Origin: a virus
Lineage: Duplodnaviria > Caudoviricetes
Length of the DNA: 51,103 nucleotides
Reading direction: 5' to 3' (one strand)
IMG/VR virus record: IMGVR_UViG_3300007094_000015
Coordinates: 1 to 51,103 of that record
Shown here: one piece after another, positions 1 through 51,103 of the stretch
Layout of the letters: each line of letters begins with the position of its first letter
How positions within the stretch are numbered: the first letter of the stretch is position 1
Made by a program: the position numbers and the translations under genes
The notes under the pieces: model-generated
What the model was told of the DNA's origin: nothing
The model's input: the letters and a program-made list of their open reading frames with translations, nothing else
Database searches by the model: none

Positions 1-1667
1 AGCCCTGCCACCAGCTCAGGGTCGCGGTCCTGCACGGCCCACGTCCAGCGACCGACGCACTCGGTCAGCGTCTCCCAGATCCCGCGTACCCACGTCGGAT
101 CGGCCTTGGCCATCGCCACGTCCTCGGCCAGCTGGTTGTGGTCGTACCAATCTCGCGAACCGAACCGAAACAGCAGGCCCTGATGCCTCGGCCGATCTAC
201 GCGCAACACTGTGCCATGGTCATCCAGCACCGTCAGGTGCGTGCCGTTCGCGATCACTACCTCGCGCAGGCCCTGCCCCTCAAAGTCAGTTGCTCTATAG
301 AGCCCGATACCCCTGATGCCGCTCTGCGAGCTGTCCACACGCCGGGCGGCCGCAGCCATCGCGACCGCGTGTCGCACCTGTCGGATTGAGTATTTCGACT
401 CATCGTCCTCTTCCGAGATAACAGCCTCGCCGCGGATCCCCACGATCCGAATCAATTCCTCCTGTGTGAGATTTCGCAAGCTAGAGATGCGGTCGGTCTT
501 TTTGTGATCCAGGCTGTAGACGTGAATACCGTGCTCGTCCTCGCAGAGCACGTCCATGCCCAGCGCGTCCAAGCAGGCTTGATGCTTGGCTGGGATCTCG
601 CCAGCAGCCAGCGACCGCTTGGCCAGCGGCTCATTGGTTTCGCGAGGCGGCCAGGGCACGGACTGCGCGAGGGCTTGCAGCCTGCCCCATGGCTCTGGCC
701 CCTCCAGCAGGAAGTCACGCAGGTCTTGCCCGCGTGTAGCTACCATCTCGTAGGGCAGGTCGACGCGCTTGACGTGTCCGCCGCAGGCACGGATCTCGGC
801 GACCCACTTGTTCGCGCCGATCTCGCCTGCGTCGTCGCGGTCGTGGATGACAATCACCCGCCGTGCGCGACACAAGAATTGGCTGATCCAGCGTGGATTC
901 TCGCGTGCCCCGCACGCAGTCGTCACTACCACATGATTTCCCCACTGGCTCTCGGGGATCACACTGCACAACGCGGCGAGGTCGGTTGGCCCTTCCACCT
1001 TCCACACCGTGTCCACGATTCCACCAGCTTGCAACAGCCGAACCGCACCGGCACCCACGATGCCGGGCTTGCTGCCGCGTACGTTTAATTTGCGCACGGG
1101 TGCTGCGGTGCCGTCCTTCGACCATTTGGGCAGGGTGGCCGACATCAGGCTCATCGCGACGTAGCCGGTGAGCGATTGCAGGTCTTCGCCCCAGATCTGG
1201 TACAGCAGCACAGCTTTCGACTGGTAGGTGCCCTGCACCGTACCGGCCCGCTCCAGTCCGATAGCAGAGATGCCCGGATTCGCGGCGCAGTAAAACGGCA
1301 CCGCGTCCGGGGACCAGGAAGACAGCGTGACCTGCTGCTGCGGGTCGACCGGCACCGGCGTTCGCTTCTTTTTCTGGCTGGAATCCATCCCAAGCCAGTC
1401 AGCTACCAGCTTCACGGCGTCGACGAACCCGACGCCCTGCAGCCAACCCACAGTCGCGAATCCGTCGCCCGCGTCACGCAGGCACTGGTTGCAGATCACG
1501 CCTCCCGTCGCCTCGAAGTCATCGAACACGCGAAACCTGTCCGTACCACCGCAGCGCGGGCACGGGTGGTGTTTCGCGTCCATCACCTCGTCTGGCAGCC
1601 CCATATCCCGGCAGATTGCTCGCCACTGCCCAGCGGCAGCAGCCTTCACGTCATTTTTGTTGCGCAC
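1..1667 (-). CDS. Primase-helicase, N-terminal part (Zn ribbon + TOPRIM), running off the left end of the window
   Basis: Not in the ORF track because it has no stop in the window. Hand translation from GTG 1667 (SD AAGGAG 7 nt upstream) gives MRNKNDVKAAAAGQW...HPCPRCGGTDRFRVFDD...ICNQC (P4-alpha-type Zn ribbon) and TOPRIM motifs VWKVEGPTD and VIVIHDRDDAG. No stop seen down to position 3. Confidence 0.9.
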   Translation of the reverse strand, partial: MRNKNDVKAAAAGQWRAICRDMGLPDEVMDAKHHPCPRCGGTDRFRVFDDFEATGGVICNQCLRDAGDGFATVGWLQGVGFVDAVKLVADWLGMDSSQKKKRTPVPVDPQQQVTLSSWSPDAVPFYCAANPGISAIGLERAGTVQGTYQSKAVLLYQIWGEDLQSLTGYVAMSLMSATLPKWSKDGTAAPVRKLNVRGSKPGIVGAGAVRLLQAGGIVDTVWKVEGPTDLAALCSVIPESQWGNHVVVTTACGARENPRWISQFLCRARRVIVIHDRDDAGEIGANKWVAEIRACGGHVKRVDLPYEMVATRGQDLRDFLLEGPEPWGRLQALAQSVPWPPRETNEPLAKRSLAAGEIPAKHQACLDALGMDVLCEDEHGIHVYSLDHKKTDRISSLRNLTQEELIRIVGIRGEAVISEEDDESKYSIRQVRHAVAMAAAARRVDSSQSGIRGIGLYRATDFEGQGLREVVIANGTHLTVLDDHGTVLRVDRPRHQGLLFRFGSRDWYDHNQLAEDVAMAKADPTWVRGIWETLTECVGRWTWAVQDRDPELVAG

Positions 1668-2226
1668 GTTCGTACTCCTTCCTCCAGAATCGTTCCAGCC
1701 AGCGAAATGCCATTGTCTCAGCCATGCGCGCCGTATCAGCGAAGATCCATTGGACTCGCGGAAACCGCTGCTGGTACGAGATGACACTTCGCACAAATAT
1801 CTTGCCGTTCAGCTCCACTGGCTTCACGCCATGCGATGGCGCTTGGGTCATGAGCGTGCCTAACGTCGCCTCCACGATCACCACGCCGCACTCCATCTCA
1901 TTTAGGCGGCCCAGCTCCTGCTCAAACCGCTCTCTGCGGCCCGGCAGATGGCGGTCGGCGTCCCGGCCCGTAGCCCAGCCAAGGATGGTGCCCCACGCGT
2001 CGGATTTAGCCTTGCGCTCGATGCCGACGCGGCCAACAAATCCCTCAATGCTGTAGTCGCCGTTGCTCTCCGGGTGCCTGCCAAGGCTCTGCCGCTTGGT
2101 CGGCACCACCAACTCGCGGTAGCCTCGATTTGCGTCTGTTCGCAGCCCCTGAAATGTCCACGCGTTCTGCTCCGCCGTGTCCACCAGCACGGTGAACGGC
2201 GCGACAGCCAGGTCAGACTTGGCCAT
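1651..2226 (-). CDS. ERCC4/XPF-type nuclease (putative junction resolvase)
   Basis: Motifs VLVDTAEQ, GDYSI and VGIERK match the ERCC4 signature (vDxREq...GDY...ERK). Confidence 0.85.
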   Translation of the reverse strand: MAKSDLAVAPFTVLVDTAEQNAWTFQGLRTDANRGYRELVVPTKRQSLGRHPESNGDYSIEGFVGRVGIERKAKSDAWGTILGWATGRDADRHLPGRRERFEQELGRLNEMECGVVIVEATLGTLMTQAPSHGVKPVELNGKIFVRSVISYQQRFPRVQWIFADTARMAETMAFRWLERFWRKEYERAQQK

Positions 2227-4225
2227 TGAACACCTCCCGCAACATCGTCTTGCGGTCGAACACGCTGGCTCGCTTGACCGCCGTCTGGGCCAGCTCCGCG
2301 TCGCCGATCAGCCACGTCGCCTGCTTCGCACGCGTGATCGCCGTATAAATCAAACTGCGATCCGCAAGTCGCTTGGCACCCGGGTAGGGGTCCAGTAGGT
2401 AAGCGATGTACGGTGCTTGGCTGCCCTGCGATTTGTGGACAGTAATCGCGTAGGCCAGCTGAAGCGCAGCGCCCGTCTCCTTCTCCTCGCTCTCATCGTG
2501 TAACGCGTAACGACTCACGCGCACCACGCGATGGGGCGCAAGCATCTGGACCGTCAGGCTCTTGGGCTCGATTTTCTGGACTACGCCAAACTCACCATTG
2601 GCGACGTACACCTCTCCAGCCTTGTTTCTGACCGCCTCGTCGCTGACCTCGCCCGCTGGCAGGAGCCAAGAGTTCTTCAGCGCCATGACCTTGTCCCCGG
2701 GCCGGAACGGCGTGCCCGCAGCCAGCTCGCCGGGATTCCACACCTGCTGCAACAGCTTGTTTACTTCGCTACAGCTGAGCCTAGATTTCGTGTTCACCGC
2801 GCACACGACCTGCAGCGACCACGGGTCAGCGTCAAGCGTCTCGATCAGCCCACGCAGCCGCAGCAGCGACTCCTCGTCGTTGGCCGCTGGCAGGTGCAGC
2901 AGATTGGTTTCCGGCTCGCCGTTCCAGTCTGGATGCGTCTCGAACCGCAGCCCCTGCCGGATCTGGACGCCTGCCGCGACAATGGCCCCAGCGTTGCGCC
3001 GAACTTGCGTCAGCGTGCCCGTGGGCACGAACTCCTCCATGTCTCGCAGCGGAGCACCGGGGCCGACCGGCGGAAGCTGGTAGGGATCGCCCAAGAAAAG
3101 GATATGCGTACCCAGTTTTGCCCGCTCGAACACGGCCGCCATCAACGGCAAGTCGATCATCGAAGACTCGTCCACGAACAGAAACTGCGTGTCGATGTCC
3201 TTCGCGAACTTGCTGCCGTCGAAGCCCATAAGCGAGTGTAACGTCTTCGCCCGCGCTTCCAGGTGCAGGTCCGCGAGCGCCTCACTGAGCCGCACCGCTG
3301 CCTTGCCGGTCGGAGCGGCGATCTGATAGGTAGCACCCGACTCGGCGATGGCGCGAATCACCTGCGCCGCTGTGTAGGTCTTGCCCGTGCCAGCCGACCC
3401 GAGCAGCAATCCGACCGGCGCGGCCAACGCTCGCGTCAGCTGTTCGTGCTGGTGCTCGCCGCCTTCCCACGGAGCGATGGCGGGCCACTTGTTCGGCTTG
3501 GACTGAAACTCGCGGATCATCTGGGCCAGACGCTGCTCGGTCTTTGCCATGCGCGCCTCGGCCAGCCACTGGTGGTCGCTGTCCCACGCTGGTTTGCCGC
3601 CTGCGTCGGTGTAAATGGCCGCCATCACACCCGCGCGAACGCCCAGTCGTACCGCACGCTCCGGGTCGACCTCCATCGCACCCACCGACTCGCGGATCGC
3701 TTGGTGCACCGCTGCTGCCGGGTGCCAGATACTGCCTCCGGCGTTTGCCAGCCAGTGCACGCCACACAGCGTCTGCCGTTTCAGCGCGCTCCGTGGCTTG
3801 CCCAAATCAAGATACAACCTATCGCACAACTTGAAGCCGACCCGGTCGAACTGGCTGAGCAAATACGGATTACGCTCGGCCAGCTCTTTCGCGCGCGGCC
3901 CCCACTCGTACGCCAGCGCGGCGGCCAGGTCGCGTGGGAAACCACGTCCCAGCAGCATCTCCAGCAGGTCGCCGACCAGTCCCTGTGTGGGCCAGTCCGT
4001 GTAGCAGAACGCAGCGAGCTGCGGTTCCGTGCGCCACTTACTTCGATAGCCAGTCATTTGGCCCCAGAACACACGCTTCGCGCCGTTGTGGATTGGCCAG
4101 TATTGCTCCTTTGCCTTGACTACCACGTCCCGCTCTGGCGTGCGCACCACGACCAGCACCGTGTCATTCTCCGCGCCCTGCCAGCGCTGCTTTTCTTGAA
4201 TCACCTGACCCACAATCTTTTCCAC
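2213..4225 (-). CDS. recD2: RecD2-like SF1B DNA helicase
   Basis: NPY..GFK..D helix-hairpin-helix region, Walker A GSAGTGKT, APTGKAA, Walker B VDESSM, GDPYQLPPVGPG, LAYAITVHKSQGSQ, YTAITRAK. Start moved to GTG 4225 after SD GGGAGG. Confidence 0.93.
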   Translation of the reverse strand: MEKIVGQVIQEKQRWQGAENDTVLVVVRTPERDVVVKAKEQYWPIHNGAKRVFWGQMTGYRSKWRTEPQLAAFCYTDWPTQGLVGDLLEMLLGRGFPRDLAAALAYEWGPRAKELAERNPYLLSQFDRVGFKLCDRLYLDLGKPRSALKRQTLCGVHWLANAGGSIWHPAAAVHQAIRESVGAMEVDPERAVRLGVRAGVMAAIYTDAGGKPAWDSDHQWLAEARMAKTEQRLAQMIREFQSKPNKWPAIAPWEGGEHQHEQLTRALAAPVGLLLGSAGTGKTYTAAQVIRAIAESGATYQIAAPTGKAAVRLSEALADLHLEARAKTLHSLMGFDGSKFAKDIDTQFLFVDESSMIDLPLMAAVFERAKLGTHILFLGDPYQLPPVGPGAPLRDMEEFVPTGTLTQVRRNAGAIVAAGVQIRQGLRFETHPDWNGEPETNLLHLPAANDEESLLRLRGLIETLDADPWSLQVVCAVNTKSRLSCSEVNKLLQQVWNPGELAAGTPFRPGDKVMALKNSWLLPAGEVSDEAVRNKAGEVYVANGEFGVVQKIEPKSLTVQMLAPHRVVRVSRYALHDESEEKETGAALQLAYAITVHKSQGSQAPYIAYLLDPYPGAKRLADRSLIYTAITRAKQATWLIGDAELAQTAVKRASVFDRKTMLREVFNGQV

Positions 4226-4238
4226 GATCTGTCCTCCC

Positions 4239-4267
4239 AAAAAAAAGGGGCGCATCCGTGCGCCCCT
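4239..4267 (-). terminator. Rho-independent terminator between SSB-like gene and helicase
   Basis: Minus strand AGGGGCGCA-CGGA-TGCGCCCCT (9-bp stem) followed by a T run that abuts the helicase SD. Confidence 0.8.
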
Positions 4268-4288
4268 GCCCCACCGACAAGCACCACG

Positions 4289-4864
4289 CTAGAACTGGAA
4301 CGAATCGACCTCCGCCGCAGGCGCGACCGCAGGCATCACCGACTTCGGTCCGATCCGCCGGAAGTGCGGTTTAATCAGGTTCAGCGCCTCCGCGTTCTTC
4401 GGGAACCGGCTGCAATCCTCGTCGTCGACGTGGTAGATGTCCGCGAACTTGATCTGCAGGTGCTCGCGTCCGCTGGCGTCGGTGCGCTTGCCCAGCCGCA
4501 CGCACAGCTGCTGGAACTTTGCCTTGTCCAGGTCGATGTTCTTGGCCTTGTTCAGCTCGCCCGGCTGGATCAGGTTCACCGCCAGAAGAAAGCGGTCGAT
4601 CTTCTTGCGCTCCATCTTGCCGCCGTCGCGCGAGCTAGTATTGGGCACCCAGAAGACCTCTTTCTTGACCTTGTTCTCCGTGCCCTGCGGGCCAGCAAGC
4701 ACGCAGAACGTGACAGCGAACAGGCTGTTGCTGATGTAGCTGCCGTCCGCTTTCAGGGCCGGTTGTTGGATGTCCTGAACGGCGACGTGATACTCGCCCT
4801 CCTGATCCAAAAACTGGCTACCGGAACTCATGTCGTCGCCAGTCGTCCATTCAAATCCACTCAT
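4289..4864 (-). CDS. Putative single-stranded DNA-binding protein (DUF669-like OB fold)
   Basis: EGEYHVAV N-terminal strand, acidic tail ending in Phe (EVDSFQF), located directly after the recombinase. Confidence 0.55.
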   Translation of the reverse strand: MSGFEWTTGDDMSSGSQFLDQEGEYHVAVQDIQQPALKADGSYISNSLFAVTFCVLAGPQGTENKVKKEVFWVPNTSSRDGGKMERKKIDRFLLAVNLIQPGELNKAKNIDLDKAKFQQLCVRLGKRTDASGREHLQIKFADIYHVDDEDCSRFPKNAEALNLIKPHFRRIGPKSVMPAVAPAAEVDSFQF

Positions 4865-4879
4865 GTCATCTTCCTTTTG

Positions 4880-5692
4880 TTAAAGTCCGCGTCGGTACTT
4901 GATAACTTCCAACTTCTGAATCATGTCAGCAGCGTGCTCGGCCGTGAGCTGGTCGAGCGACTCGACTCCCCTTCGGTGCAACGCCGCTTCCTGATCGTGC
5001 TCGCCGATGTCGAGCAGGTCATACAGGTCAAGGATCGTTTCGGCCTGCACGGCTGAGATCATTTCGACCGTGGCCTCCACCTCTGCCTCCACTGGCTGAA
5101 CCTGCTCCTCCTGCGCGTGCTGCTGGAGCACGGCGGTCATGTTGACTGGAGCAGCCACGGGTGCCGGGCGGTCGCTCACGTCGTTCATCTCCTCCGGCGT
5201 GTACATGCCATTGCACAGCTCGGGAGCCAGGAGCTTGATCGACGAGCTGATCAAGCGCGCCCAGAGCATCGACTTGCGGTCAAGCGGGGTGCTCCAGTTG
5301 TCCTTCAAGCCCGCCTTGTGGTTGTTGGCATCCTTCCACGGCCAACGCGACTCCTGAGCTTCCGACCACGTCAGGGCAAATTCGTACTCCTGCCCCTCCC
5401 ACGTCAGCTTGACCGCCGCGCGGTCGGCACTGTGCTCCAGTACGACGTGGCGTCCTCCAGCCATCCTGAACTGAGCCAGGAACGCGTCCGACCGCATGGT
5501 GGGTCGGCCTTGGATCAGGTGGTACTTGCGCGAGAACTCGATGGGTGTGATGCCTTCGACCATGCAGGTCAACGCGATGACGAACCCTTCTTCTGCGCTG
5601 CGTGCGCCGCAGACCTTGGCGATGGGCAAACTCATCTTCTCGGCCGCGACAATCGGATCTGGAATCTTCTGGTAGATCTGCAAAGCACTCAT
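4880..5692 (-). CDS. RecT/Red-beta-like single-strand annealing protein
   Basis: GITPI...YHLIQGRPTM, W...A...W...MLWAR, APELCNGMYTPEEM pattern; C-terminal ISAVQ..L..LT..A..I module; lies next to an exonuclease. Confidence 0.75.
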   Translation of the reverse strand: MSALQIYQKIPDPIVAAEKMSLPIAKVCGARSAEEGFVIALTCMVEGITPIEFSRKYHLIQGRPTMRSDAFLAQFRMAGGRHVVLEHSADRAAVKLTWEGQEYEFALTWSEAQESRWPWKDANNHKAGLKDNWSTPLDRKSMLWARLISSSIKLLAPELCNGMYTPEEMNDVSDRPAPVAAPVNMTAVLQQHAQEEQVQPVEAEVEATVEMISAVQAETILDLYDLLDIGEHDQEAALHRRGVESLDQLTAEHAADMIQKLEVIKYRRGL

Positions 5693-6486
5693 TCAAATTT
5701 CTCCCATTCTTGAGGCGTACCCAAACCAAAACGCTGCAACCACTCCATGGGCTGGCGAACATCGTTCGCGAGGTACTGCAAAGCGCGGTCACGATCCGTG
5801 CGCCACAGCTCGCCAAACTCCTGGCCGCGGTGGCCCTCGACCTTGCCGCCGGTGCCGATGGCGCGACCGATCAGGTCGAAGCTGCTGCTGGCCTGCGAAT
5901 CGCCGAGCTGCCAGACGCGACGCAGGTCGACGAACACCGGGCTCCAGTTGGCCCATCGGCTCGTCAGGTCGACTACGCTCTTGGGCACGGCCACCTGCAG
6001 AATCCAGCTGCGCTTCACGAGGAACGGCAAATCGAAGCTAAAGATATTCACTCCAGCCAAAATCGAACGGCCGTCCTGACGCCTCGCGACTTCGTGAGCG
6101 CGAAACGTAGCCCAGAACTGCTGCAGCATCCGCAGTTCGGTTTCTTCATGGATCACCGAGCAGCGTCCATCCTCTGCGCACATGCCGATCACCAGCACGC
6201 GGCCAGTCACCGGCGACAACGCCGCCTTGGCCCGAAAGTCGGTGAAGTGGTTTTCCTTCGCCGCCTTGCGGGCCTCGCTGGCAGCCTCGCGAGCAGCTTC
6301 GTGCTTAACTCGCTCGTCCTCCAGCTTGGCGGCCCGCTTCTCCTCGTCCTTCACATTGCCGTACCGCACTGACTTGGGGTCAAATTGCCCAAGCAGCGGA
6401 TACTTCGACTCGTCAAACTCCGGCAGGAGCTTGGCCAGCTGGTCGTCAGGCAGCGGCTCCGTCTCAATGTCGAAAACTGAAATCAT
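5689..6486 (-). CDS. DEDD-family 3'-5' exonuclease (PolB-exonuclease-like)
   Basis: ExoI VFDIET, ExoII NIFSFDLPFL, ExoIII YLANDV. Confidence 0.85.
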   Translation of the reverse strand: MISVFDIETEPLPDDQLAKLLPEFDESKYPLLGQFDPKSVRYGNVKDEEKRAAKLEDERVKHEAAREAASEARKAAKENHFTDFRAKAALSPVTGRVLVIGMCAEDGRCSVIHEETELRMLQQFWATFRAHEVARRQDGRSILAGVNIFSFDLPFLVKRSWILQVAVPKSVVDLTSRWANWSPVFVDLRRVWQLGDSQASSSFDLIGRAIGTGGKVEGHRGQEFGELWRTDRDRALQYLANDVRQPMEWLQRFGLGTPQEWEKFE

Positions 6487-6489
6487 CTC

Positions 6490-6576
6490 TCACTCTCCTA
6501 GATCACAACGACACACAACCCAACTCACGAAAGCGGCTAAAGCGAACGCCCCAGCCAGGAACCAAATAAAGGTCAC
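6490..6576 (-). CDS. 28-aa single-pass membrane microprotein
   Basis: GTG overlaps the csrA stop (GTGA). MTFIWFLAGAFALAAFVSWVVCRCDLGE fills the gap to the exonuclease gene exactly. Confidence 0.5.
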   Translation of the reverse strand: MTFIWFLAGAFALAAFVSWVVCRCDLGE

Positions 6577-6755
6577 GCGTCACCAGCCTTTCCGTCGCTG
6601 TAGATCTCGTCGTAGATCTCCTCGCGGTGGACTTCCAGGTCTTTCGGGGCGTCAATTCCGATCTTGACCTTGCCGCCCCTGACCTCAGTGACCGTGATGA
6701 CGATGTCGTGACCGATCCGAATGCGCTGATTCACTTGGCGCATGAGCACGAGCAT
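6573..6755 (-). CDS. csrA: Carbon storage regulator CsrA/RsmA (GGA-binding translational regulator)
   Basis: MLVLMR...IRIGHDIVITVTEVRGGKVKIGIDAPKDLEVHREEIY is the CsrA consensus, including the RNA-binding HREE Arg. SD AAAGGAG. Confidence 0.96.
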   Translation of the reverse strand: MLVLMRQVNQRIRIGHDIVITVTEVRGGKVKIGIDAPKDLEVHREEIYDEIYSDGKAGDA

Positions 6756-6847
6756 CAGCTACTCCTTTCGCTGGCAGACTCCTGTCACCTCTCAGATGGG
6801 TGACCTGCGAACACGTTAAGCGACGTTTACGCTGATTCGTCGCGGTG

Positions 6848-6916
6848 CGCGAAAGATTGGGCGAGGTCGCGAAAAACCCGCTGTGATTGCGCGAAAGTGT
6901 GCGTTTCTGCGCGAGC
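6848..6916. repeat. Phased CGCGA(AA) direct repeats in the attP arm region
   Basis: CGCGA starts at 6848, 6868, 6890 and 6910 (20-22 bp spacing, about two helical turns). Confidence 0.55.
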
Positions 6917-7056
6917 ACAATCCTGCTGAGACGGCAGCCTGAAAAACAGAGTCTGCGGTTTTTCGGCCGAAAACGACAAAAGCCGCCGCAGGGTTGCTTC
7001 CGCATCCCCGCGACGGCTTCTGTTTTGGCTTCGTCTGGATCCAGATTTGCGAGAAA

Positions 7057-8328
7057 TCAGCCGAAAAACTCAGGTGCAGTGGGGCCTGTATCGCCCATTA
7101 TTTGGCCCCCAGGAACTGCCCCGTGCGTCAAATTAGGCTCAAAACTGGACAAAACTGCTCGCCCTGTGCCACTCGGCTGCGTGGCTTGATGCCCGTTGAT
7201 ACTGGGCTGCGCGAAACTGCGGGCTTCGCCTTTGGCTTCGCCTGTGGCTTCGCCTTTTGCGCGTCGCAGGTGCTCGTCGGTGACCTGCAGGTAGTGACGA
7301 GCTGCGATTCGCGGACTGTTCCCGATCCACTGACAGACCACATGGATCGGGTAGGACTCCGCCAGCTCTGTCTCGCGGGTCGACCGCAGGTTCTGCCACA
7401 GTTTCGGCCAGACGGGCACCCCGGCCCGGCCAATGGCCCGCACCAGAATCGACGAGAGGGCCTGCCCCGTCATGCGGTGCCGGGCGACCACCCAGCGACT
7501 ACCGGGCTCGGCCGCGTGGAAACACCGCTCCAGCCAGGGTCGGATCTCGGGAAAGATCGGCACCAGCCGCGTCACCCCCGTCTTGGGGGCTCGGACACGG
7601 ATCGTGCCGCGATGCCAGTCCACGTCGTCCCACGTCAGCACCAGCGGCTCGCTGGGCACTCGCAGCCCGCCGTATCGCGCGAGCACCAGGATCAACCGAT
7701 ATTCGTCGTCCGTCAGCTGGTCGAGGACGCGGTCGATCACATCAGACCCGACGAACGCCATTCGCTCGCGGTTCTCTTGGCTGCCGAATCGCAGCCCGTC
7801 AAACGGGTTGGCTGCCAGCCATCGCTTTTTCACGGCGACGGCAAAGAACTGCCGCGCCCGCCGGGACCGGCCGTTGCTGGTGGCAGCCGCCTGAACATTG
7901 CGTTTCAGCCAGTTGCCAAACTCCTCCGCGTCGCCGGGCGTGATCGTGGCCAGCTGGCGGTCCGCCCCAAAGAACTCGATCAGGTTACGCCTGACGTGGC
8001 CGTAGCTGAGCAGTGTGCTCTGCTTGACCTGCAGCTGCGACCAAACGTATTCGAGCAGTTCACTCAGTGTGTGCACCCGCCGCTCTTCGATCAAACCACA
8101 GGCTGCTAACTTCTGGCTTAATCGACGATCCAGCTTGGTGACCCACACAGCAGTCGCCTCGTCGGGGGAAACCCCTGCGAGGCGGCTTGCGTTTAGGGCT
8201 TCGACTCGCCGCACCACCTCTTCCGCTGCACGCTTCTCAATTAAACCGAGTCGCAGGGTCTTTTTTGTGCCTTCCGACCTCCACTGTATCCACCAGTGCT
8301 TGTTCGGGCGTTGCATCAACGTAGCCAT
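7057..8328 (-). CDS. int: Tyrosine recombinase (phage integrase)
   Basis: Arm-binding N-terminus, SAM-like domain, ANPFDGL, GGLRVPSE (R), APKT (K), WQNLRSTRETEL, WIGNS, HYLQVT (Y). The QNLR/GNS variant is the one I associate with planctomycete integrases. Confidence 0.95.
   Translation of the reverse strand: MATLMQRPNKHWWIQWRSEGTKKTLRLGLIEKRAAEEVVRRVEALNASRLAGVSPDEATAVWVTKLDRRLSQKLAACGLIEERRVHTLSELLEYVWSQLQVKQSTLLSYGHVRRNLIEFFGADRQLATITPGDAEEFGNWLKRNVQAAATSNGRSRRARQFFAVAVKKRWLAANPFDGLRFGSQENRERMAFVGSDVIDRVLDQLTDDEYRLILVLARYGGLRVPSEPLVLTWDDVDWHRGTIRVRAPKTGVTRLVPIFPEIRPWLERCFHAAEPGSRWVVARHRMTGQALSSILVRAIGRAGVPVWPKLWQNLRSTRETELAESYPIHVVCQWIGNSPRIAARHYLQVTDEHLRRAKGEATGEAKGEARSFAQPSINGHQATQPSGTGRAVLSSFEPNLTHGAVPGGQIMGDTGPTAPEFFG
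7085..7097 (+). other. Putative attP core matching a tRNA 3' end (tRNA-Val-like)
   Basis: CCTGT-ATCGCCC-A equals the 3' T-stem strand, 3' acceptor strand and discriminator of tRNAs beginning GGGCGAT. It lies in the last codons of int. Confidence 0.65.
7222..7257. repeat. Three tandem 12-bp repeats GGCTTCGCCT(TT/GT), putative integrase arm-type sites
   Basis: ggcttcgccttt ggcttcgcctgt ggcttcgccttt; two degenerate GGCTTC copies at 12-bp spacing on the other side of the core (7015, 7027). Confidence 0.7.
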
Positions 8329-8605
8329 TCTTTCCCTCCCTCAAGTCTCGAAATTGGGCCAACTCACTCTTCTTGATTCGGACACGATTCGTAGCTGATC
8401 GAACGCAACTTAGCAGCCCTTTGTCCATGTAGCTGCGGACACTGGACTGAGACACTCCAAGGAAATTTGCCGATTCCTCGATGGTTAAAAACAGCTCGCC
8501 CTCTCCTGACACGCTCCGGGCAATCGCGCGAACCAAGGTTTCGGCTAACCACGATCCGACCGTCCTCGCGGCGTGTACGACGTGCTCCACGTCCTCACAT
8601 TCCAT
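8237..8605 (-). CDS. xis: Excisionase / HTH_17 (MerR-like wHTH) protein
   Basis: FLTIEESANFLGVSQSSVRSYMDKGLL...VRIKKSEL is the excisionase-family pattern. Immediately upstream of int, overlapping its start. Confidence 0.85.
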   Translation of the reverse strand: MECEDVEHVVHAARTVGSWLAETLVRAIARSVSGEGELFLTIEESANFLGVSQSSVRSYMDKGLLSCVRSATNRVRIKKSELAQFRDLREGKNGYVDATPEQALVDTVEVGRHKKDPATRFN

Positions 8606-8758
8606 GACACTCCCTCCAGAATAGACACCTGCCCATGCGCAGGAGTTGCCGTCGAAACTAACGGCGGGTAAAACACAGATCCCGGCCAGAGATACGCGTC
8701 TCTTGCGCGTGTCTTGCCCGGCAGGTGGTTCGCGCCGCCTGCCGGGTCCGGGCTTTTC

Positions 8759-8786
8759 AAGATACCGACCGGATCGGCCGGGTCAA
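8759..8786 (-). promoter_or_regulatory. Putative sigma70 promoter for the xis-int-replication operon
   Basis: TTGACC-N16-TATCTT, with a GACC...GGTC inverted repeat across the -35 and spacer (possible operator). Confidence 0.45.
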
Positions 8787-8809
8787 TAGTTCGCGAAGCC
8801 AAAACCCCA

Positions 8810-9103
8810 CTACTGGCGGTTTTCTGCAGACTCGGCCGCCTTTTTCTGGATCAAAGTCAAGATAAACTGCCGATCCTTCTCTTTCTCCTCAACCAACCGC
8901 TCGACGGCCTGTTCTAGCGTCTGAGCATTCCGGTCGTATCCGGCCTGCAGCTGCAGTAGCCATGCGTCCGACCGAACGTAGACGCCGTAGACGATCAAGA
9001 ACAGGAGCACGGTCGTGTCGGATTTGGTGACCAGCCAGGACACCAGCTTCGACCAGAAACTCACGTCGCTATCAAGAATCTTGTCAGGAGAGAGCGCGTT
9101 CAC
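8810..9103 (-). CDS. Small membrane protein with coiled-coil C-terminus (holin-like)
   Basis: Hydrophobic segment TVLLFLIVYGVYV, charged coiled-coil tail, last gene of the virion operon. Confidence 0.45.
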   Translation of the reverse strand: MNALSPDKILDSDVSFWSKLVSWLVTKSDTTVLLFLIVYGVYVRSDAWLLQLQAGYDRNAQTLEQAVERLVEEKEKDRQFILTLIQKKAAESAENRQ

Positions 9104-10887
9104 GACGTATAATTCCTTGCGGCGTAGGTGCTCTGAAAGCCAGGCCCGGACGCAGTGCTGACACCCTTGGGATCACCTGTATCCCCGCGCACGCCGATCT
9201 TGTTGGCGCCACTGGAGTAGGTAGCCGTGTACCCCCGGACGTGGTTGCCCTCGAAAATCAGGTCGCTCGTCGTCAGCGCACCGACCGCCAGCGAATAGGT
9301 GTTGGTGCCGCGATCCAGCACGTTGCCGTAGACTCGATGTCCCGTGCCGCCTCGCAAATTGATCAGCGCGCCCATCACCGCCGGATTCGGCTGCGGCGAC
9401 TGCTCGTCTCCGTTGTATTGCGTAGCCGAGTTCAGCATGTGGCAGCGTTCTACGGTGATATTGTTGATCGGGTCGATGCCGTAGATCGGATTGCTGGTCA
9501 CGCCGTCGAACACCGTGTTGCGGCAAATGTGGTCGTGCTGAAAGACATTCTCCTGCTGTGTGGTGTAAACCACGCCTTGCCAGGAGCCCTGCACGCGACA
9601 GCCATCAATAAGCGAGCGACTGCCAGAGATCACGAAGCCTTTGTTTTCGTTCTTGGCTGGGCCAGCGGCAAAGGTTGGCGTGGTGCCTGACGTGAACTCG
9701 CAATCCCGGAAGGTTGTTCGTCGCGCGCGAGTGCTGAATCCTTGGCTGATATGTCGGCCGCCAGCGAAGACGCGGCAGCCTTGGAAGGTGACTCCGTAGC
9801 CCTCCGGGTGGCAGTCAAACGCAGATAGCGGCGAGCCCGCATTGTTGCCTCCGTGGTAGCAGGTCACATTGCGCACCGTCACGGCGAGCGGCGTGCCATA
9901 GCGATAGGTGGTGCCAGTGCTTTGACTTCCGCCGGTCGTGAAAACGTGGCGTGCGTTGTGCCAGAAACTGTCCTGGAACGTCAGGCCGTTGACGGCCTGC
10001 GCGACGACTCCATAGTCGACGGAACTGCGTGCAACGCTGAGGCCGGAGTAATTGGAAATCACCACGTCGGCAGACGCATTCACATTAAGCTCGCCGACGC
10101 TGGTGTCGTCGACATACACGTCTTCCACGCGAAACCCGTAGGTGCCGAAGACGCGGAACGCTTGGGTGACTGTCTCGCCCGGCAGGCCAGTCGACAAGTC
10201 TGGCGTTACGTTGCTGCCGACTGTCAGGTTGGCCAATCCGCAGTTCTTGAGCATGTCAATCTTAATGACGCGTGGCGTCGAGGTCATCGCGTCGGGCATG
10301 TGCCCGTCGATCACAGCATGCATGGTCGTCACGTTGTTGGCGTTGGTCGCGTAGACGTACTCCACGCGGTGCAAGCTGGCTGGTCGTTGCGTGCCGCCAG
10401 TAATGTGCGGGCTGACTTCGGGTATTGAGTCGTTCGCGTAGACCAACACCCAGTTGCCACGCCCGAGCGGAACGGTTGACCCGCTGACCTGCGTGCCACC
10501 GGCAGCTGTGCCATTCCAGGTGCCGTGCGTCAGATTCGGCGCTGCGGCCTGCGTCCACCACGCGTCGCTTCCGCCCCAGCACAGCGTATAGCCAGCGTTC
10601 AGCTGGAGCCGCGACTTGGTGGTTTCGCCCACGATAAACAGCGGCTTGAAGATGTTCACCTTGCCGGGGTAGTTGGCGTTAATCACGATCCCGTTGCTGT
10701 TCACCGCCACGCTGTTTGGCGTGCTCAAGATCAGCGACACGCCGTTGTCCGCGATCTCGATCACGCCTCCAGTGACTGGGATAGCGACCAACAGCGACTC
10801 AAACGCCACCGTATCGGCCGCGGTGTTGCCCGTCGGCGTAATCCGATAGCGAGCGCCGGTGAATCTGGATCCGATAGGTAGGCTCAT
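9100..10887 (-). CDS. Tailspike / right-handed beta-helix (pectate-lyase-like) receptor-binding protein
   Basis: Repeated beta-helix strands (VVISNY, LTFQDS, VTVRNV, VTFQGC, ITVERC, LIFEGNHV), RHVFTT and FDCHPEG motifs. Start at ATG 10887 gives an ATGA overlap with the upstream stop. Confidence 0.8.
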   Translation of the reverse strand: MSLPIGSRFTGARYRITPTGNTAADTVAFESLLVAIPVTGGVIEIADNGVSLILSTPNSVAVNSNGIVINANYPGKVNIFKPLFIVGETTKSRLQLNAGYTLCWGGSDAWWTQAAAPNLTHGTWNGTAAGGTQVSGSTVPLGRGNWVLVYANDSIPEVSPHITGGTQRPASLHRVEYVYATNANNVTTMHAVIDGHMPDAMTSTPRVIKIDMLKNCGLANLTVGSNVTPDLSTGLPGETVTQAFRVFGTYGFRVEDVYVDDTSVGELNVNASADVVISNYSGLSVARSSVDYGVVAQAVNGLTFQDSFWHNARHVFTTGGSQSTGTTYRYGTPLAVTVRNVTCYHGGNNAGSPLSAFDCHPEGYGVTFQGCRVFAGGRHISQGFSTRARRTTFRDCEFTSGTTPTFAAGPAKNENKGFVISGSRSLIDGCRVQGSWQGVVYTTQQENVFQHDHICRNTVFDGVTSNPIYGIDPINNITVERCHMLNSATQYNGDEQSPQPNPAVMGALINLRGGTGHRVYGNVLDRGTNTYSLAVGALTTSDLIFEGNHVRGYTATYSSGANKIGVRGDTGDPKGVSTASGPGFQSTYAARNYTS

Positions 10888-11651
10888 ATCTTGGGCTCGT
10901 ATAGTCCTTGAAGGATCATGCCAGCTTCCGCACGACCGTCGAGCCGCAGGGTATTCCAGGAGCAAGTGCCTGCTGACCAACTGACCGAGATGTCGAGGCT
11001 GCTCATCAGCACGCCGTCAATCCAGATCATGCCGTCCATCGCTGTGTTGGCGGTCGTGAAATTGCAGTAGCGGTTGCTGATGTCCGTAGAAGTAAGCGTG
11101 TACTCTGACAGCAGTCGCATCGGCTGGCTGACCAGCGGCCTCACCTGTGCGTCGACGTTGCCGCCGACGATTCGCAGGATATACAGGATTGGCGGCGCGC
11201 CCTTGGCTGCGTCGCCGGGACGCGTCGGAACGTATGTATTAGCTGAGTTGTCCCACCAAAGCAGCCGCCCGCTGGCTGCAATGTTGTAGTTTGCGCCACC
11301 TTGCAGCAGCGAGACGGGCAACGTGACGTGTGCGCCGGGCAGGGCCACGATCAGGTTGTTGGCGTCGGTGACATGGGCCAGGATCGAGGTGGGAAACGTG
11401 GTGACCGCCGTGTCGTTGTAGATGGCCGACTGAAATAGCGGCTTGCCCACGTCCCCGGCAGTTCGGCCGTGGCTCGTCTGCGCGTAAAACTGATAGCTCA
11501 GCGACCGCTCCAGAATGTCGTAAGACGCGCTCTGTGGTATGCCGAGGTTGTTTACGTCGACCACAAACCGATTGGCAATCGGCAGGAACATGGCCGACTT
11601 GTCCTTCAAGTCGGCCAGTGTGTGCGTCGTTTTGACTGCGATCCGCGTCAT
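10884..11651 (-). CDS. Putative tail/fibre structural protein
   Basis: Beta-rich 255 aa, translationally coupled between adaptor-region genes and the tailspike. Confidence 0.45.
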   Translation of the reverse strand: MTRIAVKTTHTLADLKDKSAMFLPIANRFVVDVNNLGIPQSASYDILERSLSYQFYAQTSHGRTAGDVGKPLFQSAIYNDTAVTTFPTSILAHVTDANNLIVALPGAHVTLPVSLLQGGANYNIAASGRLLWWDNSANTYVPTRPGDAAKGAPPILYILRIVGGNVDAQVRPLVSQPMRLLSEYTLTSTDISNRYCNFTTANTAMDGMIWIDGVLMSSLDISVSWSAGTCSWNTLRLDGRAEAGMILQGLYEPKI

Positions 11652-11652
11652 G

Positions 11653-11994
11653 CTAGGCCTTCAGGATCAGAGTGTACGCAACCGAATCGCCGCTGCTAAT
11701 TGCGCTGGCCACGATCTTGACCCAGGCGGCCGGAGCCAGCGCCGGTGGGAGTCGCTTGGCTTTGCCGCCACTAGCCACACCTGTGACGTTGGTCGTGCCG
11801 TCGTACTCAAGCACCGGAACGTAGGTGCCCAGCTCCGAGTCACTGACGTAGTACGTCAGCGTGACCGACGCAGCTTCCGTGCTCGGTGGAATGACGTAGC
11901 CATACTCGCAGTCGGCAAACGAAAACGGCTGGCTGTTAGCCAGCGTGGTTCCAACCTGCGTTGATCCGATCGTGGAGTTGCGCTCAACCAGCAT
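11653..11994 (-). CDS. Small beta-sandwich virion protein
   Basis: 113 aa, beta-rich, tightly packed in the structural operon. Confidence 0.45.
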   Translation of the reverse strand: MLVERNSTIGSTQVGTTLANSQPFSFADCEYGYVIPPSTEAASVTLTYYVSDSELGTYVPVLEYDGTTNVTGVASGGKAKRLPPALAPAAWVKIVASAISSGDSVAYTLILKA

Positions 11995-12001
11995 GTAGCA
12001 C

Positions 12002-12784
12002 CTAACCTAGTGGGAATTTGTCGTACACGATAACGCGCGGCACGCGCACATAGGGATCTTCGCGGCGATCGCTGCTGTCGCCGTTGTATCCGATGGTCGA
12101 AGGCGAGTTAGCTCGCCGGTCGAAGTCGACACTGGCTTGGAGCTGCGTCAGGAAGTCCTCGTATTTGACTCCGCGAGCGTCGTCTAAAAACGACTCTGCA
12201 GCCGCCAGGCAGCTAGCTCGGATTGTCTCAGCGTGTTCGCGTCCGCCAAGAGGCACAGACACGTCGCAGCTTAAGTCAAGCTGACGAGCGTAGTAGCGGT
12301 ATGTGATCTGGTAGTCGTTGTCAGGCAGCGGCCAGACCATCAGACGGTATCGCTGCTCCGCCGTGCCGTCGCTCTGGATCGGCACGATGGCTGCTTCCTG
12401 CGGATAGCTCGAAGTCGTGGTGTACCAATCCCGCTGACGCAGCTCCAAGATGCGACCCTCGTTTACCTGCCGGATGCGGCGAGGTGCGAAGTCCTGCGCG
12501 ACGTAAAAGAGGTCGCCGTCGAGGTCGCCGAAATCTTCGGGGAGCGTGTAATCGCCTGTCCCTGACGTAAGTGTCAGCGTGCCCAGCGGTCGCAGGAAAC
12601 TCCACTGGTGGCTTTGCCGCTCGCCCGGCAGTCGTGGCGGCCGATAGAACTGCCGCAGGCCAATCGACAGTACCGTGTCTACGTCCTCCGCCTCGCTGTC
12701 TGACCAGTTGTCGCCCTCGCGGTCAAACCCGAGATAGCGGGCAACGTCGCGGCGCAGTGATTCGCGGGTGACAGACAGGCTCAT
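12002..12784 (-). CDS. Head-tail adaptor (tail tubular protein A / gp11-like)
   Basis: HQWSFL...LTLTSGTGDYTLPEDF...VWPLPDNDYQITYRY pattern of podoviral adaptors; located downstream of the capsid genes. Confidence 0.7.
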   Translation of the reverse strand: MSLSVTRESLRRDVARYLGFDREGDNWSDSEAEDVDTVLSIGLRQFYRPPRLPGERQSHQWSFLRPLGTLTLTSGTGDYTLPEDFGDLDGDLFYVAQDFAPRRIRQVNEGRILELRQRDWYTTTSSYPQEAAIVPIQSDGTAEQRYRLMVWPLPDNDYQITYRYYARQLDLSCDVSVPLGGREHAETIRASCLAAAESFLDDARGVKYEDFLTQLQASVDFDRRANSPSTIGYNGDSSDRREDPYVRVPRVIVYDKFPLG

Positions 12785-13011
12785 AGCGTTTCATCCACGA
12801 CGACTGTACGCTGACGAGGAATTGGCCGGACGCCACCTACAGTGACGACGCAGCCCTTCGGGTCAAGTTCGACCACCGTCTCGCGGTCAAGGAGATGGCC
12901 TTCGCCGATAGCTTCGATGCCCACCTCGTCGCAGATCGACTCGATCTTGCGCAGCGGCAGCTGGTCGCGCAGCCAATCAGCCAGGAATACTTTGGTCGTA
13001 GGTGCAGGCAT
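12781..13011 (-). CDS. Hypothetical protein
   Basis: 76 aa with an ATGA overlap with the adaptor gene. Confidence 0.55.
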   Translation of the reverse strand: MPAPTTKVFLADWLRDQLPLRKIESICDEVGIEAIGEGHLLDRETVVELDPKGCVVTVGGVRPIPRQRTVVVDETL

Positions 13012-13020
13012 GTGTATTCA

Positions 13021-13045
13021 GCCCGGTGGCAGGTCGCCACCGGGC
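13021..13045 (-). terminator. Hairpin after capsid/cement genes (terminator or mRNA stabiliser)
   Basis: Perfect 10-bp stem GCCCGGTGGC-AGGTC-GCCACCGGGC; no strong U tract. Confidence 0.55.
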
Positions 13046-13058
13046 CGCCCTCCAGGTG

Positions 13059-13556
13059 TTAACCCTTTACGCCACAGATCGTGACCAGTCGGACCGACGC
13101 ATCTGCGTCTGCCGAGCTGTCTACGGTTTCGGCCGCGATGGCCACCGACCGACGCGAGTACAGGTTACTCGTCGCGGTCGCGTCAGCGGCGAGGTGCCAC
13201 TTTGCGTCGACCGGCTGGAGCACCGTCGTACCCGTGACGGCGTTCGCCTTCACGCGAGCCTTGAGAAAGTCACCGCGCCGCACGCGGGCAATCGTGGCGT
13301 ACCCCTTGGTGGAGTTAGCCGTTTCGCCCATGCGCTTCTGCGGGACCGACACTACGATCCCGGCGAAGAACTCCAGGTTGGCCGTGGCGGGCTTTGCCAC
13401 TGTCCGGCCTTTCTGGTTTTCCTTCCACTCGGTCGGCGTCTCACTGGCTGTCGGGTCATAGCACACGGCATAACCCACCTTCAGCTCCTCGCTGCCACCG
13501 TAGTAGACGATCTCAGTGTCGAGAGATCGCTGACCGTCTCGTTGGACAATATGCAT
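13059..13556 (-). CDS. Capsid decoration/cement protein (putative)
   Basis: SD TAAGGAG before ATG 13556; small, Ala/Thr/Val-rich; directly follows the capsid gene. Confidence 0.55.
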   Translation of the reverse strand: MHIVQRDGQRSLDTEIVYYGGSEELKVGYAVCYDPTASETPTEWKENQKGRTVAKPATANLEFFAGIVVSVPQKRMGETANSTKGYATIARVRRGDFLKARVKANAVTGTTVLQPVDAKWHLAADATATSNLYSRRSVAIAAETVDSSADADASVRLVTICGVKG

Positions 13557-13567
13557 GGCTCTGCTCC

Positions 13568-14671
13568 TTACACCAGCTGGCTCAGATGGAAGTTCTGGCG
13601 ACGATTGAAACACTGGAACTGCATCCAGCTATCCCAGTGAATATGCCGCACCGAGTGCTGATTCGGAGCGATCAAGGGCTTGCTGCGAACCATGAACTTG
13701 CCCGTCTTGAACACCATTCGGAACGACCGGCGGTCAATTCCGTAGATCGGGTTTTTGCCGTAGTGGTTCGTGGCGTCAGTGCCGGTCGGGTCCGAGTTGG
13801 CGTCCAGCCACGGCACCCAGGTCATGGGCGTGCGGCGGAACATCACGTCACCGTCCTTGCTCGCAACGTCGTTGCCGAGGTTGTCGTTCTGCGCCTCAAG
13901 CATCTCCTCCATACGCTGGATCACCTCGTAGGTGGTGGCCAGACGGTAGCGAGGAGCGTTCGCGCCTTCCGGTGACGGATGAGCGATGGGAGCGCGGAAA
14001 TTACACTTCACGACGGCTTCGCGCAGACGGCGGATAAGATCCTTCTTGTCCATGATTCGGAAGCCAGCCGTGTAGTTTCGCCAACGAGGGTAGGTCGTGG
14101 GCGACAAACCAGCGACAGTTGCGTGACCACCACCAAGCGGCAGGGAGCCGTTGAATCCGGTCGTCGCGTTTCGCGTGATCCAGTACGGCACGCCGAGAGG
14201 ACGCTTCTGCTCCTCATCGTCCGTGGTGTTGGCCGGAAGACCCCAGAAGTTATCTTCCATGAGTTCCGCGAAACTGGTCAGCGCGTCGTGGCGACGCACC
14301 TGCAGCAGGTTGACGATGCGGTTGGCGTTCGGGCTGTTGAAGCCCTCTTCGTCCACGTCGTACGCCATGCTGCACGTCTGCTTCGTCCAGCCGACAGTGC
14401 AGTGACGCATGTTGTCACTGACTTTCACGTCATCCACGGCGTACAGGCCAGTGTTCTTCGCACCGCCCGTGTTGCGGACCTTCACCTGCCACTGCAGACG
14501 CTCACCGCCGTCGACGCCGATTCGGTCGCCGAGCAGCATGTTCTCGTAAGCAAAGTAGCGCTGAAGCTCAGTCGAAATATCTACCCACTTGTCTTTCTCG
14601 AAATGGTTGAGCGTCAGCTCAACCAGATCGTCGATGTCCGTGGGCAGCAAGCCAGTCGTGTAATTTGGCAT
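13568..14671 (-). CDS. Major capsid protein (HK97 fold)
   Basis: 367 aa after scaffold and portal; GGERLQWQV, ..GL.....PRWRN.. and P-domain-like C-terminus (QFQCFNRRQN). Confidence 0.8.
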   Translation of the reverse strand: MPNYTTGLLPTDIDDLVELTLNHFEKDKWVDISTELQRYFAYENMLLGDRIGVDGGERLQWQVKVRNTGGAKNTGLYAVDDVKVSDNMRHCTVGWTKQTCSMAYDVDEEGFNSPNANRIVNLLQVRRHDALTSFAELMEDNFWGLPANTTDDEEQKRPLGVPYWITRNATTGFNGSLPLGGGHATVAGLSPTTYPRWRNYTAGFRIMDKKDLIRRLREAVVKCNFRAPIAHPSPEGANAPRYRLATTYEVIQRMEEMLEAQNDNLGNDVASKDGDVMFRRTPMTWVPWLDANSDPTGTDATNHYGKNPIYGIDRRSFRMVFKTGKFMVRSKPLIAPNQHSVRHIHWDSWMQFQCFNRRQNFHLSQLV

Positions 14672-14686
14672 GTTGCATCCCTTCTA

Positions 14687-15553
14687 TTAGCGGTTCAGCT
14701 TGCTGTTGATGGCAGCCTGAATCGCGTCAACGGTTCGTATTGAGAGGCCAGTTTCCGGGTCGCGTTCGAGGTTAGCCGAGGCCCGGCCAGATGGACGACC
14801 GATTGTCGTCTTGGCGCGGCTCTTAGCCTTGTCGGCGATGACCTTTTTCTGCTGGGTTTCTGACACCCAGGAGAAACTGGATCGCATCGCACGCTCGAAC
14901 AGGTCTTCGTCCTTGGCTTGTGGGTAGGCTGTCTTCAGAGCATTAAAGCTGCGAAACAACTCGACACGATTGCGAACCTCGTTGGAGGACTCTGCAAATC
15001 GGTCGATACCACCCTTGCCAAAAACGGAATCGTAGCCGTCGCCCAGTTCGGAAACTTTTGCGTCGAACCAGCGGGATAAGTTGTCGCCAGTCAGACTACC
15101 CGGCGCGCCCGTCTGCTGTAAAGACGAAGTTAGGGCTTCGATCTGTGCAGCGTAAAACTCGTTCATCTGCTGAAGCTGCTCGACGAGGTGATCGTCGTAG
15201 GTGTCATCCAGATCCAGCTCGAACATTTGGCCCGGCGTCGGCTTGGCTGCAAAGCGCCCCTGCTCGTCACGCAGCTGCTCCTGCTTGCCGTAGAAGTCGA
15301 TGGCCTTGCGGTCGAGAGCCGCGACCAAACGCTCCACGGCCGGAGCATCGAGCCCCTCCAGCTCTTCGTCGGTGAAGCCAGACGCCTTGGCCGCCTCCAG
15401 AATGGCGTCGGCTGGGTCGGCGGCGGGCTCAGGTGCAGCAGCCTGCGGCTCCTGCTTGGTTGCGGCAGCCAGGACAGCGGACAGGTCCGGCACGTCGTCC
15501 GGCCTGCTGTCGTCGAGCGGCGTGGTCGGCGGATCGAGAGTGTGGTGGGTCAT
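14687..15553 (-). CDS. Scaffolding protein (putative)
   Basis: Acidic, helical, low-complexity; RDEQGRF motif; basic C-terminus; directly before the capsid gene. Confidence 0.65.
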   Translation of the reverse strand: MTHHTLDPPTTPLDDSRPDDVPDLSAVLAAATKQEPQAAAPEPAADPADAILEAAKASGFTDEELEGLDAPAVERLVAALDRKAIDFYGKQEQLRDEQGRFAAKPTPGQMFELDLDDTYDDHLVEQLQQMNEFYAAQIEALTSSLQQTGAPGSLTGDNLSRWFDAKVSELGDGYDSVFGKGGIDRFAESSNEVRNRVELFRSFNALKTAYPQAKDEDLFERAMRSSFSWVSETQQKKVIADKAKSRAKTTIGRPSGRASANLERDPETGLSIRTVDAIQAAINSKLNR

Positions 15554-15819
15554 TTGGAATACCCGTTCTTGAAATGGACGCCGTGAGCCTTGCGGTACTC
15601 GTAGTAGTGCCTCGCATCACGCATGAGCGGAGCCCCGTCTTCTCGGTAATCGGTCGGGACTCCGCGACTACGGTCGTACTCGCGGGCTTCGGCGATCTGT
15701 GCTGGGTGGACTGCGAGGCTGTTTAGTGGCAGCGGATATTGGGGCAGCCACTGGTGGACAGTGCGTTCCACCTCGACTACCTCGCCCTTATCTGCGTCGT
15801 AGCGAAAAAATCGAGCCAT
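15550..15819 (-). CDS. Hypothetical protein between portal and scaffold
   Basis: 89 aa, coupled by overlapping start/stop codons on both sides. Confidence 0.6.
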   Translation of the reverse strand: MARFFRYDADKGEVVEVERTVHQWLPQYPLPLNSLAVHPAQIAEAREYDRSRGVPTDYREDGAPLMRDARHYYEYRKAHGVHFKNGYSK

Positions 15820-17597
15820 CAGGTTCCCGTTGGCCGCGTGATAGCAGCCTGCTCCGATTGCTGGGGGTTGCCGCCACTCAAAAGCTGCATCATCGTTCGC
15901 GCGTTACCCTGCGCGCTCGCTCCTGGGCGACTGACCCGTTCGTAGGTGCGGTGGCTGACCTGCGGGGCTCCGCCCGCCTCGTCCGGGCTCTGCATGACTG
16001 GCGCGGCAAACTCGAAGAGGTTGACCAGCTCCGGCAGATCCATGTATTTGCCAAGCAATTCAAACAGCGACTGGAGCTTGAGGTCGACCCCCTGCCCCTG
16101 CAGCACAGGCAGCATTGGGAACACGACCTCCGCCAGTAGTTGCCGGATGTCGGCGGCTCGCTCACCCGGCGAGCGGTATTGCATCGAGTAGGGCTGGATC
16201 TCGACGCCAAAATCACCAAGCGAAAACGCCCGGTCGCCCGGCGTCATTTCAGCCAGCATCTCGACGCCGGTGCCAGCAATCGGACGCATCGCCGAGTAGC
16301 TTTTCAGCGGGTCGTTGATGACGTGGTGAATCAGTGTCCGAATCACCTCCACGGTGGCATCGACGACGACGAGCGACATCTTGGCCGCCTTGCGAGAGAC
16401 GGTGGACGTAAGCATGGCGTCCTGCCTCGCGGTATCGGCCTGCGGACCAAGGCCGCCCAGCGCGTCGATATTCCCAGCGATCTCGCCGTACGCCTGCCGA
16501 ACCTGGAGCGCAAAAGCCATATTTTCCTGGCTGGCTCCGCCAAAGCTGATTTCGGTGACGGTGTCCGGGTTGCTCACGCCCACCAGATCACCGTCGTTTG
16601 CCTTGCGGATCTTGTCCGCTTCGTCAGCTTCACCAGCGCGATACAGGCCAAGCGTCTTCTGTCGCTGGGCCTGACGGACCATCTTGCGGTACAGGCCGTT
16701 CAGCGTCTTGTTGAGACTTTTCAGGAGCGCGCCGGGCGGCAATGGCATTGCGTTGCCCGGCACATCGTGGAACCGCAGGACGTGATACGGGCTGTTACTA
16801 GCACCACTCCACTCGACCACCTTGAGCGGCGCGAGAACCTCCGGCGCGTCTGGGATCGTGACAATGATCCCTTCCTCTGGCAGAGCAATGTCCCACACCT
16901 CTGCCTGCGTGCGAAAACTTTCCTCTTGCTGGTTTTCGCTGGTCTGTGTGATTGAGATTGTGCTGGCTCGGTCACCGTCATCACGCGACACGTCGGAGTT
17001 AAATGGCTTCACCGCCGCCTTCGCCTGCACGTCGTACTCGCCGGACCGGATCAGGGCCTCGTAATCGACCTTGTATCTGTCGCCGAGGAAGGTGATGCGT
17101 TCCCAAGAATTGGCGTCTGTATCAAACACGAAGTCGTCGAAGTCGACGACCTCCGCAAAATAGTCTTGGCCCGGCAGCGGCTCGCCCGGCACCAGCTCCA
17201 CATACCCTGAGTCGACCAGCCCGCACTTCAGCACGCCACAGCAGAACATGGCCTCCTGCACCCATCGCCGCAGCGTCTTGTCGAACCGCATGTCGGCCAG
17301 CTCTTTATTGACGATTGCCTCCAGGTCAGCGATGTCTGGCAGCAGGTCGAGCCGCGTGGTGGGCAGCAAAACCTTGGGATTGGATCCAGCCAGCAGCATC
17401 AGGTAAATCTCGACGGTCAGCGCGAGCATGTTGACCGGCTGATCTTCGGTGTAGTTCGCATTGTCGCCGTAGTACGGGCCAGCGTACTCGCGCACCAAGT
17501 CGCGTCGCTGACGCCGGAACGAATCCAGCTTGCGATAGCTGGCGCGCACAGCTTTATTCAGGCGGCGGATCTGAGTTGCGTCGTAGGGATCGAACAT
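15819..17597 (-). CDS. Portal protein (podovirus-type)
   Basis: About 590 aa; DFVFD, PYH.L.F..VPG...P.P, LGGLG....TA.Q motifs; Gln-rich tail; upstream of scaffold and capsid. Start at ATG 17597 after GAGG. Confidence 0.8.
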   Translation of the reverse strand: MFDPYDATQIRRLNKAVRASYRKLDSFRRQRRDLVREYAGPYYGDNANYTEDQPVNMLALTVEIYLMLLAGSNPKVLLPTTRLDLLPDIADLEAIVNKELADMRFDKTLRRWVQEAMFCCGVLKCGLVDSGYVELVPGEPLPGQDYFAEVVDFDDFVFDTDANSWERITFLGDRYKVDYEALIRSGEYDVQAKAAVKPFNSDVSRDDGDRASTISITQTSENQQEESFRTQAEVWDIALPEEGIIVTIPDAPEVLAPLKVVEWSGASNSPYHVLRFHDVPGNAMPLPPGALLKSLNKTLNGLYRKMVRQAQRQKTLGLYRAGEADEADKIRKANDGDLVGVSNPDTVTEISFGGASQENMAFALQVRQAYGEIAGNIDALGGLGPQADTARQDAMLTSTVSRKAAKMSLVVVDATVEVIRTLIHHVINDPLKSYSAMRPIAGTGVEMLAEMTPGDRAFSLGDFGVEIQPYSMQYRSPGERAADIRQLLAEVVFPMLPVLQGQGVDLKLQSLFELLGKYMDLPELVNLFEFAAPVMQSPDEAGGAPQVSHRTYERVSRPGASAQGNARTMMQLLSGGNPQQSEQAAITRPTGT

Positions 17598-17604
17598 TGG
17601 CACC

Positions 17605-17955
17605 TCAGTCGTTGGGTAAGCCACCACGCACGATTTTGATCCGAGGCTCCATGCGCCACGTCCGCACCGTGTCTTGTTTTTGGATCTGGACTTCGAGGAT
17701 TACTGTCTGCGGGTCGAGGTCGACGGTGTCCTCGCCGTTCACCCACGCAATCACTACGCCGTTGAGCCAATCGCTGCCGGTTGTCGTGCTTTGCACTACC
17801 CACGGACCGGCTATCAACTCACCGCTGCCATCACTGGCCAGAAATCCAGCGGTGACGACCGTCCCCGGTGTTACCGGCTCAGGGACGGATCCGACTCGCA
17901 ATTCAGCTCGCATCGGCACGGAGTCACCAGTGACGTATTCGCTATAGTCCCTCAT
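17605..17955 (-). CDS. Small beta-rich virion/tail accessory protein
   Basis: ATG 17955 overlaps the upstream stop (ATGA); YVTGDS...LEVQI pattern. Confidence 0.5.
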   Translation of the reverse strand: MRDYSEYVTGDSVPMRAELRVGSVPEPVTPGTVVTAGFLASDGSGELIAGPWVVQSTTTGSDWLNGVVIAWVNGEDTVDLDPQTVILEVQIQKQDTVRTWRMEPRIKIVRGGLPND

Positions 17956-19808
17956 GCGCAGCTCCCGCATGCTTGTCCACGGAATCGGTAGTCTGGCGAC
18001 CTGCCTACAAACTCGAACGGCGACGCGTCTCCGACAAAGGTGCAGGCTTCGATGTCTACAAACACCTGACCGCCGTCAGTAATCGTGGAACCTTCGCCGC
18101 CAATCGGTATCAGCGGCCCAAGTATTTGCCCAGTAGCCGAACCAGCACCTGTGATCGCTCCGACAAATTTGAGCAAGCCTGCAAGAGCCGACACGTCGTT
18201 GCCCAGTGTGGCGTGCAGGCTGCCAGCGAAGTCAGCACCTGACCAGCTGCCGGTGGCCTGGCCAGCTGCACCAATACCGCTGGAAACCGCCGCAGAGCCC
18301 CGAAATATCAGTTTTCCGGCGCTGGTCGGGCCAGCTACGGCGGGGCCAAGCGTTGCAGCAATCACACCGCCTGCAGACGGTGGGGGCGTATGGGTGCCGG
18401 TCGCTGCCGCAGTGACTGGGCCAGCAACTCCAGCCACAGTGGCATAGATGACCCAAAGCAGATCCCACTCGACCACGTCGCCGGTTTCCCAAAGAATCGT
18501 GGGCTGATCTTCCCACAGGATTTCTATTGGCGACTGAAATGGGATTGAAATAGCCGCCGAGGTGTCCCCGCCGGTCTGTGTTGATGCGGTCGCACTGAAC
18601 GTCTGCAAGCCACTGGATACGGACGTGTCGCCTGCCAGCGACGAGACGATTGCACCGCCAGACCCGCCAGAAATTCCCGCAGCTGCGGACGTATCTGATC
18701 CAGTTGTGGCGGTTGCGGAGCCGGTCAGCGTCGTAATGCCAAATGCCAGTGGCGTGTCATCGCCCAAGGTCGCTGCTACAGCACCAGGAGTGGTGGTCGA
18801 ACCAGTTGCTGCACTGGCGTCAGATGCAAGCGCAGCAAAAGCAGCAGCCACATGCGCTGTGGTGCCAGCAGCCGCAGACGTTGCGTTTTCTGTTGTAACC
18901 AAAACAGACGCTACGGACGCCACCTGACTGAAGGCGGTGCCGGTGGCATCATTTAAGGTGACAGCTGCCGACGCCGCAAATATGACTTTGCCCGAGGCCG
19001 ACGCCGCGTCTGACGCCAGGGTCGCTGCCACTGAGCCTGACGTAGTCACGCCGGTGACAACTGGCACAGCAACAGCTGTATATCGAGGCTCTGCCGCGAT
19101 ACAGCGCCGAGTGCCTAGGAGCCGGATCTCTGCTTCCGACAAGGCTCGCGTGTACAAGCGGATGTCATCTAGCTTGCCGTCGAAGTAGTTGCCGCGCGTG
19201 ACGTAGTTGCCGATGTAACTAGCTGGGTTGCCGGTGTCTATCGTCCAGTTGCCCTGCGTCGCGGCAACTATTTCGACGCCGTCCAGCCACACACTGATCG
19301 TATTGCCGATTCTGCGACCAGCAATATGGTGCCACTTGCCTGCAGTCGTGATCGTCGTGTGTGTGGCTACCACTTCGGTGCCATTCGTGTTGAAGCGAAA
19401 GGCAGGGTATCCATTTTCGACAGTCAGGCTCAAGCCTTCGTACGGGGAAGTAGCACCCTGCCTCGCATACACGCCAGCCATCGTCGCGAAAGTATCTGAG
19501 TTAATCCAGGCAGTCACAGTGCACTGGGAAACGCGGCCAAGCCAAAACACGTCAGCGTACAGCAGCACGCGGTCAGACGTAGCACCGCCACCAAAATCGA
19601 GCGCTGGCCTGCCTTCGGAGATTGTCCAGTTGGTAGACAGTGTCATATTCTCAAGCAGGCCCCAGCCGCTGCGGCCCGAATAATCTCGCAGCTTAAGACC
19701 AGTCGGACCAAGGCCAGGCATCCACGCAGCCACGCAGTCCCTCCACAGCTCAGGGTGCTGCGAGCGTTCGTGCGTGGCGTAGTGGGCGATGGATGCCAGT
19801 CGGCTCAT
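17952..19808 (-). CDS. LamG/ConA-like lectin-domain fibre protein with Ala/Thr/Gly-rich repeats
   Basis: ALDFGG, TVTAWI, GKWHHIA, WLDG, FDGKLDDIRLYTRALSEAEI form the LamG signature, followed by (A/V)TL..D.....G repeats. Confidence 0.85.
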   Translation of the reverse strand: MSRLASIAHYATHERSQHPELWRDCVAAWMPGLGPTGLKLRDYSGRSGWGLLENMTLSTNWTISEGRPALDFGGGATSDRVLLYADVFWLGRVSQCTVTAWINSDTFATMAGVYARQGATSPYEGLSLTVENGYPAFRFNTNGTEVVATHTTITTAGKWHHIAGRRIGNTISVWLDGVEIVAATQGNWTIDTGNPASYIGNYVTRGNYFDGKLDDIRLYTRALSEAEIRLLGTRRCIAAEPRYTAVAVPVVTGVTTSGSVAATLASDAASASGKVIFAASAAVTLNDATGTAFSQVASVASVLVTTENATSAAAGTTAHVAAAFAALASDASAATGSTTTPGAVAATLGDDTPLAFGITTLTGSATATTGSDTSAAAGISGGSGGAIVSSLAGDTSVSSGLQTFSATASTQTGGDTSAAISIPFQSPIEILWEDQPTILWETGDVVEWDLLWVIYATVAGVAGPVTAAATGTHTPPPSAGGVIAATLGPAVAGPTSAGKLIFRGSAAVSSGIGAAGQATGSWSGADFAGSLHATLGNDVSALAGLLKFVGAITGAGSATGQILGPLIPIGGEGSTITDGGQVFVDIEACTFVGDASPFEFVGRSPDYRFRGQACGSCA

Positions 19809-19810
19809 GG

Positions 19811-20344
19811 CTACTCAGAGATCAGAGTACGCAGCGGAGTCAGCGTGATCCGCGTGTCATTGTTAGCGGCAGTAGCCTCAGACCGCAGTGCCTGCCCAAG
19901 ATTATTGTCGAGCAGCGCCACCACATACCTGCCGCGAGGCCTCCACACTACCGGCGCTTGCCGGAGCACTGTGTTGGAGTCGGCCGTCGCAATCAGGACG
20001 GACACCGCAGCGCCTGCCTGTCGCAGATTTGCGTCAGAAGTGCCGAGTGTGTATGCGCCAGCTGAACCAGTTGCCTTTGCTGGCCACGATGCCGTGTCGT
20101 TGGAGGACAGCAGGTAGAGGTCGAGCGTGTTGCCTGCCGTTGGCGCAGTAGTTCCAGTCTCCGCTGCAAACTCGACTAGATAATCCGTCTCGAAGTTTGC
20201 CCCAAGGTCAGCATAGGCAGACTGCTGCGCCGTGCCGTTGGCGAGGCCGTTGCAGTCTAGCCGGTGCGTGACACCGCTGGCTGTTGCTTCGCCAAAAACA
20301 ATAGCTGTGCCTAGTGAGTTTTGAATGTAGTCAGGCAGCGCCAT
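19811..20344 (-). CDS. Putative virion structural protein
   Basis: Beta-rich 177 aa in the fibre cluster. Confidence 0.5.
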   Translation of the reverse strand: MALPDYIQNSLGTAIVFGEATASGVTHRLDCNGLANGTAQQSAYADLGANFETDYLVEFAAETGTTAPTAGNTLDLYLLSSNDTASWPAKATGSAGAYTLGTSDANLRQAGAAVSVLIATADSNTVLRQAPVVWRPRGRYVVALLDNNLGQALRSEATAANNDTRITLTPLRTLISE

Positions 20345-20347
20345 GCG

Positions 20348-20818
20348 TTACTCCGGTATAGGCTGGATCTTGCCGTTCGGCCGCCACGGTAGCACCGCTT
20401 CAGCGACCTCAAAGTGTGTGACTCGATCAGGACGGACGCCCAGTGACATCAGCGCCGTGTACTGCGCAGTGGTCAGCACGTTCGCGACCTGGAGCCCATA
20501 CAACAAGTCCCGCACGTCCGGGTGCTGGAGGTCGATGCCGCCAGACTCGGGGTGCAGCCACTGCAGCCCTCGCTCAACCACACGCGCGGCGTCGCTTTCA
20601 TTTGAAGCTGCCCAAGCCGCCAGCGTGGATAGAATAGACTGTGCCATCGCCGGTCCCAGCGACGCGAACATCGACCGCTCTGTGATGAGTTCGCCTGTAG
20701 GCACCGGAGAGGCCGAAGCGGTCAATGCGGCCGCGACTGCGTCGTCGTTTCCCTCTTCAATCCATGTTCGCAGTTGGCTGCTGGCTAAGATTGCTGCGCG
20801 GATCTCATCGTGCGTCAT
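20348..20818 (-). CDS. Hypothetical protein (possible fibre assembly factor)
   Basis: ATG 20818 just after the upstream stop; helical; GNDDAVAAAL and GIDL..P.VR motifs. Confidence 0.5.
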   Translation of the reverse strand: MTHDEIRAAILASSQLRTWIEEGNDDAVAAALTASASPVPTGELITERSMFASLGPAMAQSILSTLAAWAASNESDAARVVERGLQWLHPESGGIDLQHPDVRDLLYGLQVANVLTTAQYTALMSLGVRPDRVTHFEVAEAVLPWRPNGKIQPIPE

Positions 20819-20819
20819 A

Positions 20820-21938
20820 CTACACCGCCGTGAAAACGAGAGAGGCGTGAACTGGACTGCAGTCGCAGGGGCCATTGAGAGCGTAAGTGTCGCTCACCAG
20901 TACGTTGGGGTCAGCAAACGAAGCATTCTTGGGCTGCAGTTGCGAATCGGGAATAAATATCACCCCCGTGCCCATCGACGAGCCTGCGGCCATCGCCTGA
21001 CGCGGTGTCAACTGAAGCAGCAGCGAAGTGGTTCCTGGCTGCAGCGTGATCCGTTGCTTGTGGATCGACTTGTCCGTTGCAGGATCAACAAGGGCAGGCG
21101 TCCACGGATACCGGGACCGATGCGCGATCAAACCGGAAATTGGCGTCTGCGTCCTATTCGTCACCTCCACCGGAATGGTAGTCGTGACTCCACGCTGCAC
21201 CTCGGCTGACTTTGCCTTCAGCTCTACCGTGACATCTGTCGGCGGGGCCACATACTGAAACTCGACATCGTCGACAAACATGCGGATCGGGTGCGGGATT
21301 TCTGCCGGAGTAAAATAGGGCTGGCAGTCAACGTAAAAGCGAGTGGCAATGTCCCAGTAGTTGCCAATCGGCAGCGTCGGGTTGTAAGTCGGAAAGCCGT
21401 TACTCAAGGCACGCTGGTGCTGGGGCATCTCATTCAGGACGACATTGATCCAGCCATCCCGAGCCCGGTCGTGCCGGACAATCAGCTGGTGGTAGAAGTG
21501 CCAGTTGTTACTTTCCTTGCGCACGCCCTTCTTCGACGGATCGAAGTGATAGGTGCCGATTACCAGATTGTTCTGCGAAGTCACAGATGACTTGGCCCGG
21601 AAGCCAGTGTCGAATCGCAGCCAGAACGATAGCCGGTTCGCCCGGAATTCGGGTGCCAAATAGCCGCTGTTGTTGGCCACATTAGACACTAGACCACGGC
21701 CGTTGCCTTGGCCTCGCAGTAGCCAGAAACCTGGCAGTCCATGCGACGCGTCCAAACTGGTCACGAGCAGGCAGTCATTGCCGTGCCGTCCGTCACCGCG
21801 AGACACGGACAGGATGTCCGCTCCGCTGTCGCCTTTAGGCGCAACGTAATTGCCGACCGTCTTGGTACTGCCCAGCCACTTGGCATTGGGCAGACCGTCT
21901 GCAAAGGATACTAGCTCTGCAAAGGATACTAGCTGCAT
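20820..21938 (-). CDS. Hypothetical beta-rich protein (possible carbohydrate-binding/jelly-roll + Ig-like)
   Basis: 372 aa, TAATG coupling to the upstream gene, aromatic-rich; NRLSFWLRF and MFVDDVEF motifs. Confidence 0.5.
   Translation of the reverse strand: MQLVSFAELVSFADGLPNAKWLGSTKTVGNYVAPKGDSGADILSVSRGDGRHGNDCLLVTSLDASHGLPGFWLLRGQGNGRGLVSNVANNSGYLAPEFRANRLSFWLRFDTGFRAKSSVTSQNNLVIGTYHFDPSKKGVRKESNNWHFYHQLIVRHDRARDGWINVVLNEMPQHQRALSNGFPTYNPTLPIGNYWDIATRFYVDCQPYFTPAEIPHPIRMFVDDVEFQYVAPPTDVTVELKAKSAEVQRGVTTTIPVEVTNRTQTPISGLIAHRSRYPWTPALVDPATDKSIHKQRITLQPGTTSLLLQLTPRQAMAAGSSMGTGVIFIPDSQLQPKNASFADPNVLVSDTYALNGPCDCSPVHASLVFTAV
21898..21933. repeat. Perfect 18-bp tandem duplication
   Basis: tctgcaaaggatactagc x2, encoding the LVSFA(E/D) repeat. 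Confidence 0.9.
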
Positions 21939-22351
21939 TAGGCGTTGCCTTCGGTGATCGTGAACGAGGTGATCGACACCACCGCGCCCTGTTGGATCAT
22001 CACCGAGTTCAACTTCAAATCGCCAGAGCCACCAGTATCAGAAACTGTGCCCTGGATAATTGTCGTGCCGCCCGACGTGGCCACGCGGAAGAAGGTCGCT
22101 CCCGTGGCGGTCGTCTTGTCGGCCGAAGTGTCATCGGTGATAGCCGAGACGGTCAGGCCGCCACCAGAAGCAGCTGCGGCGAAGGGCGAGCCACAAGTCA
22201 GCTCAGCCAGCAGTTGCGTGCCGGAAACGGCGTCGGTCAGCAGGGCCGGTGCTGTACCCTCGTAGATTCGCAGCTTGCCCGCATTGCCGACTGCGGACGT
22301 GATTTGGTCGAGACGGTTGTTGCGGCACGTCGTCGAGAAACGCAAGGCCAT
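21938..22351 (-). CDS. Small virion/tail-fibre-associated protein
   Basis: RNNRLD...LRIYEG..P...LAEL...ATFFR...IQGTV...DL.LNS..I..G..VSITSFTITE, a widespread phage structural family. Confidence 0.65.
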   Translation of the reverse strand: MALRFSTTCRNNRLDQITSAVGNAGKLRIYEGTAPALLTDAVSGTQLLAELTCGSPFAAAASGGGLTVSAITDDTSADKTTATGATFFRVATSGGTTIIQGTVSDTGGSGDLKLNSVMIQQGAVVSITSFTITEGNA

Positions 22352-22360
22352 GGCGGGCTC

Positions 22361-24268
22361 CTACCACTGATCGAGAGATGCACGGCGGCCTTCCTCCGCC
22401 AGCGCCATACGCCACGCCATCGACCCGTAGGGCGCGGTGGCTGTCGAAGGCTCGCGGGAAAAGGCCGGTTGATCGCGAACTAGCCTCCATGCTAATGCGT
22501 CGGCAATCACTCTGTCACCGTGATTTTCCCCTGCTGCCGTAGGATCGAGAGTCGCCTGCGCGCGGTCGTGCTCGATTGCGCCACTGGGCAGATATACATA
22601 GTGTAGGGCCTCTTCCAGGGCCACTCGCGAACGGTTGATGAACTGCTTTGCCTCCAGCGCCTTGGCATATTCGCCGAGTAATAGCCGCTTTGTGTCCTTG
22701 CTCGACCACCAGCCTGGGTTGCGAGTCCGCTTTCCGCTGACGATGCTTTCGTTCGCTCTGTAGTAGACGCGGCCGGGCGAGATTTGCATGAAGTGTTTTC
22801 CGAACTGGCCGCCAGCTCCATTCGCCTCCCAACCAACGAACGCCTCGCCGGAAGGCCCGGAAAAGAACTTCCGCAGGGCGATCACATAGTTGGCGAACTC
22901 ATGCGGAGCCAGGGTCGTTGAAGCGAACTCGGCAACCTTCTCGCCAGTATGGCGGTCCAGCACACACGCCACGGAGTTGCTGGACTGCTCGCCGCCGACG
23001 CCCGTGGCTACGTCGCAGCCGATCACATAGTCCCGAGTGTGGGACGGCTCGTCATCCACGGTAAGGTGCGTCCAGAGCTTAAGCCTGCCCTTCGGCAGCG
23101 CTCGCCAGCCAGGTTCGTGCGTCTCTGGATTGAAGTCCAGCTCTCCGCACACAATCGGGTCCGATCCAAACTCGCGGGCATGGATGTCGAGGCTGTTGGC
23201 GTTGAAAAACGGAAAGCCCGAGCCACCATAGTCAATATCGAGTTCCTGCGCGATCAGGGCCGGAATCGGGTGCCGCTGGCACTCCCGGTCGTACCACGGC
23301 GACCGATACTTGCTGTCCGTGACAAACGGGTAGTCGGCCGGGAATCGGTAGTCCGTGTCCAGCACCTCCAGCACCGAGTCGGAGGACGTGTAGAGCCCCT
23401 TGCTCTTATCGGGGTGCTGCGACCAGTGCAGGCTCACCTTGGACATGGCCGCGTCTTTTTTCTTCATCTGCTCGGCGAAGATTCCCGCCATGCCTTTGGG
23501 CGTCGAGATCATGGCCCGGCAGTTGGTGACGTGCTGCGTGCTGGCCCACGCGCCGAAGCCGTCGTTGATATTGAACGCGGCTGCCTCGTCCATCAGAAAC
23601 GCGGTCTTTCGACCACCACGAGCCACGTCGCCAGTGGCCGAATAGCCCATAATGGTCGACTGGTTGTGGTTGTTCTTGAGCGACAGCCTGGAACGCTCCA
23701 CGCGAGGGCGCATCCAGGTTGGTAGATGCTCCAGGAGGAAATCCAGCTTCCACATTAGGCAGTCCGGGTCGTCTTTCTTGTCCACCGCGTCCTCGTTACG
23801 GCTCACAAGACCGTACGCTTGCCTGCGGCGAAATACGAACCGCCAGAAAAACGTCGTCAGGACGACCCACGTTGCGCCCATGTCGCGGCTTTTTTCCGCG
23901 CCGAAGTCGTGGTGGCCGATGGCCTCGTCCAGCAAGACGATCACACGATCCTGAAACGGCCACGTCGCAAACGGATAGATGGCCGAGTTGCGTGGCTCGT
24001 AGACCCAACAGAAGGTGTTGATGAAGAACAACGGGTCACGGCTGCTCATGTTCCAGAGCTGCTGGCGGATGTCCGGGTTCTTCGTCGCCATGTCCAGCAC
24101 GCGCCGACGGAACTCTGCGTTGGCCAGCGGAGCCTTTGGCACCAGCTTGTAGAACGGCAGTGTGGCCAAACGGTCGGGCACAATAGGGGCATTGTCGTTG
24201 AGAAGCCCGCTCCTCAGCGAACTGCTGGTCAAGTTGGTCAAATAGGTCGTGGAACTTTCGCTGGTCAT
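22361..24268 (-). CDS. terL: Terminase large subunit (start codon uncertain)
   Basis: WPFQ adenine-binding motif, EKSRDMGATW (Walker A), FLMDEAA (Walker B), ISTPKG, nuclease YVIGCDVATG...HGDRVIADALA. Confidence 0.93.
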   Translation of the reverse strand: MTSESSTTYLTNLTSSSLRSGLLNDNAPIVPDRLATLPFYKLVPKAPLANAEFRRRVLDMATKNPDIRQQLWNMSSRDPLFFINTFCWVYEPRNSAIYPFATWPFQDRVIVLLDEAIGHHDFGAEKSRDMGATWVVLTTFFWRFVFRRRQAYGLVSRNEDAVDKKDDPDCLMWKLDFLLEHLPTWMRPRVERSRLSLKNNHNQSTIMGYSATGDVARGGRKTAFLMDEAAAFNINDGFGAWASTQHVTNCRAMISTPKGMAGIFAEQMKKKDAAMSKVSLHWSQHPDKSKGLYTSSDSVLEVLDTDYRFPADYPFVTDSKYRSPWYDRECQRHPIPALIAQELDIDYGGSGFPFFNANSLDIHAREFGSDPIVCGELDFNPETHEPGWRALPKGRLKLWTHLTVDDEPSHTRDYVIGCDVATGVGGEQSSNSVACVLDRHTGEKVAEFASTTLAPHEFANYVIALRKFFSGPSGEAFVGWEANGAGGQFGKHFMQISPGRVYYRANESIVSGKRTRNPGWWSSKDTKRLLLGEYAKALEAKQFINRSRVALEEALHYVYLPSGAIEHDRAQATLDPTAAGENHGDRVIADALAWRLVRDQPAFSREPSTATAPYGSMAWRMALAEEGRRASLDQW

Positions 24269-24479
24269 CGCGCAGTGTGCTTTCCGCCTCCTTTCGCTTC
24301 AGCGCCTTCTCCAGGTGCCGCGAAAAGAAGTCTTTGGGGTTTTGGACGGCGTAGGCCAGCAGGGCCACGGCTCCCGATGACGGCGGGTTTGCCACCAACG
24401 CAGCCTCGTCAGGCGTGCGAACACGCGGCAGTGTGTGGTAGACCCAAAGGATGTCGTCTTCTAGTGTGCTGTCATTCAT
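24036..24479 (-). CDS. Putative terminase small subunit or terminase-associated protein
   Basis: ATG 24479 overlaps the giant gene stop; helical/coiled-coil; directly upstream of and overlapping terL. Confidence 0.45.
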   Translation of the reverse strand: MNDSTLEDDILWVYHTLPRVRTPDEAALVANPPSSGAVALLAYAVQNPKDFFSRHLEKALKRKEAESTLRDDQRKFHDLFDQLDQQFAEERASQRQCPYCARPFGHTAVLQAGAKGSAGQRRVPSARAGHGDEEPGHPPAALEHEQP

Positions 24480-27400
24480 CTTTTTCAGCCAGCCGTTTCT
24501 TGAGTCGGAACAAGGCGATCTTGCGGCCACGCTTGAGCGCGTCCTCGATCATCTTGGCGTGGCGCGGGGTCATGGTTTCGGGGAACTTACGGTCCTTGAG
24601 GGCGTTGTAGCTATACTGCCCCGCCTCGCGTGCGTACGTCTCGTAGTCTTTCATGGACACAGGCTTGCCGTCGATCTGGGGATAACGCGGCAGCTCGGTG
24701 GAAATGCGATCGTCGTCCTTGCCTTCCGCCTCCATCTGCTCGTTCCAGCGGCGGATTGCGATGGACACGGGCAGCACGTCACTGATGTACTTGTGCTGCA
24801 CCGGGACCAGTAGCCGCCAGATCACCGACGTTTGCGGGCTGCTGGTTCGCATTGGCTTACCCCACAGGTCATAGCGATACGCGTAGCCGACGCCAGGCAG
24901 CTCTGCCTTCATCATCAGCCGCTTGATTCGCTCCTGCGTCGTGTCGCCAGGCTTGGAGCCAGTGTCGGTCACTACGTTGCGCAGTTCACGCTTTGTCTGG
25001 CGATAGAGGTTAGGCACAAATCCAATCGCCACCGAACCAGCGTAGTCGATTGCCTTGCCTGACATGTTCTGGTCAGAGTTGATGATCTCCAGCAAGTCTT
25101 CGATGGACTGCATGTAGTTCTTGTCGTCGACCTGACGCAGGAACGACGTGGGGATGGCGGCTATTGGATTGCCACCACGCTTCACTTCGTGGGCAAAGTC
25201 CACGGCCGACGACAGCATGGTGTTAAGGGGTTCGATGCGAGCATAGGAGTAATACGAACCCCAGAGGCGAATCGACATCGGCGGCGCTGTCATGTACTGC
25301 AATCCACGGCGGCCTGAATTGACCGCCTTAGTGCCGGTGATTCGCGGCAACCCATTTTCGTCCTCGTCGTCTACCATCGAGGCCACGGCCGCCATCAATG
25401 CCGTCGCCACAATCTGGCTGCCGATTGCCCGGTTCCAATTCACGTTCTCACCGGACAATGCGTTGATGGCGCTAAATACAAGGCCGACGCCCGGCGTCAA
25501 CTCGGACACTCGCGAAAACGAGTTAATGAGGAACGAGCTAAACGGCAGCATGTATCGAACGCCGGGAATCGTCTTGAAGCTGTTCACGCCCTTCTTGGCA
25601 GCTTTTGCGGTCCTTCCACCTTCTTGCTGGAAGGTCTGTAGATCTGCCTCGGCCATTGCCGCCTGCCAGACTGGGCTGGAGTAGTCACGGACGTGGCCAG
25701 CAACGAAGTCGGACATCTTTTCCGGCTTAATACCGACCTGCTTCCCGAGTCGATACGCTTCAATGGCAGCTGCCCCGTGCGCGGCGATAGTGCGAAAGAA
25801 CTCGTCGGACATCTGCAGCAACCGGAAACCTGGAGTCCGCACGACCTTGCCGATGGTGCCTGGCATGGCGTACGAGGGCACCATCATGTTGTTGAACTCG
25901 TCGCTGTGCCCAGTCATTAGGTTGATGGGACTGTATTCCGAACGAAACGCCGTGAGGCTGTTGTTGAATGCGTGGCCCACAGCCTTGCCCATGGCCTTGA
26001 ACATCTCGGCCATTTCGCGCATGTCGCGAATCTCGTTGTCATTCGACAGCTTGCCCCGGGTCAGTTTACTGACGGCAATCTCCGACATGCGCTCAACTGT
26101 GTTTGTCCACATCAGATTGAAAGTGTTGCCAGCCAGGTTGGCGGCGTGCGTCTTCCAGCCGGACAGAAGTGAGTTCAGGTAGAACTCATACACCATGTCC
26201 GCAAAGGCCGCTGGCTTGCCCTTGGCGTGCCGCTTCTTCTCGCTGAGGATGATACCCAACGCCTTGGTCACCAGCTCCAGGTTCTCCTCCAGATCCGGAC
26301 TGTTGATGTCAATTCCGGCCTTCTCCAATGCCTCGACGATCTTTTTCACCAGCTCTGAGTCAGTGCCCTCGAATACGTTGTGGATAATCGCTCGCCGCAG
26401 TCGAGTCTTGGGGTCGCGGGCGATTGGGTCACGCAGCGAAAGCGAGCGAGCCAGCTCGGTGCGGGTTTGCCGCCAGCCATTGACGAGCAGGGACATGTCC
26501 TTTAGCGACTTGGCGTCCTTGCCCATCGCCTGCGATACGGTCACGTTGTCGATAATACCCCGGAGCGTCGCGTAATCCGCCTCGCTGGGCAGCGGCGCGA
26601 AGTTGCCGGACCGGAACCGCTCCAGGAATAGCTGCGTTTCCTTCTGCAGGCCATCACCAGCGAGGCGTGCGGCAGCGGCGGCTTCTGCTTCCGAACGCGG
26701 ACGGTTCTCCGGCAGGCCACTAAAGATGTCCTGCTCATAAACCTGCGAGCGGCCAGCTACAGTGGAGGCTGGATTTGCCCGACCGAACGCTCGCTGGACG
26801 CGGGCTCTCTCCTGCTCCTCGCGACGGCGGCGAGGGCCGGGGAGAGGAGATTGCTGGAACTGGACGTAAGAGCTGATCCCAGCTGCCTTGGCGAACTCAG
26901 GCGAAGTCAGTAGGCTCCTGAACGTATCAGCCGCTTCCTGCATCTCGGGTGACTGATATTTCCATTCGCCCTCGTTCTTGCCAAAGAGCTTGGAAATCAA
27001 CTCCACCAGCCATGCCCAGCCAGTCGGCTTCTCCTTTAGTAGCGAGTCGCGGAACGTGGCGCTAGACATAAACTCCTGCACCATTCGCGCGACGCCCTCT
27101 CGGTACAAGAGGCTTGGATTCTTGTCCAGGAGCTTCCTGTATTCTGGAATCGCAATCTCGTAGTAGTCCTTGGCAAACCGAGCGACCAAGTCCTCGCCAA
27201 ACAACTGGTGCAGGCGGTCGATTGAAGCCGCGTGAGCCAATTCATGGCCGACGATTCCCCAGACTTCGTCGAGCGTGTTGTTGAAAAGGATTGCGCGATT
27301 GAGAAAGACGTGATTCCGATACGCAAAACCACCGATTCCTTGGCGATCTGACGCAAAGAAATCAACAGTGACTGGCAGGGTTCCCACTCCCGACATTTTC

Positions 27401-30400
27401 ATGCGGTTGAAAAACAGGCCAATGTCTGTTGCCAACTGGAGCGCTTTGGCGTCTTTGGCTTTTGTGCTAGTGATGTCGTCCCAGCCGGGCGCAATGATAG
27501 AGCGTCCTTCTCCGAACCCTGAATCTAACCGAGTACCTTCCGCGCGGCCAAGGACCTTGATCTTATAGCCAAACCGCTTCCCAAACCTATCGGCGACCCT
27601 CTGCACGGTCCCTTGCGTTGCAACTCCGGTATTGGTGTAGTACGCGTCACCGTCACCTTTTGCAGCTTGGTACTCAAGCCGCCCCGTAAACCACGAGTCT
27701 GGCGGATACGCGCCCTCAGAAAAGGTTTCAAAATCGGGTTCGTATCGCACAGTGGAAGCTCGGCGAACCTCCGCTTCTTCTTCAGTAAGCGGGTTAGCAA
27801 AGTCCTTGGCGTACTGCACGACAGACTCAATGCGTTCGGCAGCTGGCTTTGCAGAAAGGGCCTGTTGTGGTGTTTGCGAGTCAGCCGCAACACTCTCCTT
27901 GCCGTCGCTTGCAAACTCAAACAACATTGCGGCTAACTTCGCTGCGCGACGTTGCTTATTGCGAGTGGTATGTATAGAAACAGACCCCCCTTCAATCCAC
28001 GGGACGCCGCCGATAGCCACAGCTGAATACTCAGTGTTAAATTCCAAGCCGAGCAATATTGCACCAGTTTTCGAGACCTTTTCGTACTCCTCCTCGCTGG
28101 GCTCCGGTATTTTAACGACCCCAATGTTGTCGCCAAACATCTCCACCTCCAGCTCGCTGCGCCTGGGGAACATGTCATGCCCCATCGGACGCGGCAGCTC
28201 GCTCTGGCTCACCATGCGCACAACACCCTTTGGGCCGTGCTTGTCAATCAATGCGAGAATCTCTGCGTGGTTAACCTTCTGAGATTGAGATGATGCCTTT
28301 TTGCCACTTCCTGTGGTTTTCGTCACGCGACGCAAATCTTCAAGTAGCGCCGCAGTGTCCTCTGGTTTTTGAAGCGGTTCGTCAAACAGAAAAACCCTGT
28401 CCATCGCATTCGCAAGCTCGTCATTCGACTTGATGAGCGAAGTTTTGCCTTCGCTAAAATCCAATGTCTCCACGCTTCTTGGCACCACTGAGTCCCGGTA
28501 AACAATCAGCTTTCCACCTGCCGTCCTCGTCGGCCTGGACGCAGTGCCTGTACCCGCGACTGGTGCTGCAGGAGGTGCTGCAGGAGGTGCTGCAGGCGGA
28601 GCCTTTGCCTCCACCTTCTTGCCCTTCTTCTTCGGCGGGGCGGGTGGAGTGGACGGCTTTGCGGCGGCTTTGGCGGTTACAGCGGCATGAAGCGCTCGCA
28701 GTTGCCCAAGGCTGGACGCGTCACTGTACTTGCCTTCAGCCCATCGCCCAGCACTCGACAAGAGGCGAAAGGTGTCGGCGGGAAACTGATTTGGATCAGT
28801 TGTCGAGAAATCATCCAACAGCAAGGCGACCCTGACGAAGTCTAGAGCCTGAGGTTTTGTCGCAAACTCCTTCAAAGTCATCTGAAGCGGCATGGACTGG
28901 ACAAAATAACGGCCTTTTGGCTTCGAGGAAGTCCCTACATCCATTTTATAAATGGCCAGATTGCCGTACACAGTAGCGTCAACGGTATCACGCCACGGCT
29001 TTCCCGCGTCGTCCGTGCCTGTTCTTTCGATTTTCTGCCGCTTCCCGCTAGATGCGTTTGCATCAGCTGCAATTGCGATTCCCTGCCTTAGCTCTTCGAC
29101 TTCGGCTTGCTCCTTGCGATTTTTCTCGGCAGCCGCTTGCGCCTCCTCCTGCTGCTGCTTTTGCTTAAGCTCCCTATGCCTAACGTGCTCTAGCTTGTGC
29201 TCTACTGCGGCCTTGTTGTGCGCGTAATACGGATTTTCCTGCCAAGACAAGTCAAATTTTCCAACGTCCTTGTCATCGTCAAAGTCGCGATTGAACGTAA
29301 GGATGTCGCTGCCATCTTTGTCTTTGCTCGCGGTAAACACACCCCCGCCAGCAGTCAGTTCATCCTCCGGGCTGCGCACCACTGAGCCACGAACGTCACT
29401 GTCGTTGCCTTCACCCATCAACCACAGCTTATTGTCCACAAAGTAAGCAGCACGCCCTTGTTTCTGCGCTTGCTGCATTACAGCTTTCACAAGATCACTG
29501 GCCTCGGACTTTTCACCTATCGTGACGCCTTCCAGGCTTGGCGCGTCAGGCTGCTTCGCCTCGGGCTTCTTCTCTTCGGCAACCGGCTGCTTTTTAGGCG
29601 TTGCCATGGGTGACTTGGGATCGCCCATGCTGCCGATCCAAATTGGCGGCAGCTCGCCAATGGCGACGTACTTATCGCCTTCTCGCTTATACCGGCTTGG
29701 TATCTCAGGTGACTCGTACGCACTAACATAAGTCACGTCGAAAGGCGTAGTACTACTTCTTGGCTGCAGAGTAACGAAGACCTGCTGTTTTTTCCAAGCA
29801 CCTTCGCCACTTGAGGTCGACTTACTGGGTTTGAATGCTGATTTATAAAACAAGGTAAACGCGTCTTGCTGCCTCTCTTCATTGTATTCGTGAGTAACAG
29901 CGACCCCTGTCTCACGAAGACGTGATAGTTCCGCTTTGATAAAGTCTTTGCTTGCTGTTTTCCACTTGTTGCTTGAACTATCCCAGTATGGTTTTATGGA
30001 AGACAGAAATTGATCTACAGACAATTCTGGCTGCGAGGCTATTACACGTTGCTGCTTCTTGCCCTTGCTCTTCTCAGGCTTCGCCTTGGGCTCCACGACC
30101 GGCGTAGTGGAGGCCGGGGACGCCTTAACTGGCTTACTGGCGTCCTTCTTGGATTTAGCGTCCTTCCAAACGTACTGGTCGCCTTCGCGGACATATTCCT
30201 TAGGAAGATCTTTAGCAAATCCCCACTCGTCGACTCGGTCTGCTGGCAGCGGCAGTTTCTCCGCCGCTAGGTCATACAAATACCCCTCTGCAAGTCGCCT
30301 CTCTTCGGCAGATGAGCGTAAATTGCCAAGAGCGCTGCGACCCTGCTCCGTGAGCATCCCCTTGCGCTTGCCTTTGCCTTCCACGTCACCATTGGCCACT

Positions 30401-33400
30401 AATTCGGCTATCTGCTCGTCAGTCAAAGGCTCATAGCCGCGCCTAGCAGCTTTGTTTGAGATCGACCGAAGCCTGCGAAGACGCTCCGCATTATCCATTG
30501 CAGCAACCGGCTTCTTGCCCTTTTTAGGCACAGATTCAGCCTGAGGCTTGTTCGCGTCTTGCGCAGTTACCTTGCGAATCAGGTCTAGCGTGCCCTCGGT
30601 TGAGAAGTTCCTCGAACTAATTTCACCGGCTGTGTATCTTCCATACAGCGAGAAGTCTTTCTTCATTCTCTTTTTTATGTCAAGGAGCCACCCGTCACCG
30701 CCAACTGCGTTCTTAATGCCGATAATCAGCCGATGCACTGCCACGTCGTACACGCCGCCATAGTCACTTGCATCTTTGTCGCTAAGGAAAGCATTTGGCG
30801 GAAATGGTTTCTTTGCGTCATTGCGAGGCGTGCCGTCGCCTTCAAAATCAAACACAAGCGAAGCTACCTGCGCAATTCGTTCAGCCTCTTGGTAGTCGCC
30901 CGTACCTAAATGAATTCCGCGATTCAGGCCTTCCCCTAGTACGACAACATCATACATCGCCGTGCCAGGCTCCCTGATCACGGCCAAGTTGCTTCCGAAT
31001 ACAACTGCTTCAGCGAGGTCGAAAGTGTCAGCAGATGACTCGTATGACTCAATCCCCAAGGTGTTAAGATCAATCTCTTGCACCACTCCGGCTGGTGCGT
31101 ACTTCTCAACGATCTCCTTGATCTGGCTGCGCATCTCGTTCACTTGTTCGTAGGCAGCTTTGGCCCTGGCCATACCATCCGACAGCTTCTTGCCCTTCGA
31201 CTTGTCGGGCTTGGGCTTGGGCTTATCTTGCTTCTTGCCCTTGGACTTGGGCGGGTCCGGCTTCTTCGGTTCATCAGGCGGCGGCGTCGGAGTTGGCGTC
31301 GCAGGTGCCGGGGGCGGAGTCGGAGTCGGCGGAGTTCCTGGCGGAGGCGTGTCCGGGTCTGCTGGTGGATCGGTGGGTGGGTCGGTGGGCGGATCCTCTT
31401 CCCAGAACTTCTTGCCACCGCGATCAACCCACTCCTGCATGAACTCGTTGTTTACGAATTCGACGTGGCGTCCCGTACCTCCCTCGCGTTGCACGTCCTC
31501 CACGGCTTTTGCCAGTCCGTTGCCGAACGCAGTGGACATGGACGCGCCCTGATTCATGGCGTCCACGGCATCCTTGGCGTGCTTGGCTGCAATGTCCCGC
31601 AGGGCATTGATCGTGTCGGTGTCGAGCGGCTGGTCGGCGTCCGTCGGAGGCGTATCGGGCGTGGCAGCTACCGGCGCAGGGGCGACGGGAGGCGTCGGCG
31701 TTGCTGCGGCGGGCGGGGCGGCAGGCGGGACAGGAGGAGCAGGCGGAGGAGTGACTGGCGTCTGCTGCGGCGGGATGGGCTGCGCACCAACGCCCTTGCC
31801 ACTGGTCATGGCGACAGCCACCATCTCGCGCAAGTCGTCGTCTGTCAGTGACTTCAGCGCTTTAGTGCCCTTTTTAGGCAGCTTGATGCCAAACATGTCT
31901 GCCAGAGACAGTAGTCCATCACGGTCCTCGCCTTCGATCTGCTTGTATACCGCTTGGGCAGCATCAGACAGCGGCGGACGCTGTGGCGTGTCCTCCTCGA
32001 CTGGCGTTTGCGGCTGCACCGGCGCGGCGGGAGGCGGCACGGGCGTCTGCTGCACTGGAGGCTGTGGCTGAACCGGCGCTGGCTGCACTGGAGCCTGCGG
32101 CGGCTGCACTGGCGGTTGCTGAACCGGAGCCGGGGCGACTGGCCTGCTTCTGGCCGCCTCAGCCTCTCGCCTTGCCATCTCCTGCTTGATGATGTCCTGC
32201 TTGTTCTTTCCACCTTGTTTCCGTAGCCGATTACGCTTGTCACGGCGCAAACGCGTGTTACCGCCAAACAAGCGACGCAACTCAGAAGCGCTCATCCCCT
32301 GCATCTGCTCGTAGGTTAAAACATCGCGCTTCAGGCCCTTGTTAGGCTTGCCATAAGCTGGGTCAAGGTCTTGAATGCCGGGCTGCGCTGGAAGCCCGTA
32401 GCTTTCATCCAGCGGAGCGGTTTTGGGCTGGGCCGCTTGTGGCGAAACACCCGATTTAATCGCCCGGTCGATTGACTTGGCCTCTGCGACCCACTCGCTC
32501 ATGTTGGAACGAGCTTTTTTACCCCAGTAGTTGGCCAGCGTCGCCTGTGACGTGCCCAGGATATTGGCGAACTGCTTGCGCGACACATTGTGCGGCAACT
32601 TCGCCAATGCACTTGCGACTTCGGGGTACTCGTTCAGAAATGCTGTCGACGACCGATAGCCGGGCGTGCCGGATCGTTCGGCTTCCAGCGAACCCACCAA
32701 CGACTGCTCGCGCTTCGGACGGCGGCCAGGAATCGCGGTGCCTGTCTGGGACTCGTAAGCAGTAGGCGGCTCTTGTCTTGTGATGTTTGCGGATTTGGGC
32801 GACTGCTCCAGCTTGCTTGGCTGCGGCAATGGATTGTCTGCCGCGTACTGATCTGCCTCGGCTTGCAGCCTTGCCTCTTCCTCGCGATACGCGTTTTTGG
32901 CGCTGCGAGTCTTGGCCTGCTCAATCCGCTGCGGAACCTGCGAGGCCATGCTGATCGCACCGCCGCCAGCTCGCATTCCGGCCCACGCCAGGAACTCCAC
33001 GCCCAGCTGCTCAGCGGCTCGCTGACGAGCTGCGGCACGCGCTTCTGGCGTGTCGGCCGTGAATGACTCAATGGCCGCACCCGTCACGCCGTAGCCACCT
33101 TCACCCAAGGCTGCGCCCATGCCGATTTCAGCAACGCGCTCCTCAATAAGTTCGCCCAGCAGCCCGTGGACGCCCATCTTGCGCATGACTTCGTTCGCGC
33201 GCGTCGGGTTTAGTCCTGTGCTTCGCTTGACCGTCAGCGCGAGCCACTCACCAAGCCCCTTTTCGATGCCAGTCGGAGGAATGAAATTGCCGATCTGCTC
33301 GCTGGCGACGTTAATAAACTGCTCAACCGCAGCTTTAGCAGCGGCCGGTACTGCTGTCTCGTTGGGATCAGCAGCCAGGCGGTCGGCCGTGCCTTTGGCC

Positions 33401-34248
33401 ACGCGACCAACGCCAGTCCCGAATGTTGTCTTAAGGCTGGTTTTCAGGGCCGTCCCGGCCGTCTCCTTAACAGACTTCTTTGTGATTGACTCAATGGCTT
33501 CCGATATTGCCTTCTTGGCTGCCCACTTGCCACCTGTCTTGGCGGCTACCTGCGCACCACGCGACCCGAGAGACGTGCCCAACGAGGGCGCTGCAGCCAA
33601 CATCTCGACGCCCAGGGCCGGGGCCATGGTAATCACGTCTGCCGCCTGGCCCAGCATCGAACGATTCTCGTAGAACTTCTGGTCGTTCAGGTACTGGCCG
33701 ACAGTCAGGTAGTCCTCTGGACTAGCCTTTCCGTCCTGAATGCGCCGGGCAGCAAGAGCCACCGTCAATGGCTCGGCTGCGGAGGCAAAACCACCAACGA
33801 ATGGCACTCGCTCGGCCCAGTAGGTGGCGCTTGACGGAGCGTTGCCCGCTGTAGCCTGCTCAGCCAGCTGAAGACGCACGTCGGCGGGCGCTTGCGGATT
33901 CTGATAACTGTAGAGACGGCGCTGCAGCTCGCGGTGCTGATCCGACGTGGCCGTGCCCATGGCTCCGGTAATCTGCTCCTGCGTTACCGGCGCACCAGAT
34001 GCAAGCAGCTGCTGGGCAGAAACTGGCTGCGGGTATGCGTGTGGCTGGCTTTGCCAGTCAAACTGCGGTGCGTTTGGAAAATTCTTCTGCGTCAGCGGAG
34101 CATACGGCAGCATCGACCCGTCTGGCTTGGCAGCAGGCGCAGCTGCGCGCGAAGGAGCGAATGAAGCCGTGGCCTGCCGAATCTCCTCCTCAGTAGCATC
34201 GTCCGGGAAGCGAGCAACGCGGCCGTTGGGCAGGATTACGGTCTTCAT
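24472..34248 (-). CDS. Giant (3258 aa) internal virion/ejection protein, polyvalent-protein-like, with HExxH metallopeptidase motif
   Basis: Last of three ejection-type genes; Gly/Ala helical N-terminus; Pro/Lys-rich linkers; IVGHELAH; C-terminal region with NSLLSG..TH..N, D.FF, YSYARIEP and YDLWG motifs like podoviral gp16-type proteins. Confidence 0.75.
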   Translation of the reverse strand: MKTVILPNGRVARFPDDATEEEIRQATASFAPSRAAAPAAKPDGSMLPYAPLTQKNFPNAPQFDWQSQPHAYPQPVSAQQLLASGAPVTQEQITGAMGTATSDQHRELQRRLYSYQNPQAPADVRLQLAEQATAGNAPSSATYWAERVPFVGGFASAAEPLTVALAARRIQDGKASPEDYLTVGQYLNDQKFYENRSMLGQAADVITMAPALGVEMLAAAPSLGTSLGSRGAQVAAKTGGKWAAKKAISEAIESITKKSVKETAGTALKTSLKTTFGTGVGRVAKGTADRLAADPNETAVPAAAKAAVEQFINVASEQIGNFIPPTGIEKGLGEWLALTVKRSTGLNPTRANEVMRKMGVHGLLGELIEERVAEIGMGAALGEGGYGVTGAAIESFTADTPEARAAARQRAAEQLGVEFLAWAGMRAGGGAISMASQVPQRIEQAKTRSAKNAYREEEARLQAEADQYAADNPLPQPSKLEQSPKSANITRQEPPTAYESQTGTAIPGRRPKREQSLVGSLEAERSGTPGYRSSTAFLNEYPEVASALAKLPHNVSRKQFANILGTSQATLANYWGKKARSNMSEWVAEAKSIDRAIKSGVSPQAAQPKTAPLDESYGLPAQPGIQDLDPAYGKPNKGLKRDVLTYEQMQGMSASELRRLFGGNTRLRRDKRNRLRKQGGKNKQDIIKQEMARREAEAARSRPVAPAPVQQPPVQPPQAPVQPAPVQPQPPVQQTPVPPPAAPVQPQTPVEEDTPQRPPLSDAAQAVYKQIEGEDRDGLLSLADMFGIKLPKKGTKALKSLTDDDLREMVAVAMTSGKGVGAQPIPPQQTPVTPPPAPPVPPAAPPAAATPTPPVAPAPVAATPDTPPTDADQPLDTDTINALRDIAAKHAKDAVDAMNQGASMSTAFGNGLAKAVEDVQREGGTGRHVEFVNNEFMQEWVDRGGKKFWEEDPPTDPPTDPPADPDTPPPGTPPTPTPPPAPATPTPTPPPDEPKKPDPPKSKGKKQDKPKPKPDKSKGKKLSDGMARAKAAYEQVNEMRSQIKEIVEKYAPAGVVQEIDLNTLGIESYESSADTFDLAEAVVFGSNLAVIREPGTAMYDVVVLGEGLNRGIHLGTGDYQEAERIAQVASLVFDFEGDGTPRNDAKKPFPPNAFLSDKDASDYGGVYDVAVHRLIIGIKNAVGGDGWLLDIKKRMKKDFSLYGRYTAGEISSRNFSTEGTLDLIRKVTAQDANKPQAESVPKKGKKPVAAMDNAERLRRLRSISNKAARRGYEPLTDEQIAELVANGDVEGKGKRKGMLTEQGRSALGNLRSSAEERRLAEGYLYDLAAEKLPLPADRVDEWGFAKDLPKEYVREGDQYVWKDAKSKKDASKPVKASPASTTPVVEPKAKPEKSKGKKQQRVIASQPELSVDQFLSSIKPYWDSSSNKWKTASKDFIKAELSRLRETGVAVTHEYNEERQQDAFTLFYKSAFKPSKSTSSGEGAWKKQQVFVTLQPRSSTTPFDVTYVSAYESPEIPSRYKREGDKYVAIGELPPIWIGSMGDPKSPMATPKKQPVAEEKKPEAKQPDAPSLEGVTIGEKSEASDLVKAVMQQAQKQGRAAYFVDNKLWLMGEGNDSDVRGSVVRSPEDELTAGGGVFTASKDKDGSDILTFNRDFDDDKDVGKFDLSWQENPYYAHNKAAVEHKLEHVRHRELKQKQQQEEAQAAAEKNRKEQAEVEELRQGIAIAADANASSGKRQKIERTGTDDAGKPWRDTVDATVYGNLAIYKMDVGTSSKPKGRYFVQSMPLQMTLKEFATKPQALDFVRVALLLDDFSTTDPNQFPADTFRLLSSAGRWAEGKYSDASSLGQLRALHAAVTAKAAAKPSTPPAPPKKKGKKVEAKAPPAAPPAAPPAAPVAGTGTASRPTRTAGGKLIVYRDSVVPRSVETLDFSEGKTSLIKSNDELANAMDRVFLFDEPLQKPEDTAALLEDLRRVTKTTGSGKKASSQSQKVNHAEILALIDKHGPKGVVRMVSQSELPRPMGHDMFPRRSELEVEMFGDNIGVVKIPEPSEEEYEKVSKTGAILLGLEFNTEYSAVAIGGVPWIEGGSVSIHTTRNKQRRAAKLAAMLFEFASDGKESVAADSQTPQQALSAKPAAERIESVVQYAKDFANPLTEEEAEVRRASTVRYEPDFETFSEGAYPPDSWFTGRLEYQAAKGDGDAYYTNTGVATQGTVQRVADRFGKRFGYKIKVLGRAEGTRLDSGFGEGRSIIAPGWDDITSTKAKDAKALQLATDIGLFFNRMKMSGVGTLPVTVDFFASDRQGIGGFAYRNHVFLNRAILFNNTLDEVWGIVGHELAHAASIDRLHQLFGEDLVARFAKDYYEIAIPEYRKLLDKNPSLLYREGVARMVQEFMSSATFRDSLLKEKPTGWAWLVELISKLFGKNEGEWKYQSPEMQEAADTFRSLLTSPEFAKAAGISSYVQFQQSPLPGPRRRREEQERARVQRAFGRANPASTVAGRSQVYEQDIFSGLPENRPRSEAEAAAAARLAGDGLQKETQLFLERFRSGNFAPLPSEADYATLRGIIDNVTVSQAMGKDAKSLKDMSLLVNGWRQTRTELARSLSLRDPIARDPKTRLRRAIIHNVFEGTDSELVKKIVEALEKAGIDINSPDLEENLELVTKALGIILSEKKRHAKGKPAAFADMVYEFYLNSLLSGWKTHAANLAGNTFNLMWTNTVERMSEIAVSKLTRGKLSNDNEIRDMREMAEMFKAMGKAVGHAFNNSLTAFRSEYSPINLMTGHSDEFNNMMVPSYAMPGTIGKVVRTPGFRLLQMSDEFFRTIAAHGAAAIEAYRLGKQVGIKPEKMSDFVAGHVRDYSSPVWQAAMAEADLQTFQQEGGRTAKAAKKGVNSFKTIPGVRYMLPFSSFLINSFSRVSELTPGVGLVFSAINALSGENVNWNRAIGSQIVATALMAAVASMVDDEDENGLPRITGTKAVNSGRRGLQYMTAPPMSIRLWGSYYSYARIEPLNTMLSSAVDFAHEVKRGGNPIAAIPTSFLRQVDDKNYMQSIEDLLEIINSDQNMSGKAIDYAGSVAIGFVPNLYRQTKRELRNVVTDTGSKPGDTTQERIKRLMMKAELPGVGYAYRYDLWGKPMRTSSPQTSVIWRLLVPVQHKYISDVLPVSIAIRRWNEQMEAEGKDDDRISTELPRYPQIDGKPVSMKDYETYAREAGQYSYNALKDRKFPETMTPRHAKMIEDALKRGRKIALFRLKKRLAEKDE

Positions 34249-35204
34249 TTTTGGATCAGTTTCCCGGTTTGTGGGTCTCGGATAAATTCGACGGGCTTGG
34301 CGTCGGCGGCAGCTGCCTGGATCTCGGCTATTGCCTTGCGTACCTCGGCGTCGGTCGGCTGAACGTGCTCCACCTCACCAGTCTTTTCATTGAATTTTTT
34401 GCTCAACGACTCCCGGACCTTTAGATACAGGTCTTGATAGTCCTGCATGTCCTTGGCAGAGTTATCCACCTCCGGCTTTTCTGGAGTCGGAGCGTGTAAC
34501 AGGCGAGCTGCGCCGTTGCGGTCGAGAGCGACGGCGATCTTTCGCTGGCCAGTCTTGTCGTTGGGGTCCGGCATCCACACGACGCTGTCGTTGATGATCT
34601 CCTGCGGCGAAGGTGGCTTCACCGTGGGAATCGGGAGCTCCTGCGAGATCTCGTAGAGCGCCTGAGCACGCGGCCAAGGCTTGAGCGTCTTGTCTTTCAT
34701 GATCGTGTCCATCGCCTTGAGCTTGGCCTTGTAGGTCTGCTCATCTTCGGGCGTGAACGACATGCCTGCATCAAGCAGGCCCTGAATCTGGTCCCGCATC
34801 TGGCCAGCAGCGCCGCGAAAGAACGCCGCCTGATCGCGATTTGCTGCGTTGTCGTTGACTTGCTCTTCGGCCTCTCGATTGGCGTCGCGAGTCCTTTTGA
34901 TCCGGTCCAACTCGTTGTCGTGCTCCAGTTGCATCAGGCGCTTTCGCATCTGCTCTTCGCGCTCGGCCTGCTGCATTTGGAACTGGTTGTTCACCCGCAA
35001 CCGCTCCAGATCCATCTGATGACCCTGGAACTGTTGTTCCATTGCCATCTGTCGCTGAATCATGTCGGCTTGTATCTGCCGGTCCTGCATCCGAGCTTCT
35101 GTGGCCATCCGCTGCTGCGCCTGCATGGCTTCACCTGCACCGGCATAGTAGCCAGCTTTGGCGAGTGTCTGGACGCTGGGCTGGTGAGTGACAACAATCG
35201 GCAT
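34245..35204 (-). CDS. Internal virion/ejection protein (gp15-like position)
   Basis: Gln/Met/Arg-rich coiled coil, coupled to the giant gene. Confidence 0.55.
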   Translation of the reverse strand: MPIVVTHQPSVQTLAKAGYYAGAGEAMQAQQRMATEARMQDRQIQADMIQRQMAMEQQFQGHQMDLERLRVNNQFQMQQAEREEQMRKRLMQLEHDNELDRIKRTRDANREAEEQVNDNAANRDQAAFFRGAAGQMRDQIQGLLDAGMSFTPEDEQTYKAKLKAMDTIMKDKTLKPWPRAQALYEISQELPIPTVKPPSPQEIINDSVVWMPDPNDKTGQRKIAVALDRNGAARLLHAPTPEKPEVDNSAKDMQDYQDLYLKVRESLSKKFNEKTGEVEHVQPTDAEVRKAIAEIQAAAADAKPVEFIRDPQTGKLIQK

Positions 35205-35208
35205 AGCG

Positions 35209-35421
35209 TTACATCCAGTAGGGCTTGGAGGCTTGTCGCCTGATTCCGTAAGGCTTCATCGGCTGTTGGGCGTACACGCGACGGTACGCTTGGAATGCGT
35301 CACCCGTCATGTCCATGCCAGCAGGCGGCCGCGTGTTCATCGGGTTGTAATAGCTCATATTCGGGTAGCCGCTAGAGGCGGTGGCCCGGAGTGCGGTGTG
35401 ATAGATCTGGAGTGGGTCCAT
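35209..35421 (-). CDS. Small hypothetical protein
   Basis: 70 aa filling the gap between two ejection-type genes. Confidence 0.45.
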   Translation of the reverse strand: MDPLQIYHTALRATASSGYPNMSYYNPMNTRPPAGMDMTGDAFQAYRRVYAQQPMKPYGIRRQASKPYWM

Positions 35422-35423
35422 GG

Positions 35424-36203
35424 CTAAAACTCGAATGGCTCGTCGTTGATTCGGTTTCTCTTTCCTGCACGCCGGGCTTTGTTTTCCAAGACGCGCTGAC
35501 GCCTTCGTGCAAGGTCTTGCTGTCGCGCTGCATTGAACATCATGGCCGGGCCATTCATCATGGCCATGTGGTTCGCCAGCCCGGTGTTGTACATGTTGGC
35601 CACCATATCCGGCGTCATGCCGATGGGCTGTCCGTACATTCGGCCGCCAGCACCAGGAGCAAACTGGCCGGACGCTCCAAGGCGACGATACAGCTCCATG
35701 ATCTGGTTCGGATCTGGCCCCGCGTCGGTGCGACGCTCCATCACGCCGAGCTTGCCCTGCGTAATGCTCATGTCTGCATTGACGCGGCTGTTGGCTGCCA
35801 GCTCGTTAGCCCGGGCCACCGACTCGGCTCGCGAACGGTCGATCCCCATTTGCATGGTGGCGGGGATACTAGAGTTGGCGAGGCCACGATTAACCAGCTG
35901 CTGATACATGTTTGAGCTGGTGCCCGAATACGTCCGGTTGATGTCCGCCATGGTGGACTGACCGGCTGCGGCAAGATCCGCCCTGGTGCGGGCGGCAAGG
36001 TCGTCGTACCCGCGCAGGATGTCCTGGTAGCGTGTTTCGTTGGCCTGATTTGCCTTATTGACGGCAGCTTGATACTGATCCATCACGCTGCCGCCACGCT
36101 GCGACTTTAACACGCGAGTGCCAGTTCGCTGTAGATAGACTGGCAACATCTTCTTGGGCACGACTCTCATCCAAATAGCCTCCTGTAGGTGGCTCTGTCC
36201 CAC
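35424..36203 (-). CDS. Internal virion/ejection protein (gp14-like position; start uncertain)
   Basis: Gln/Ala/Met-rich helical protein with LVNRGLANSS motif; downstream of the nozzle gene. Confidence 0.55.
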   Translation of the reverse strand: MGQSHLQEAIWMRVVPKKMLPVYLQRTGTRVLKSQRGGSVMDQYQAAVNKANQANETRYQDILRGYDDLAARTRADLAAAGQSTMADINRTYSGTSSNMYQQLVNRGLANSSIPATMQMGIDRSRAESVARANELAANSRVNADMSITQGKLGVMERRTDAGPDPNQIMELYRRLGASGQFAPGAGGRMYGQPIGMTPDMVANMYNTGLANHMAMMNGPAMMFNAARQQDLARRRQRVLENKARRAGKRNRINDEPFEF

Positions 36204-36391
36204 TCGTTAATCGACGCCCTCCTGCGAGAGCAGCTGTCACAATTAGAAAAACCAAGCTGGGAAATGACAACGTGAATCCAGTCGCCGAGGCCCCAGGTGT
36301 TGCAGGTGCGGTAGGTCGTCTTTTCAGTCACGATGGATCGGCAGCGGATGCACCTCTTCACGCTGCCGACCGTCTCAAAATCGCACCTCAT
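36167..36391 (-). CDS. Small Cys-rich protein (CxxC...GLGD...CxxC..RR..N)
   Basis: RCIRC, WGLGDW, NCDSCSRRRASIN. Confidence 0.65.
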   Translation of the reverse strand: MRCDFETVGSVKRCIRCRSIVTEKTTYRTCNTWGLGDWIHVVISQLGFSNCDSCSRRRASINEWDRATYRRLFG

Positions 36392-36686
36392 GACTTGCCC
36401 ACATGACGAGCAGACCAGACGAGAAACTGACGGCGAGAGAGTGCAGCAGCAGCGGCACCGGCTCCGTAATCCCTGAAGCGGCGACAGCTACCAACGCCAC
36501 CCAGAACGCAACGCAATACGGACAGTTCAGCAGGTTCACAAGGTCCGTGGTGGATACGTCTGCGTCTTCCACTCCGACATAGCGACGCACCTTCGTCATG
36601 ATGCCGCACGGCCCGTGCTCCAGCACCACAAACCGGGATACTCTGGCCACGGCCAGCGACAGAATCGCGAACAGAAACGGACTCAT
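36375..36686 (-). CDS. DUF1360-like membrane protein with CPYC motif
   Basis: LAVARVSRFV...GP...L.CPYC..FW plus hydrophobic helices. Confidence 0.7.
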   Translation of the reverse strand: MSPFLFAILSLAVARVSRFVVLEHGPCGIMTKVRRYVGVEDADVSTTDLVNLLNCPYCVAFWVALVAVAASGITEPVPLLLHSLAVSFSSGLLVMWASHEVRF

Positions 36687-36937
36687 TGCAGCGCCCTCGC
36701 AATTTTCAAGGCTTCTTGTGTCGCGCGAACTAGGTGGCGATTGGCCTGCATGTCATCCAGATGGACACGCAACACCTGCCCCTGCGCGACGTTTCCGTAG
36801 TTTGTTTTGGTGGACTCACCCACCAGCGGACCGGAGTAGCCCAACACAACGACCAGCACCATTGAAGTTTCCGGCTTCTTGGCGGCCACCACTCGCCCGT
36901 GTGTCGGCAGGCGACGCCCGCAACCCTTGCACGCCAT
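36683..36937 (-). CDS. Small protein with N-terminal MACKGC motif
   Basis: ATG 36937 overlaps the upstream stop (TAATG). Confidence 0.6.
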   Translation of the reverse strand: MACKGCGRRLPTHGRVVAAKKPETSMVLVVVLGYSGPLVGESTKTNYGNVAQGQVLRVHLDDMQANRHLVRATQEALKIARALQ

Positions 36938-39477
36938 TACGCAGGCCCTTCTGGTCCGGGGTTCCATGACAAGTCCAGCCAGATATCAGCCGCTTCGGCG
37001 GTGCATACAGCAGGATCGAACGACCATGTGCAGCCATCTTCCGCCAGCTCCATGCAAGAGCAGCCAAGAAAGACATGCCAGCCGCCGTGGATGCAATTTG
37101 GACAATCCCTGATGCCCGGCATGCTTGGATCTACATTTGCAAGCTGCGTAATCGGAATGTTTTGTGGCTCCCAGCACTCAAACAACAAAGTCTGGAATTG
37201 CATGCTGGTCGTGTTGCCGCAGCACTCAGTGACTGACGCTACATCGCCGTCTCCAATGCGCGCTGACGGCGCGGGCAGCATCCTGGTTACGCTTCCGAAC
37301 TCGCAATTTTCTTGGCATTGCGACGTGTCAGGCTCACCCGAACCACCTTCTGAAATCGACCCGGGCTTGAGCCAGAACAGCTCAGCACCAGTAAACGACG
37401 TGCCGGTTTCAGGATTGCACTGCACAAAGATCCCGTAGAGATAGTCGCGAGCCTTGTAGACCTGACCGCCGTTGGCGTCTTTCAATGCCCAGCATCCGAA
37501 CAGCCCTGACGTGTAGGTGATGCTGGCTGTGATAGCCGTCATGTTTCCTGCTTCGACGCTTGAAGCCAGGTAGGCTTTGACAATGTTGCCGTTGGCAATC
37601 GACGACGAACAGGAATCGGCAGTGCAATCAAGCTCAACTAGCAACTCCTGCTCACCATTCATGCCAGCCACCGTTCCGTTCACGCGGTAAAGCATGGCAG
37701 GCTCAAGGCCGGACACGCAGAAGGTTCCCCACCAACCAGGAACTGCCGGGGATTCGGGATCATTCACCGGGTTGGCGTCCACGCAGTGGAGTGTTCCGGC
37801 AATGCCATCAACCAGTGAGCCGCAGTCGGACATCGGGTCCGTCGTGCGCCACTTGAAGAAGACAGGGGCACAGGTGGGAGGACAGCGGCAGCCCTCGCAG
37901 TTGCCACAGTCAAACTGGTAGACAGGCCGTTTTTCCGTGTGCGTGCCTTGGTCATCGGTCCATGTACACTCGAACGAATTGCAGATCTTGATACCGATCT
38001 TGCAGTAGCCGACGGGAAGGTTGCTTATGTCGCCGTTGGAGCAACGAACAAACACCCGCTCGGATTGCACGATGGGGTAACAGTAGCTGTCATTGTAAGG
38101 CTGGTAGTCAATCTTGATCGCGTCGAATACGCAGCACTCGGAAAGCACCTCGCCCTTGCAGACATAGATGTGTCCAGCAGCGAACGAGTTCTTGTTAGTG
38201 CATTTCTCCGGGTCGGCCACGGCCTCCCAGCGTTCCGAGATGACATTCCAGTAGCCAAGCACGCGGGCATCGACGCGACAATCCGGGTCAGCGTCCACCA
38301 GATCGCAGTCGTTGAGGCCAAGCTGCTGCTTCTCCGCTACGTCAAGGCATCGCTGCCAGTGCATCGGGAAATACAGCAGCACCGTGCTGTCGTCGGGAAC
38401 GTCGGCCGGTGCAAAGTCGCACGGTACAACGTCCACCCAGCGGGCGTACATGGACGGCGAGTCGTCGAGGATGTCGTCGTCGTCGCAGTCCCGGCACCGA
38501 AAGGCGTTAGGTTGCTTGGAAATGGCGATGGCTTCAGCGTTGCTGACGATGTGGAACCAGCGGAACGTCGCTGTCTGGTCGACAATGGCGTACAGCGGCC
38601 GCGTCGAATTCTGGGCAGTGAAGGCATCGTGCAACTTGTAGCCAATGAACCGCTCGCTGGCAGGGATTCGCTCGAAGGATCGGCACTTCCTGGCGTCGTA
38701 CACCCAGACCTGTGAGCCTTGGGCCAGCGGGTTGGAGCACATGTTGCCAAGACTCAGGGCACCCGACGCAAGCGACATCTGCACGCCACCATAGAGGCAG
38801 CGGACATCCTTGAGCAGCGAGCTGCCGCACTGTTCGCCCGTGATCTGGATCAGGGCCGCAGAGTCGGCCTGCTTGGATGGCGCGATGAGGACATATTCCT
38901 GCAGCTTCTCATCCCAGACGGCAATCAGCTTGTCGCCCTGTTTGATGGCGGCACCGAGAGCAGCGTTGTCGTGGATAGTGACAGTCGCGCCGGGGTCGCG
39001 GCCGTTCAGCGGGTCGCCCCAGAAGTCGGTGACGCTGGCTGACACTGTGCCCGAGGACATGGCTGCCGAGGCTGTCGCGTGGATGAACCGGGCCGGTCCT
39101 TCGATGGCCAGCACTTCAAGCGACGACGCCCCCAGTGCGGCGTTCGTGCGGCCGACTCCATAGTAGCCCTGCACAAAGTTTTGCCGGAACGCTTCAGTCG
39201 GCGTCCAGTCATACGCGTCAAACGTGCCGCCGTTGTCTTGCCACTCGTCGGCGGTCGCGTTGTAGGTAACTTCGATTACCGAACAGGATGGCGACCCAAC
39301 AGCCGAGGTCAGGACGCGAAAGAACTTCAGCTCGCTGGCTGGCGTGGATGTGTCGTTGGTGGTGGCGTCGTTGGCCAGGCCTTCCAGAGCATCGCGGGTC
39401 GCGGCCCAGTTGCGACGCTCTGCGGACGCGTTGCACGGGGCCAGGACAATGTCACGCCAACGATTGGGGTCTGCCAT
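36937..39477 (-). CDS. Cys-rich 846-aa putative tail/fibre protein
   Basis: About 44 Cys by hand count; beta-rich; coupled to the nozzle gene. Confidence 0.6.
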   Translation of the reverse strand: MADPNRWRDIVLAPCNASAERRNWAATRDALEGLANDATTNDTSTPASELKFFRVLTSAVGSPSCSVIEVTYNATADEWQDNGGTFDAYDWTPTEAFRQNFVQGYYGVGRTNAALGASSLEVLAIEGPARFIHATASAAMSSGTVSASVTDFWGDPLNGRDPGATVTIHDNAALGAAIKQGDKLIAVWDEKLQEYVLIAPSKQADSAALIQITGEQCGSSLLKDVRCLYGGVQMSLASGALSLGNMCSNPLAQGSQVWVYDARKCRSFERIPASERFIGYKLHDAFTAQNSTRPLYAIVDQTATFRWFHIVSNAEAIAISKQPNAFRCRDCDDDDILDDSPSMYARWVDVVPCDFAPADVPDDSTVLLYFPMHWQRCLDVAEKQQLGLNDCDLVDADPDCRVDARVLGYWNVISERWEAVADPEKCTNKNSFAAGHIYVCKGEVLSECCVFDAIKIDYQPYNDSYCYPIVQSERVFVRCSNGDISNLPVGYCKIGIKICNSFECTWTDDQGTHTEKRPVYQFDCGNCEGCRCPPTCAPVFFKWRTTDPMSDCGSLVDGIAGTLHCVDANPVNDPESPAVPGWWGTFCVSGLEPAMLYRVNGTVAGMNGEQELLVELDCTADSCSSSIANGNIVKAYLASSVEAGNMTAITASITYTSGLFGCWALKDANGGQVYKARDYLYGIFVQCNPETGTSFTGAELFWLKPGSISEGGSGEPDTSQCQENCEFGSVTRMLPAPSARIGDGDVASVTECCGNTTSMQFQTLLFECWEPQNIPITQLANVDPSMPGIRDCPNCIHGGWHVFLGCSCMELAEDGCTWSFDPAVCTAEAADIWLDLSWNPGPEGPA

Positions 39478-42209
39478 CAGCGAATCCTCTTGCGGCCAGC
39501 GGATCGGATGACAGCAGTGACTCGCTCCAGAAACCAGCGACGCTTGGAGCCCGCCTTGTTCTTGACTTTCACGACAGCCGAGACGCCACGGACACGCGGA
39601 CGCGTGTTGTAGTTCAGCCCCGGGTTATCCCAAGTGCCCGCGTCTTGTGTCGTCGCATAGAACGACTCTTCGGCCGAATTGCCAGCGGTGACTTCCCAAG
39701 TGATGGGACCAGACTCGCGGCCGATGCTGCCCTGCAACTCGGACAGCATGCCTTCCTGGAATCCCTGCCGATCCAGATGGAACGGGCCGAAGCAGCAGTA
39801 CGCTTCGATCTCCAGGTTTCCGTCGTCCACCTGATAGTCGCGGTGAAACTGGCGAATCTTGCCATCGCGGCCGCCAAGAAGGACGGCGGGGCAGTCGTCC
39901 CATACAGTACGCTCATGCAGGCAGAACGGTTCATGATTTGTGGAAACTTTGACACGCCAGAATGCCTTGGCCTGCCAGTCGAACCACCAGTGCGAACCCT
40001 CCGAACCGTCGAGCCGCGTCACAAAGACGTGGACGCCACGGGCCAGCGTATCGTATTCCAGCGACACCGACTCACGCTCCGGGTTGAGGCAGAGCAGCTC
40101 GTCGGGCAGTCGCTCCCGAGAAAGAGACGTGGGGAACCCGGCACAGCCTGCGGAGATCACATAGAGTCCGTCGGCCGAGAGAAAGATCACCATGTCGTCG
40201 GGCGTGCGCGTCCATGCGTTTTGCGACACGATGCCAATCTTCCTCGATAGGGCGTCGAGAGTACCGCCATATCCCGGGTCACCACGCATGATCCAGAGTG
40301 AATTGTACGAACCAAACAGCAAGCACTCATCGCCGTGCGGGATCATCGCCGTGATGGGGTCGGCGAGCTGGCCCGCTGTGCTATTCTCGGCAAATACCGC
40401 AGCCCCGGAGTCTTCTTGCCCGTAGTCCCAGTTGAACGGGTCGCCTTGCTTCGACATGTACCACACATGAGGCAGTAGGTCGGAGCCCGCATAGACAATT
40501 CGATCACGATAGAGGGCGACGAGGCGACAACCAGCAGGGACTGTGCCGACGTTGGCGTAGTGCGGTGTGACTGTGTTGAGCTTTGGGTCATAAACTTTCG
40601 GCTGGCGAGCGATCCGGTAGACCACGTTCAGGATGTCCTGCCCGTAGCCCAGCGTCGTGGTGCCGTTGTCGTGGCTGGCCAGGTTTAGGGCCGGGTTAAA
40701 CGTGATGACGGTGCCAGTGATGCTGGAGATGGCGTAGGTTCCGGCGATAGCCGTGCCACCAGCGCCGACCTGCGTGATGGCAACCGATGCGGACGGCGAC
40801 GAGCCGGTGAGTGTGGTCGTGTCGACGACAACAGCGGGCTGTTCTTTGCCAGCTAGCGTGCCGCGAAACATGATCTTGTACGGTCCCTGAGTGCCGCCGG
40901 TCCCCAGGTTGACGACAGTGCAGTTGCCGGTGCCGACCGTGTTCAAGGCCAGCAGGGCGTTGACCAGCGTCCCCTCGTTGGTCGGGTAAGAAAGCGCAGC
41001 GGTCTGGGCTCCCTTGAACGACAGCTTGAACGTGCCGCCAGTCGTGTTGGCAAACGCCAGCGTCTGGACGGTGTTGCGAGAGTAGTTGGAGTCCAGGATC
41101 TCCAGAACGTAGCCAGTGTCGAGGCCGGTCAGCGTCTGGCTTGTTTCCAGCTTGGTGAACCCGGTCTGGGCGTCGATAGACCCCGTCTCACCCGATACCA
41201 CCACGCCGTAGTCGGCAATGAACAGCTTCTGCTCGCGGTCGACGGCGGACAACTGGACGCTGGGAGACAGCGGCGTGTTGGTCGTGACCTGCTTGAGCGT
41301 GTTGACCGTGTCCTCCACCCAGAGGTTGCCGTTGGCCACGGCTACCAGCAGGTCGCGGCGTGGGTTAGCAGGAACCGTCCGCACCGTGGGGTCGTTCTCG
41401 AAATCATGCGACAGCTGCGTTACTTGGATGGTCGAGCCGGGCGACGTGACCCCAAACGCAAAGGCCCGGCCGAACAGCGTCGTGACGGTTGTGCTCAGCA
41501 GCTGCTGGCCACGCCAGTAGACCTTCACGCCGGACGTGCCGGGCGTGACCTCCACCATGAACGTGCCTGCCGCGTTGCTGGTGTCGGCGACCGGGCTGGA
41601 GGCCAGGGTCGAAACGATGGACCCGTTATTCCGCTGCGTCAGGGTGGCCGAGTAGCCCGCCGAAGTGAACGATAGCGTCACCGTGTTGACGTTTGTCTTG
41701 GTGTCGGAACTAGGTGAGGCCAGCCCGAAATGGATCTTGGCCGTGCCAGTCATCACCTTGCCCAGCTTCGGGCGGATGTGCATGGCGATCTCATACGGTC
41801 CGTTGTTGCTGACAACAGTGGGGATCGGCATCGCCCGCTCCCAGTCCGGGCCGTAGAGATAGGCGTCCGACTGGGAGTTCAGATAGCCGTAGCTGTACGA
41901 CGGGGATCCCGTGTACCCGGCTGGAATCAGGAAGTCCCGGAGTTGCGTGCCGAACGCTGGCTGCACCGCGCGGGTCCAGCCAGTCTTAAGCACCGAAACC
42001 TTGGTGAGCAGGCGGATCGGCCCGGAGAGCTGGGTACGCAACGAGAGCCCGAGGCCCGGGCGGCTTCCACCAGACTGTCGCAGTTCGCTGGTGGTTTGCG
42101 TTCGGACATTGACCGCGTCGGGCGTTGTATAGGGCGGCTGCCGCTGGTAGCCCGTGGCGCGGTCAATCCCGGCAACCGGCCAGATAAGATCCAGCCAGCT
42201 CTTCTGCAT
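39477..42209 (-). CDS. Tail tubular protein B / nozzle (beta-propeller) with inserted domains
   Basis: PDAVNVR...RPG N-terminus; YRDRIVY..., MSKQGDPFNWD, DPITAM, IGIVSQNA, FLSADGLY propeller blades. Start at ATG 42209 overlapping the upstream stop. Confidence 0.75.
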   Translation of the reverse strand: MQKSWLDLIWPVAGIDRATGYQRQPPYTTPDAVNVRTQTTSELRQSGGSRPGLGLSLRTQLSGPIRLLTKVSVLKTGWTRAVQPAFGTQLRDFLIPAGYTGSPSYSYGYLNSQSDAYLYGPDWERAMPIPTVVSNNGPYEIAMHIRPKLGKVMTGTAKIHFGLASPSSDTKTNVNTVTLSFTSAGYSATLTQRNNGSIVSTLASSPVADTSNAAGTFMVEVTPGTSGVKVYWRGQQLLSTTVTTLFGRAFAFGVTSPGSTIQVTQLSHDFENDPTVRTVPANPRRDLLVAVANGNLWVEDTVNTLKQVTTNTPLSPSVQLSAVDREQKLFIADYGVVVSGETGSIDAQTGFTKLETSQTLTGLDTGYVLEILDSNYSRNTVQTLAFANTTGGTFKLSFKGAQTAALSYPTNEGTLVNALLALNTVGTGNCTVVNLGTGGTQGPYKIMFRGTLAGKEQPAVVVDTTTLTGSSPSASVAITQVGAGGTAIAGTYAISSITGTVITFNPALNLASHDNGTTTLGYGQDILNVVYRIARQPKVYDPKLNTVTPHYANVGTVPAGCRLVALYRDRIVYAGSDLLPHVWYMSKQGDPFNWDYGQEDSGAAVFAENSTAGQLADPITAMIPHGDECLLFGSYNSLWIMRGDPGYGGTLDALSRKIGIVSQNAWTRTPDDMVIFLSADGLYVISAGCAGFPTSLSRERLPDELLCLNPERESVSLEYDTLARGVHVFVTRLDGSEGSHWWFDWQAKAFWRVKVSTNHEPFCLHERTVWDDCPAVLLGGRDGKIRQFHRDYQVDDGNLEIEAYCCFGPFHLDRQGFQEGMLSELQGSIGRESGPITWEVTAGNSAEESFYATTQDAGTWDNPGLNYNTRPRVRGVSAVVKVKNKAGSKRRWFLERVTAVIRSAGRKRIR

Positions 42210-42574
42210 TAGACGTAGGTCACCGTCCCAGCTACGACTCGCCACTGCAGGACGCCGTCCAGCATGAACGACTCCAGCACGGCGAAGTTGCCTTTGTCGA
42301 TGCGAATCGAGTTGGCCGTCCCGTCCATCGTCGTACCAGTGGGGGCCAGGAAAATAGCCCAGCCAGAAGCAGGGAGCGAGTCCATGCTGAGGCGAATCCG
42401 CTGGTCAGCGCTCACCGGCGGCGGCAGCTTGCGACTCGCGGGGCTGGTGGCCGAACGAATCAGGAACGTCGCACCCCAGATCTCGCGTTCATCAAGCAAT
42501 TCGCCTTCGACACTCGACACAATCGACGGATCAGATTCCGCCAGGTGGTAGCGGACACTGTGAATCGAAGTCAT
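42209..42574 (-). CDS. First gene of the late operon, putative structural protein
   Basis: SD GGAGG; 121 aa, beta-rich. Confidence 0.55.
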   Translation of the reverse strand: MTSIHSVRYHLAESDPSIVSSVEGELLDEREIWGATFLIRSATSPASRKLPPPVSADQRIRLSMDSLPASGWAIFLAPTGTTMDGTANSIRIDKGNFAVLESFMLDGVLQWRVVAGTVTYV

Positions 42575-42601
42575 TCGTTGCCTCCAAAAAAGGATGCCTG
42601 C

Positions 42602-42636
42602 ATTGTGGCGACGCGGGGGCCACTTTCGTCAAGCCT
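42602..42636 (-). promoter_or_regulatory. Putative late promoter (AGGCTTGACGAAA element) of the virion operon
   Basis: TTGACG-N19-CACAAT; the 13-mer is identical to that at 49592-49604 and equidistant from the first start codon. Confidence 0.6.
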
Positions 42637-42706
42637 AACTAGACAAATCGCGCGGGCCTTCGCCATCCTTGGGGCTGTAGTCACTGTTCCTGTATACGGA
42701 GGTAGT

Positions 42707-43297
42707 ATGGACGAACGCGTCTCCAAGAAGTCGACAGACCACAGACACTTCGGCCGCTGGCTGAGCGACGAGGAGTTGGAAGCCCTTAAACGCACCGAAC
42801 TCATCCTGCCCATCATGGCCTGCTGGCTGCCCATCCTCGCCCAGATGGCCAAGGACAAGGGCATGCCACGCACCAAGTTCATCCGCAGCCTAATGGAGAA
42901 AGCCGCCAGGCAGATGGGCTACCCGCTGCCCAAGGACCGCATCGGCTGGAAGCCCAAGCGAAAGAAGACCAAGGCCGAGAAGGCACGCCATCTCAAGAAA
43001 CTTCAGATGCGACGGTACAGGGCTCGGAAAAGAGAGGAGCTGGCACGGGATCCCGAGTGGTTCTGGTCGCCCGAAGGCTACGTCGGGACCGCCGACCTCG
43101 ACTCGCTCGGCACCACCGCAGGCATGGTCGACCATCTCGGCGTCTGGCATCCAGAGTCGCACCGCTACACGCCAGCCAGAATAGCCGCCGCGTGCCAGAA
43201 GGCGATGGACGAAGGCGAGCTGGATGGCGAACGATGGCAGCTTTTCGTGCGGAGATATGGGGGAGGGGGAGGAGAAGTGGGTGCAGATTCCGAATAG
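42707..43297 (+). CDS. Putative DNA-binding regulator (ribbon-helix-helix-like + basic helix)
   Basis: SD GGAGG before ATG 42707; LAQMAKDKGMPRTKFIRSLMEKA resembles RHH helices; Lys/Arg-rich segment; divergent from the late promoter. Confidence 0.5.
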   Translation: MDERVSKKSTDHRHFGRWLSDEELEALKRTELILPIMACWLPILAQMAKDKGMPRTKFIRSLMEKAARQMGYPLPKDRIGWKPKRKKTKAEKARHLKKLQMRRYRARKREELARDPEWFWSPEGYVGTADLDSLGTTAGMVDHLGVWHPESHRYTPARIAAACQKAMDEGELDGERWQLFVRRYGGGGGEVGADSE

Positions 43298-43299
43298 CT

Positions 43300-43720
43300 A
43301 CCACGCAGGGATCTCGCGGCGCGGGCGCGGGGGTTCGGTAAAGTCTTGGTCGGCCTTGGGTCCCTCCGGGTCCCCCCCTGCCCTGCCCTGCCACTATCCA
43401 CCTGGTCCGCACCGTGCCGATGGCCGCCGTGCTGGCCGTGATGGGCCACGCTGGCCCCGCTGCATGGCCACTATGCACGGGCAGGACGGCGGATCGGCGT
43501 CCGGCCGAAGCCAAACCCGAAGCCACGGCCACGGCATCGGCGACGCGGTGACGCGGTGACGCGGTCGGCGACGCGGGCGACGTGAGCCAGGTGCACCGAC
43601 GGCGTCGGCCTGCCCGCGACGCGGTGAAGGTCGGCCGCGGCCGACGCGTTGCATGCCCGCGCGGGCGACGCCGCCCGCCCCCCACGCCCCCCGATGAGCT
43701 GTCAGCATGACGCGGCGAAT
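43300..43720. repeat. Very GC-rich non-coding region with GACGCGG, GCCACG and CCCTG short repeats (candidate packaging/terminus region)
   Basis: gacgcggt gacgcggt gacgcggt cggc gacgcgg at ~43541-43577, more copies at ~43618 and ~43709; ccctg x3 at ~43376-43390; no credible ORF. Confidence 0.55.
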
Positions 43721-43736
43721 TTCTGGCCCTGCCCGA

Positions 43737-43765
43737 TTGACAAATCCGATATTACTCGATACCGT
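43737..43765 (+). promoter_or_regulatory. Strong sigma70-type early promoter
   Basis: TTGACA-N17-TACCGT about 70 nt upstream of the first early gene. Confidence 0.7.
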
Positions 43766-43834
43766 GGCCGGTCCACGGCCAACGCGTGTTGGTTGTGGTG
43801 TTGATTGAGTGTTGATGATTCTGGAGGCATGGAC

Positions 43835-44383
43835 ATGAAATTCGAGTCGATCGGCGAAACTACAACCGTGACAACGGCCAACACCGCGCACTTGGCGCTT
43901 CAGCTGGCCAAACTTCCGCCCGGACGATATACGATTAAGTGGGCCATGGAAGGGTATGAAAGCACGACCGCTTTCGGCGTCACGGTCCTGCCAGTTGATG
44001 AGGCCGGTGACATGGCCGCGTTGCTGGCCGACGTGACGGAGCGTATCGACCTTGCAACCGGTCGTTTGCTGTCTCGCCTTGTGGCTGACTACCCGCCATT
44101 TACGCGAGACTTGACGCAACAGCTGACCGACGCGGTGACATGGGGCCAGTGGTTGCATTCTCGCCATTTGGCCGCGGGCGCTTATTGGTGCCTGGGGCGC
44201 GACATTGACGCCATTCTGGATTGCGTCTCGGAGGCACAGAGCTGGCAGCCGGAACAATGGCTTGTCGCGTTGGCCGCGATGCGAGCTCCACGGTGCACGT
44301 GTTGCGGTGACGTGCCGCGTTGGGTGAATGAAGCGGCGTATATGTCGCGCGTCTGCCTTGCCATTCTCCCGATCGGCGATTAG
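43835..44383 (+). CDS. Early hypothetical protein
   Basis: ATG 43835 is 7 nt after GATTCTGGAGG. Confidence 0.65.
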   Translation: MKFESIGETTTVTTANTAHLALQLAKLPPGRYTIKWAMEGYESTTAFGVTVLPVDEAGDMAALLADVTERIDLATGRLLSRLVADYPPFTRDLTQQLTDAVTWGQWLHSRHLAAGAYWCLGRDIDAILDCVSEAQSWQPEQWLVALAAMRAPRCTCCGDVPRWVNEAAYMSRVCLAILPIGD

Positions 44384-44492
44384 TGGCCGCCTGCCTGCCC
44401 GAACCTGATAGCTGGCCAGCGGTGACACGCTGGCCAGCTCGATGGCCCGGGCAGTCGACGCGGTCGACGCGGGGAAGTCTAGATTCTGGAGG
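44384..44492 (+). ncRNA. Intergenic structured element, copy 1 (long hairpin + CTAGATTCTGGAGG box)
   Basis: CTGCCCG/CGGGCAG stem, AA/CC loop, CC/GG, UGAU/CGAU loop, 12-bp stem AGCTGGCCAGCG/CGCTGGCCAGCT. Confidence 0.7.
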
Positions 44493-44500
44493 TCGAGACA

Positions 44501-45253
44501 ATGCGAGAGAATGCAAACGGCGTCGTGCTATGGGAAGGTCGGTCGCTTATCGACGGGCAGGCGGTCGTGGTCGTGGCCACGTTCCATTCTGAGAACCGGA
44601 AAACGGGCGACATGATCCAGACTTTCATCTTGCTGGCCGATACCCCGCCGGTCGACGCGGCTGCCACCGGGGCCGACGTGGCTATTTGCGGCGCGTGCCC
44701 GTTGCGTGGGATTATGATGGACGGGCGGAACCGCGACCGCGCTTGTTACGTGAATCTCGGGCAGTCGCCCGCCAGCGTCTGGGAATGCTGGGATCGGGGC
44801 GGATATCCGGCATACAATCCGGCCCGGCACCGTCGGCTATTCCTGGGGCGTTCGTTGCGGATCGGCGCGTATGGCGACGCGACGGCTACACCGTATGGTG
44901 CCTGGGAGTCGGTGTTACGCGCCGTGCGGAAGCGCCGGACGGGATATACGCACCAGTGGCGGACCTGCGACCAGCGATGGCGGGCTAAGCTGATGGCCAG
45001 CGTGGAAACGGTGCTGGGGAAAATCGAGGCCAATACCATGGGCTGGAGGACGTTCCGGACGAAGTTAGCCGGGGACCAGCGTCTGCCTGGAGAAAAGGGA
45101 TGCCCGGCCTCGATTGAGGAAGGCCAGCGGAAAACGTGCGACGGGTGCTTATGGTGTAGCGGCGCCGAATACGGGCGCGGTGATATCGTCATCGACGCCC
45201 ACGGCACCCGGGGGAAGGTGGCTGCATTCCGCCGGATGTTGTACCGCGACTAG
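44501..45253 (+). CDS. Conserved phage early protein with Cys clusters (Fe-S / radical-SAM-like, inferred)
   Basis: NRKTG, ICGACP...CY, LRIGAYGD, GYTHQW, MASVE, CPA...CDGCLWC. Confidence 0.6.
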   Translation: MRENANGVVLWEGRSLIDGQAVVVVATFHSENRKTGDMIQTFILLADTPPVDAAATGADVAICGACPLRGIMMDGRNRDRACYVNLGQSPASVWECWDRGGYPAYNPARHRRLFLGRSLRIGAYGDATATPYGAWESVLRAVRKRRTGYTHQWRTCDQRWRAKLMASVETVLGKIEANTMGWRTFRTKLAGDQRLPGEKGCPASIEEGQRKTCDGCLWCSGAEYGRGDIVIDAHGTRGKVAAFRRMLYRD

Positions 45254-45363
45254 TGGCCGCCTGCCTGCCCGAACCGGACGCCCTGCCTGGAGCAATCTCG
45301 GCGGGGCCGACGGCCCGGGCAGTCGACGCGGTCGACGCGGGAAGTAAAGTCTAGATTCTGGAG
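45254..45363 (+). ncRNA. Intergenic structured element, copy 2
   Basis: Flanks identical to copy 1 (25 nt on the 5' side including the TAG stop, ~30 nt on the 3' side) around a different inner stem GCCCTGCC/GGCGGGGC. Confidence 0.7.
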
Positions 45364-45372
45364 AGCGGGACA

Positions 45373-46056
45373 ATGCAAATTGAGATTGCGTCGGGGAAAG
45401 CGCTTGCGAACATGGTGGACACGGGCCATCGACGGTATGCCATGGGCAACGTGGCCGTGACGCCCACGGATGATAAGCGCGTCGCGCTGGCGGCCACAAA
45501 CGGCATGGTGTTGGGAGTCGCGCTCGCGGCGACCGACGGCGACGCGCCAGCGGAAGGGAAGTGGGCGGCCGCGTTCGACGCCGACAACCTGCCCACGGGC
45601 CGGTCCACGTTGTTGGTTAGCCCGCTTGGCGTGGCGGCCATCGGCCCGAAGCGCGGGGGATCGCAGCCACGGACCGACCTCACGGCGGAAATGGGGCGCA
45701 TGCCCGACCTGCCCTGTGTGGTGCCGGACACGGTCGACGGTTACCGCGTGCTGGTGCTCGACGCTACGCTGTTGGCCGCGCTGGCGGCGATGATCAACAC
45801 GCGGGAGAATACCGGCGTGCGCATCTTGTGGAAGGACGCCGATGAGGCCGTCATGGTGCTGCCCCAGTCCGGTGAAGGTGGGTTTGGCGTGCTCATGCCG
45901 CGCACCAGCGACCAGCGGTCGGACGCGGCCGACCGATTAAGTTGGCGTGAAATGGTGGCCGCCTGGAAGGCCGGATACGATCGCGACATGGTGCACGGTG
46001 CCACCACGGCGGGCGACGGCGTGCCGTTCGCGTCCGAAGATCGCGCCACGATCTAA
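45373..46056 (+). CDS. DNA sliding-clamp (DnaN)-like protein, truncated/two-domain
   Basis: RRYAMGNV, LAATNG..L, GRMPD...VVP, LDATLL..L and GVLMP parallel the R..L.GV, ATDG.RL, G.FP....V.P, N...L and LMP motifs of beta clamps. Confidence 0.65.
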   Translation: MQIEIASGKALANMVDTGHRRYAMGNVAVTPTDDKRVALAATNGMVLGVALAATDGDAPAEGKWAAAFDADNLPTGRSTLLVSPLGVAAIGPKRGGSQPRTDLTAEMGRMPDLPCVVPDTVDGYRVLVLDATLLAALAAMINTRENTGVRILWKDADEAVMVLPQSGEGGFGVLMPRTSDQRSDAADRLSWREMVAAWKAGYDRDMVHGATTAGDGVPFASEDRATI

Positions 46057-46172
46057 TTGGCGACGTGTAGCGTGAACCTGAGGCCGTCGGGACTGGAGGA
46101 CCGGCGGCCGACGGCCCGCGCTGCTGGCGTCGTGCTGGCGGATGGCGGAATTCTGGTCCTAGATTCTGGAGG
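46057..46172 (+). ncRNA. Intergenic structured element, copy 3 (diverged, covarying)
   Basis: GTAGCGTG/CGCGCTGC stem, AA/CC, CC/GG, tandem GA, GGCCGTCGG/CCGGCGGCC stem with GACTGGAGGA loop; ends in CTAGATTCTGGAGG. Confidence 0.65.
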
Positions 46173-46180
46173 GTTCGATC

Positions 46181-46486
46181 GTGGTAGCGTACGCAAAATT
46201 GGCACCTGGAGTGCTGGCGGTGTACAGAAGAGCGCTGGCGAAGCGCTATTGGCAGCTGGCGGTACAGTTCAGCGACGCGCCGGATATGGTGACGGGAGCA
46301 GCGCTGGCGGACGCGGCGTTGCCGTTGTTGGCGGAGCTGGTCGCGGCGGGCAGGATGACGCCCGAAGAGCACGCGGACGTGCTGGAGTCGGTGTTGCGCG
46401 CGGTCGCGCACGCGGCCGATGCGGAGTGGGAGTTTGACGACCCGATCTGGCACGAAGTCGTGCTGGCCGGGTGGTTCGCGGTTTAG
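46181..46486 (+). CDS. Early hypothetical protein (helical, acidic)
   Basis: GTG 8 nt after the CTAGATTCTGGAGG box. Confidence 0.65.
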   Translation: MVAYAKLAPGVLAVYRRALAKRYWQLAVQFSDAPDMVTGAALADAALPLLAELVAAGRMTPEEHADVLESVLRAVAHAADAEWEFDDPIWHEVVLAGWFAV

Positions 46487-46517
46487 TTTTTCTGGTACTA
46501 GATTCTGGAGGTGGACA

Positions 46518-46796
46518 ATGGCAGCGAAAGTAAGGTGGCGCGTGTATCGCGCGCCTGAGGGTAGTGGGCTGAGCTACTGCGGCGAATTCGAGGAACTCAC
46601 CGACGCGCACGCGTGCGCGCAGGGTAATCCGTTTGGCCAGCACGAATCGCTATGGGATACGCTCCGTGCGGCTGGGGACGCGTTCCGGTTTCATGCCCCT
46701 CGACCCGATGGCGTCGAGGCCGACGAAGTGGAGGCCTGGTACGGCGAGCACTGCGTGGTCCGCGTGACGTACCGGGAGGACAAGGATGCCCAGTGA
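46518..46796 (+). CDS. Early hypothetical protein
   Basis: ATG 46518 (MAAKVRW...) is 6 nt after the CTAGATTCTGGAGG box. Confidence 0.7.
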   Translation: MAAKVRWRVYRAPEGSGLSYCGEFEELTDAHACAQGNPFGQHESLWDTLRAAGDAFRFHAPRPDGVEADEVEAWYGEHCVVRVTYREDKDAQ

Positions 46797-46989
46797 CGCG
46801 CAAGTGAACGCCTGGATTATTCGCGTCCTCGCGGGGCGCGACGATCCGCATAGGCTGGTGGCTTATCTGTGCTGGCATGAAAAAGCTAGCAAGGAGCAAG
46901 TGTGGCAGCGGTTCGTGCGCGCCGCGCCGAAGACAACCAAGGAGCAATTCGATCGCGTGTGGAAGGACGCGCGGTTGCCGGTGCTGTAG
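46786..46989 (+). CDS. Early hypothetical protein
   Basis: SD GGAGG, overlaps the upstream stop, followed by a terminator. Confidence 0.65.
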   Translation: MPSDAQVNAWIIRVLAGRDDPHRLVAYLCWHEKASKEQVWQRFVRAAPKTTKEQFDRVWKDARLPVL

Positions 46990-46992
46990 ACG

Positions 46993-47034
46993 GGCTCGGG
47001 GCGGGGGTGTATGCTCCCGCCCCGGCCTTTTTTT
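46993..47034 (+). terminator. Rho-independent terminator ending the early operon
   Basis: CGGGGCGGGGGT-GTAT-GCTCCCGCCCCG stem followed by T7. Confidence 0.85.
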
Positions 47035-47057
47035 GTGACTTATTTCAAGGCTAGAAC

Positions 47058-47267
47058 ATGATCCCAACGCTGATAAGACTGACGCCCGAGTGTTACAAGG
47101 TTCTCGTCGCGCTCGCGGACGACCTGGGGCAGCCCGCCGCGCGTGTGGTGGAGGACTGCCTGTGGAACTCGCCACGCTTCCGGGCGTTCGCGGAAAAGCA
47201 CAAAGTGGTCAGACCGCAGCGCAAGCGGCCTGGCCGCCCGCCTAGTGGCGGATCCGAACCGTTGTAG
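47058..47267 (+). CDS. Small ribbon-helix-helix-like DNA-binding protein with AT-hook-like tail
   Basis: TLIRLTPECYKVLVALADDLGQPAARVVEDCL (beta-alpha-alpha), then KRPGRPP. Confidence 0.6.
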   Translation: MIPTLIRLTPECYKVLVALADDLGQPAARVVEDCLWNSPRFRAFAEKHKVVRPQRKRPGRPPSGGSEPL

Positions 47268-47544
47268 ACGCAGGACGCAACAGCCGGAACGGTCGCGCGA
47301 GCGACGCCCGGCAGCGTCCAGCAGCGCACGCGGTGCTGGCCACGCTCGTCGTGGCGACAGCAGCAGCACCGCAGGTAGGCTCCGCCGCAGCCCCGCAGCT
47401 GGGCTCGGCGGTAGCGCACGCGGCTTCGAGGCAGGTCGCGCACGCGGGATTGGCGACACGCGAAAAGAGGTCGACTCTGACCGACGTGGAAGCGCTCGCG
47501 GAACTGGCCAACGCTGCAAAGGCCAGGGTTAGGATCAGACGCAT
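47242..47544 (-). CDS. Secreted Cys-rich small protein
   Basis: Signal peptide MRLILTLAFAALASSASA; CATC, AEPSCG/AEPTCG repeat, CAAGRC, Arg-rich tail. Confidence 0.65.
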   Translation of the reverse strand: MRLILTLAFAALASSASASTSVRVDLFSRVANPACATCLEAACATAEPSCGAAAEPTCGAAAVATTSVASTACAAGRCRASLARPFRLLRPASTTVRIRH

Positions 47545-47553
47545 AGGATCACC

Positions 47554-48447
47554 TCATTTCTGTATCAGGTTTGCTTGGAGGGCGTTTTCTCGGCGCTCCT
47601 CCGACGGACGCGGGGCGGTGCAATCGGACCGACCGATTGCGGTGGTGTACTTGGCAGCCACCATCTGGTCGAACGCGGAGGGCTTGATTAAGGCCCATCC
47701 ATCGCGGCCCCAGGATCGGGACCAGCTGTTCTTAAGTAGAAGGCCGTAGCCTTCTTTCCATGCTTTGACCTGCAGGTATCCACAGATCAGGACGGCGTGG
47801 CCACCACGGCGAGCGGGCTTGTAGGTTTTGATCTCCCAGCCATCAGACAGCGACACGTTCCAGTCGAGGCCGATCTGCACAGCACCTGAGAATGATCCAA
47901 TGAACGCCAGCGCTTCGTCGGCGGAATAGACGCCCACTGACGACCTGCACTGGTACAGAGGGCCAGCCAGGACTCTGTCGCGGTCCTCGCGGTAAGCTGC
48001 GAGCTGCTCGCGGTAGGATGAGCGATAGCCGAAGATGGATTCGTCAGGCAGGCCGCGCTGGGCTGCCCAAGTGCCGCCGTTGAGGGTGGAGCCGTTATCT
48101 GAGCCTAGCAATCCGTCCTTCTCTTGGCTGGAGAGATAGGCAAACGAACGAGACAGCTGCACCTCCTCCCCGGTTCCGATCAGGTGCGCAAACTCGACAG
48201 CGTCAGCCAGCGAGTTGCCTTGGCAAGATCCAATGCGCCCTTGGTCATGGATGTCAAACCAGGAACGCGGATCCACCTCGCGGGGCGGCTCCCAGTCGTA
48301 GTTGCGGTAGGCGCGAACCCACAACTCAGCGCCAGCGCGGAGGCCGGGGGCCATCTCGTCGCGCGGTTCCAGCTCAATCCGATAGCCGGTAAAGAACGGC
48401 GCAAGATCTGGGCTCAAATGGGCTAGTTCGGGCTCGTATCCAGTCAC
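47554..48447 (-). CDS. Papain-family (C1) cysteine peptidase
   Basis: DQGRIGSCQG (oxyanion Gln, catalytic Cys), GGHAV (His), KNSWSRSWGRDG (Asn). GTG 48447 overlaps the upstream stop. Confidence 0.9.
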   Translation of the reverse strand: MTGYEPELAHLSPDLAPFFTGYRIELEPRDEMAPGLRAGAELWVRAYRNYDWEPPREVDPRSWFDIHDQGRIGSCQGNSLADAVEFAHLIGTGEEVQLSRSFAYLSSQEKDGLLGSDNGSTLNGGTWAAQRGLPDESIFGYRSSYREQLAAYREDRDRVLAGPLYQCRSSVGVYSADEALAFIGSFSGAVQIGLDWNVSLSDGWEIKTYKPARRGGHAVLICGYLQVKAWKEGYGLLLKNSWSRSWGRDGWALIKPSAFDQMVAAKYTTAIGRSDCTAPRPSEERRENALQANLIQK

Positions 48448-49148
48448 TCGGCTGCTTTCCCCAGTGCTAGAGAAACCTCCAGATAGATCGACTTGCGCGC
48501 GACGAGGCCGGTGCCATACTTGGCGTTGGCGGCAGCGACCGCAGCGGACACGGGGGGCAGCCACTCGGATCGCCAGCGAGGCGACAGGGAGTCGATCACC
48601 GCGTCTAGCTTGGCCTTAACGTCGGCTGGCAGGCGGCCAGTGTGCAGGTCGTTCGCGGCTTCACTGAATGCCGTTGAGAGTTGGCGACACTCGTCCGCGA
48701 GGGCCAATTTCCGGGCGTTTTCGTACGCTGGAAGCCCCACGCCGTACGAGTTTTGCACGCTGGGGGTAGGGTCTGGAGGCGGAATTGGGGGTCCGGGAGG
48801 CGGTTCTGGAGGCCTCGGAGGCACGATTGGACCGGGTTTTGATGGGTCCACGATCTCCACGAACAGCTGCTGTTGGCTGGCCGGACCGAACACCAAAATC
48901 GCGTAGCGACCCGGCGGGCCAACGAAGACTAGGCCAGACGCCACCGGCTCGATTTCCACCGGGGTGAACCCCTCGCCGAAGATGAAGGCCCGCTCTTCAG
49001 GGGCCAGGCGCACGCGGACCAGACGGTCGCGCTCGACGCGTTGAGGGGCGTCGGCGGCAGAGCAAAAAGCGGCCGGGATGGTGGCCAACGCTAGATTCTG
49101 GAGGAACAGAACGGAGAACAGCCATCCCGGCCGCGTGATAGTATACAT
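48444..49148 (-). CDS. Exported/membrane-anchored protein with Pro-rich linker and helical C-domain
   Basis: Hydrophobic N-terminus, GPPGRY beta domain, PPRPPEPPPGPPIPPPDP linker. Confidence 0.7.
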   Translation of the reverse strand: MYTITRPGWLFSVLFLQNLALATIPAAFCSAADAPQRVERDRLVRVRLAPEERAFIFGEGFTPVEIEPVASGLVFVGPPGRYAILVFGPASQQQLFVEIVDPSKPGPIVPPRPPEPPPGPPIPPPDPTPSVQNSYGVGLPAYENARKLALADECRQLSTAFSEAANDLHTGRLPADVKAKLDAVIDSLSPRWRSEWLPPVSAAVAAANAKYGTGLVARKSIYLEVSLALGKAAE

Positions 49149-49543
49149 CAGGCGGCACCCTTGAGAAGTGCGTCGAGAATTTTCTTGAGGTCGTCGGACT
49201 GGATGGCGTCCCAGAGCAGCTTGATCGCGAGGCGAATGACGATCGCGCTCGCGGGTCCGCCAGCAGGGATGGGCTGGTCGGCCTCCTCCAGGATCTCGCA
49301 GCAGACGCTGGTGACGAGATACGCATCAGACTCGTCGACATACGGGTCGTCGACGTTCCCGAAGACTGGATGCAGCTCTCCGCCTGCGCGACTGACCAGC
49401 CACGCAGATACGGTCAGCAGGCAGGCCAGGAACTCCGAGTCAAAAGTTCGACTCGCAAACTTCGCTGCCAAAAGCTGGAAGCAGCCGATAGGTGGCTCGC
49501 TCGGGACGTGGGCTGCGATCAGGCGGCGTGTCTCTTCGTTCAT
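49148..49543 (-). CDS. Hypothetical protein, first gene of the peptidase cassette (possible holin-like)
   Basis: SD AGGAG before ATG 49543; two moderately hydrophobic/amphipathic helices. Confidence 0.55.
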   Translation of the reverse strand: MNEETRRLIAAHVPSEPPIGCFQLLAAKFASRTFDSEFLACLLTVSAWLVSRAGGELHPVFGNVDDPYVDESDAYLVTSVCCEILEEADQPIPAGGPASAIVIRLAIKLLWDAIQSDDLKKILDALLKGAA

Positions 49544-49895
49544 AGCGGTCAAGCTCCTTCTGTATATCAGAGCTTGATGGGGGGTAGTTGATTTCGTCAA
49601 GCCTTCTATTTGCGGCGACGCACCACGCTCCATCCATGCACTGGTTGTCGAAGAAGGGATCGTGGTACGGAATCGCGGGCAGCTGCTGGGGCTGGCGTTG
49701 TGGCTGGTCGATCCCCACCCAGGCCATCGTGCCGGGAGTCGGCTCGATCAGGATCTGATGCGCCGAAACCAGGACTGGAATTGGCTTGTGACAGTGGGTG
49801 CAATGCGGTATCTGGGAATGATCCAGCCAGCGAAAACAGCTTCCGCACGCAACGCAAGGGGCAACACCGCAACCAGCCGCAACCGTGTAAGTCAT
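49440..49895 (-). CDS. Possible Zn-finger protein
   Basis: CVACGS..RW......HCTHCH; overlaps the origin repeats and the downstream gene, so uncertain. Confidence 0.3.
   Translation of the reverse strand: MTYTVAAGCGVAPCVACGSCFRWLDHSQIPHCTHCHKPIPVLVSAHQILIEPTPGTMAWVGIDQPQRQPQQLPAIPYHDPFFDNQCMDGAWCVAANRRLDEINYPPSSSDIQKELDRYERRDTPPDRSPRPERATYRLLPAFGSEVCESNF
49571..49604 (-). promoter_or_regulatory. Putative late promoter (AGGCTTGACGAAA element) of the peptidase cassette
   Basis: 13-bp identity with 42624-42636; weak -10 candidate (CAAGCT at N18). Confidence 0.55.
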
Positions 49896-50108
49896 TGTTT
49901 ATAAACACCTTATGAGCGCGGTTGCTGGTTGCGGCTGGAGGGCGAACACACACACACAAACGCACCTACCCTAATACCTAAATACAAAACACACCTCTCT
50001 TCTCTCTCTCTCTAAATATCAGCAACCCCGCAACTCTCCTCCTAATGCTCTGATATATAAGGACTTGCGCGGTTGCGGTTTGGTTGCGGTTGCCGCAACC
50101 GCAGCAAC
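49848..50108. repeat. Putative replication origin with GCAAC(C)/GGTTGC iterons
   Basis: More than 10 GCAAC(C) copies in two convergent arrays, each around an AT-rich core, separated by CA and CT dinucleotide runs; just downstream of the primase-helicase. Confidence 0.7.
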
Positions 50109-50111
50109 GGG

Positions 50112-50288
50112 CTATTCCTTGGCTGCGAATAGCTTGCCGTCGATTTCGACCAGCACATAGCCCTGCTCAACGGCTTCCGACGGACCAAGACAGCCACAGT
50201 CGGCGTAATGGTCGGCGTGCTCTGGGCACCAAGGCTCCTCGCAGCACTCGCACAGCGGCAGGTCGTCCGCGAACACGATTGGGATCAA
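50112..50288 (-). CDS. 58-aa Cys/His-rich (Zn-binding) microprotein
   Basis: Hand translation from TTG 50288 (SD GGAG): MIPIVFADDLPLCECCEEPWCPEHADHYADCGCLGPSEAVEQGYVLVEIDGKLFAAKE. Confidence 0.65.
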   Translation of the reverse strand: MIPIVFADDLPLCECCEEPWCPEHADHYADCGCLGPSEAVEQGYVLVEIDGKLFAAKE

Positions 50289-50290
50289 AT

Positions 50291-51103
50291 TCAGAACTCC
50301 ATCTCAGCGGGCGCGTCCTCGTCACCCAAGAATTGCTCCGTAACCCACGCGTGGGGAAGCCAGCAGCACTTTTTCGTGGCCCGGGCCACCTTGGCGTCGC
50401 GACAGAACGCGCCGGGCACGCGCAACAGAATCTGCCGGATAGCAGCACCACTCTCCTGCAGCTTCGACTGCAGGCCACTATGGTGTACTACGAGCCACTC
50501 AACTCCGTCTACGCGTTTCAACGCCAATCCCAGCTGCGACTCCAGCTGGTCGGCATACTGTTGGCTGCCCAATCGCCCGACCTCGTCCAGAATCTGGCTC
50601 GCCGTCATTTGGGCACCGCCGCCACAATGCACTGGCAGGCCTAGAATCTGCTGCACCAGTTCCAGGTGCTGCTCCTGACCTGTCTCCTCACGGCTGCTTT
50701 GCTCCATCACATCGCACAGCAGCTGCAGCCGCACGCGAGCGTCTTCGTGGCTGCCTCCCGAGCTAAGCGCCATCAAGGCCACGGGGGCGGCGAGCCCCTC
50801 GACCAGCCGGTCGGAGCACTCGGTTTCGATCTCGCGGCGGATCTTGGCCGCCACGTCTGCGGCTTGAATAGCGTACGCTGCCGCAACCGCCATGAGCCCG
50901 CGCCGCAGCTGCGTGCGGACCTCTTGGCTGGGCGACTTCCAGGCGCGCCAGCGTTCCTCGTCTGGCCGGACCAGCTCAAACGGGATGAAGCGATTGGCGT
51001 CCATCTGGCTGTCCAGCCCAACGTGAACCCCAACCAGCCACACGCACGCGCGCAGGCCGAACTCGACCGAACGGTGCGACGTGCTGCCCATCGTGATCGT
51101 GTC
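50291..51103 (-). CDS. C-terminal part of the primase-helicase (5' truncated by the right end)
   Basis: Frame open to the window end; MGSTSH...F.LR...L...D.NRF resembles the sensor/Arg-finger end of phage AAA+ helicase domains; complements the gene broken at position 1. Confidence 0.65.
   Translation of the reverse strand, partial: DTITMGSTSHRSVEFGLRACVWLVGVHVGLDSQMDANRFIPFELVRPDEERWRAWKSPSQEVRTQLRRGLMAVAAAYAIQAADVAAKIRREIETECSDRLVEGLAAPVALMALSSGGSHEDARVRLQLLCDVMEQSSREETGQEQHLELVQQILGLPVHCGGGAQMTASQILDEVGRLGSQQYADQLESQLGLALKRVDGVEWLVVHHSGLQSKLQESGAAIRQILLRVPGAFCRDAKVARATKKCCWLPHAWVTEQFLGDEDAPAEMEF

Follow-up and report, generated by a model that had tools for sequence, protein, structure and literature searches.

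Does a CsrA-type protein encoded by a phage act on the early genes of that same phage, or does something else read the sequence box that these genes share at their ribosome-binding sites? The question is raised by a viral record in IMG/VR, of which a stretch of 51,103 nucleotides (the window) was analyzed here. The record belongs to a freshwater phage, judged to be temperate because both int and xis genes are present. A first-pass annotation of the window had described an intact csrA between attP and the recombination genes, and had proposed that its product shuts off the translation of early genes by binding GGA boxes in their leaders.

The gene is indeed intact, and by sequence its product is a genuine member of the CsrA/RsmA family. 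It matches the Pfam CsrA profile (PF02599) with an E-value of 3e-23 and 82 bits, against a cut-off of 27, over profile positions 1-51 of 53. The same domain scores 80.9 bits in a six-frame search, and the protein also matches phrog_9500, 'CsrA-like regulator' (E 1.9e-21). Residues 1-54 align without gaps to RsmE (PDB entry 2jpp, E 3.9e-14), so that the protein matches solved CsrA-family dimers at the level of sequence. Mutagenesis work has placed the RNA-binding residues of CsrA in strands beta1 (2-7) and beta5 (40-47), including R44. Compared to RsmE and E. coli CsrA chains, the phage protein keeps L2, L4, R6, V42, H43, R44, E45, E46 and I47, and differs at T5M, K/R7Q and V40L, all of which fall within these two regions. 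The Swarm-seq paper says nothing on the variant residues. Pfam and PHROGs recognized no RNA-binding protein in the phage genome besides CsrA.

Searching IMG/VR with the CsrA sequence identified 17 loci with 37-62% identity, and tblastn against GenBank phages identified 88 records with a homologue, the closest being 52% identical. CsrA relatives at 90-95% identity are present in other metagenomes, as are relatives that bear the box. One metagenome relative, L147, has a csrA copy that is 90% identical and the same gene order, and ends before any box site; the exonuclease adjoining csrA is 92% identical in a relative with the same neighbors. For the terminase, no loci were found in GTDB genomes, and matches among GenBank phages were at 31% or less.

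The placement of csrA beside the recombination genes was confirmed as well, with int across a 300-nt non-coding stretch on one side and the exonuclease, RecT, helicase and primase genes on the other. The non-coding stretch contains a terminator-like hairpin and T-run after int as well as three TTTCGCG repeats, and is plausibly attP. In the csrA leader, both GGA motifs are unchanged in L147 and 2 spacer bases differ; the fold of the leader is unremarkable (z +0.85 and +0.45). The small hydrophobic ORF that overlaps the end of csrA is identical to its L147 counterpart in 25/28 residues, and the DNA differences are mostly silent. Coordinates of these and the other features are collected in the Table.

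Table. Positions in the window of csrA and its surroundings, the box copies, and the predicted RNA and promoter features.
Feature	Position	Strand	Remarks
csrA	6573-6755	-	60 aa, intact; ATG start, AAAGGAG 7 nt upstream
csrA leader	6762..6785	-	two GGA motifs: ACAGGAG 6779-6785 and SD AAAGGAG 6762-6768
28-aa hydrophobic ORF	6490..6576	-	GTG overlaps csrA stop; own stop 3 nt before exonuclease ATG
Non-coding stretch, int to csrA	6756..7056	-	95% identical to L147; candidate attP and csrA promoter region
Integrase	7057-8328		
Box, primase	1681..1690	-	GTG 1667, spacer 13 nt; within 3' end of ERCC4-type nuclease ORF
Box, xis-like HTH_17 gene	8613..8622	-	start 8605, spacer 7 nt
Exact 9-mers inside coding sequence	11508, 15395		
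Box, g1	43818..43827	+	start 43835, spacer 7 nt after the 10-mer
Box, g2 (phrog_2554)	44479..44492	+	full 14 nt; start 44501, spacer 8 nt
Box, g3	45351..45364	+	last base A; start 45373, spacer 8 nt
Box, g4	46159..46172	+	full 14 nt; start 46181, spacer 8 nt
Box, g5	46498..46511	+	full 14 nt; start 46518, spacer 6 nt
Long intergenic hairpin, g1 to box 2	44385..44465	+	MFE -58.7, z -5.0
Long intergenic hairpin, g2 to box 3	45255..45333	+	MFE -53.6, z -2.5
Long intergenic hairpin, g3 to box 4	46060..46133	+	MFE -52.8, z -2.3
Terminator-like hairpin closing the rightward early operon	46996..47025	+	13 pairs, then the T-run CCTTTTTTTG
Hairpin with orphan box	49069..49134		arms 49069-49081 and 49122-49134, 13 nt, 100% complementary, 40 nt between
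Orphan box	49091-49104	+	14 nt, in hairpin loop; exact 9-mer at 49095-49103
Sigma-70-like site	49167-49140	-	TTCTCA-16-TATACT, 9/12; 1 found versus 1.4 expected by chance in region

Seven early-type genes, namely five in the rightward operon (g1 to g5), xis and the primase gene, are marked by the 10-mer ATTCTGGAGG (full-length version CTAGATTCTGGAGG), which extends the Shine-Dalgarno sequence (SD) in a strand-specific manner. The 10-mer is found in 8 exact copies versus 0.07 expected, a number reached in 0/100 shuffles. The 9-mer ATTCTGGAG has 10 exact copies, and 23 with at most one mismatch versus 7.9 +/- 3.0 in shuffles, while the full box is found 18 times with up to three mismatches versus 2.4. 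In seven cases the exact 9-mer stands before a start codon, on the coding strand; one more copy is an orphan, and the other two are inside coding sequence. The first-pass annotation had reported boxes at or before the SD of five early genes, xis and the primase gene, with correct strings and coordinates for xis and primase. In 6/7 genes the GGAG(G/A) of the box is itself the SD; the primase gene has a second SD, AAGGAG, downstream of the box. Six of the 13 starts with GGAGG have ATTCT in front of it, and g3 has ATTCTGGAGA.

A promoter reading of the box, with TAGATT as the -10 element, was rejected: this motif is absent in 3/8 copies (g1, xis and primase), there is no shared -35 element, and no promoter was found by a scan on that strand. 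Extra pairing of the box to the 3' tail of 16S rRNA appears unlikely, as the usual tail, from which that of the host may differ, does not match. Rfam gave no matches at E-values up to 1.

The box is retained in relatives even where its context is not. In one contig (X1), which is ~80% identical in g1, TAGATTCTGGAGG followed by 6 nt and GTG stands before the g1 homologue, with an exact 13-nt identity next to a flank that cannot be aligned. Another contig (X3) keeps intergenic region 2 and the box, and then has a different gene start (behind 45364). Several joints in relatives map to box edges, although their sides of just 23-27 nt may be repeat artefacts. Because the box is kept where flanks or the downstream gene have changed, its most likely level of action is the mRNA, during translation initiation. 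More distant searches did not extend this picture. The g2 protein identified 34 loci in IMG/VR with at most 49% identity, none of them with the box upstream. The exact 14-mer gave 94 single matches across IMG/VR, none with tblastx similarity to the window, and a one-base variant, guessed from a homologue with the residues LQSLA (see below), gave 70 equally unrelated matches. Since both scans returned unrelated matches, we regard them as being at chance level.

A translational role for the box, as envisaged in the proposed shut-off circuit, is thus natural for an element that is non-random, strand-specific, in SD register and kept in relatives; CsrA as the reader of the box, the other half of that proposal, gained no specific support. 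In the CsrA reading, which we consider unlikely, a CsrA dimer would contact two GGA motifs, one in the box and a second nearby, and block the ribosome on seven early mRNAs. This would give a role to the sole recognized RNA-binding protein of the genome, which keeps key RNA-binding residues (L2, L4, R6, V42, H43, R44, E46, I47), and both close CsrA relatives and box-bearing relatives are found in other metagenomes. The GGA overlaps the SD in 6/7 box genes, as in CsrA-repressed leaders. All seven box leaders hold 2-4 GGA motifs (mean 2.57) in the interval -40..+12, versus 0.8 expected per 52 nt, but this density fails to separate them from seven non-box GGAGG leaders, which hold 1-4 (mean 2.29). 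The boxes lie in unstructured RNA, with local folds that do not surpass those of shuffles (z -0.65 to +1.50), and are therefore accessible; on the other hand, they have no shared hairpin, and the GGA is in the loop of a predicted hairpin (MFE fold) in only 2/8 copies, g2 and the orphan.

The sequence of the box fits CsrA less well. The consensus for CsrA binding is A(N)GGA or CANGGANG. In every copy the box reads UUCUGGAG, where C occupies -2 and U occupies -1 and -3 relative to the GGA. It thereby departs from the consensus, among others at -2 and -3, a caveat already raised in general terms in the first-pass annotation. According to work on RsmE-hcnA and SELEX experiments, a CsrA-type protein reportedly reads about 5-7 nt around the GGA. 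The box identity of 10-14 nt exceeds this, and the conserved AUUCU/CUAGAUUCU half would be left unexplained. The substitutions T5M, R7Q and V40L, in the two RNA-binding regions, are a further argument against this reading.

The orphan copy offers a different reader. It was noticed in the first-pass annotation as the loop of a hairpin ('hairpin copy 3'), which is real and has perfect arms. On the + strand no start codon follows the orphan and there is no gene behind it. Instead, it is antisense to a secreted-protein gene (ORF 48444-49148, - strand), and therefore a local minus-strand RNA would carry a perfect 14-nt anti-box. Complementarity of this anti-box is 14/14 to g2, g4 and g5, 13 to g3, 12 to primase and 10 to g1 and xis, and the primase box also shares the flanks of the orphan (AACG before, AA after). 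By our arithmetic, any given 14-mer would turn up in 2 x 51 kb with a probability of about 4e-4. The hairpin is predicted to be stable on both strands (minus: MFE -38.6 kcal/mol, z -5.9; plus: MFE -39.2 kcal/mol, z -6.1), and the apical loop CUCCA of the anti-box would expose an anti-SD. The minus strand has a T-run, CUUUUUGCUC, just downstream of the orphan stem, in addition to the sigma-70-like site just upstream, whereas the scanned + strand has no promoter-like or terminator-like site.

Protein sequences from five relatives were compared for this region. Of residues 9-25, 8/17 vary, but none of these changes falls in FLQNLA, the stretch encoded by the anti-box codons; elsewhere, overall identity of the protein is 91-95%. 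LQSLA is retained in a homologue with 67% identity. Going by these protein sequences, the anti-box nucleotides may be conserved and the stem may be compensated. However, the ORF is translationally coupled (TGATG) to the preceding gene and the hairpin region looks like a signal peptide, so that the conservation of FLQNLA could be protein-level.

We favor base-pairing, tentatively, as the way in which the box is read, because the one remaining full copy of the box is antisense to a local gene and occupies the tip of a 13-bp hairpin. The box would then be a shared translational operator in mRNA, through which seven genes are switched together. A putative minus-strand RNA, which may be the 5' portion of the mRNA for ORF 48444-49148 or else an RNA of ~75 nt that runs from the sigma-70-like site to the T-run, would display CCUCC within the 14-nt box complement and could occlude the seven ribosome sites. 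Base-pairing would be a likelier specific reader of the box than CsrA, a GGA-binding dimer that probably acts more broadly, on its own two-GGA leader, on host mRNAs and on exposed GGAGG leaders, and that on the box genes would add at most another layer of lower specificity. Several observations argue against antisense pairing. Apart from the possible protein-level cause of the FLQNLA conservation, half of the anti-box is paired within the predicted hairpin, and the promoter-like match is within chance. The hairpin also folds equally well on the + strand, where the orphan forms UUCUG[GAGGAA]CAGAA, a CsrA-like site with GGA in the hexaloop and a further GGA downstream. If the + strand were transcribed, the orphan could thus be a high-affinity hairpin decoy site for CsrA, although the lack of a promoter-like or terminator-like site on this strand speaks against it. 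We know of no trans-acting phage RNA that hits seven ribosome sites.

Two other readings rank below antisense pairing and CsrA binding. Three intergenic regions of the early operon share a common layout of stop, ~80-nt hairpin, spacer, box and start, and the three hairpins have a common shape, with compensatory change in 10/29 consensus pairs. The box may be a portable cassette for strong ribosome binding, made up of an A/U-rich patch and GGAGG, that was spread and homogenized by recombination between gene cassettes and has no dedicated trans reader; it might also be an RNase E-type cut site after the long hairpins. Such a module, which we consider less likely than CsrA binding, fits the GGAGG of the box genes versus the mostly weak or absent SD of late genes, as well as the different genes that the box borders in relatives (X3) and the joints at its edges, insofar as these are not repeat artefacts. 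In T4-type phages, cassettes are shuffled at repeated regulatory motifs (PeSL), which provides a precedent. A cis-only module explains neither the gene-less orphan copy with its unchanged codons nor an exact 13-nt identity in a relative with only ~80% identity in the adjacent gene.

In the remaining reading, a phage repressor would bind the box as an asymmetric 14-bp DNA site and block transcription in the manner of stoperators. The many copies of the box in short intergenic spaces fit this reading, with the orphan as a further operator close to a promoter-like site. Pfam and PHROGs gave no match to a repressor in the phage genome, but the ORFs 42707-43297 and 47058-47267, which flank the early operon, are weak ribbon-helix-helix leads (Atlas 0.88-0.90, leads only), and one of them could be the repressor. 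Separate GACGCGGT repeats (13 found versus 3.6 expected) show that DNA-level sites exist nearby. Stoperators, however, are not known to lie in a fixed register to start codons, and a DNA operator requires neither the fixed 6-8-nt register nor GGAGG as the SD in 6/7 copies. The orphan also points against local transcription; the other copies, 7/8, are co-oriented with it. A DNA operator is the least likely of these four readings. The two ribbon-helix-helix-like ORFs, together with the antisense box copy, also weaken the earlier suggestion that CsrA stands in for a missing CI-like repressor.

Antisense pairing and CsrA could also be combined. An anti-SD RNA from the signal-peptide coding region would pair with the 14-nt box on seven genes, and CsrA, bound to GGA in either the box or the hairpin, would tune this pairing or compete with it. 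The resulting circuit would work at the RNA level, for immunity or for timing, either alongside a classical repressor or instead of one. As a whole, this scheme is very unlikely. Whichever reading is correct, the genome provides a small, concrete set of candidate cis-targets and a competing antisense reader for the same sites. Identifying the reader of the box would show whether CsrA serves phages in timing their own genes or solely in reprogramming the host. If the antisense reading is true, a trans-acting phage RNA might control a whole early regulon. If neither CsrA nor an antisense RNA reads the box, it is still a clear portable ribosome-site cassette at mosaic boundaries.

CsrA genes are widespread in phages and already in print. 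As far as the available text of these sources goes, they comprise RsmM-type genes (Sobrero and Valverde, 2020), RsmA genes, for which Campa et al. (2021) surveyed GenBank and IMG/VR, and the csrA-type gene PTXU04_00028 (Adler et al., 2025). Reported in these papers are 30 csrA+ phages (PMC7366521) and many phage RsmA genes (PMC8450108). A plasmid-borne CsrA/RsmA homologue, RsmQ, is described as well (PMC9928087). Knock-down resulted in small plaques, in a study according to which what such genes do in the phage life cycle had 'not been previously tested' (PMC11879866). The published proteins of mobile elements are, in the text available, proposed to act on the host (CRISPR-Cas repression, behavior), whereas the candidate targets here are the phage's own early genes. 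In the same sources, supplements aside, we found no proposal that a phage CsrA acts on a conserved box of its own early genes.

Compared to the CsrA/RsmA/RsmE system, as known from RsmE with hcnA RNA (2jpp), the phage protein belongs to the same Pfam family, aligns without gaps over 54 residues and largely keeps beta1 and beta5, with R44. The candidate targets are alike in having GGA in the SD, and csrA has a two-GGA leader of its own. Differences are that the gene is phage-borne, that the protein carries T5M, R7Q and V40L, and that the box lacks the A(N)GGA context and presentation in a hairpin loop.

For the antisense reading, the closest parallel is the c4 antisense RNA of P1 and P7, which acts on the icd-ant ribosome site. 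Both cases feature a stem-loop with exposed bases that are complementary to a ribosome-binding region. However, c4 hits one operon from a neighboring locus, whereas the putative RNA described here would have seven dispersed sites and lies within coding sequence. The stoperators of Cluster A mycobacteriophages are, in the available text, many asymmetric sites of 13-14 bp in short intergenic spaces of temperate genomes (PMC9283540, PMC6550527). They resemble the box in their many asymmetric copies, but are DNA sites for the immunity repressor, whereas the box is the SD in 6/7 genes. The same logic, a shared operator on the ribosome sites of early genes, is seen in phage T4, where, according to the available parts of two papers, RegA is a phage factor that targets ~30 early mRNAs at their ribosome sites and RegB has a GGA-led single-stranded site of 11 nt in early SDs (PMC3014915, PMC1702504). 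PHROGs and Pfam revealed no homologue of RegA or RegB in the phage genome. The sites themselves also differ, as the additional information of the RegB site is 3' of the GGA, degenerate and A-rich, whereas the conserved part of the box is 5' of the GGA and exact.

The box, a fixed extension of the SD, is present in the window in ten exact copies as the 9-mer ATTCTGGAG (23 at one mismatch or fewer, against 7.9 ± 3.0 expected), in eight copies as the 10-mer ATTCTGGAGG (0.07 expected), and as the full 14-mer CTAGATTCTGGAGG in four exact copies and one with a single mismatch (18 when up to three mismatches are allowed, against 2.4 expected). ATTCTGGAG ranks among the genome's most frequent 9-mers and is the only one of these to contain A or T. 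As the first-pass annotation had claimed for five early genes (g1-g5, the rightward operon), xis and the primase, seven copies lie directly upstream of a start codon on the coding strand. This fixed start-codon register, together with the strand specificity, points to a box acting at the RNA level, in mRNA. The remaining exact ATTCTGGAG copies comprise two inside coding sequence (11508, 15395) and an orphan at 49095. The exact ATTCTGGAGG at 15394-15403(-), within ORF 14687-15553, is not followed by a start codon and may be due to chance or be an additional site. Among 47 gene starts, which we curated from ORF lists and SD inspection and not with a gene caller, 13 have GGAGG in SD position; ATTCT precedes it at six of these 13, and g3 carries ATTCTGGAGA. 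For most late genes in this set, the SD is weak or absent.

Annotated features of the window, with the spacer from the box 10-mer to the start codon where a box is present
Feature	Position	Strand	Details
Primase	3-1667	-	Pfam/PHROGs; extends past left end of window; spacer 13 nt, own AAGGAG present
csrA	6573-6755	-	Pfam/PHROGs
Tyrosine integrase (int)	7057-8328	-	Pfam/PHROGs
HTH_17 excisionase-like gene (xis)	8237-8605	-	Pfam/PHROGs; spacer 7 nt
PolB-exo-like exonuclease, RecT-like protein, DUF669, RecD/Dda-type helicase, ERCC4-type nuclease			Pfam/PHROGs
Structural block			long, leftward: major head, portal, terminase (Pfam/PHROGs); 3258-aa ORF (no known domain)
g1	start 43835	+	spacer 7 nt
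g2	start 44501	+	spacer 8 nt
g3	start 45373	+	spacer 8 nt
g4	start 46181	+	spacer 8 nt
g5	start 46518	+	spacer 6 nt
Intergenic hairpin	44385-44465	+	MFE -58.7, z -5.0
Intergenic hairpin	45255-45333	+	MFE -53.6, z -2.5
Intergenic hairpin	46060-46133	+	MFE -52.8, z -2.3
GACGCGGT repeats	43542-43625 (four, clustered); 44129, 44457, 45325	+	cluster upstream of rightward operon; some precede boxes 2, 3

Three intergenic regions of the operon follow one plan, with a stop codon, an imperfect hairpin of 80 nt, a spacer, the box and a start codon. The hairpins have a common shape and differing apical sequences, with compensatory change in 10 of 29 consensus pairs across the three copies, and they resemble inter-cistron RNA processing or stabiliser sites. 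Onto 43600-49300 we mapped contigs with 80-95% identity to the window, taken from four metagenome runs of freshwater or aquatic origin. Over g1, a contig from run X1 shows 99 differences in 498 nt and is unalignable upstream of 43841, where it reads TAGATTCTGGAGG, six bases and GTG; a contig from run X3 covers the last part of intergenic region 2 with its box, after which seven bases and a GTG lead into a different gene. Judged by these contigs, the box is retained in relatives with an altered flank or downstream gene. Several contig joints coincide with box edges, which only hints at an exchange of gene cassettes there, because the joint sides are just 23-27 nt long and may be repeat artefacts. 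In IMG/VR, no close relative of the window was found, and the loci matching the g2 protein (at most 49% identity) all lack the box. The exact 14-mer gave 94 single hits there, unrelated to the window; this is chance level, since a one-base variant gave 70.

The first-pass annotation's intact csrA was borne out. Its 60-residue product matches the Pfam CsrA profile (E-value 3e-23, 82 bits against a cut-off of 27) and phrog_9500 'CsrA-like regulator', and residues 1-54 align gap-free with RsmE (2jpp), E. coli CsrA and other CsrA chains. The RNA-binding residues of CsrA are listed in the mutagenesis literature. Relative to the aligned chains, L2, L4, R6, V42, H43, R44, E45, E46 and I47 are kept, and T5M, K/R7Q and V40L are substituted. 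A related metagenome contig, L147 (4050 bp, ending before any box site), has the gene order int, non-coding stretch, csrA, exonuclease, RecT, DUF669, helicase, with 92% identity to the window for the exonuclease and 90% for CsrA. The 620 nt surrounding csrA are 95% identical, including both GGA motifs of the csrA leader, which are unchanged, and other metagenomes contain five more CsrA proteins of 90-95% identity. Because of the profile matches, the gapless alignment and the retention in L147 and other relatives, we conclude from sequence that the phage csrA belongs to the CsrA family, is intact and is under selection.

A 28-aa hydrophobic ORF (6490-6576(-)) begins with a GTG that overlaps the stop codon of csrA and terminates 3 nt ahead of the exonuclease ATG. 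It shares 25 of 28 residues with L147, with mainly silent DNA changes; it probably encodes a small membrane peptide co-produced with CsrA. Between int and csrA, TTTCGCG is repeated three times at intervals of about 20 nt, and a hairpin with a T-run directly follows int (6848-6896(-) and 6960-7010(-)); this would fit attP arm sites and a terminator for int.

The presence of csrA on a phage is no novelty, and this gene adds one member to a published class. [quoted passage not shown] Using tblastn against GenBank phages, we found homologues in 88 records (Pseudomonas 46, Vibrio 30, others), annotated 'carbon storage regulator' and all at most 52% identical to the window CsrA. In L036, an IMG/VR phage whose CsrA is among the closest homologues (59%), an 11-nt GTGTGGACACC unit is repeated in tandem four to five times at ~2250-2320(-), ~1.7 kb from csrA; these units might serve as iterons or form a series of small hairpins with GGA loops.

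The window is an entire IMG/VR virus record (51,103 bp, topology 'linear', CheckV completeness 100%) with 60.6% G+C. The frames of its two ends, the primase ORF and ORF 50291-51103(-), do not join, and the record may be missing a little sequence, the CheckV value notwithstanding. Searches of the window yielded no tRNA and no Rfam family. The 3258-aa ORF (24472-34248(-)) occupies one fifth of the genome, has internal GCTTCTTGCCCTT-type repeats and gave no match in Pfam or PHROGs; one possibility is that its product is a virion protein that is injected. In the non-coding stretch 49860-50111, GCAACC/GGTTGCGG repeats are numerous and occur in either orientation, alongside a CA-repeat, a CT-repeat and two perfect inverted repeats, one (49873-49884 / 49927-49938, 12-nt arms, 42-nt gap) enclosing the start of ORF 49440-49895, the other at 50069-50078 / 50093-50102.

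The orphan (49091-49104(+)), an eighth full box, has no start codon downstream. As had been annotated for hairpin copy 3, it lies in a hairpin loop (40 nt, between perfectly complementary 13-nt arms), and this hairpin is far more stable than shuffles on both strands (z -5.9, -6.1). Since the local gene, ORF 48444-49148(-), is opposite in strand, minus-strand RNA contains a perfect 14-nt complement to the box (anti-box), with CUCCA in the apical loop of the predicted fold. The gene is TGATG-coupled to the preceding one and encodes a signal-peptide-like N-terminal segment. In five protein relatives (91-95% identity overall), 8 of 17 residues are changed at positions 9-25 and FLQNLA, the six residues encoded by the anti-box, is constant; a 67% homologue, whose N-terminus otherwise differs, retains LQSLA. 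The five relatives' additional proline agrees with an AGG insertion that runs X3 and X4 show behind 49064. W9R, I24A and P25L map to paired stem positions and, judged from codons rather than DNA, could be compensatory (T-A to C-G, G-C to G-U). On the minus strand, a sigma-70-like site (TTCTCA, 16 nt, TATACT; 9/12), no more than expected by chance, ends 6 nt upstream of the stem and CUUUUUGCUC lies downstream, so that an RNA of ~75 nt could be made independently. The primase box copy has the same flanks as the orphan.

We tentatively rank first an antisense pairing of the anti-box with the boxes at ribosome sites, because it would account both for the 10-14 conserved nucleotides and for the sites being ribosome sites. 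However, coding context could account for the conserved residues, and the plus-strand fold of the orphan hairpin offers a CsrA-like GGA hexaloop. The latter agrees with the model of the first-pass annotation, a translational shut-off by CsrA bound to the boxes, which we consider unlikely on present sequence data. The box does put GGA within the SD, RNA surrounding the boxes lacks structure (z -0.65 to +1.50), box leaders hold 2-4 GGA each (0.8 expected per 52 nt), CsrA is the sole RNA-binding protein recognised in the genome, and the wider lineage contains both csrA and box. The CsrA consensus is A(N)GGA/CANGGANG. The annotation had itself remarked that the box departs from the consensus; the deviating positions are -2 and -3, and the conserved half CUAGAUUCU lies outside the sequence CsrA is known to read. 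Moreover, GGA falls in a predicted loop at g2 and the orphan only, and seven GGAGG leaders without a box are equally GGA-rich (1, 4, 2, 3, 1, 2, 3; mean 2.29 versus 2.57 with box).

A portable ribosome-site cassette acting only in cis would agree with the repeated cassette layout but leaves the orphan unaccommodated, and we regard it as less likely still. The orphan and the numerous asymmetric copies would suit a DNA operator of the stoperator type (as described in PMC9283540 and PMC6550527), which does not accommodate the SD register and seems quite improbable. DNA-level sites do exist near the boxes, as indicated by the excess (13 copies versus 3.6 expected) and clustering of GACGCGGT, also found in a relative's contig (X4 loose end); these repeats are possible operators or iterons. 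On either side of the early operon lie ORFs, 42707-43297(+) and 47058-47267(+), with weak ribbon-helix-helix leads (ESM Atlas 0.88-0.90), which makes them candidate transcriptional repressors.

PHROGs and Pfam searches of the window recovered no homologue of RegA or RegB. The box and its antisense copy would represent a new variant of early-gene post-transcriptional control, for which the nearest known logic is the early shut-off of T4, where RegA is described to hit ~30 ribosome sites (PMC3014915) and RegB acts on an 11-nt site, headed by GGA, within early SDs (PMC1702504, PMC3014915).

Follow-up and report, generated by a model that had tools for sequence, protein, structure and literature searches.

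We identified, in the 51-kb genome of a temperate freshwater phage, a 14-nt module (hereafter the box; nine specific letters followed by the Shine-Dalgarno (SD) sequence GGAGG) that is stamped on the ribosome-binding sites of five consecutive genes and whose exact complement lies at the apex of a stable hairpin on the minus strand. Comparison with one relative suggests that the box is under selection beyond its SD core. We tentatively propose, as a possibility short of a probability, that the box is a shared translational operator and the target of an antisense hairpin RNA from the 49069-49134 region. If true, the five neighboring genes may share a single switch, an antisense RNA (or a protein). 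Coordinates are those of the window, i.e. the whole 51,103-nt stretch of phage DNA that was analyzed.

Five consecutive genes share a sequence at their ribosome-binding sites

Exact copies of CTAGATTCTGGAG(G) lie directly before start codons at four sites (44479, 45351, 46159, and 46498), with a spacing of 6-9 nt. In the order of the genes, all on the plus strand, box 1 is an 11-nt version (GATTCTGGAGG, 43817-43827) 7 nt before the ATG at 43835 of gene 1 (43835-44383); box 2 (CTAGATTCTGGAGG, 44479-44492) is 8 nt before the ATG at 44501 of gene 2 (44501-45253), which belongs to PHROG 2554, a family of unassigned function; box 3 (CTAGATTCTGGAG(A), 45351-45363) is 9 nt before the ATG at 45373 of gene 3 (45373-46056); box 4 (CTAGATTCTGGAGG, 46159-46172) is 8 nt before the GTG at 46181 of gene 4 (46181-46486); and box 5 (CTAGATTCTGGAGG, 46498-46511) is 6 nt before the ATG at 46518 of gene 5 (46518-46796). 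The heptamer TTCTGGT precedes boxes 4 and 5 (at 46151 and 46490), giving these two sites a 22-nt version in common (46151-46172 and 46490-46511). A short start-codon block, GGACA(A)TG or AGACAATG, is common to four of the five boxed genes, and at three of the five sites a second GGA, within the GGACA at the start codon, stands about 8 nt from the GGA of the box.

The operon is preceded by a promoter-like site (43738-43766, plus strand) with a perfect -35 hexamer, TTGACA, a 17-nt spacer, and a poor -10 hexamer, TACCGT, which our consensus scan missed because the second hexamer matches only 3 of 6 letters; the same scan found no promoter-like match within any of the four intergenic regions between the boxed genes. 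AATTTCTGG occurs at 43718, 12 nt upstream of the TTGACA at 43738. The original prediction had placed a box before five consecutive genes, with TTCTGGT upstream of the last two and a copy ahead of the -35 hexamer, and every one of these positions is right, the label "early" for the genes being an assumption of that prediction.

Gene 6 (46786-46989), which overlaps the end of gene 5, is preceded by no box, and the operon ends at an intrinsic-terminator-like hairpin (46996-47025, plus strand; 13 pairs, 10 of them G-C) followed by the T-run CCTTTTTTTG. Beyond this terminator lies gene 7 (47058-47267), ribbon-helix-helix-like by inspection only and with no family match in the family scans. We also note that the region is rich in other repeats. 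GACGCGGT occurs 13 times (3.56 expected), with seven copies clustered at 43542-45332 on the plus strand; four of them form a group upstream of the operon promoter (43542-43625), and doubled copies stand at 44457 and 45325, in the two long intergenic regions. Between genes 1 and 2, an imperfect 27-nt inverted repeat (44395-44454, plus strand; 78% complementary) that could form a hairpin stands directly 5' of a conserved GACGCGG block, which is followed by box 2. The region between genes 2 and 3 has flanks in common with it, the two being near-duplicates of about 120 nt; boxes 1, 4, and 5 lack such an upstream repeat.

The box is far in excess of chance and restricted in placement

As shown by the motif statistics that the original prediction called for, GATTCTGGAG has 17 matches with at most one mismatch, compared with 2.69 ± 1.71 in shuffled sequences (none of 100 shuffles reached 17), and the 8-mer TTCTGGAG occurs 14 times, compared with 1.34. 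When CTAGATTCTGGAG was allowed one mismatch, five forward and no reverse matches were found, and both backwards-read controls gave none. The most repeated 12-mer of the phage is box sequence. Further, CTAG is depleted genome-wide (54 seen versus about 181 expected from composition), indicating that the CTAG of each box has been kept against the trend, and the box forms an A/U island within sequence of 63-65% G+C.

Among 50 tabulated ORF starts, the full box is found only at the five genes of the operon, and two more starts have a 10-11-nt part of it; the ORF starts tabulated for the virion module (9100-42574), including that of the major capsid gene, lack it. This indicates that the box is not the general ribosome-binding site of the phage.

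The box is conserved beyond the SD core

The metagenome relative L208, about 85% identical, is the sole relative with DNA from which conservation of the boxes can be judged. L208 keeps the same letter at 55 of the 56 positions within the boxes, compared with 270 of 341 other intergenic columns (79%; Fisher p 1.2e-4). The constancy extends to boxes beside genes whose proteins have fallen to 47-60% identity. The near-invariance of the boxes beside drifting intergenic DNA suggests, in this one relative, selection on the box beyond the SD core, in agreement with the original claim that conservation extends well past an SD. Boxes 2 and 3 are identical in L208, and box 5 is identical despite the remodeled gene behind it. 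The box 4 region reads CTAGATCCTGGAGG, with one substitution and no TTCTGGT. At the place of box 1, the contig of a relative reads TAGATTCTGGAGG (loose end of X1). At box 3, one relative has an additional G that completes GGAGG. The 30-nt block around the doubled GACGCGGT copies is also identical in L208.

Two distant relatives have their own stamped start boxes, with four exact and two near-copies in G004 and two exact and three near-copies in G005.

A sixth copy lies opposite a hairpin in a lipoprotein gene

A further exact copy of the 14-mer is present on the plus strand at 49091-49104, where it precedes no plus-strand gene; this copy was missing from the list of the original prediction. 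Arithmetic from the genome composition gives a chance expectation of about 3e-4 copies for a given 14-mer on both strands. The genes of 47554-51091 run on the minus strand, as judged by GC3-based ORFs and protein homologues, and a transcript of the region around 49091 thus carries the exact complement of the box (the anti-box). The anti-box also encodes F-L-Q-N-L-A in the signal peptide of a 234-aa predicted secreted protein or lipoprotein (48444-49148, minus strand), the ATG of which overlaps the stop codon of the upstream ORF (ATGA). No family match for this protein was found in PHROG, Pfam, and NCBIfam scans; its relatives are close ones at 91-95% identity, one at 66-67%, and one distant homologue, and its Cys-29 was invariant in the first alignment.

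Within the first 30 codons of the lipoprotein gene, the minus strand is predicted to fold into a hairpin (49069-49134) whose G+C-rich arms (49069-49081 and 49122-49134) pair perfectly over 13 bp and enclose weaker helices; its apical loop, CUCCA, falls within the anti-box. The predicted fold has an energy of -38.6 kcal/mol (z -5.13), and none of 200 shuffled sequences was equally stable. Directly after the hairpin stands a terminator-like U-run (UUUUUGCUCUG, 49058-49068, minus strand). A terminator scan, which admits loops of 3-8 nt only, flags the inner sub-hairpins, followed by CTTTTTGCTC, and a search of 43000-51103 with the Rfam 15 covariance models gave no match at E values up to 1. A sigma70-like promoter match, TTCTCA-16-TATACT (49140-49167, minus strand), precedes the hairpin; it agrees with the consensus at 9 of 12 letters, is a consensus match only, and is the sole promoter-like match on either strand of 42000-51103 (one found, 1.4 expected in shuffles). 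The predicted transcription start, about 7 nt past the match, would coincide with the foot of the hairpin, and the predicted RNA would be about 70 nt long.

The contiguous complementarity of the anti-box to the five boxes is 14, 14, 14, 13, and 11 nt, the 11 nt being those of box 1. The computed net energy of pairing, with the costs of opening included, is -8.8 to -12.0 kcal/mol over the five sites; the anti-box is partly paired in the predicted fold, and its opening costs 7.0 kcal/mol. Comparison at the protein level with five full-length close relatives of the lipoprotein (P0001, P0004, and P0006-P0008; the sequence of the window itself is not counted) revealed that their signal peptide is a second allele, differing by about nine changes, and that FLQNLA is the same in all five. 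Projected from protein onto the hairpin, W9R and I24A would alter both partners of one pair, from U-A to C-G provided that the codons are CGG and GCN; P25L would yield a G.U pair, on the minus-strand RNA only; and four of the changes would map to unpaired positions.

A proposed model in which one RNA pairs with five start sites

The original prediction of a common translational operator gains a candidate partner in the anti-box at the tip of the minus-strand hairpin, an exact complement of the box; the antisense RNA itself is a prediction. We suggest that the box may be a start-associated operator that would place each cistron of the plus-strand operon (43835-46989) under one post-transcriptional control. 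Its putative partner would be a minus-strand RNA running from 49134 to about 49063, a long hairpin ending in the U-run, arising either from a promoter of its own or when transcription of the lipoprotein gene ends prematurely. Pairing of the loop with a box would cover the ribosome-binding site and could block initiation on five cistrons at once. The reverse direction is also conceivable, whereby box-bearing mRNAs would open the terminator hairpin and allow the lipoprotein and peptidase genes to be read. We infer a discrete hairpin RNA, its pairing with the boxes, and the direction of the effect from these features.

The antisense reading is favored by the rarity expected of an exact 14-mer such as that at 49091; by the position of the anti-box at a hairpin apex, with a U-run after it and the only sigma70-like match of the region before it; by the minus-strand direction of the genes there, the energies of pairing, the retention of FLQNLA, and the pattern of the allele changes; by the 55 of 56 box positions kept in L208; and by the parallel with the start-associated sequences described below. 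Against it stand the 9-of-12 promoter match, the location of the hairpin inside a real coding region (where hairpin and U-run may be a mere attenuator or terminator), the cost of opening the partly paired anti-box, the 11 complementary letters of box 1, and the substitution in box 4 of L208. Further, a search of G004 and G005 for reversed box copies with at most two mismatches found none distinguishable from chance, leaving their start boxes without a convincing reversed copy.

Start-associated sequences of Cluster K mycobacteriophages are the closest known system

The known system that most resembles the box in form is that of the start-associated sequences (SAS) of Cluster K mycobacteriophages. 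SAS are asymmetric repeats of 13-14 nt that include the SD core, lie 3-8 nt before start codons, occur in one orientation and at non-structural genes only, are conserved past the part that pairs with rRNA, and number 11-19 copies (2011, PMC3203893). Immediately ahead of about half of the sites stand Extended SAS (ESAS), inverted repeats that are imperfect and have a spacer of variable length, and four K1 phages each have one SAS copy in the opposite orientation, away from a gene start (PMC3203893). The box is likewise asymmetric, includes the SD core, lies 6-9 nt before ATG or GTG in five copies, occurs in one orientation and at non-structural genes only in numbers far above chance, and, judged from L208, is conserved beyond the part that pairs with 16S rRNA; it too has one odd copy in the other sense, away from a gene start. 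The 27-nt inverted repeat or its related flanks lie upstream of boxes 2 and 3 but not of boxes 1, 4, and 5, a possible likeness to ESAS; the arm sequences are unrelated to those of ESAS. The differences are that the box has an unrelated sequence in a presumably unrelated phage from a different host world, is present in 5-7 rather than 11-19 copies, and has an odd copy that is exact and lies in a coding hairpin with a U-run. The box CTAGATTCTGGAGG does not match the SAS consensus GGGATAGGAGCCC within two mismatches, and the GGAG core alone is common to both. The likeness is thus one of form and not of mechanism, and the part of a 2025 survey that deals with SAS gives them no assigned function (PMC12699233).

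When Cluster K phages were inspected for a similar loop, the support for the antisense-loop idea was mixed. In a non-coding gap of Anaya, a two-tier hairpin has the reversed SAS copy in its apical loop of 10 nt, and a hairpin loop with the SAS complement is present in 7 of the 14 Cluster K phages sampled. Five Cluster K phages, however, have 15-18 forward SAS with an unchanged consensus and an altered loop in the homologous hairpin: the loop has lost the SAS complement in Marshawn and SirPhilip and has partly kept it in Amohnition, Amgine, and Shandong1. This indicates that an antisense loop cannot be what maintains SAS in Cluster K, and it counts against the antisense reading of the box.

Antisense RNAs of phages offer a second comparison. 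The c4 RNA of P1/P7 is a trans-acting regulator whose targets lie outside its own gene. In P22, the antisense RNA sar covers a ribosome-binding site (PMC5415839). The candidate hairpin RNA would resemble both, which act on regulatory genes of their phages, in being small, in ending at a terminator, and in having a loop or single strand that would pair with start regions and block translation. Unlike sar, which is encoded in cis opposite its target, the candidate would be encoded in trans and its loop would face five to seven start sites; unlike both sar and c4, it would overlap the 5' part of a coding gene and is predicted from sequence.

Other explanations for the box

A rather doubtful alternative is that a protein or the ribosome, and not RNA, reads the box as a start operator or enhancer. 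The phage's own CsrA, a further RNA-binding protein of phage or host, or the ribosomal protein S1 acting on the A/U-rich CUAGAUUCU would then tune or co-repress initiation of the five cistrons, and the copy at 49091 would be a decoy or an unrelated use. The constant spacing of 6-9 nt to the start codons, the inclusion of the SD within the box, and selection that reaches beyond the SD all suit such a reader, as do the start boxes of G004 and G005, which stand alone; the SAS that persist in Cluster K next to degraded loops point to a reader other than RNA in that cluster. A bona fide CsrA homologue is encoded by the phage (60 aa, 6573-6755, minus strand; PF02599, 82 bits, E 3e-23; PHROG 9500), and GGA is present in every box. 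At CsrA sites, of which a target usually has two, GGA stands in the loop of a short hairpin between letters rich in A and C. Beyond its GGA, the box departs from this pattern: its flanks are UUCU..GG, no fold puts its GGA in a loop, and the two GGA motifs found at three sites are closer than the CsrA dimer prefers. The resemblance to CsrA/RsmA systems therefore extends to a phage-encoded CsrA and a GGA within the SD of every box, whereas the flanks differ and neither a second well-spaced site nor a sponge RNA was recognized. A protein reader also leaves unexplained why the sixth copy lies, as a complement, at the apex of a conserved hairpin. The authors who described SAS left "RNA or protein" open in their discussion of the reader (PMC3203893).

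Phage T4 offers two precedents for proteins that act at many start sites. The translational repressor RegA controls many early mRNAs through their start regions, and the endoribonuclease RegB cuts within the GGAG of SD sequences. Their targets are loosely defined compared with the 14-nt invariant box, and PHROG, Pfam, and NCBIfam scans of the window ORFs found no RegA or RegB homologue.

We regard it as unlikely that the repeats are a legacy of operon building, start regions having been duplicated or carried with inserted genes with no need for a specific regulator, and the shared intergenic modules serving as homology for gene swapping or deletion with the RecT-like protein encoded at 4880-5692. 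The original prediction had likewise proposed a homology handle, and the evidence for it is circumstantial. The near-duplicate intergenic regions, the 22-nt version at boxes 4 and 5, and the presence of a RecT-like gene would suit such a history. Further, blastn similarity to L208 stops at the 3' edges of box 4 (46174) and box 5 (46511), and divergence from L208 is a mosaic by gene, with proteins 92, 92, 88, and 96% identical for genes 2, 3, 6, and 7 versus 60, 53, and 47% for genes 1, 4, and 5. Cassettes of this kind are documented in T4-type phages, in which PeSLs, consisting of a strong sigma70-like promoter and a terminator stem-loop, are recombination points for shuffling among small non-essential genes (Arbiol et al. 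2010, PMC2839356). The boxes resemble PeSLs as short conserved regulatory modules repeated between small genes; unlike PeSLs, the repeated unit is a ribosome-binding region within a single operon, and the individual cassettes have no promoter match. Different genes between the same boxes, which the original prediction had proposed to look for in relatives, were not seen in L208, the one relative available: its gene order is unchanged, and its one additional ORF is inserted away from any box. The apparent gene-skipping joints have sides of 23-25 nt, compatible with repeats, and 14 bp offers little length for homologous exchange. Neutral relics, moreover, would not stay 55/56 identical beside 79%-identical intergenic DNA, and the hairpin around the sixth copy is left unexplained.

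It is improbable that the box is an asymmetric DNA site scattered along an operon, like the stoperators of Cluster A mycobacteriophages, at which a phage repressor or other DNA-binding protein stops transcription in the lysogen. All exact and 13-nt copies lie on one DNA strand, the half-sites TCTAGA and TCTGGA within the box are similar, with another TTCTGG standing upstream of two copies, and the start boxes of G005 hold the core 8-mer as its reverse complement, which would be immaterial to a site read on both strands. However, a DNA site does not require a constant SD-like spacing to start codons, the sixth copy is opposite in orientation relative to transcription, and, as a DNA operator of the region, the GACGCGGT array is the stronger candidate.

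Slightly less credible still is an RNA processing site, at which an endonuclease would cut in CUAG/AUU after the intergenic hairpins to yield mRNAs of one gene each, with short leaders. Stable hairpins lie ahead of boxes 2 and 3, the box is an A/U island, and AGAUU resembles the single-strand preference of RNase E. That preference is loose and covers about 5 nt, which needs no 14 invariant letters, and the long upstream hairpin is missing at boxes 4 and 5.

Least credible, and very improbable, is that the box is merely a very long SD complementary to the extended 3' end of the host 16S rRNA, since beyond the canonical GGAGG the letters that follow CCUCC in bacterial 16S tails are U/A-rich and not complementary to CUAGAUUCU, since most tabulated starts, those of virion genes included, lack the box, and since the exact 14-mer, found in 94 stretches among 2.9 million viral contigs, occurs once per stretch in the 85 listed.

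Partial boxes elsewhere in the phage

A partial copy, ATTCTGGAGG, is found at the start of an excisionase-family gene, at the start of a likely primase gene, and at 15403 on the minus strand, the last falling inside an ORF. The box before the excisionase-family gene (8237-8605, minus strand) reads TCTATTCTGGAGGG (8612-8627) and lies 7 nt from the ATG at 8605. The family assignment rests on TIGR01764 at 27.2 bits, below the cut-off of 28.8, and this partial box is not conserved in the relative G001. Under the antisense model, this gene may in part be included under the same control as the operon. At the likely primase gene, GATTCTGGAGG (1681-1691, minus strand) lies 13 nt from the GTG at 1667, with another AAGGAG between the two.

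Distribution of the box in the phage genome

On the evidence of an ORF list (50 ORFs from our own GC3-guided calls, not a curated annotation) together with family scans, the window (an entire IMG/VR virus record of 51,103 bp; CheckV completeness, 100; G+C content, 60.6%) is a temperate tailed phage, in which no tRNA genes were found. Its minus strand carries RecT-like, helicase, nuclease and primase genes (3-6486), an integrase (7057-8328), an excisionase-family gene (8237-8605), the virion module (9100-42574) and a block containing a papain-family peptidase and a predicted lipoprotein (47554-51091). The virion module includes a 3258-aa protein (ORF 24472-34248, minus strand) that has weak family matches only (internal virion protein, E 1.6e-5) and contains five copies of AAGGGCAAGAAG (28615-31242). 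The boxed operon region is the sole sizeable plus-strand block and consists of seven small genes (43835-47267), none with an assigned function, one of which corresponds to PHROG 2554.

The original prediction had placed a repeat, here a 14-nt box that includes the Shine-Dalgarno sequence (SD) GGAGG, 6-9 nt ahead of the start codons of genes 1-5 of this operon (boxes 1-5, at 43817, 44479, 45351, 46159 and 46498), and both the copies and the distances were borne out. The motif enrichment that it proposed as a check was pronounced, as GATTCTGGAG with at most one mismatch gave 17 matches compared with 2.69 ± 1.71, a count reached in 0 of 100 shuffles, and TTCTGGAG was observed 14 times compared with 1.34 expected. 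The 13-mer occurs five times on the plus strand and is found neither on the other strand nor in backwards controls. The most repeated 12-mer of the genome is that of the box, and CTAG is otherwise strongly avoided in the phage (54 observed and about 181 expected). None of the virion genes has the box, and the remaining starts are preceded by assorted GGAG or AGGA cores, or by none; judged by this distribution, the box is not the general ribosome-binding site of the phage. We note that ATTCTGGAGG is repeated upstream of the excisionase-family gene and close to the primase start; it is additionally present on the minus strand at 15394-15403, within ORF 14687-15553 and away from any start. The exact 14-mer was found in 94 stretches of viral contigs, with a single match in each of the 85 listed. 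Between box 1 and the operon promoter, the leader has a hairpin of terminator-like form with a U-rich stretch after it (43773-43798, plus strand), a possible attenuator.

Conservation in relatives

L208, one metagenome contig that spans 43.8-47.7 kb at about 85% nucleotide identity and begins within box 1, carries the boxes TCTAGATTCTGGAGG, TCTAGATTCTGGAGA, TCTAGATCCTGGAGG and CCTAGATTCTGGAGG. In the four intergenic regions that it covers completely, L208 agrees with the window at 55 of 56 box positions, compared with 270 of the 341 remaining columns (Fisher p 1.2e-4), which upholds the earlier claim that conservation extends beyond the SD. The boxes are kept to this degree even though the proteins behind boxes 1, 4 and 5 are only 60, 53 and 47% identical to those of L208; gene 5 of L208 is remodelled (37 aa compared with 92 aa), with an extra ORF downstream, and genes 2, 3, 6 and 7 are 88-96% identical. 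Further DNA of relatives was taken from four metagenome runs of aquatic or freshwater origin: one contig from another metagenome has TAGATTCTGGAGG ahead of gene 1, and in a further metagenome contig the GGAGG of box 3 is completed. Purifying selection therefore acts on the nine letters 5' of the SD. The joints 44316>45257 and 45343>46490 were considered as cassette deletions and discarded; their sides measure 23-25 nt and are consistent with repeats.

Searches of viral contigs with gene 3, the peptidase and the lipoprotein homologue P0002 gave no match, and a search with gene 2 gave 34 loci, all at ≤47% identity and none with the box. The peptidase search of metagenome contigs returned L208 only, which ends short of the hairpin described below. 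Among genome contigs, the lipoprotein alignment gave no match and gene 2 matched one Methylovulum prophage (40%); among GenBank phages, the lipoprotein is unmatched and the operon gives one 102-nt match at chance level. In the relative G001 (TerL, 77%), the operon region is absent and the excisionase-family gene has no box.

The more distant structural relatives G004 and G005 (TerL, 43-49%) have start boxes of their own stamped on runs of small genes (loci L203 and L205). Those of G004 (minus strand, 21.5-23.2 kb) are four exact and two near-copies of one 14-mer, CTCTGAAAGGATCA..ACACAATG; those of G005 (plus strand, 17.5-18.2 kb) are two exact and three near-copies of another, GGAGGAGAATCTACCGATG, the core of which, AGAATCTA, corresponds to the window's TAGATTCT in reverse complement. 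Among reversed matches with at most two mismatches, none in either genome stood out from chance.

A sixth copy within a predicted hairpin RNA

A further exact copy of the 14-mer (49091-49104) has no plus-strand gene downstream and is flanked by perfect 13-bp arms (49069-49081 and 49122-49134), giving a hairpin fold of -38.6 kcal/mol (z -5.1). On the minus strand, which is the direction of the local genes, UUUUU lies directly 3' of the hairpin, and a sigma70-like match (TTCTCA-16-TATACT), the sole such match in a 9.1-kb region, precedes it and is placed such that the predicted RNA would begin at the base of the stem. The predicted minus-strand RNA would present the exact box complement (anti-box) at its apex, with CUCCA within the apical loop; the chance expectation for such copies is about 3e-4 by our own arithmetic from composition. 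Rfam gave 0 matches. Plain duplex and cofold energies were uninformative, because the G+C-rich flanks pair everywhere and cofolding is unable to model loop-target pairing, and we therefore adopted the sum of duplex and opening energies, which gave predicted interactions of -8.8 to -12.0 kcal/mol with the five start regions.

The hairpin overlaps the lipoprotein ORF (48444-49148, minus strand), whose start overlaps the upstream ORF as ATGA and which lies beside the gene for the papain-family protein (47554-48564, minus strand; Peptidase_C1, E 5.4e-12), a family unusual in phages. The lipoprotein has close homologues (91-95% identity), a further one at 66-67% and a distant one, each with a signal peptide at its N-terminus; Cys-29 is invariant in the first alignment. 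As judged from these proteins, the hairpin sits inside a real gene. The five full-length close relatives, the window's own sequence being left out, share a second signal-peptide allele with about nine changes, and the six residues that the anti-box specifies, FLQNLA, are unchanged in all five (ALQSLA in the 66-67% homologue). We placed these changes on the fold from protein sequences only. W9R and I24A fall on both members of a single base pair, which would change from U-A to C-G provided that the codons are CGG and GCN; a synonymous position pairs with the second base of codon 24. On the minus-strand RNA, P25L would create a G·U pair, as opposed to a C·A mismatch on plus-strand RNA; four changes are at unpaired positions, and two weaken short inner helices. 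At the protein level, the allele thus agrees with a hairpin maintained by selection on the minus-strand RNA.

Our tentative reading is that the box is a shared translational operator, the most likely partner of which is the predicted antisense hairpin RNA. Rather more doubtful is the fuller proposal that the stamped boxes form a small regulon switched by this single predicted RNA. Hidden within the first 30 codons of the lipoprotein gene, the RNA would double as an attenuator there, and its apex would pair with the ribosome-binding sites of five to seven genes, among them the excisionase-family gene, whereby one RNA could keep the lytic or early programme silent; in the reverse direction, early mRNAs could unlock the lipoprotein and peptidase genes.

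The main rival keeps the same operator and has it read by a protein or the ribosome. The phage encodes an obvious candidate reader, a 60-aa CsrA homologue (6573-6755, minus strand; PF02599, 82 bits) that is also present in G001 (44% identity) and for which a full-text literature search on phage-encoded CsrA found no paper; CsrA, however, fits the box poorly. We regard a protein or ribosomal reader as somewhat less likely than the antisense RNA. It is less probable again that the boxes are a legacy of recombination or duplication. The mosaic divergence from L208 and the breaks in similarity at boxes 4 and 5 are compatible with such a legacy, but alone it leaves the near-perfect box conservation and the hairpin unexplained. 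Such a legacy could easily be combined with a regulatory function, as in PeSL, the regulatory cassettes of T4-type phages (Arbiol et al. 2010, PMC2839356). The box as a DNA operator, a processing site or a long SD is less likely.

If the boxes do pair with the hairpin RNA, the phage would offer a compact means of co-regulating separately translated cistrons and would exemplify a regulatory RNA that lies within the coding region of a signal peptide. The rule for annotators would be to look, for any stamped start box, for its single antisense copy. If the pairing is false, the box would still be a marker of genes that share translational control, and of mosaic junctions in this group of phages.

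Comparison with start-associated sequences of Cluster K mycobacteriophages

By analogy, the closest described counterpart of the box is the start-associated sequence (SAS) of Cluster K mycobacteriophages, which is alike in form and different in sequence. The passages on SAS in the 2011 report (PMC3203893) describe a 13-nt asymmetric repeat with AGGAG, located 3-7 nt ahead of starts, in a single orientation and at non-structural genes only, conserved beyond what rRNA pairing accounts for and preceded at about half of the sites by imperfect inverted repeats. They leave its function undetermined, and the corresponding part of a 2025 survey (PMC12699233) still asks for experimental verification. 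The window phage thus appears to present an SAS-like phenomenon in an unrelated lineage, and it supplies a specific candidate partner, a predicted RNA hairpin of ~70 nt with a perfect 14-nt complement.

The same 2011 passages note that four K1 phages have a single opposite-orientation SAS copy away from gene starts (PMC3203893), and these phages would share the layout proposed here, with the complement of the box carried by the loop at the apex of a conserved hairpin. In Anaya, the reversed copy lies in a 385-nt non-coding gap at the right end, on the transcribed strand, and is contained in the 10-nt loop at the tip of a two-tier hairpin (34840-34905 of locus L210, 59839-59904 of the record). 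The hairpin region matches 150 phage records, in some of which a hypothetical protein is annotated across it. We compared Anaya with 13 phages picked across the identity range from the 60 matches listed (n = 14). The outer and inner stems are kept among them, with changes on both sides, and the apical loop is complementary to the SAS core in 7 of the 14; of the others, three have a pyrimidine-rich variant, three an unrelated loop and one no inner hairpin. Five phages with changed loops have 15-18 forward SAS each, with an unchanged consensus, and no convincing reversed copy was found elsewhere in these five. The antisense idea could therefore not be extended to the whole of Cluster K: the layout recurs there, yet, since SAS persist with the same consensus where the loop has changed, it cannot be what maintains SAS in that cluster. 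Should the single-hairpin regulon proposed for the window phage be true, it would provide a first testable function for SAS, at least in the K1 subcluster.

Other repeats in the region

A second intergenic block, with doubled GACGCGG repeats, is fully conserved in L208, and an array is also found upstream of the promoter. GACGCGGT has 13 copies, compared with 3.56 expected, seven of them clustered on the plus strand: four form a near-tandem array 5' of the operon promoter (43542-43625), and doubled copies occupy the two long intergenic regions (44457-44473 and 45325-45341), where the surrounding 30-nt block is identical in L208. The GACGCGGT copies look like a separate operator array at which a DNA-binding protein would act. 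The lipoprotein gene contains, at 48624-48639, an inverted copy with one mismatch of the first 16 nt of the long intergenic repeat (TGGCCGCCTGCCTGCC); we rejected it as a pairing partner of the repeat, as the two have the same sense at the RNA level. Finally, the intergenic stretch 49900-50110, a possible origin or divergent control region, has runs of (AC)n and (CT)n, with repeated GGTTGCGG-type motifs and an inverted repeat at the flanks.

Follow-up and report, generated by a model that had tools for sequence, protein, structure and literature searches.

The early RNase III hairpins of phage T7 (R0.3-R1.3, for example R1.1) lie between the early genes of one polycistronic mRNA. In the available part of one source on RNase III, its substrates span about two helical turns, for which coaxially stacked short helices are enough; internal loops allow only one of the strands to be cut, and a protective hairpin then remains at the 3' end; a bulge-helix-bulge motif can permit binding without cleavage (PMC1540722).

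The closest described architecture is that of the SAS/ESAS repeats of Cluster K mycobacteriophages. As the available sections of the reports describe it, the SAS is a 13-14-nt asymmetric repeat that includes the Shine-Dalgarno sequence and stands before the starts of some non-structural genes (PMC3203893). Its consensus is GGGATAGGAGCCC (≤2 mismatches), placed 3-9 bp before the start codon (PMC12699233, PMC3203893), and almost all copies point the same way, a lone exception being on the opposite strand (PMC3203893, PMC11373665, PMC12699233). About half of the SAS are preceded by an imperfect inverted repeat (ESAS), with arms of ~15-17 nt and a variable middle (PMC3203893, PMC11373665, PMC12699233). 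The ESAS arms lie 4-14 bp apart and, according to Pope et al., their departures from each other do not support RNA pairing (PMC3203893). A DNA-binding protein is proposed to occupy the inverted repeat, and a SigA-like promoter lies within the ESAS (PMC3203893, PMC11373665). The function of SAS/ESAS was still called unclear in 2024-2025 (PMC11373665, PMC12699233).

Here we describe an operon of a temperate phage, contained in a window (the whole stretch of DNA that was analysed) of 51,103 nucleotides. As far as the available sections on SAS/ESAS go, the two layouts are alike in having an extended start box with a Shine-Dalgarno sequence, mostly in one orientation and in some cases preceded by an inverted repeat. 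The boxes themselves differ (GGGATAGGAGCCC there, CTAGATTCTGGAGG here) and resemble each other only in position, 6-8 nt before the start. The arms, 4-14 bp apart in the sections on ESAS, are 26-30 nt apart here, and the middle between them is itself a covarying helix. The initial annotation had rated this locus its best candidate for an undescribed system; that was overstated, the order of gene, inverted repeat and start box being known from Cluster K and the hairpin being seen in one lineage only.

Three hairpins of one layout between genes of one operon

The hairpin, here called hairpin A, occurs in three copies between consecutive genes of the operon, and each copy is followed downstream by the box CTAGATTCTGGAGG and then by a start codon. 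The features are as follows; bit scores are those of the covariance model R1.

6573-6755 (-): phage CsrA homologue (PF02599, 80.9 bits), candidate binder of the GGA-containing box
43738-43798 (+): TTGACA (by eye; weak -10), then a 5' stem-loop at 43773-43798
43817-43827 (+): partial box GATTCTGGAGG, before the first gene (ATG 43829)
43829-46989 (+): six genes punctuated by these elements, 43829-44383, 44501-45253 (phrog_2554), 45373-46056, 46181-46486, 46518-46796 and 46786-46989
44395-44454 (+): hairpin A copy 1, 78.1 bits; P1 CUGCCCG/CGGGCAG (44395-44401/44448-44454); core AA 44402-03, CC 44404-05, UGAU 44406-09, CGAU 44440-43, GG 44444-45, CC 44446-47; P2 of 12 bp (44410-21/44428-39) with apical loop GUGACA
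44454-44473 (+): hairpin B copy 1, GUCGAC-GCG-GUCGAC, plus GCGGG, the 3' half of a closing stem (5' half CCUGC, 44390-44394)
44479-44492 (+): box CTAGATTCTGGAGG, an extended Shine-Dalgarno sequence, 8 nt before ATG 44501
45265-45322 (+): hairpin A copy 2, 71.8 bits; P1 as in copy 1; core GGAC/CGAC; P2 unrelated in sequence to that of copy 1, its apex closed by GCAA
45322-45341 (+): hairpin B copy 2 and the 3' half of the closing stem (5' half 45260-45264)
45351-45364 (+): box with one mismatch (CTAGATTCTGGAGA), before ATG 45373
46067-46124 (+): hairpin A copy 3, 61 bits over 46068-46123; P1 GUAGCGUG/CGCGCUGC; core UGAG/CGAC; shorter P2 with apical CUGGAGG
46159-46172 (+): box, before GTG 46181
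46498-46511 (+): box with no hairpin at the gene 4/5 junction (31-nt spacer), before ATG 46518
46996-47035 (+): intrinsic terminator ending the operon, a 13-bp stem (46996-47025) and a T run; kept in L253, a relative described below
49091-49104 (+): sixth exact copy of the box, antisense inside an ORF (48444-49148, -), with no start codon after it

The three intergenic regions had been said to fold alike on the plus strand, and both the sequence and single-sequence folds confirmed this, with one plus-strand architecture and z-scores of -4.0, -1.6 and -2.1. The common layout of hairpin A consists of P1, an A-A/C-C loop, a 2-bp helix, an NGAN/NGAY loop and a variable P2. Each hairpin is ~58 nt in size, and the fold comprises 21 Watson-Crick or G-U pairs and 6 stacked non-canonical positions, which form a quasi-continuous helix of ~27-30 bp, with the two internal loops 13-20 positions below the apical loop. 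The placement described earlier, directly after a stop codon and before a Shine-Dalgarno box, also held: P1 begins 11-13 nt past the upstream stop codon, and GGAGG stands 6-8 nt upstream of the start codon. As in T7, these are several paralogous hairpins in the spacers of one predicted polycistronic phage mRNA, each a helix of about two turns (≥20 bp) with an internal loop, placed after one cistron's stop codon and ahead of the following ribosome-binding site. They differ from the T7 hairpins in having no sequence similarity to them and in carrying two loops, 2 bp apart, with eight fixed bases.

An outer stem, GGCCGC/GCGGUC, had been proposed as well and was not conserved. The alternative kept in copies 1 and 2 is the closing stem CCUGC/GCGGG around hairpin A together with hairpin B; it is invariant and was predicted in all four of the copy-1 and copy-2 sequences. 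The hairpins are not intrinsic terminators, in which a U run comes after a G+C-rich stem: the bases after the hairpins are GUCGACGCGG..., and none of the 11 terminator-like sites listed by the intrinsic terminator test falls at a hairpin. The stem-loop at 43773-43798 was also listed as a weaker terminator-like site, and the promoter scan gave no listing for the TTGACA site; the region 43738-43798 is a possible start of the operon transcript. Since the gene 4/5 junction has the box and no hairpin, the hairpin is not needed at every junction.

Pairing is kept while the sequence drifts

The core pattern GAACCNGA-N20-50-CGAYGGCC was observed three times in the window against 0.01 expected. When both strands of the 51-kb window were scanned with R1 with filters off, the three copies scored 78, 72 and 61 bits and the next unrelated place 16.7 bits, with no further copy. 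In an alignment of the hairpins 97.5% of the 122 cells were paired, and 10 of the 21 pairs had changed on both sides. None of 500 shuffles matched the observed percentage paired, count of both-side changes or covariation score, slid controls paired at 24-47%, and RNAalifold returned the same helices unaided.

All three hairpins are also present in L253, a metagenome contig ~84% identical to the window phage. Between the two genomes there were 17 stem substitutions in 15 pairs, of which 12 stayed paired, 3 gained pairing and none was lost. Random placement of the substitutions broke 9.8 pairs on average, and runs with no broken pair numbered 0 of 100,000 (transition share 0.6) and 2 of 100,000 (0.8). 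The identity of the hairpins (88%, 81% and 86%) is close to that of the flanking genes (~84%), indicating that the stems drift at about the background rate with their pairs kept. A third relative, a partial contig, carries 2-nt insertions on both strands of the P2 of copy 3. The family is known from two full genomes plus a single partial contig. In run X1 the assembled DNA has gaps at 44384-44497 and 45182-45295, which carries no weight either way.

The loop bases AA, CC, GA and GA were identical in six of six sequences, while their neighbours (alignment columns 29, 32, 63 and 66) vary, and the mismatches that flank the tandem G-A/A-G are variable and mostly pyrimidine. The covariation around a fixed internal-loop core that had been proposed was therefore borne out, and so was the invariance of the AA/CC loop. 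The adjoining 'CC/GG' helix, also taken as invariant, is not: its inner pair covaries, being C-G in four sequences, U-A in one and G-C in one. As for the NGAN/CGAY core, the GA/GA bases stood, whereas one copy has U in place of the C of CGAY.

The strand that folds could also be told. G-U pairs specific to the plus strand number 0, 2 and 3 in window copies 1-3 and 3, 4 and 3 in the corresponding L253 copies, as the earlier reading of plus-strand-only G-U pairs implied. These 15 G-U pairs, with no A-C in any of the six stems, indicate that it is the plus (mRNA) strand that folds. Fold energies were better on the plus than on the minus strand in five of the six hairpins and equal in the sixth. 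Read on the minus strand, the AA/CC loop, itself invariant, would give two G-U pairs.

Collectively, these data showed that the hairpins are real RNA structures on the mRNA strand, whose helices are kept paired by selection while the sequence drifts and whose eight loop bases are fixed. The case from covariation is stronger than three paralogues would allow, because an orthologous set was found. Stop-codon read-through or a coding extension was dropped as an explanation of the intergenic regions: reading frames are not conserved, and the orthologues in the window and L253 differ by indels of -2, +1 and -4 nt.

We considered whether the hairpins might be passive spacers, acting as a 3' stabiliser, a Rho-loading block or a translational insulator, with loops that are alike through duplication and gene conversion. 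Structure is to be expected in intergenic regions of 67-70% G+C and 117-124 nt. Copies 1 and 2 have the same flanking sequence over 27 nt on the 5' side and 34 nt on the 3' side, and gene conversion may have homogenised it; a C-to-U change common to both copies in L253 fits concerted evolution, and 43599-43630 is a possible collapsed remnant of the duplicated module. However, copy 3 differs from the other two in three of seven P1 pairs and throughout P2 and still keeps all eight loop bases, and the positions beside the fixed ones do change. A hairpin is weakened by mismatched loops, which one would not expect a pure stabiliser to retain. We regard the passive-spacer explanation as unlikely.

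Search for further members

No match to Rfam 15 was found at gathering thresholds on either strand of the whole window, and lowering the cut-off to E=10 over 43700-47100 gave only two chance-level matches (Chloroflexi-1, 17.6 bits against a threshold of 80, and mir-214, 16.4 against 66.7), so that the hairpin belongs to no known Rfam family, as had been supposed. Hammerhead, hairpin and other ribozymes were rejected because the core was unmatched by eye and Rfam was negative.

No further members of the hairpin were found in ~1.7 Mb of viral loci and 20 related phage records. The exact box occurs in 94 IMG/VR stretches, with a single match in each, and R1 gave one match only (E=0.65) on these loci (788,648 bases). 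The pattern GAACCNGA-N20-50-CGAYGGCCCG matched at least 118 IMG/VR stretches; among the matches listed, 100 were checked, 12 being the window's own and none of the 88 foreign ones pairing in both P1 and P2. The pattern GCCCG-N25-55-TAGATYCTGGAG gave 68 IMG/VR loci with no R1 match. R1 found no real match at the 34 loci that surround gene-2 relatives (≤47% identity), and a 22-bit match in one locus (L101) proved to be an unrelated tandem palindrome and not hairpin A. The 20 whole records of terminase relatives yielded only one partial-helix match (E=0.03). The tail protein and gene 3 had no relatives in IMG/VR; among genome contigs gene 3 had no match and gene 2 only a 40%-identical Methylovulum prophage; and the only match among isolated phages (INPHARED, distant mode) was 102 nt long and irrelevant. 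Among the sequences searched, the hairpin is uncatalogued and confined to one lineage, this phage and its very close relatives.

This distribution bears on the idea that the hairpins are host REP-like elements picked up by the phage, with no phage-specific role. They are imperfect palindromes after stop codons in intercistronic spacers, and the P1 of copy 3 starts with GTAG, a hallmark of REP elements. A (CCTG)n microsatellite, with a unit number that varies between relatives, includes the 5' arm of the hairpin. REP elements are present as numerous copies spread over a host chromosome. The 51-kb phage, however, has no further copy, and the orthologous positions are kept in L253. We regard a REP-like origin as very improbable.

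Possible processing or recognition at the hairpins

Our best guess is that the hairpin is an intercistronic processing, stability or protein-recognition site resembling the T7 early RNase III sites. More narrowly, by analogy with T7 early mRNA it may well be an RNase III-type site that divides a long message, though we would put this somewhat short of probable. The fixed loop-helix-loop module within a helix of ~27-30 bp would be recognised by a factor that responds to RNA shape, most likely a host double-strand-specific endoribonuclease of the RNase III type, which would bind the hairpin or cut it once in the loop. The long message would be divided into single-gene units. The upstream unit would end in a hairpin that blocks 3' exonucleases, and the downstream unit would start with the box UCUAGAUUCUGGAGG, the one single-stranded stretch rich in A and U, and with it the ribosome-binding site. 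All that P2 would have to supply is a stable helix of about one turn, and its freedom to vary in sequence would follow from that.

The position of the hairpins between cistrons, the canonical terminator at the end of the operon and a helix length like that of RNase III substrates support processing. Counted against it are the lack of an RNase III gene in the phage, the gene 4/5 junction, the small number of genomes behind the family, the possibly homogenised flanks of copies 1 and 2 and the GACGCGGK motif in their 3' flank. In addition, the E. coli enzyme depends on no positive sequence signal, whereas the module here has eight fixed bases; because RNase III in the species studied needs no specific loop sequence, these bases point at least equally to a protein that reads sequence.

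Such a protein, from the phage or the host, could use the hairpin as an operator that controls translation or decay of the neighbouring cistrons, with no cutting needed. It would be a translational repressor or activator, comparable to those of the coat-protein, RegA, ribosomal-protein or N-boxB operators. Eight loop bases fixed in six of six sequences while the stems drift are the usual signature of a protein-recognised RNA. Tandem G-A pairs, as in the hairpin core, are common protein platforms, and the gene just upstream of the operon (42707-43297) encodes a long Lys/Arg-rich stretch. On the other hand, Pfam, PHROGs and NCBIfam revealed no RNA-binding domain in the operon proteins or in 26 other ORFs scanned.

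A known reader of GGA motifs is encoded by the phage. CsrA/RsmA sites have a GGA in a hairpin loop and a GGA in the Shine-Dalgarno sequence. Here every box has the GGA of its Shine-Dalgarno sequence and a second GGA 12-18 nt upstream (GGGAAG ... CUGGAGG, by eye), the pair standing between each hairpin and its start codon, and CUGGAG occurs in the apical loop of copy 2 and in that of copy 3. However, GGA is missing from the conserved core and from the loop of copy 1, and the GGA of copy 2 is paired under the GCAA tetraloop; a near-apex GGA is present only in copies 2 and 3. The tie to phage CsrA that had been suggested thus stands as to the gene and is circumstantial as to the hairpin. Weighing these points, we consider a protein operator possible and rather doubtful.

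The G-A core was also compared with known motifs. As in the kink-turn and SECIS-type G-A motifs, a tandem sheared-type G-A/A-G adjoins U-U or U-C mismatches and a short C-G helix. A kink-turn has a 3-nt bulge followed by tandem G-A/A-G abutting a C helix. We rejected it here, having found no bulge on either strand in both orientations, a symmetric 4x4 loop, and an N-Y position between the G-A pairs and the 2-bp helix. No in-frame UGA was found in the upstream genes, which bears on the SECIS comparison. A guide function found no sign either, since the P2 sequences have no meaningful matches elsewhere in the phage genome. HK022 put-type antitermination was dropped because hairpin A lies inside the operon, where a put-type element would not be placed.

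More tentatively, the fixed module (the A-A/C-C loop, two covarying base pairs, Y-Y, G-A, A-G) and the start box might together serve as RNA 'punctuation', read by a dedicated putative RNA-binding protein or nuclease and giving each gene a unit that is cut, protected and translated. If that were true, it would be an RNA counterpart of the SAS/ESAS repeats and the first such system in phages of Planctomycetota-like hosts. A Planctomycetota host is only a lead, taken from look-alikes of the integrase, which has ordinary phage-integrase domains.

The hairpin is in any case a well-supported RNA structure absent from Rfam, and its small, sharply defined recognition core lends itself readily to mutation, probing and pull-down. 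Should a nuclease or protein read this core, the hairpin would reveal how a phage from a little-studied group of hosts splits up and tunes its polycistronic message, and would provide a model, based on RNA, for the start-associated repeats found in other phages. For the present its reach is limited, the hairpin being seen in one phage lineage only.

The start box and DNA-level readings

Allowing up to two mismatches, the box CTAGATTCTGGAGG matched at 8 places against 0.17 expected, and five of these are on the plus strand with 0-1 mismatch. The hairpin B and closing-stem bases at 44454-44473 can also be read as two tandem GACGCGGK units, a motif that is clustered in and upstream of the operon (23 observed against 7.9 expected). 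This motif, including its copies in the 3' flank of hairpin copies 1 and 2, may be a DNA-level site.

These repeats are among the reasons to ask whether the hairpin itself is a DNA-level element, either an operator or promoter like ESAS/SAS, an attC-type recombination site or a single-stranded DNA hairpin signal. The architecture parallels SAS/ESAS, and the exact box that lies antisense in a gene has an RNA role that is hard to see. The stem changes, however, pass through G-U intermediates that pair on one strand only. The arm spacing is variable and is taken up by a covarying helix, and neither of these two features of the spacing suits a duplex-DNA site. All 15 changed pairs keep or gain pairing, and no sigma-70-like promoter was listed in the three intergenic regions by the promoter scan; in both respects, as far as the available sections on ESAS go, the locus differs from those repeats. 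An integron attC has core sites R''/R' (RYYYAAC ... GTTRRRY), folds from the bottom strand and is served by an IntI integrase. It was rejected here: the core sites are absent, with no GTT after the 3' arm, it is the coding strand that folds, and the integrase is an ordinary phage one. A DNA-level role for the hairpin is, on this evidence, quite improbable.

Two further readings were dropped. N4-type DNA hairpin promoters did not fit, as the giant ORF (3258 aa) had no Pfam match and the hairpins are on the coding strand, and a promoter within the box was rejected because TAGATT stands only 3 nt from the Shine-Dalgarno sequence. In the third relative, TTTAGATTCTGGAGG was found at the position of the partial box before the first gene.

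Genomic setting

The phage is temperate and its record, at 51,103 bases, is complete. The nearest look-alike clusters of its integrase are mostly from Planctomycetota, which gives a lead to the host rather than a result. The hairpins lie in a row of six plus-strand genes. Because a family was found for gene 2 alone and the other five are orphans, calling this operon early is an assumption.

Left end of the window: replication genes
6573-6755, minus: CsrA homologue (PF02599, 80.9 bits), adjoining the integrase
7057-8328, minus: tyrosine integrase
22361-24268, minus: terminase
43738, plus: TTGACA upstream of the operon, identified by eye; weak -10
43773-43798, plus: stem-loop upstream of the operon
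43829-44383, plus: gene 1
44501-45253, plus: gene 2 (phrog_2554)
45373-46056, plus: gene 3
46181-46486, plus: gene 4
46518-46796, plus: gene 5
46786-46989, plus: gene 6
46996-47025, plus: canonical intrinsic terminator, then a T run, closing the gene row

A conserved hairpin between cistrons

The first three intergenic spacers (117, 119 and 124 nt; G+C 67-70%) were each predicted to form the same plus-strand hairpin, hairpin A. From its base it consists of P1 (7-8 bp), A-A opposite C-C, a 2-bp helix, a 4x4 loop with G-A opposite A-G at its centre, and P2, a stem of 8-12 bp whose sequence is unrelated from copy to copy. The core pattern occurs three times in the window against 0.01 expected. 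A covariance model built from hairpin A scored the copies at 61-78 bits and, their own reverse strands excepted, no other window site above 16.7 bits.

Gene 3 had one relative in the metagenome collection, on contig L253 (3975 nt; 92% protein identity). This contig is about 84% identical to the window in DNA over 44182-46174 and carries all three hairpins and their start boxes. In all six sequences the loop bases AA, CC, GA and GA are identical, and the four positions flanking the G-A pairs vary (U-U, U-C, G-C, C-C, G-U). A passive stabiliser or insulator, with loops alike by descent, is an improbable reading of the hairpin.

The covariation claimed in the initial annotation was borne out. In the six-sequence alignment, the proposed structure was paired in 97.5% of 122 cells, with both-side changes in 10 of 21 pairs, and none of 500 shuffles matched the observed percentage paired, both-side-change count or covariation score. 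When the partners were slid by 1-3 columns, pairing fell to 24-47%, and RNAalifold recovered the same helices unprompted. Since paralogous palindromes can mimic covariation, we also compared orthologues only, and found 17 substitutions in 15 stem pairs: 12 remained paired, three gained pairing and none was lost. Within the 2-bp helix, for example, the inner pair changed from C-G in the window to U-A (copy 2) and G-C (copy 3) in the relative. When 17 substitutions were placed randomly in the stems, a mean of 9.8 pairs broke; at transition shares of 0.6 and 0.8, runs without a broken pair numbered 0 and 2 of 100,000, respectively. Hairpin identity (88, 81 and 86% for copies 1-3) was about that of the neighbouring genes, indicating that the stems are free to change in sequence as long as their pairs are kept. 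Orthologue indels of -2, +1 and -4 nt exclude coding constraint on either strand. A third, partial relative, known only as differences in contigs of run X1, spans copy 3, and its P2 has 2-nt insertions on both strands.

The plus strand is the mRNA strand. Its stems contain 15 G-U pairs and no A-C, in line with the earlier remark that several G-U pairs work on this strand only; on the minus strand those 15 are mismatches and the invariant AA/CC loop becomes two G-U pairs. By energy, the plus-strand fold was better in five of six sequences and equal in one. A DNA-level site, as the extended start-associated repeat (ESAS) of Cluster K mycobacteriophages is now read, seems very improbable: the arms vary in spacing (26-30 nt), the 'spacer' itself contains a helix, and the wobble pairs exist on one strand only, all of which argues against binding to duplex DNA. 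Together, these results show that hairpin A is an RNA hairpin of the plus strand under selection, located between cistrons and built around an unvarying loop-helix-loop core.

The outer stem that the first reading placed around the hairpin was lost in the relative. For copies 1 and 2 the conserved alternative is a predicted one, in which a short stem closes around hairpin A and a second hairpin, GUCGAC-GCG-GUCGAC, follows; the bases concerned are invariant. The P1 5' arm lies within a (CCTG)n microsatellite (window 44384-44401; L253 587-603 and 1458-1472), with two units in the window's copies and four and three in the relative's.

Start box and flanking repeats

Each hairpin is followed by a 14-nt extended Shine-Dalgarno box, CTAGATTCTGGAGG, ending 6-8 nt from the start codon. 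Five plus-strand copies match it with at most one mismatch, where chance predicts 0.17 matches at up to two mismatches; other genes of the phage have an ordinary Shine-Dalgarno without the CTAGATTCT prefix. At the junction of genes 4 and 5 the box occurs without a hairpin. Every start box has GGA in its Shine-Dalgarno and a second GGA 12-18 nt upstream. The box is the sole single-stranded, A/U-rich stretch of each spacer, and its AG|AUU resembles the RNase E preference, so it could be a second cut site besides its ribosome-binding role. A sixth exact box (49091-49104, plus) lies antisense in the part of an ORF (48444-49148, minus) that encodes its signal-peptide-like N-terminus; no start codon follows the box, and a ribosome-binding function would hardly account for it.

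GACGCGGK is over-represented (23 against 7.9 expected), with a plus-strand cluster at 43542-45341. Of the ten clustered same-strand copies, five lie in the non-coding spacer that precedes the operon, and tandem GTCGACGCGG units directly after hairpins 1 and 2 account for another four; the bases of GUCGAC-GCG-GUCGAC are two such units. This part of the flank could thus be a signal in its own right, perhaps one acting at the DNA level. An iteron-like protein site, which GACGCGGK may be, would explain the fully conserved flank in the relative, where the repeat stands at 657-673 and 1526-1542.

Comparison with known systems

The motif had been put forward as new, and an Rfam search returned no family matching hairpin A. 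It is not a kink-turn, because it has no bulge, nor an intrinsic terminator, because it has no U run, and it is not of the attC kind. The structure is real, selected and uncatalogued, and belongs with phage intercistronic RNA signals, an already known kind.

The closest described architecture is the start-associated repeats (SAS/ESAS) of Cluster K mycobacteriophages (PMC3203893, PMC11373665, PMC12699233), from which hairpin A and its box differ in sequence and spacing. The decisive difference is that departures from the inverted repeat support RNA pairing in hairpin A, whereas those of SAS/ESAS, according to Pope et al., do not (PMC3203893).

Hairpin A would be read by a factor recognising shape and a few bases. 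We rank first, tentatively, an RNase III-type processing or binding site, the T7 early RNase III sites being the closest functional analogue. The geometry fits (about two helical turns, internal loops about one turn below the apex), as do the placement, which matches known phage examples, and the known consequences of RNase III action. One-strand cleavage leaves a hairpin that protects the 3' end, and RNase III binds certain loop-helix-loop motifs without cutting them (PMC1540722). An operator of a dedicated RNA-binding protein is a less likely candidate. These candidate functions are open to experimental test.

Distribution

No further hairpin was found in 94 loci with the box, among the 88 foreign core-pattern matches listed, in 68 combined-pattern loci, in 34 loci around gene 2 relatives, in 20 whole records of terminase relatives or among isolated phages. 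In these searches the family did not extend beyond a single lineage, with this phage, L253 and one partial contig as its known carriers. That the hairpins derive from a REP-like element taken up from the host is the least probable reading. An unrelated phage with a gene 2 homologue (L101) carries, about 600 nt from it, a ~47-nt palindromic unit with a tandem duplicate (6290-6400, minus), which belongs to a different repeat family.

Other features

Between genes 5 and 6, L253 has a different small gene (2794-3060) without a match in the window; the operon's distal gene content therefore varies. Upstream of the operon, the product of 42707-43297 (plus) is rich in Lys/Arg over a long stretch, KPKRKKTKAEKARHLKKLQMRRYRARKREE; it matched no family, and a role as nucleic-acid binder is speculative. 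The 530-nt G+C-rich stretch that follows (43298-43828) has no convincing gene and contains (CCCTG)3 and GACGCGGT repeats; within it, 43599-43630 looks like a collapsed hairpin module, its 5' arm fused to the 3' flank. A giant 3258-aa ORF without a Pfam match lies among the structural genes (24472-34248, minus). The intergenic region 49890-50110 may serve as an origin or in regulation; it holds simple repeats of CA and CT as well as several of the GGTTGCGG type.
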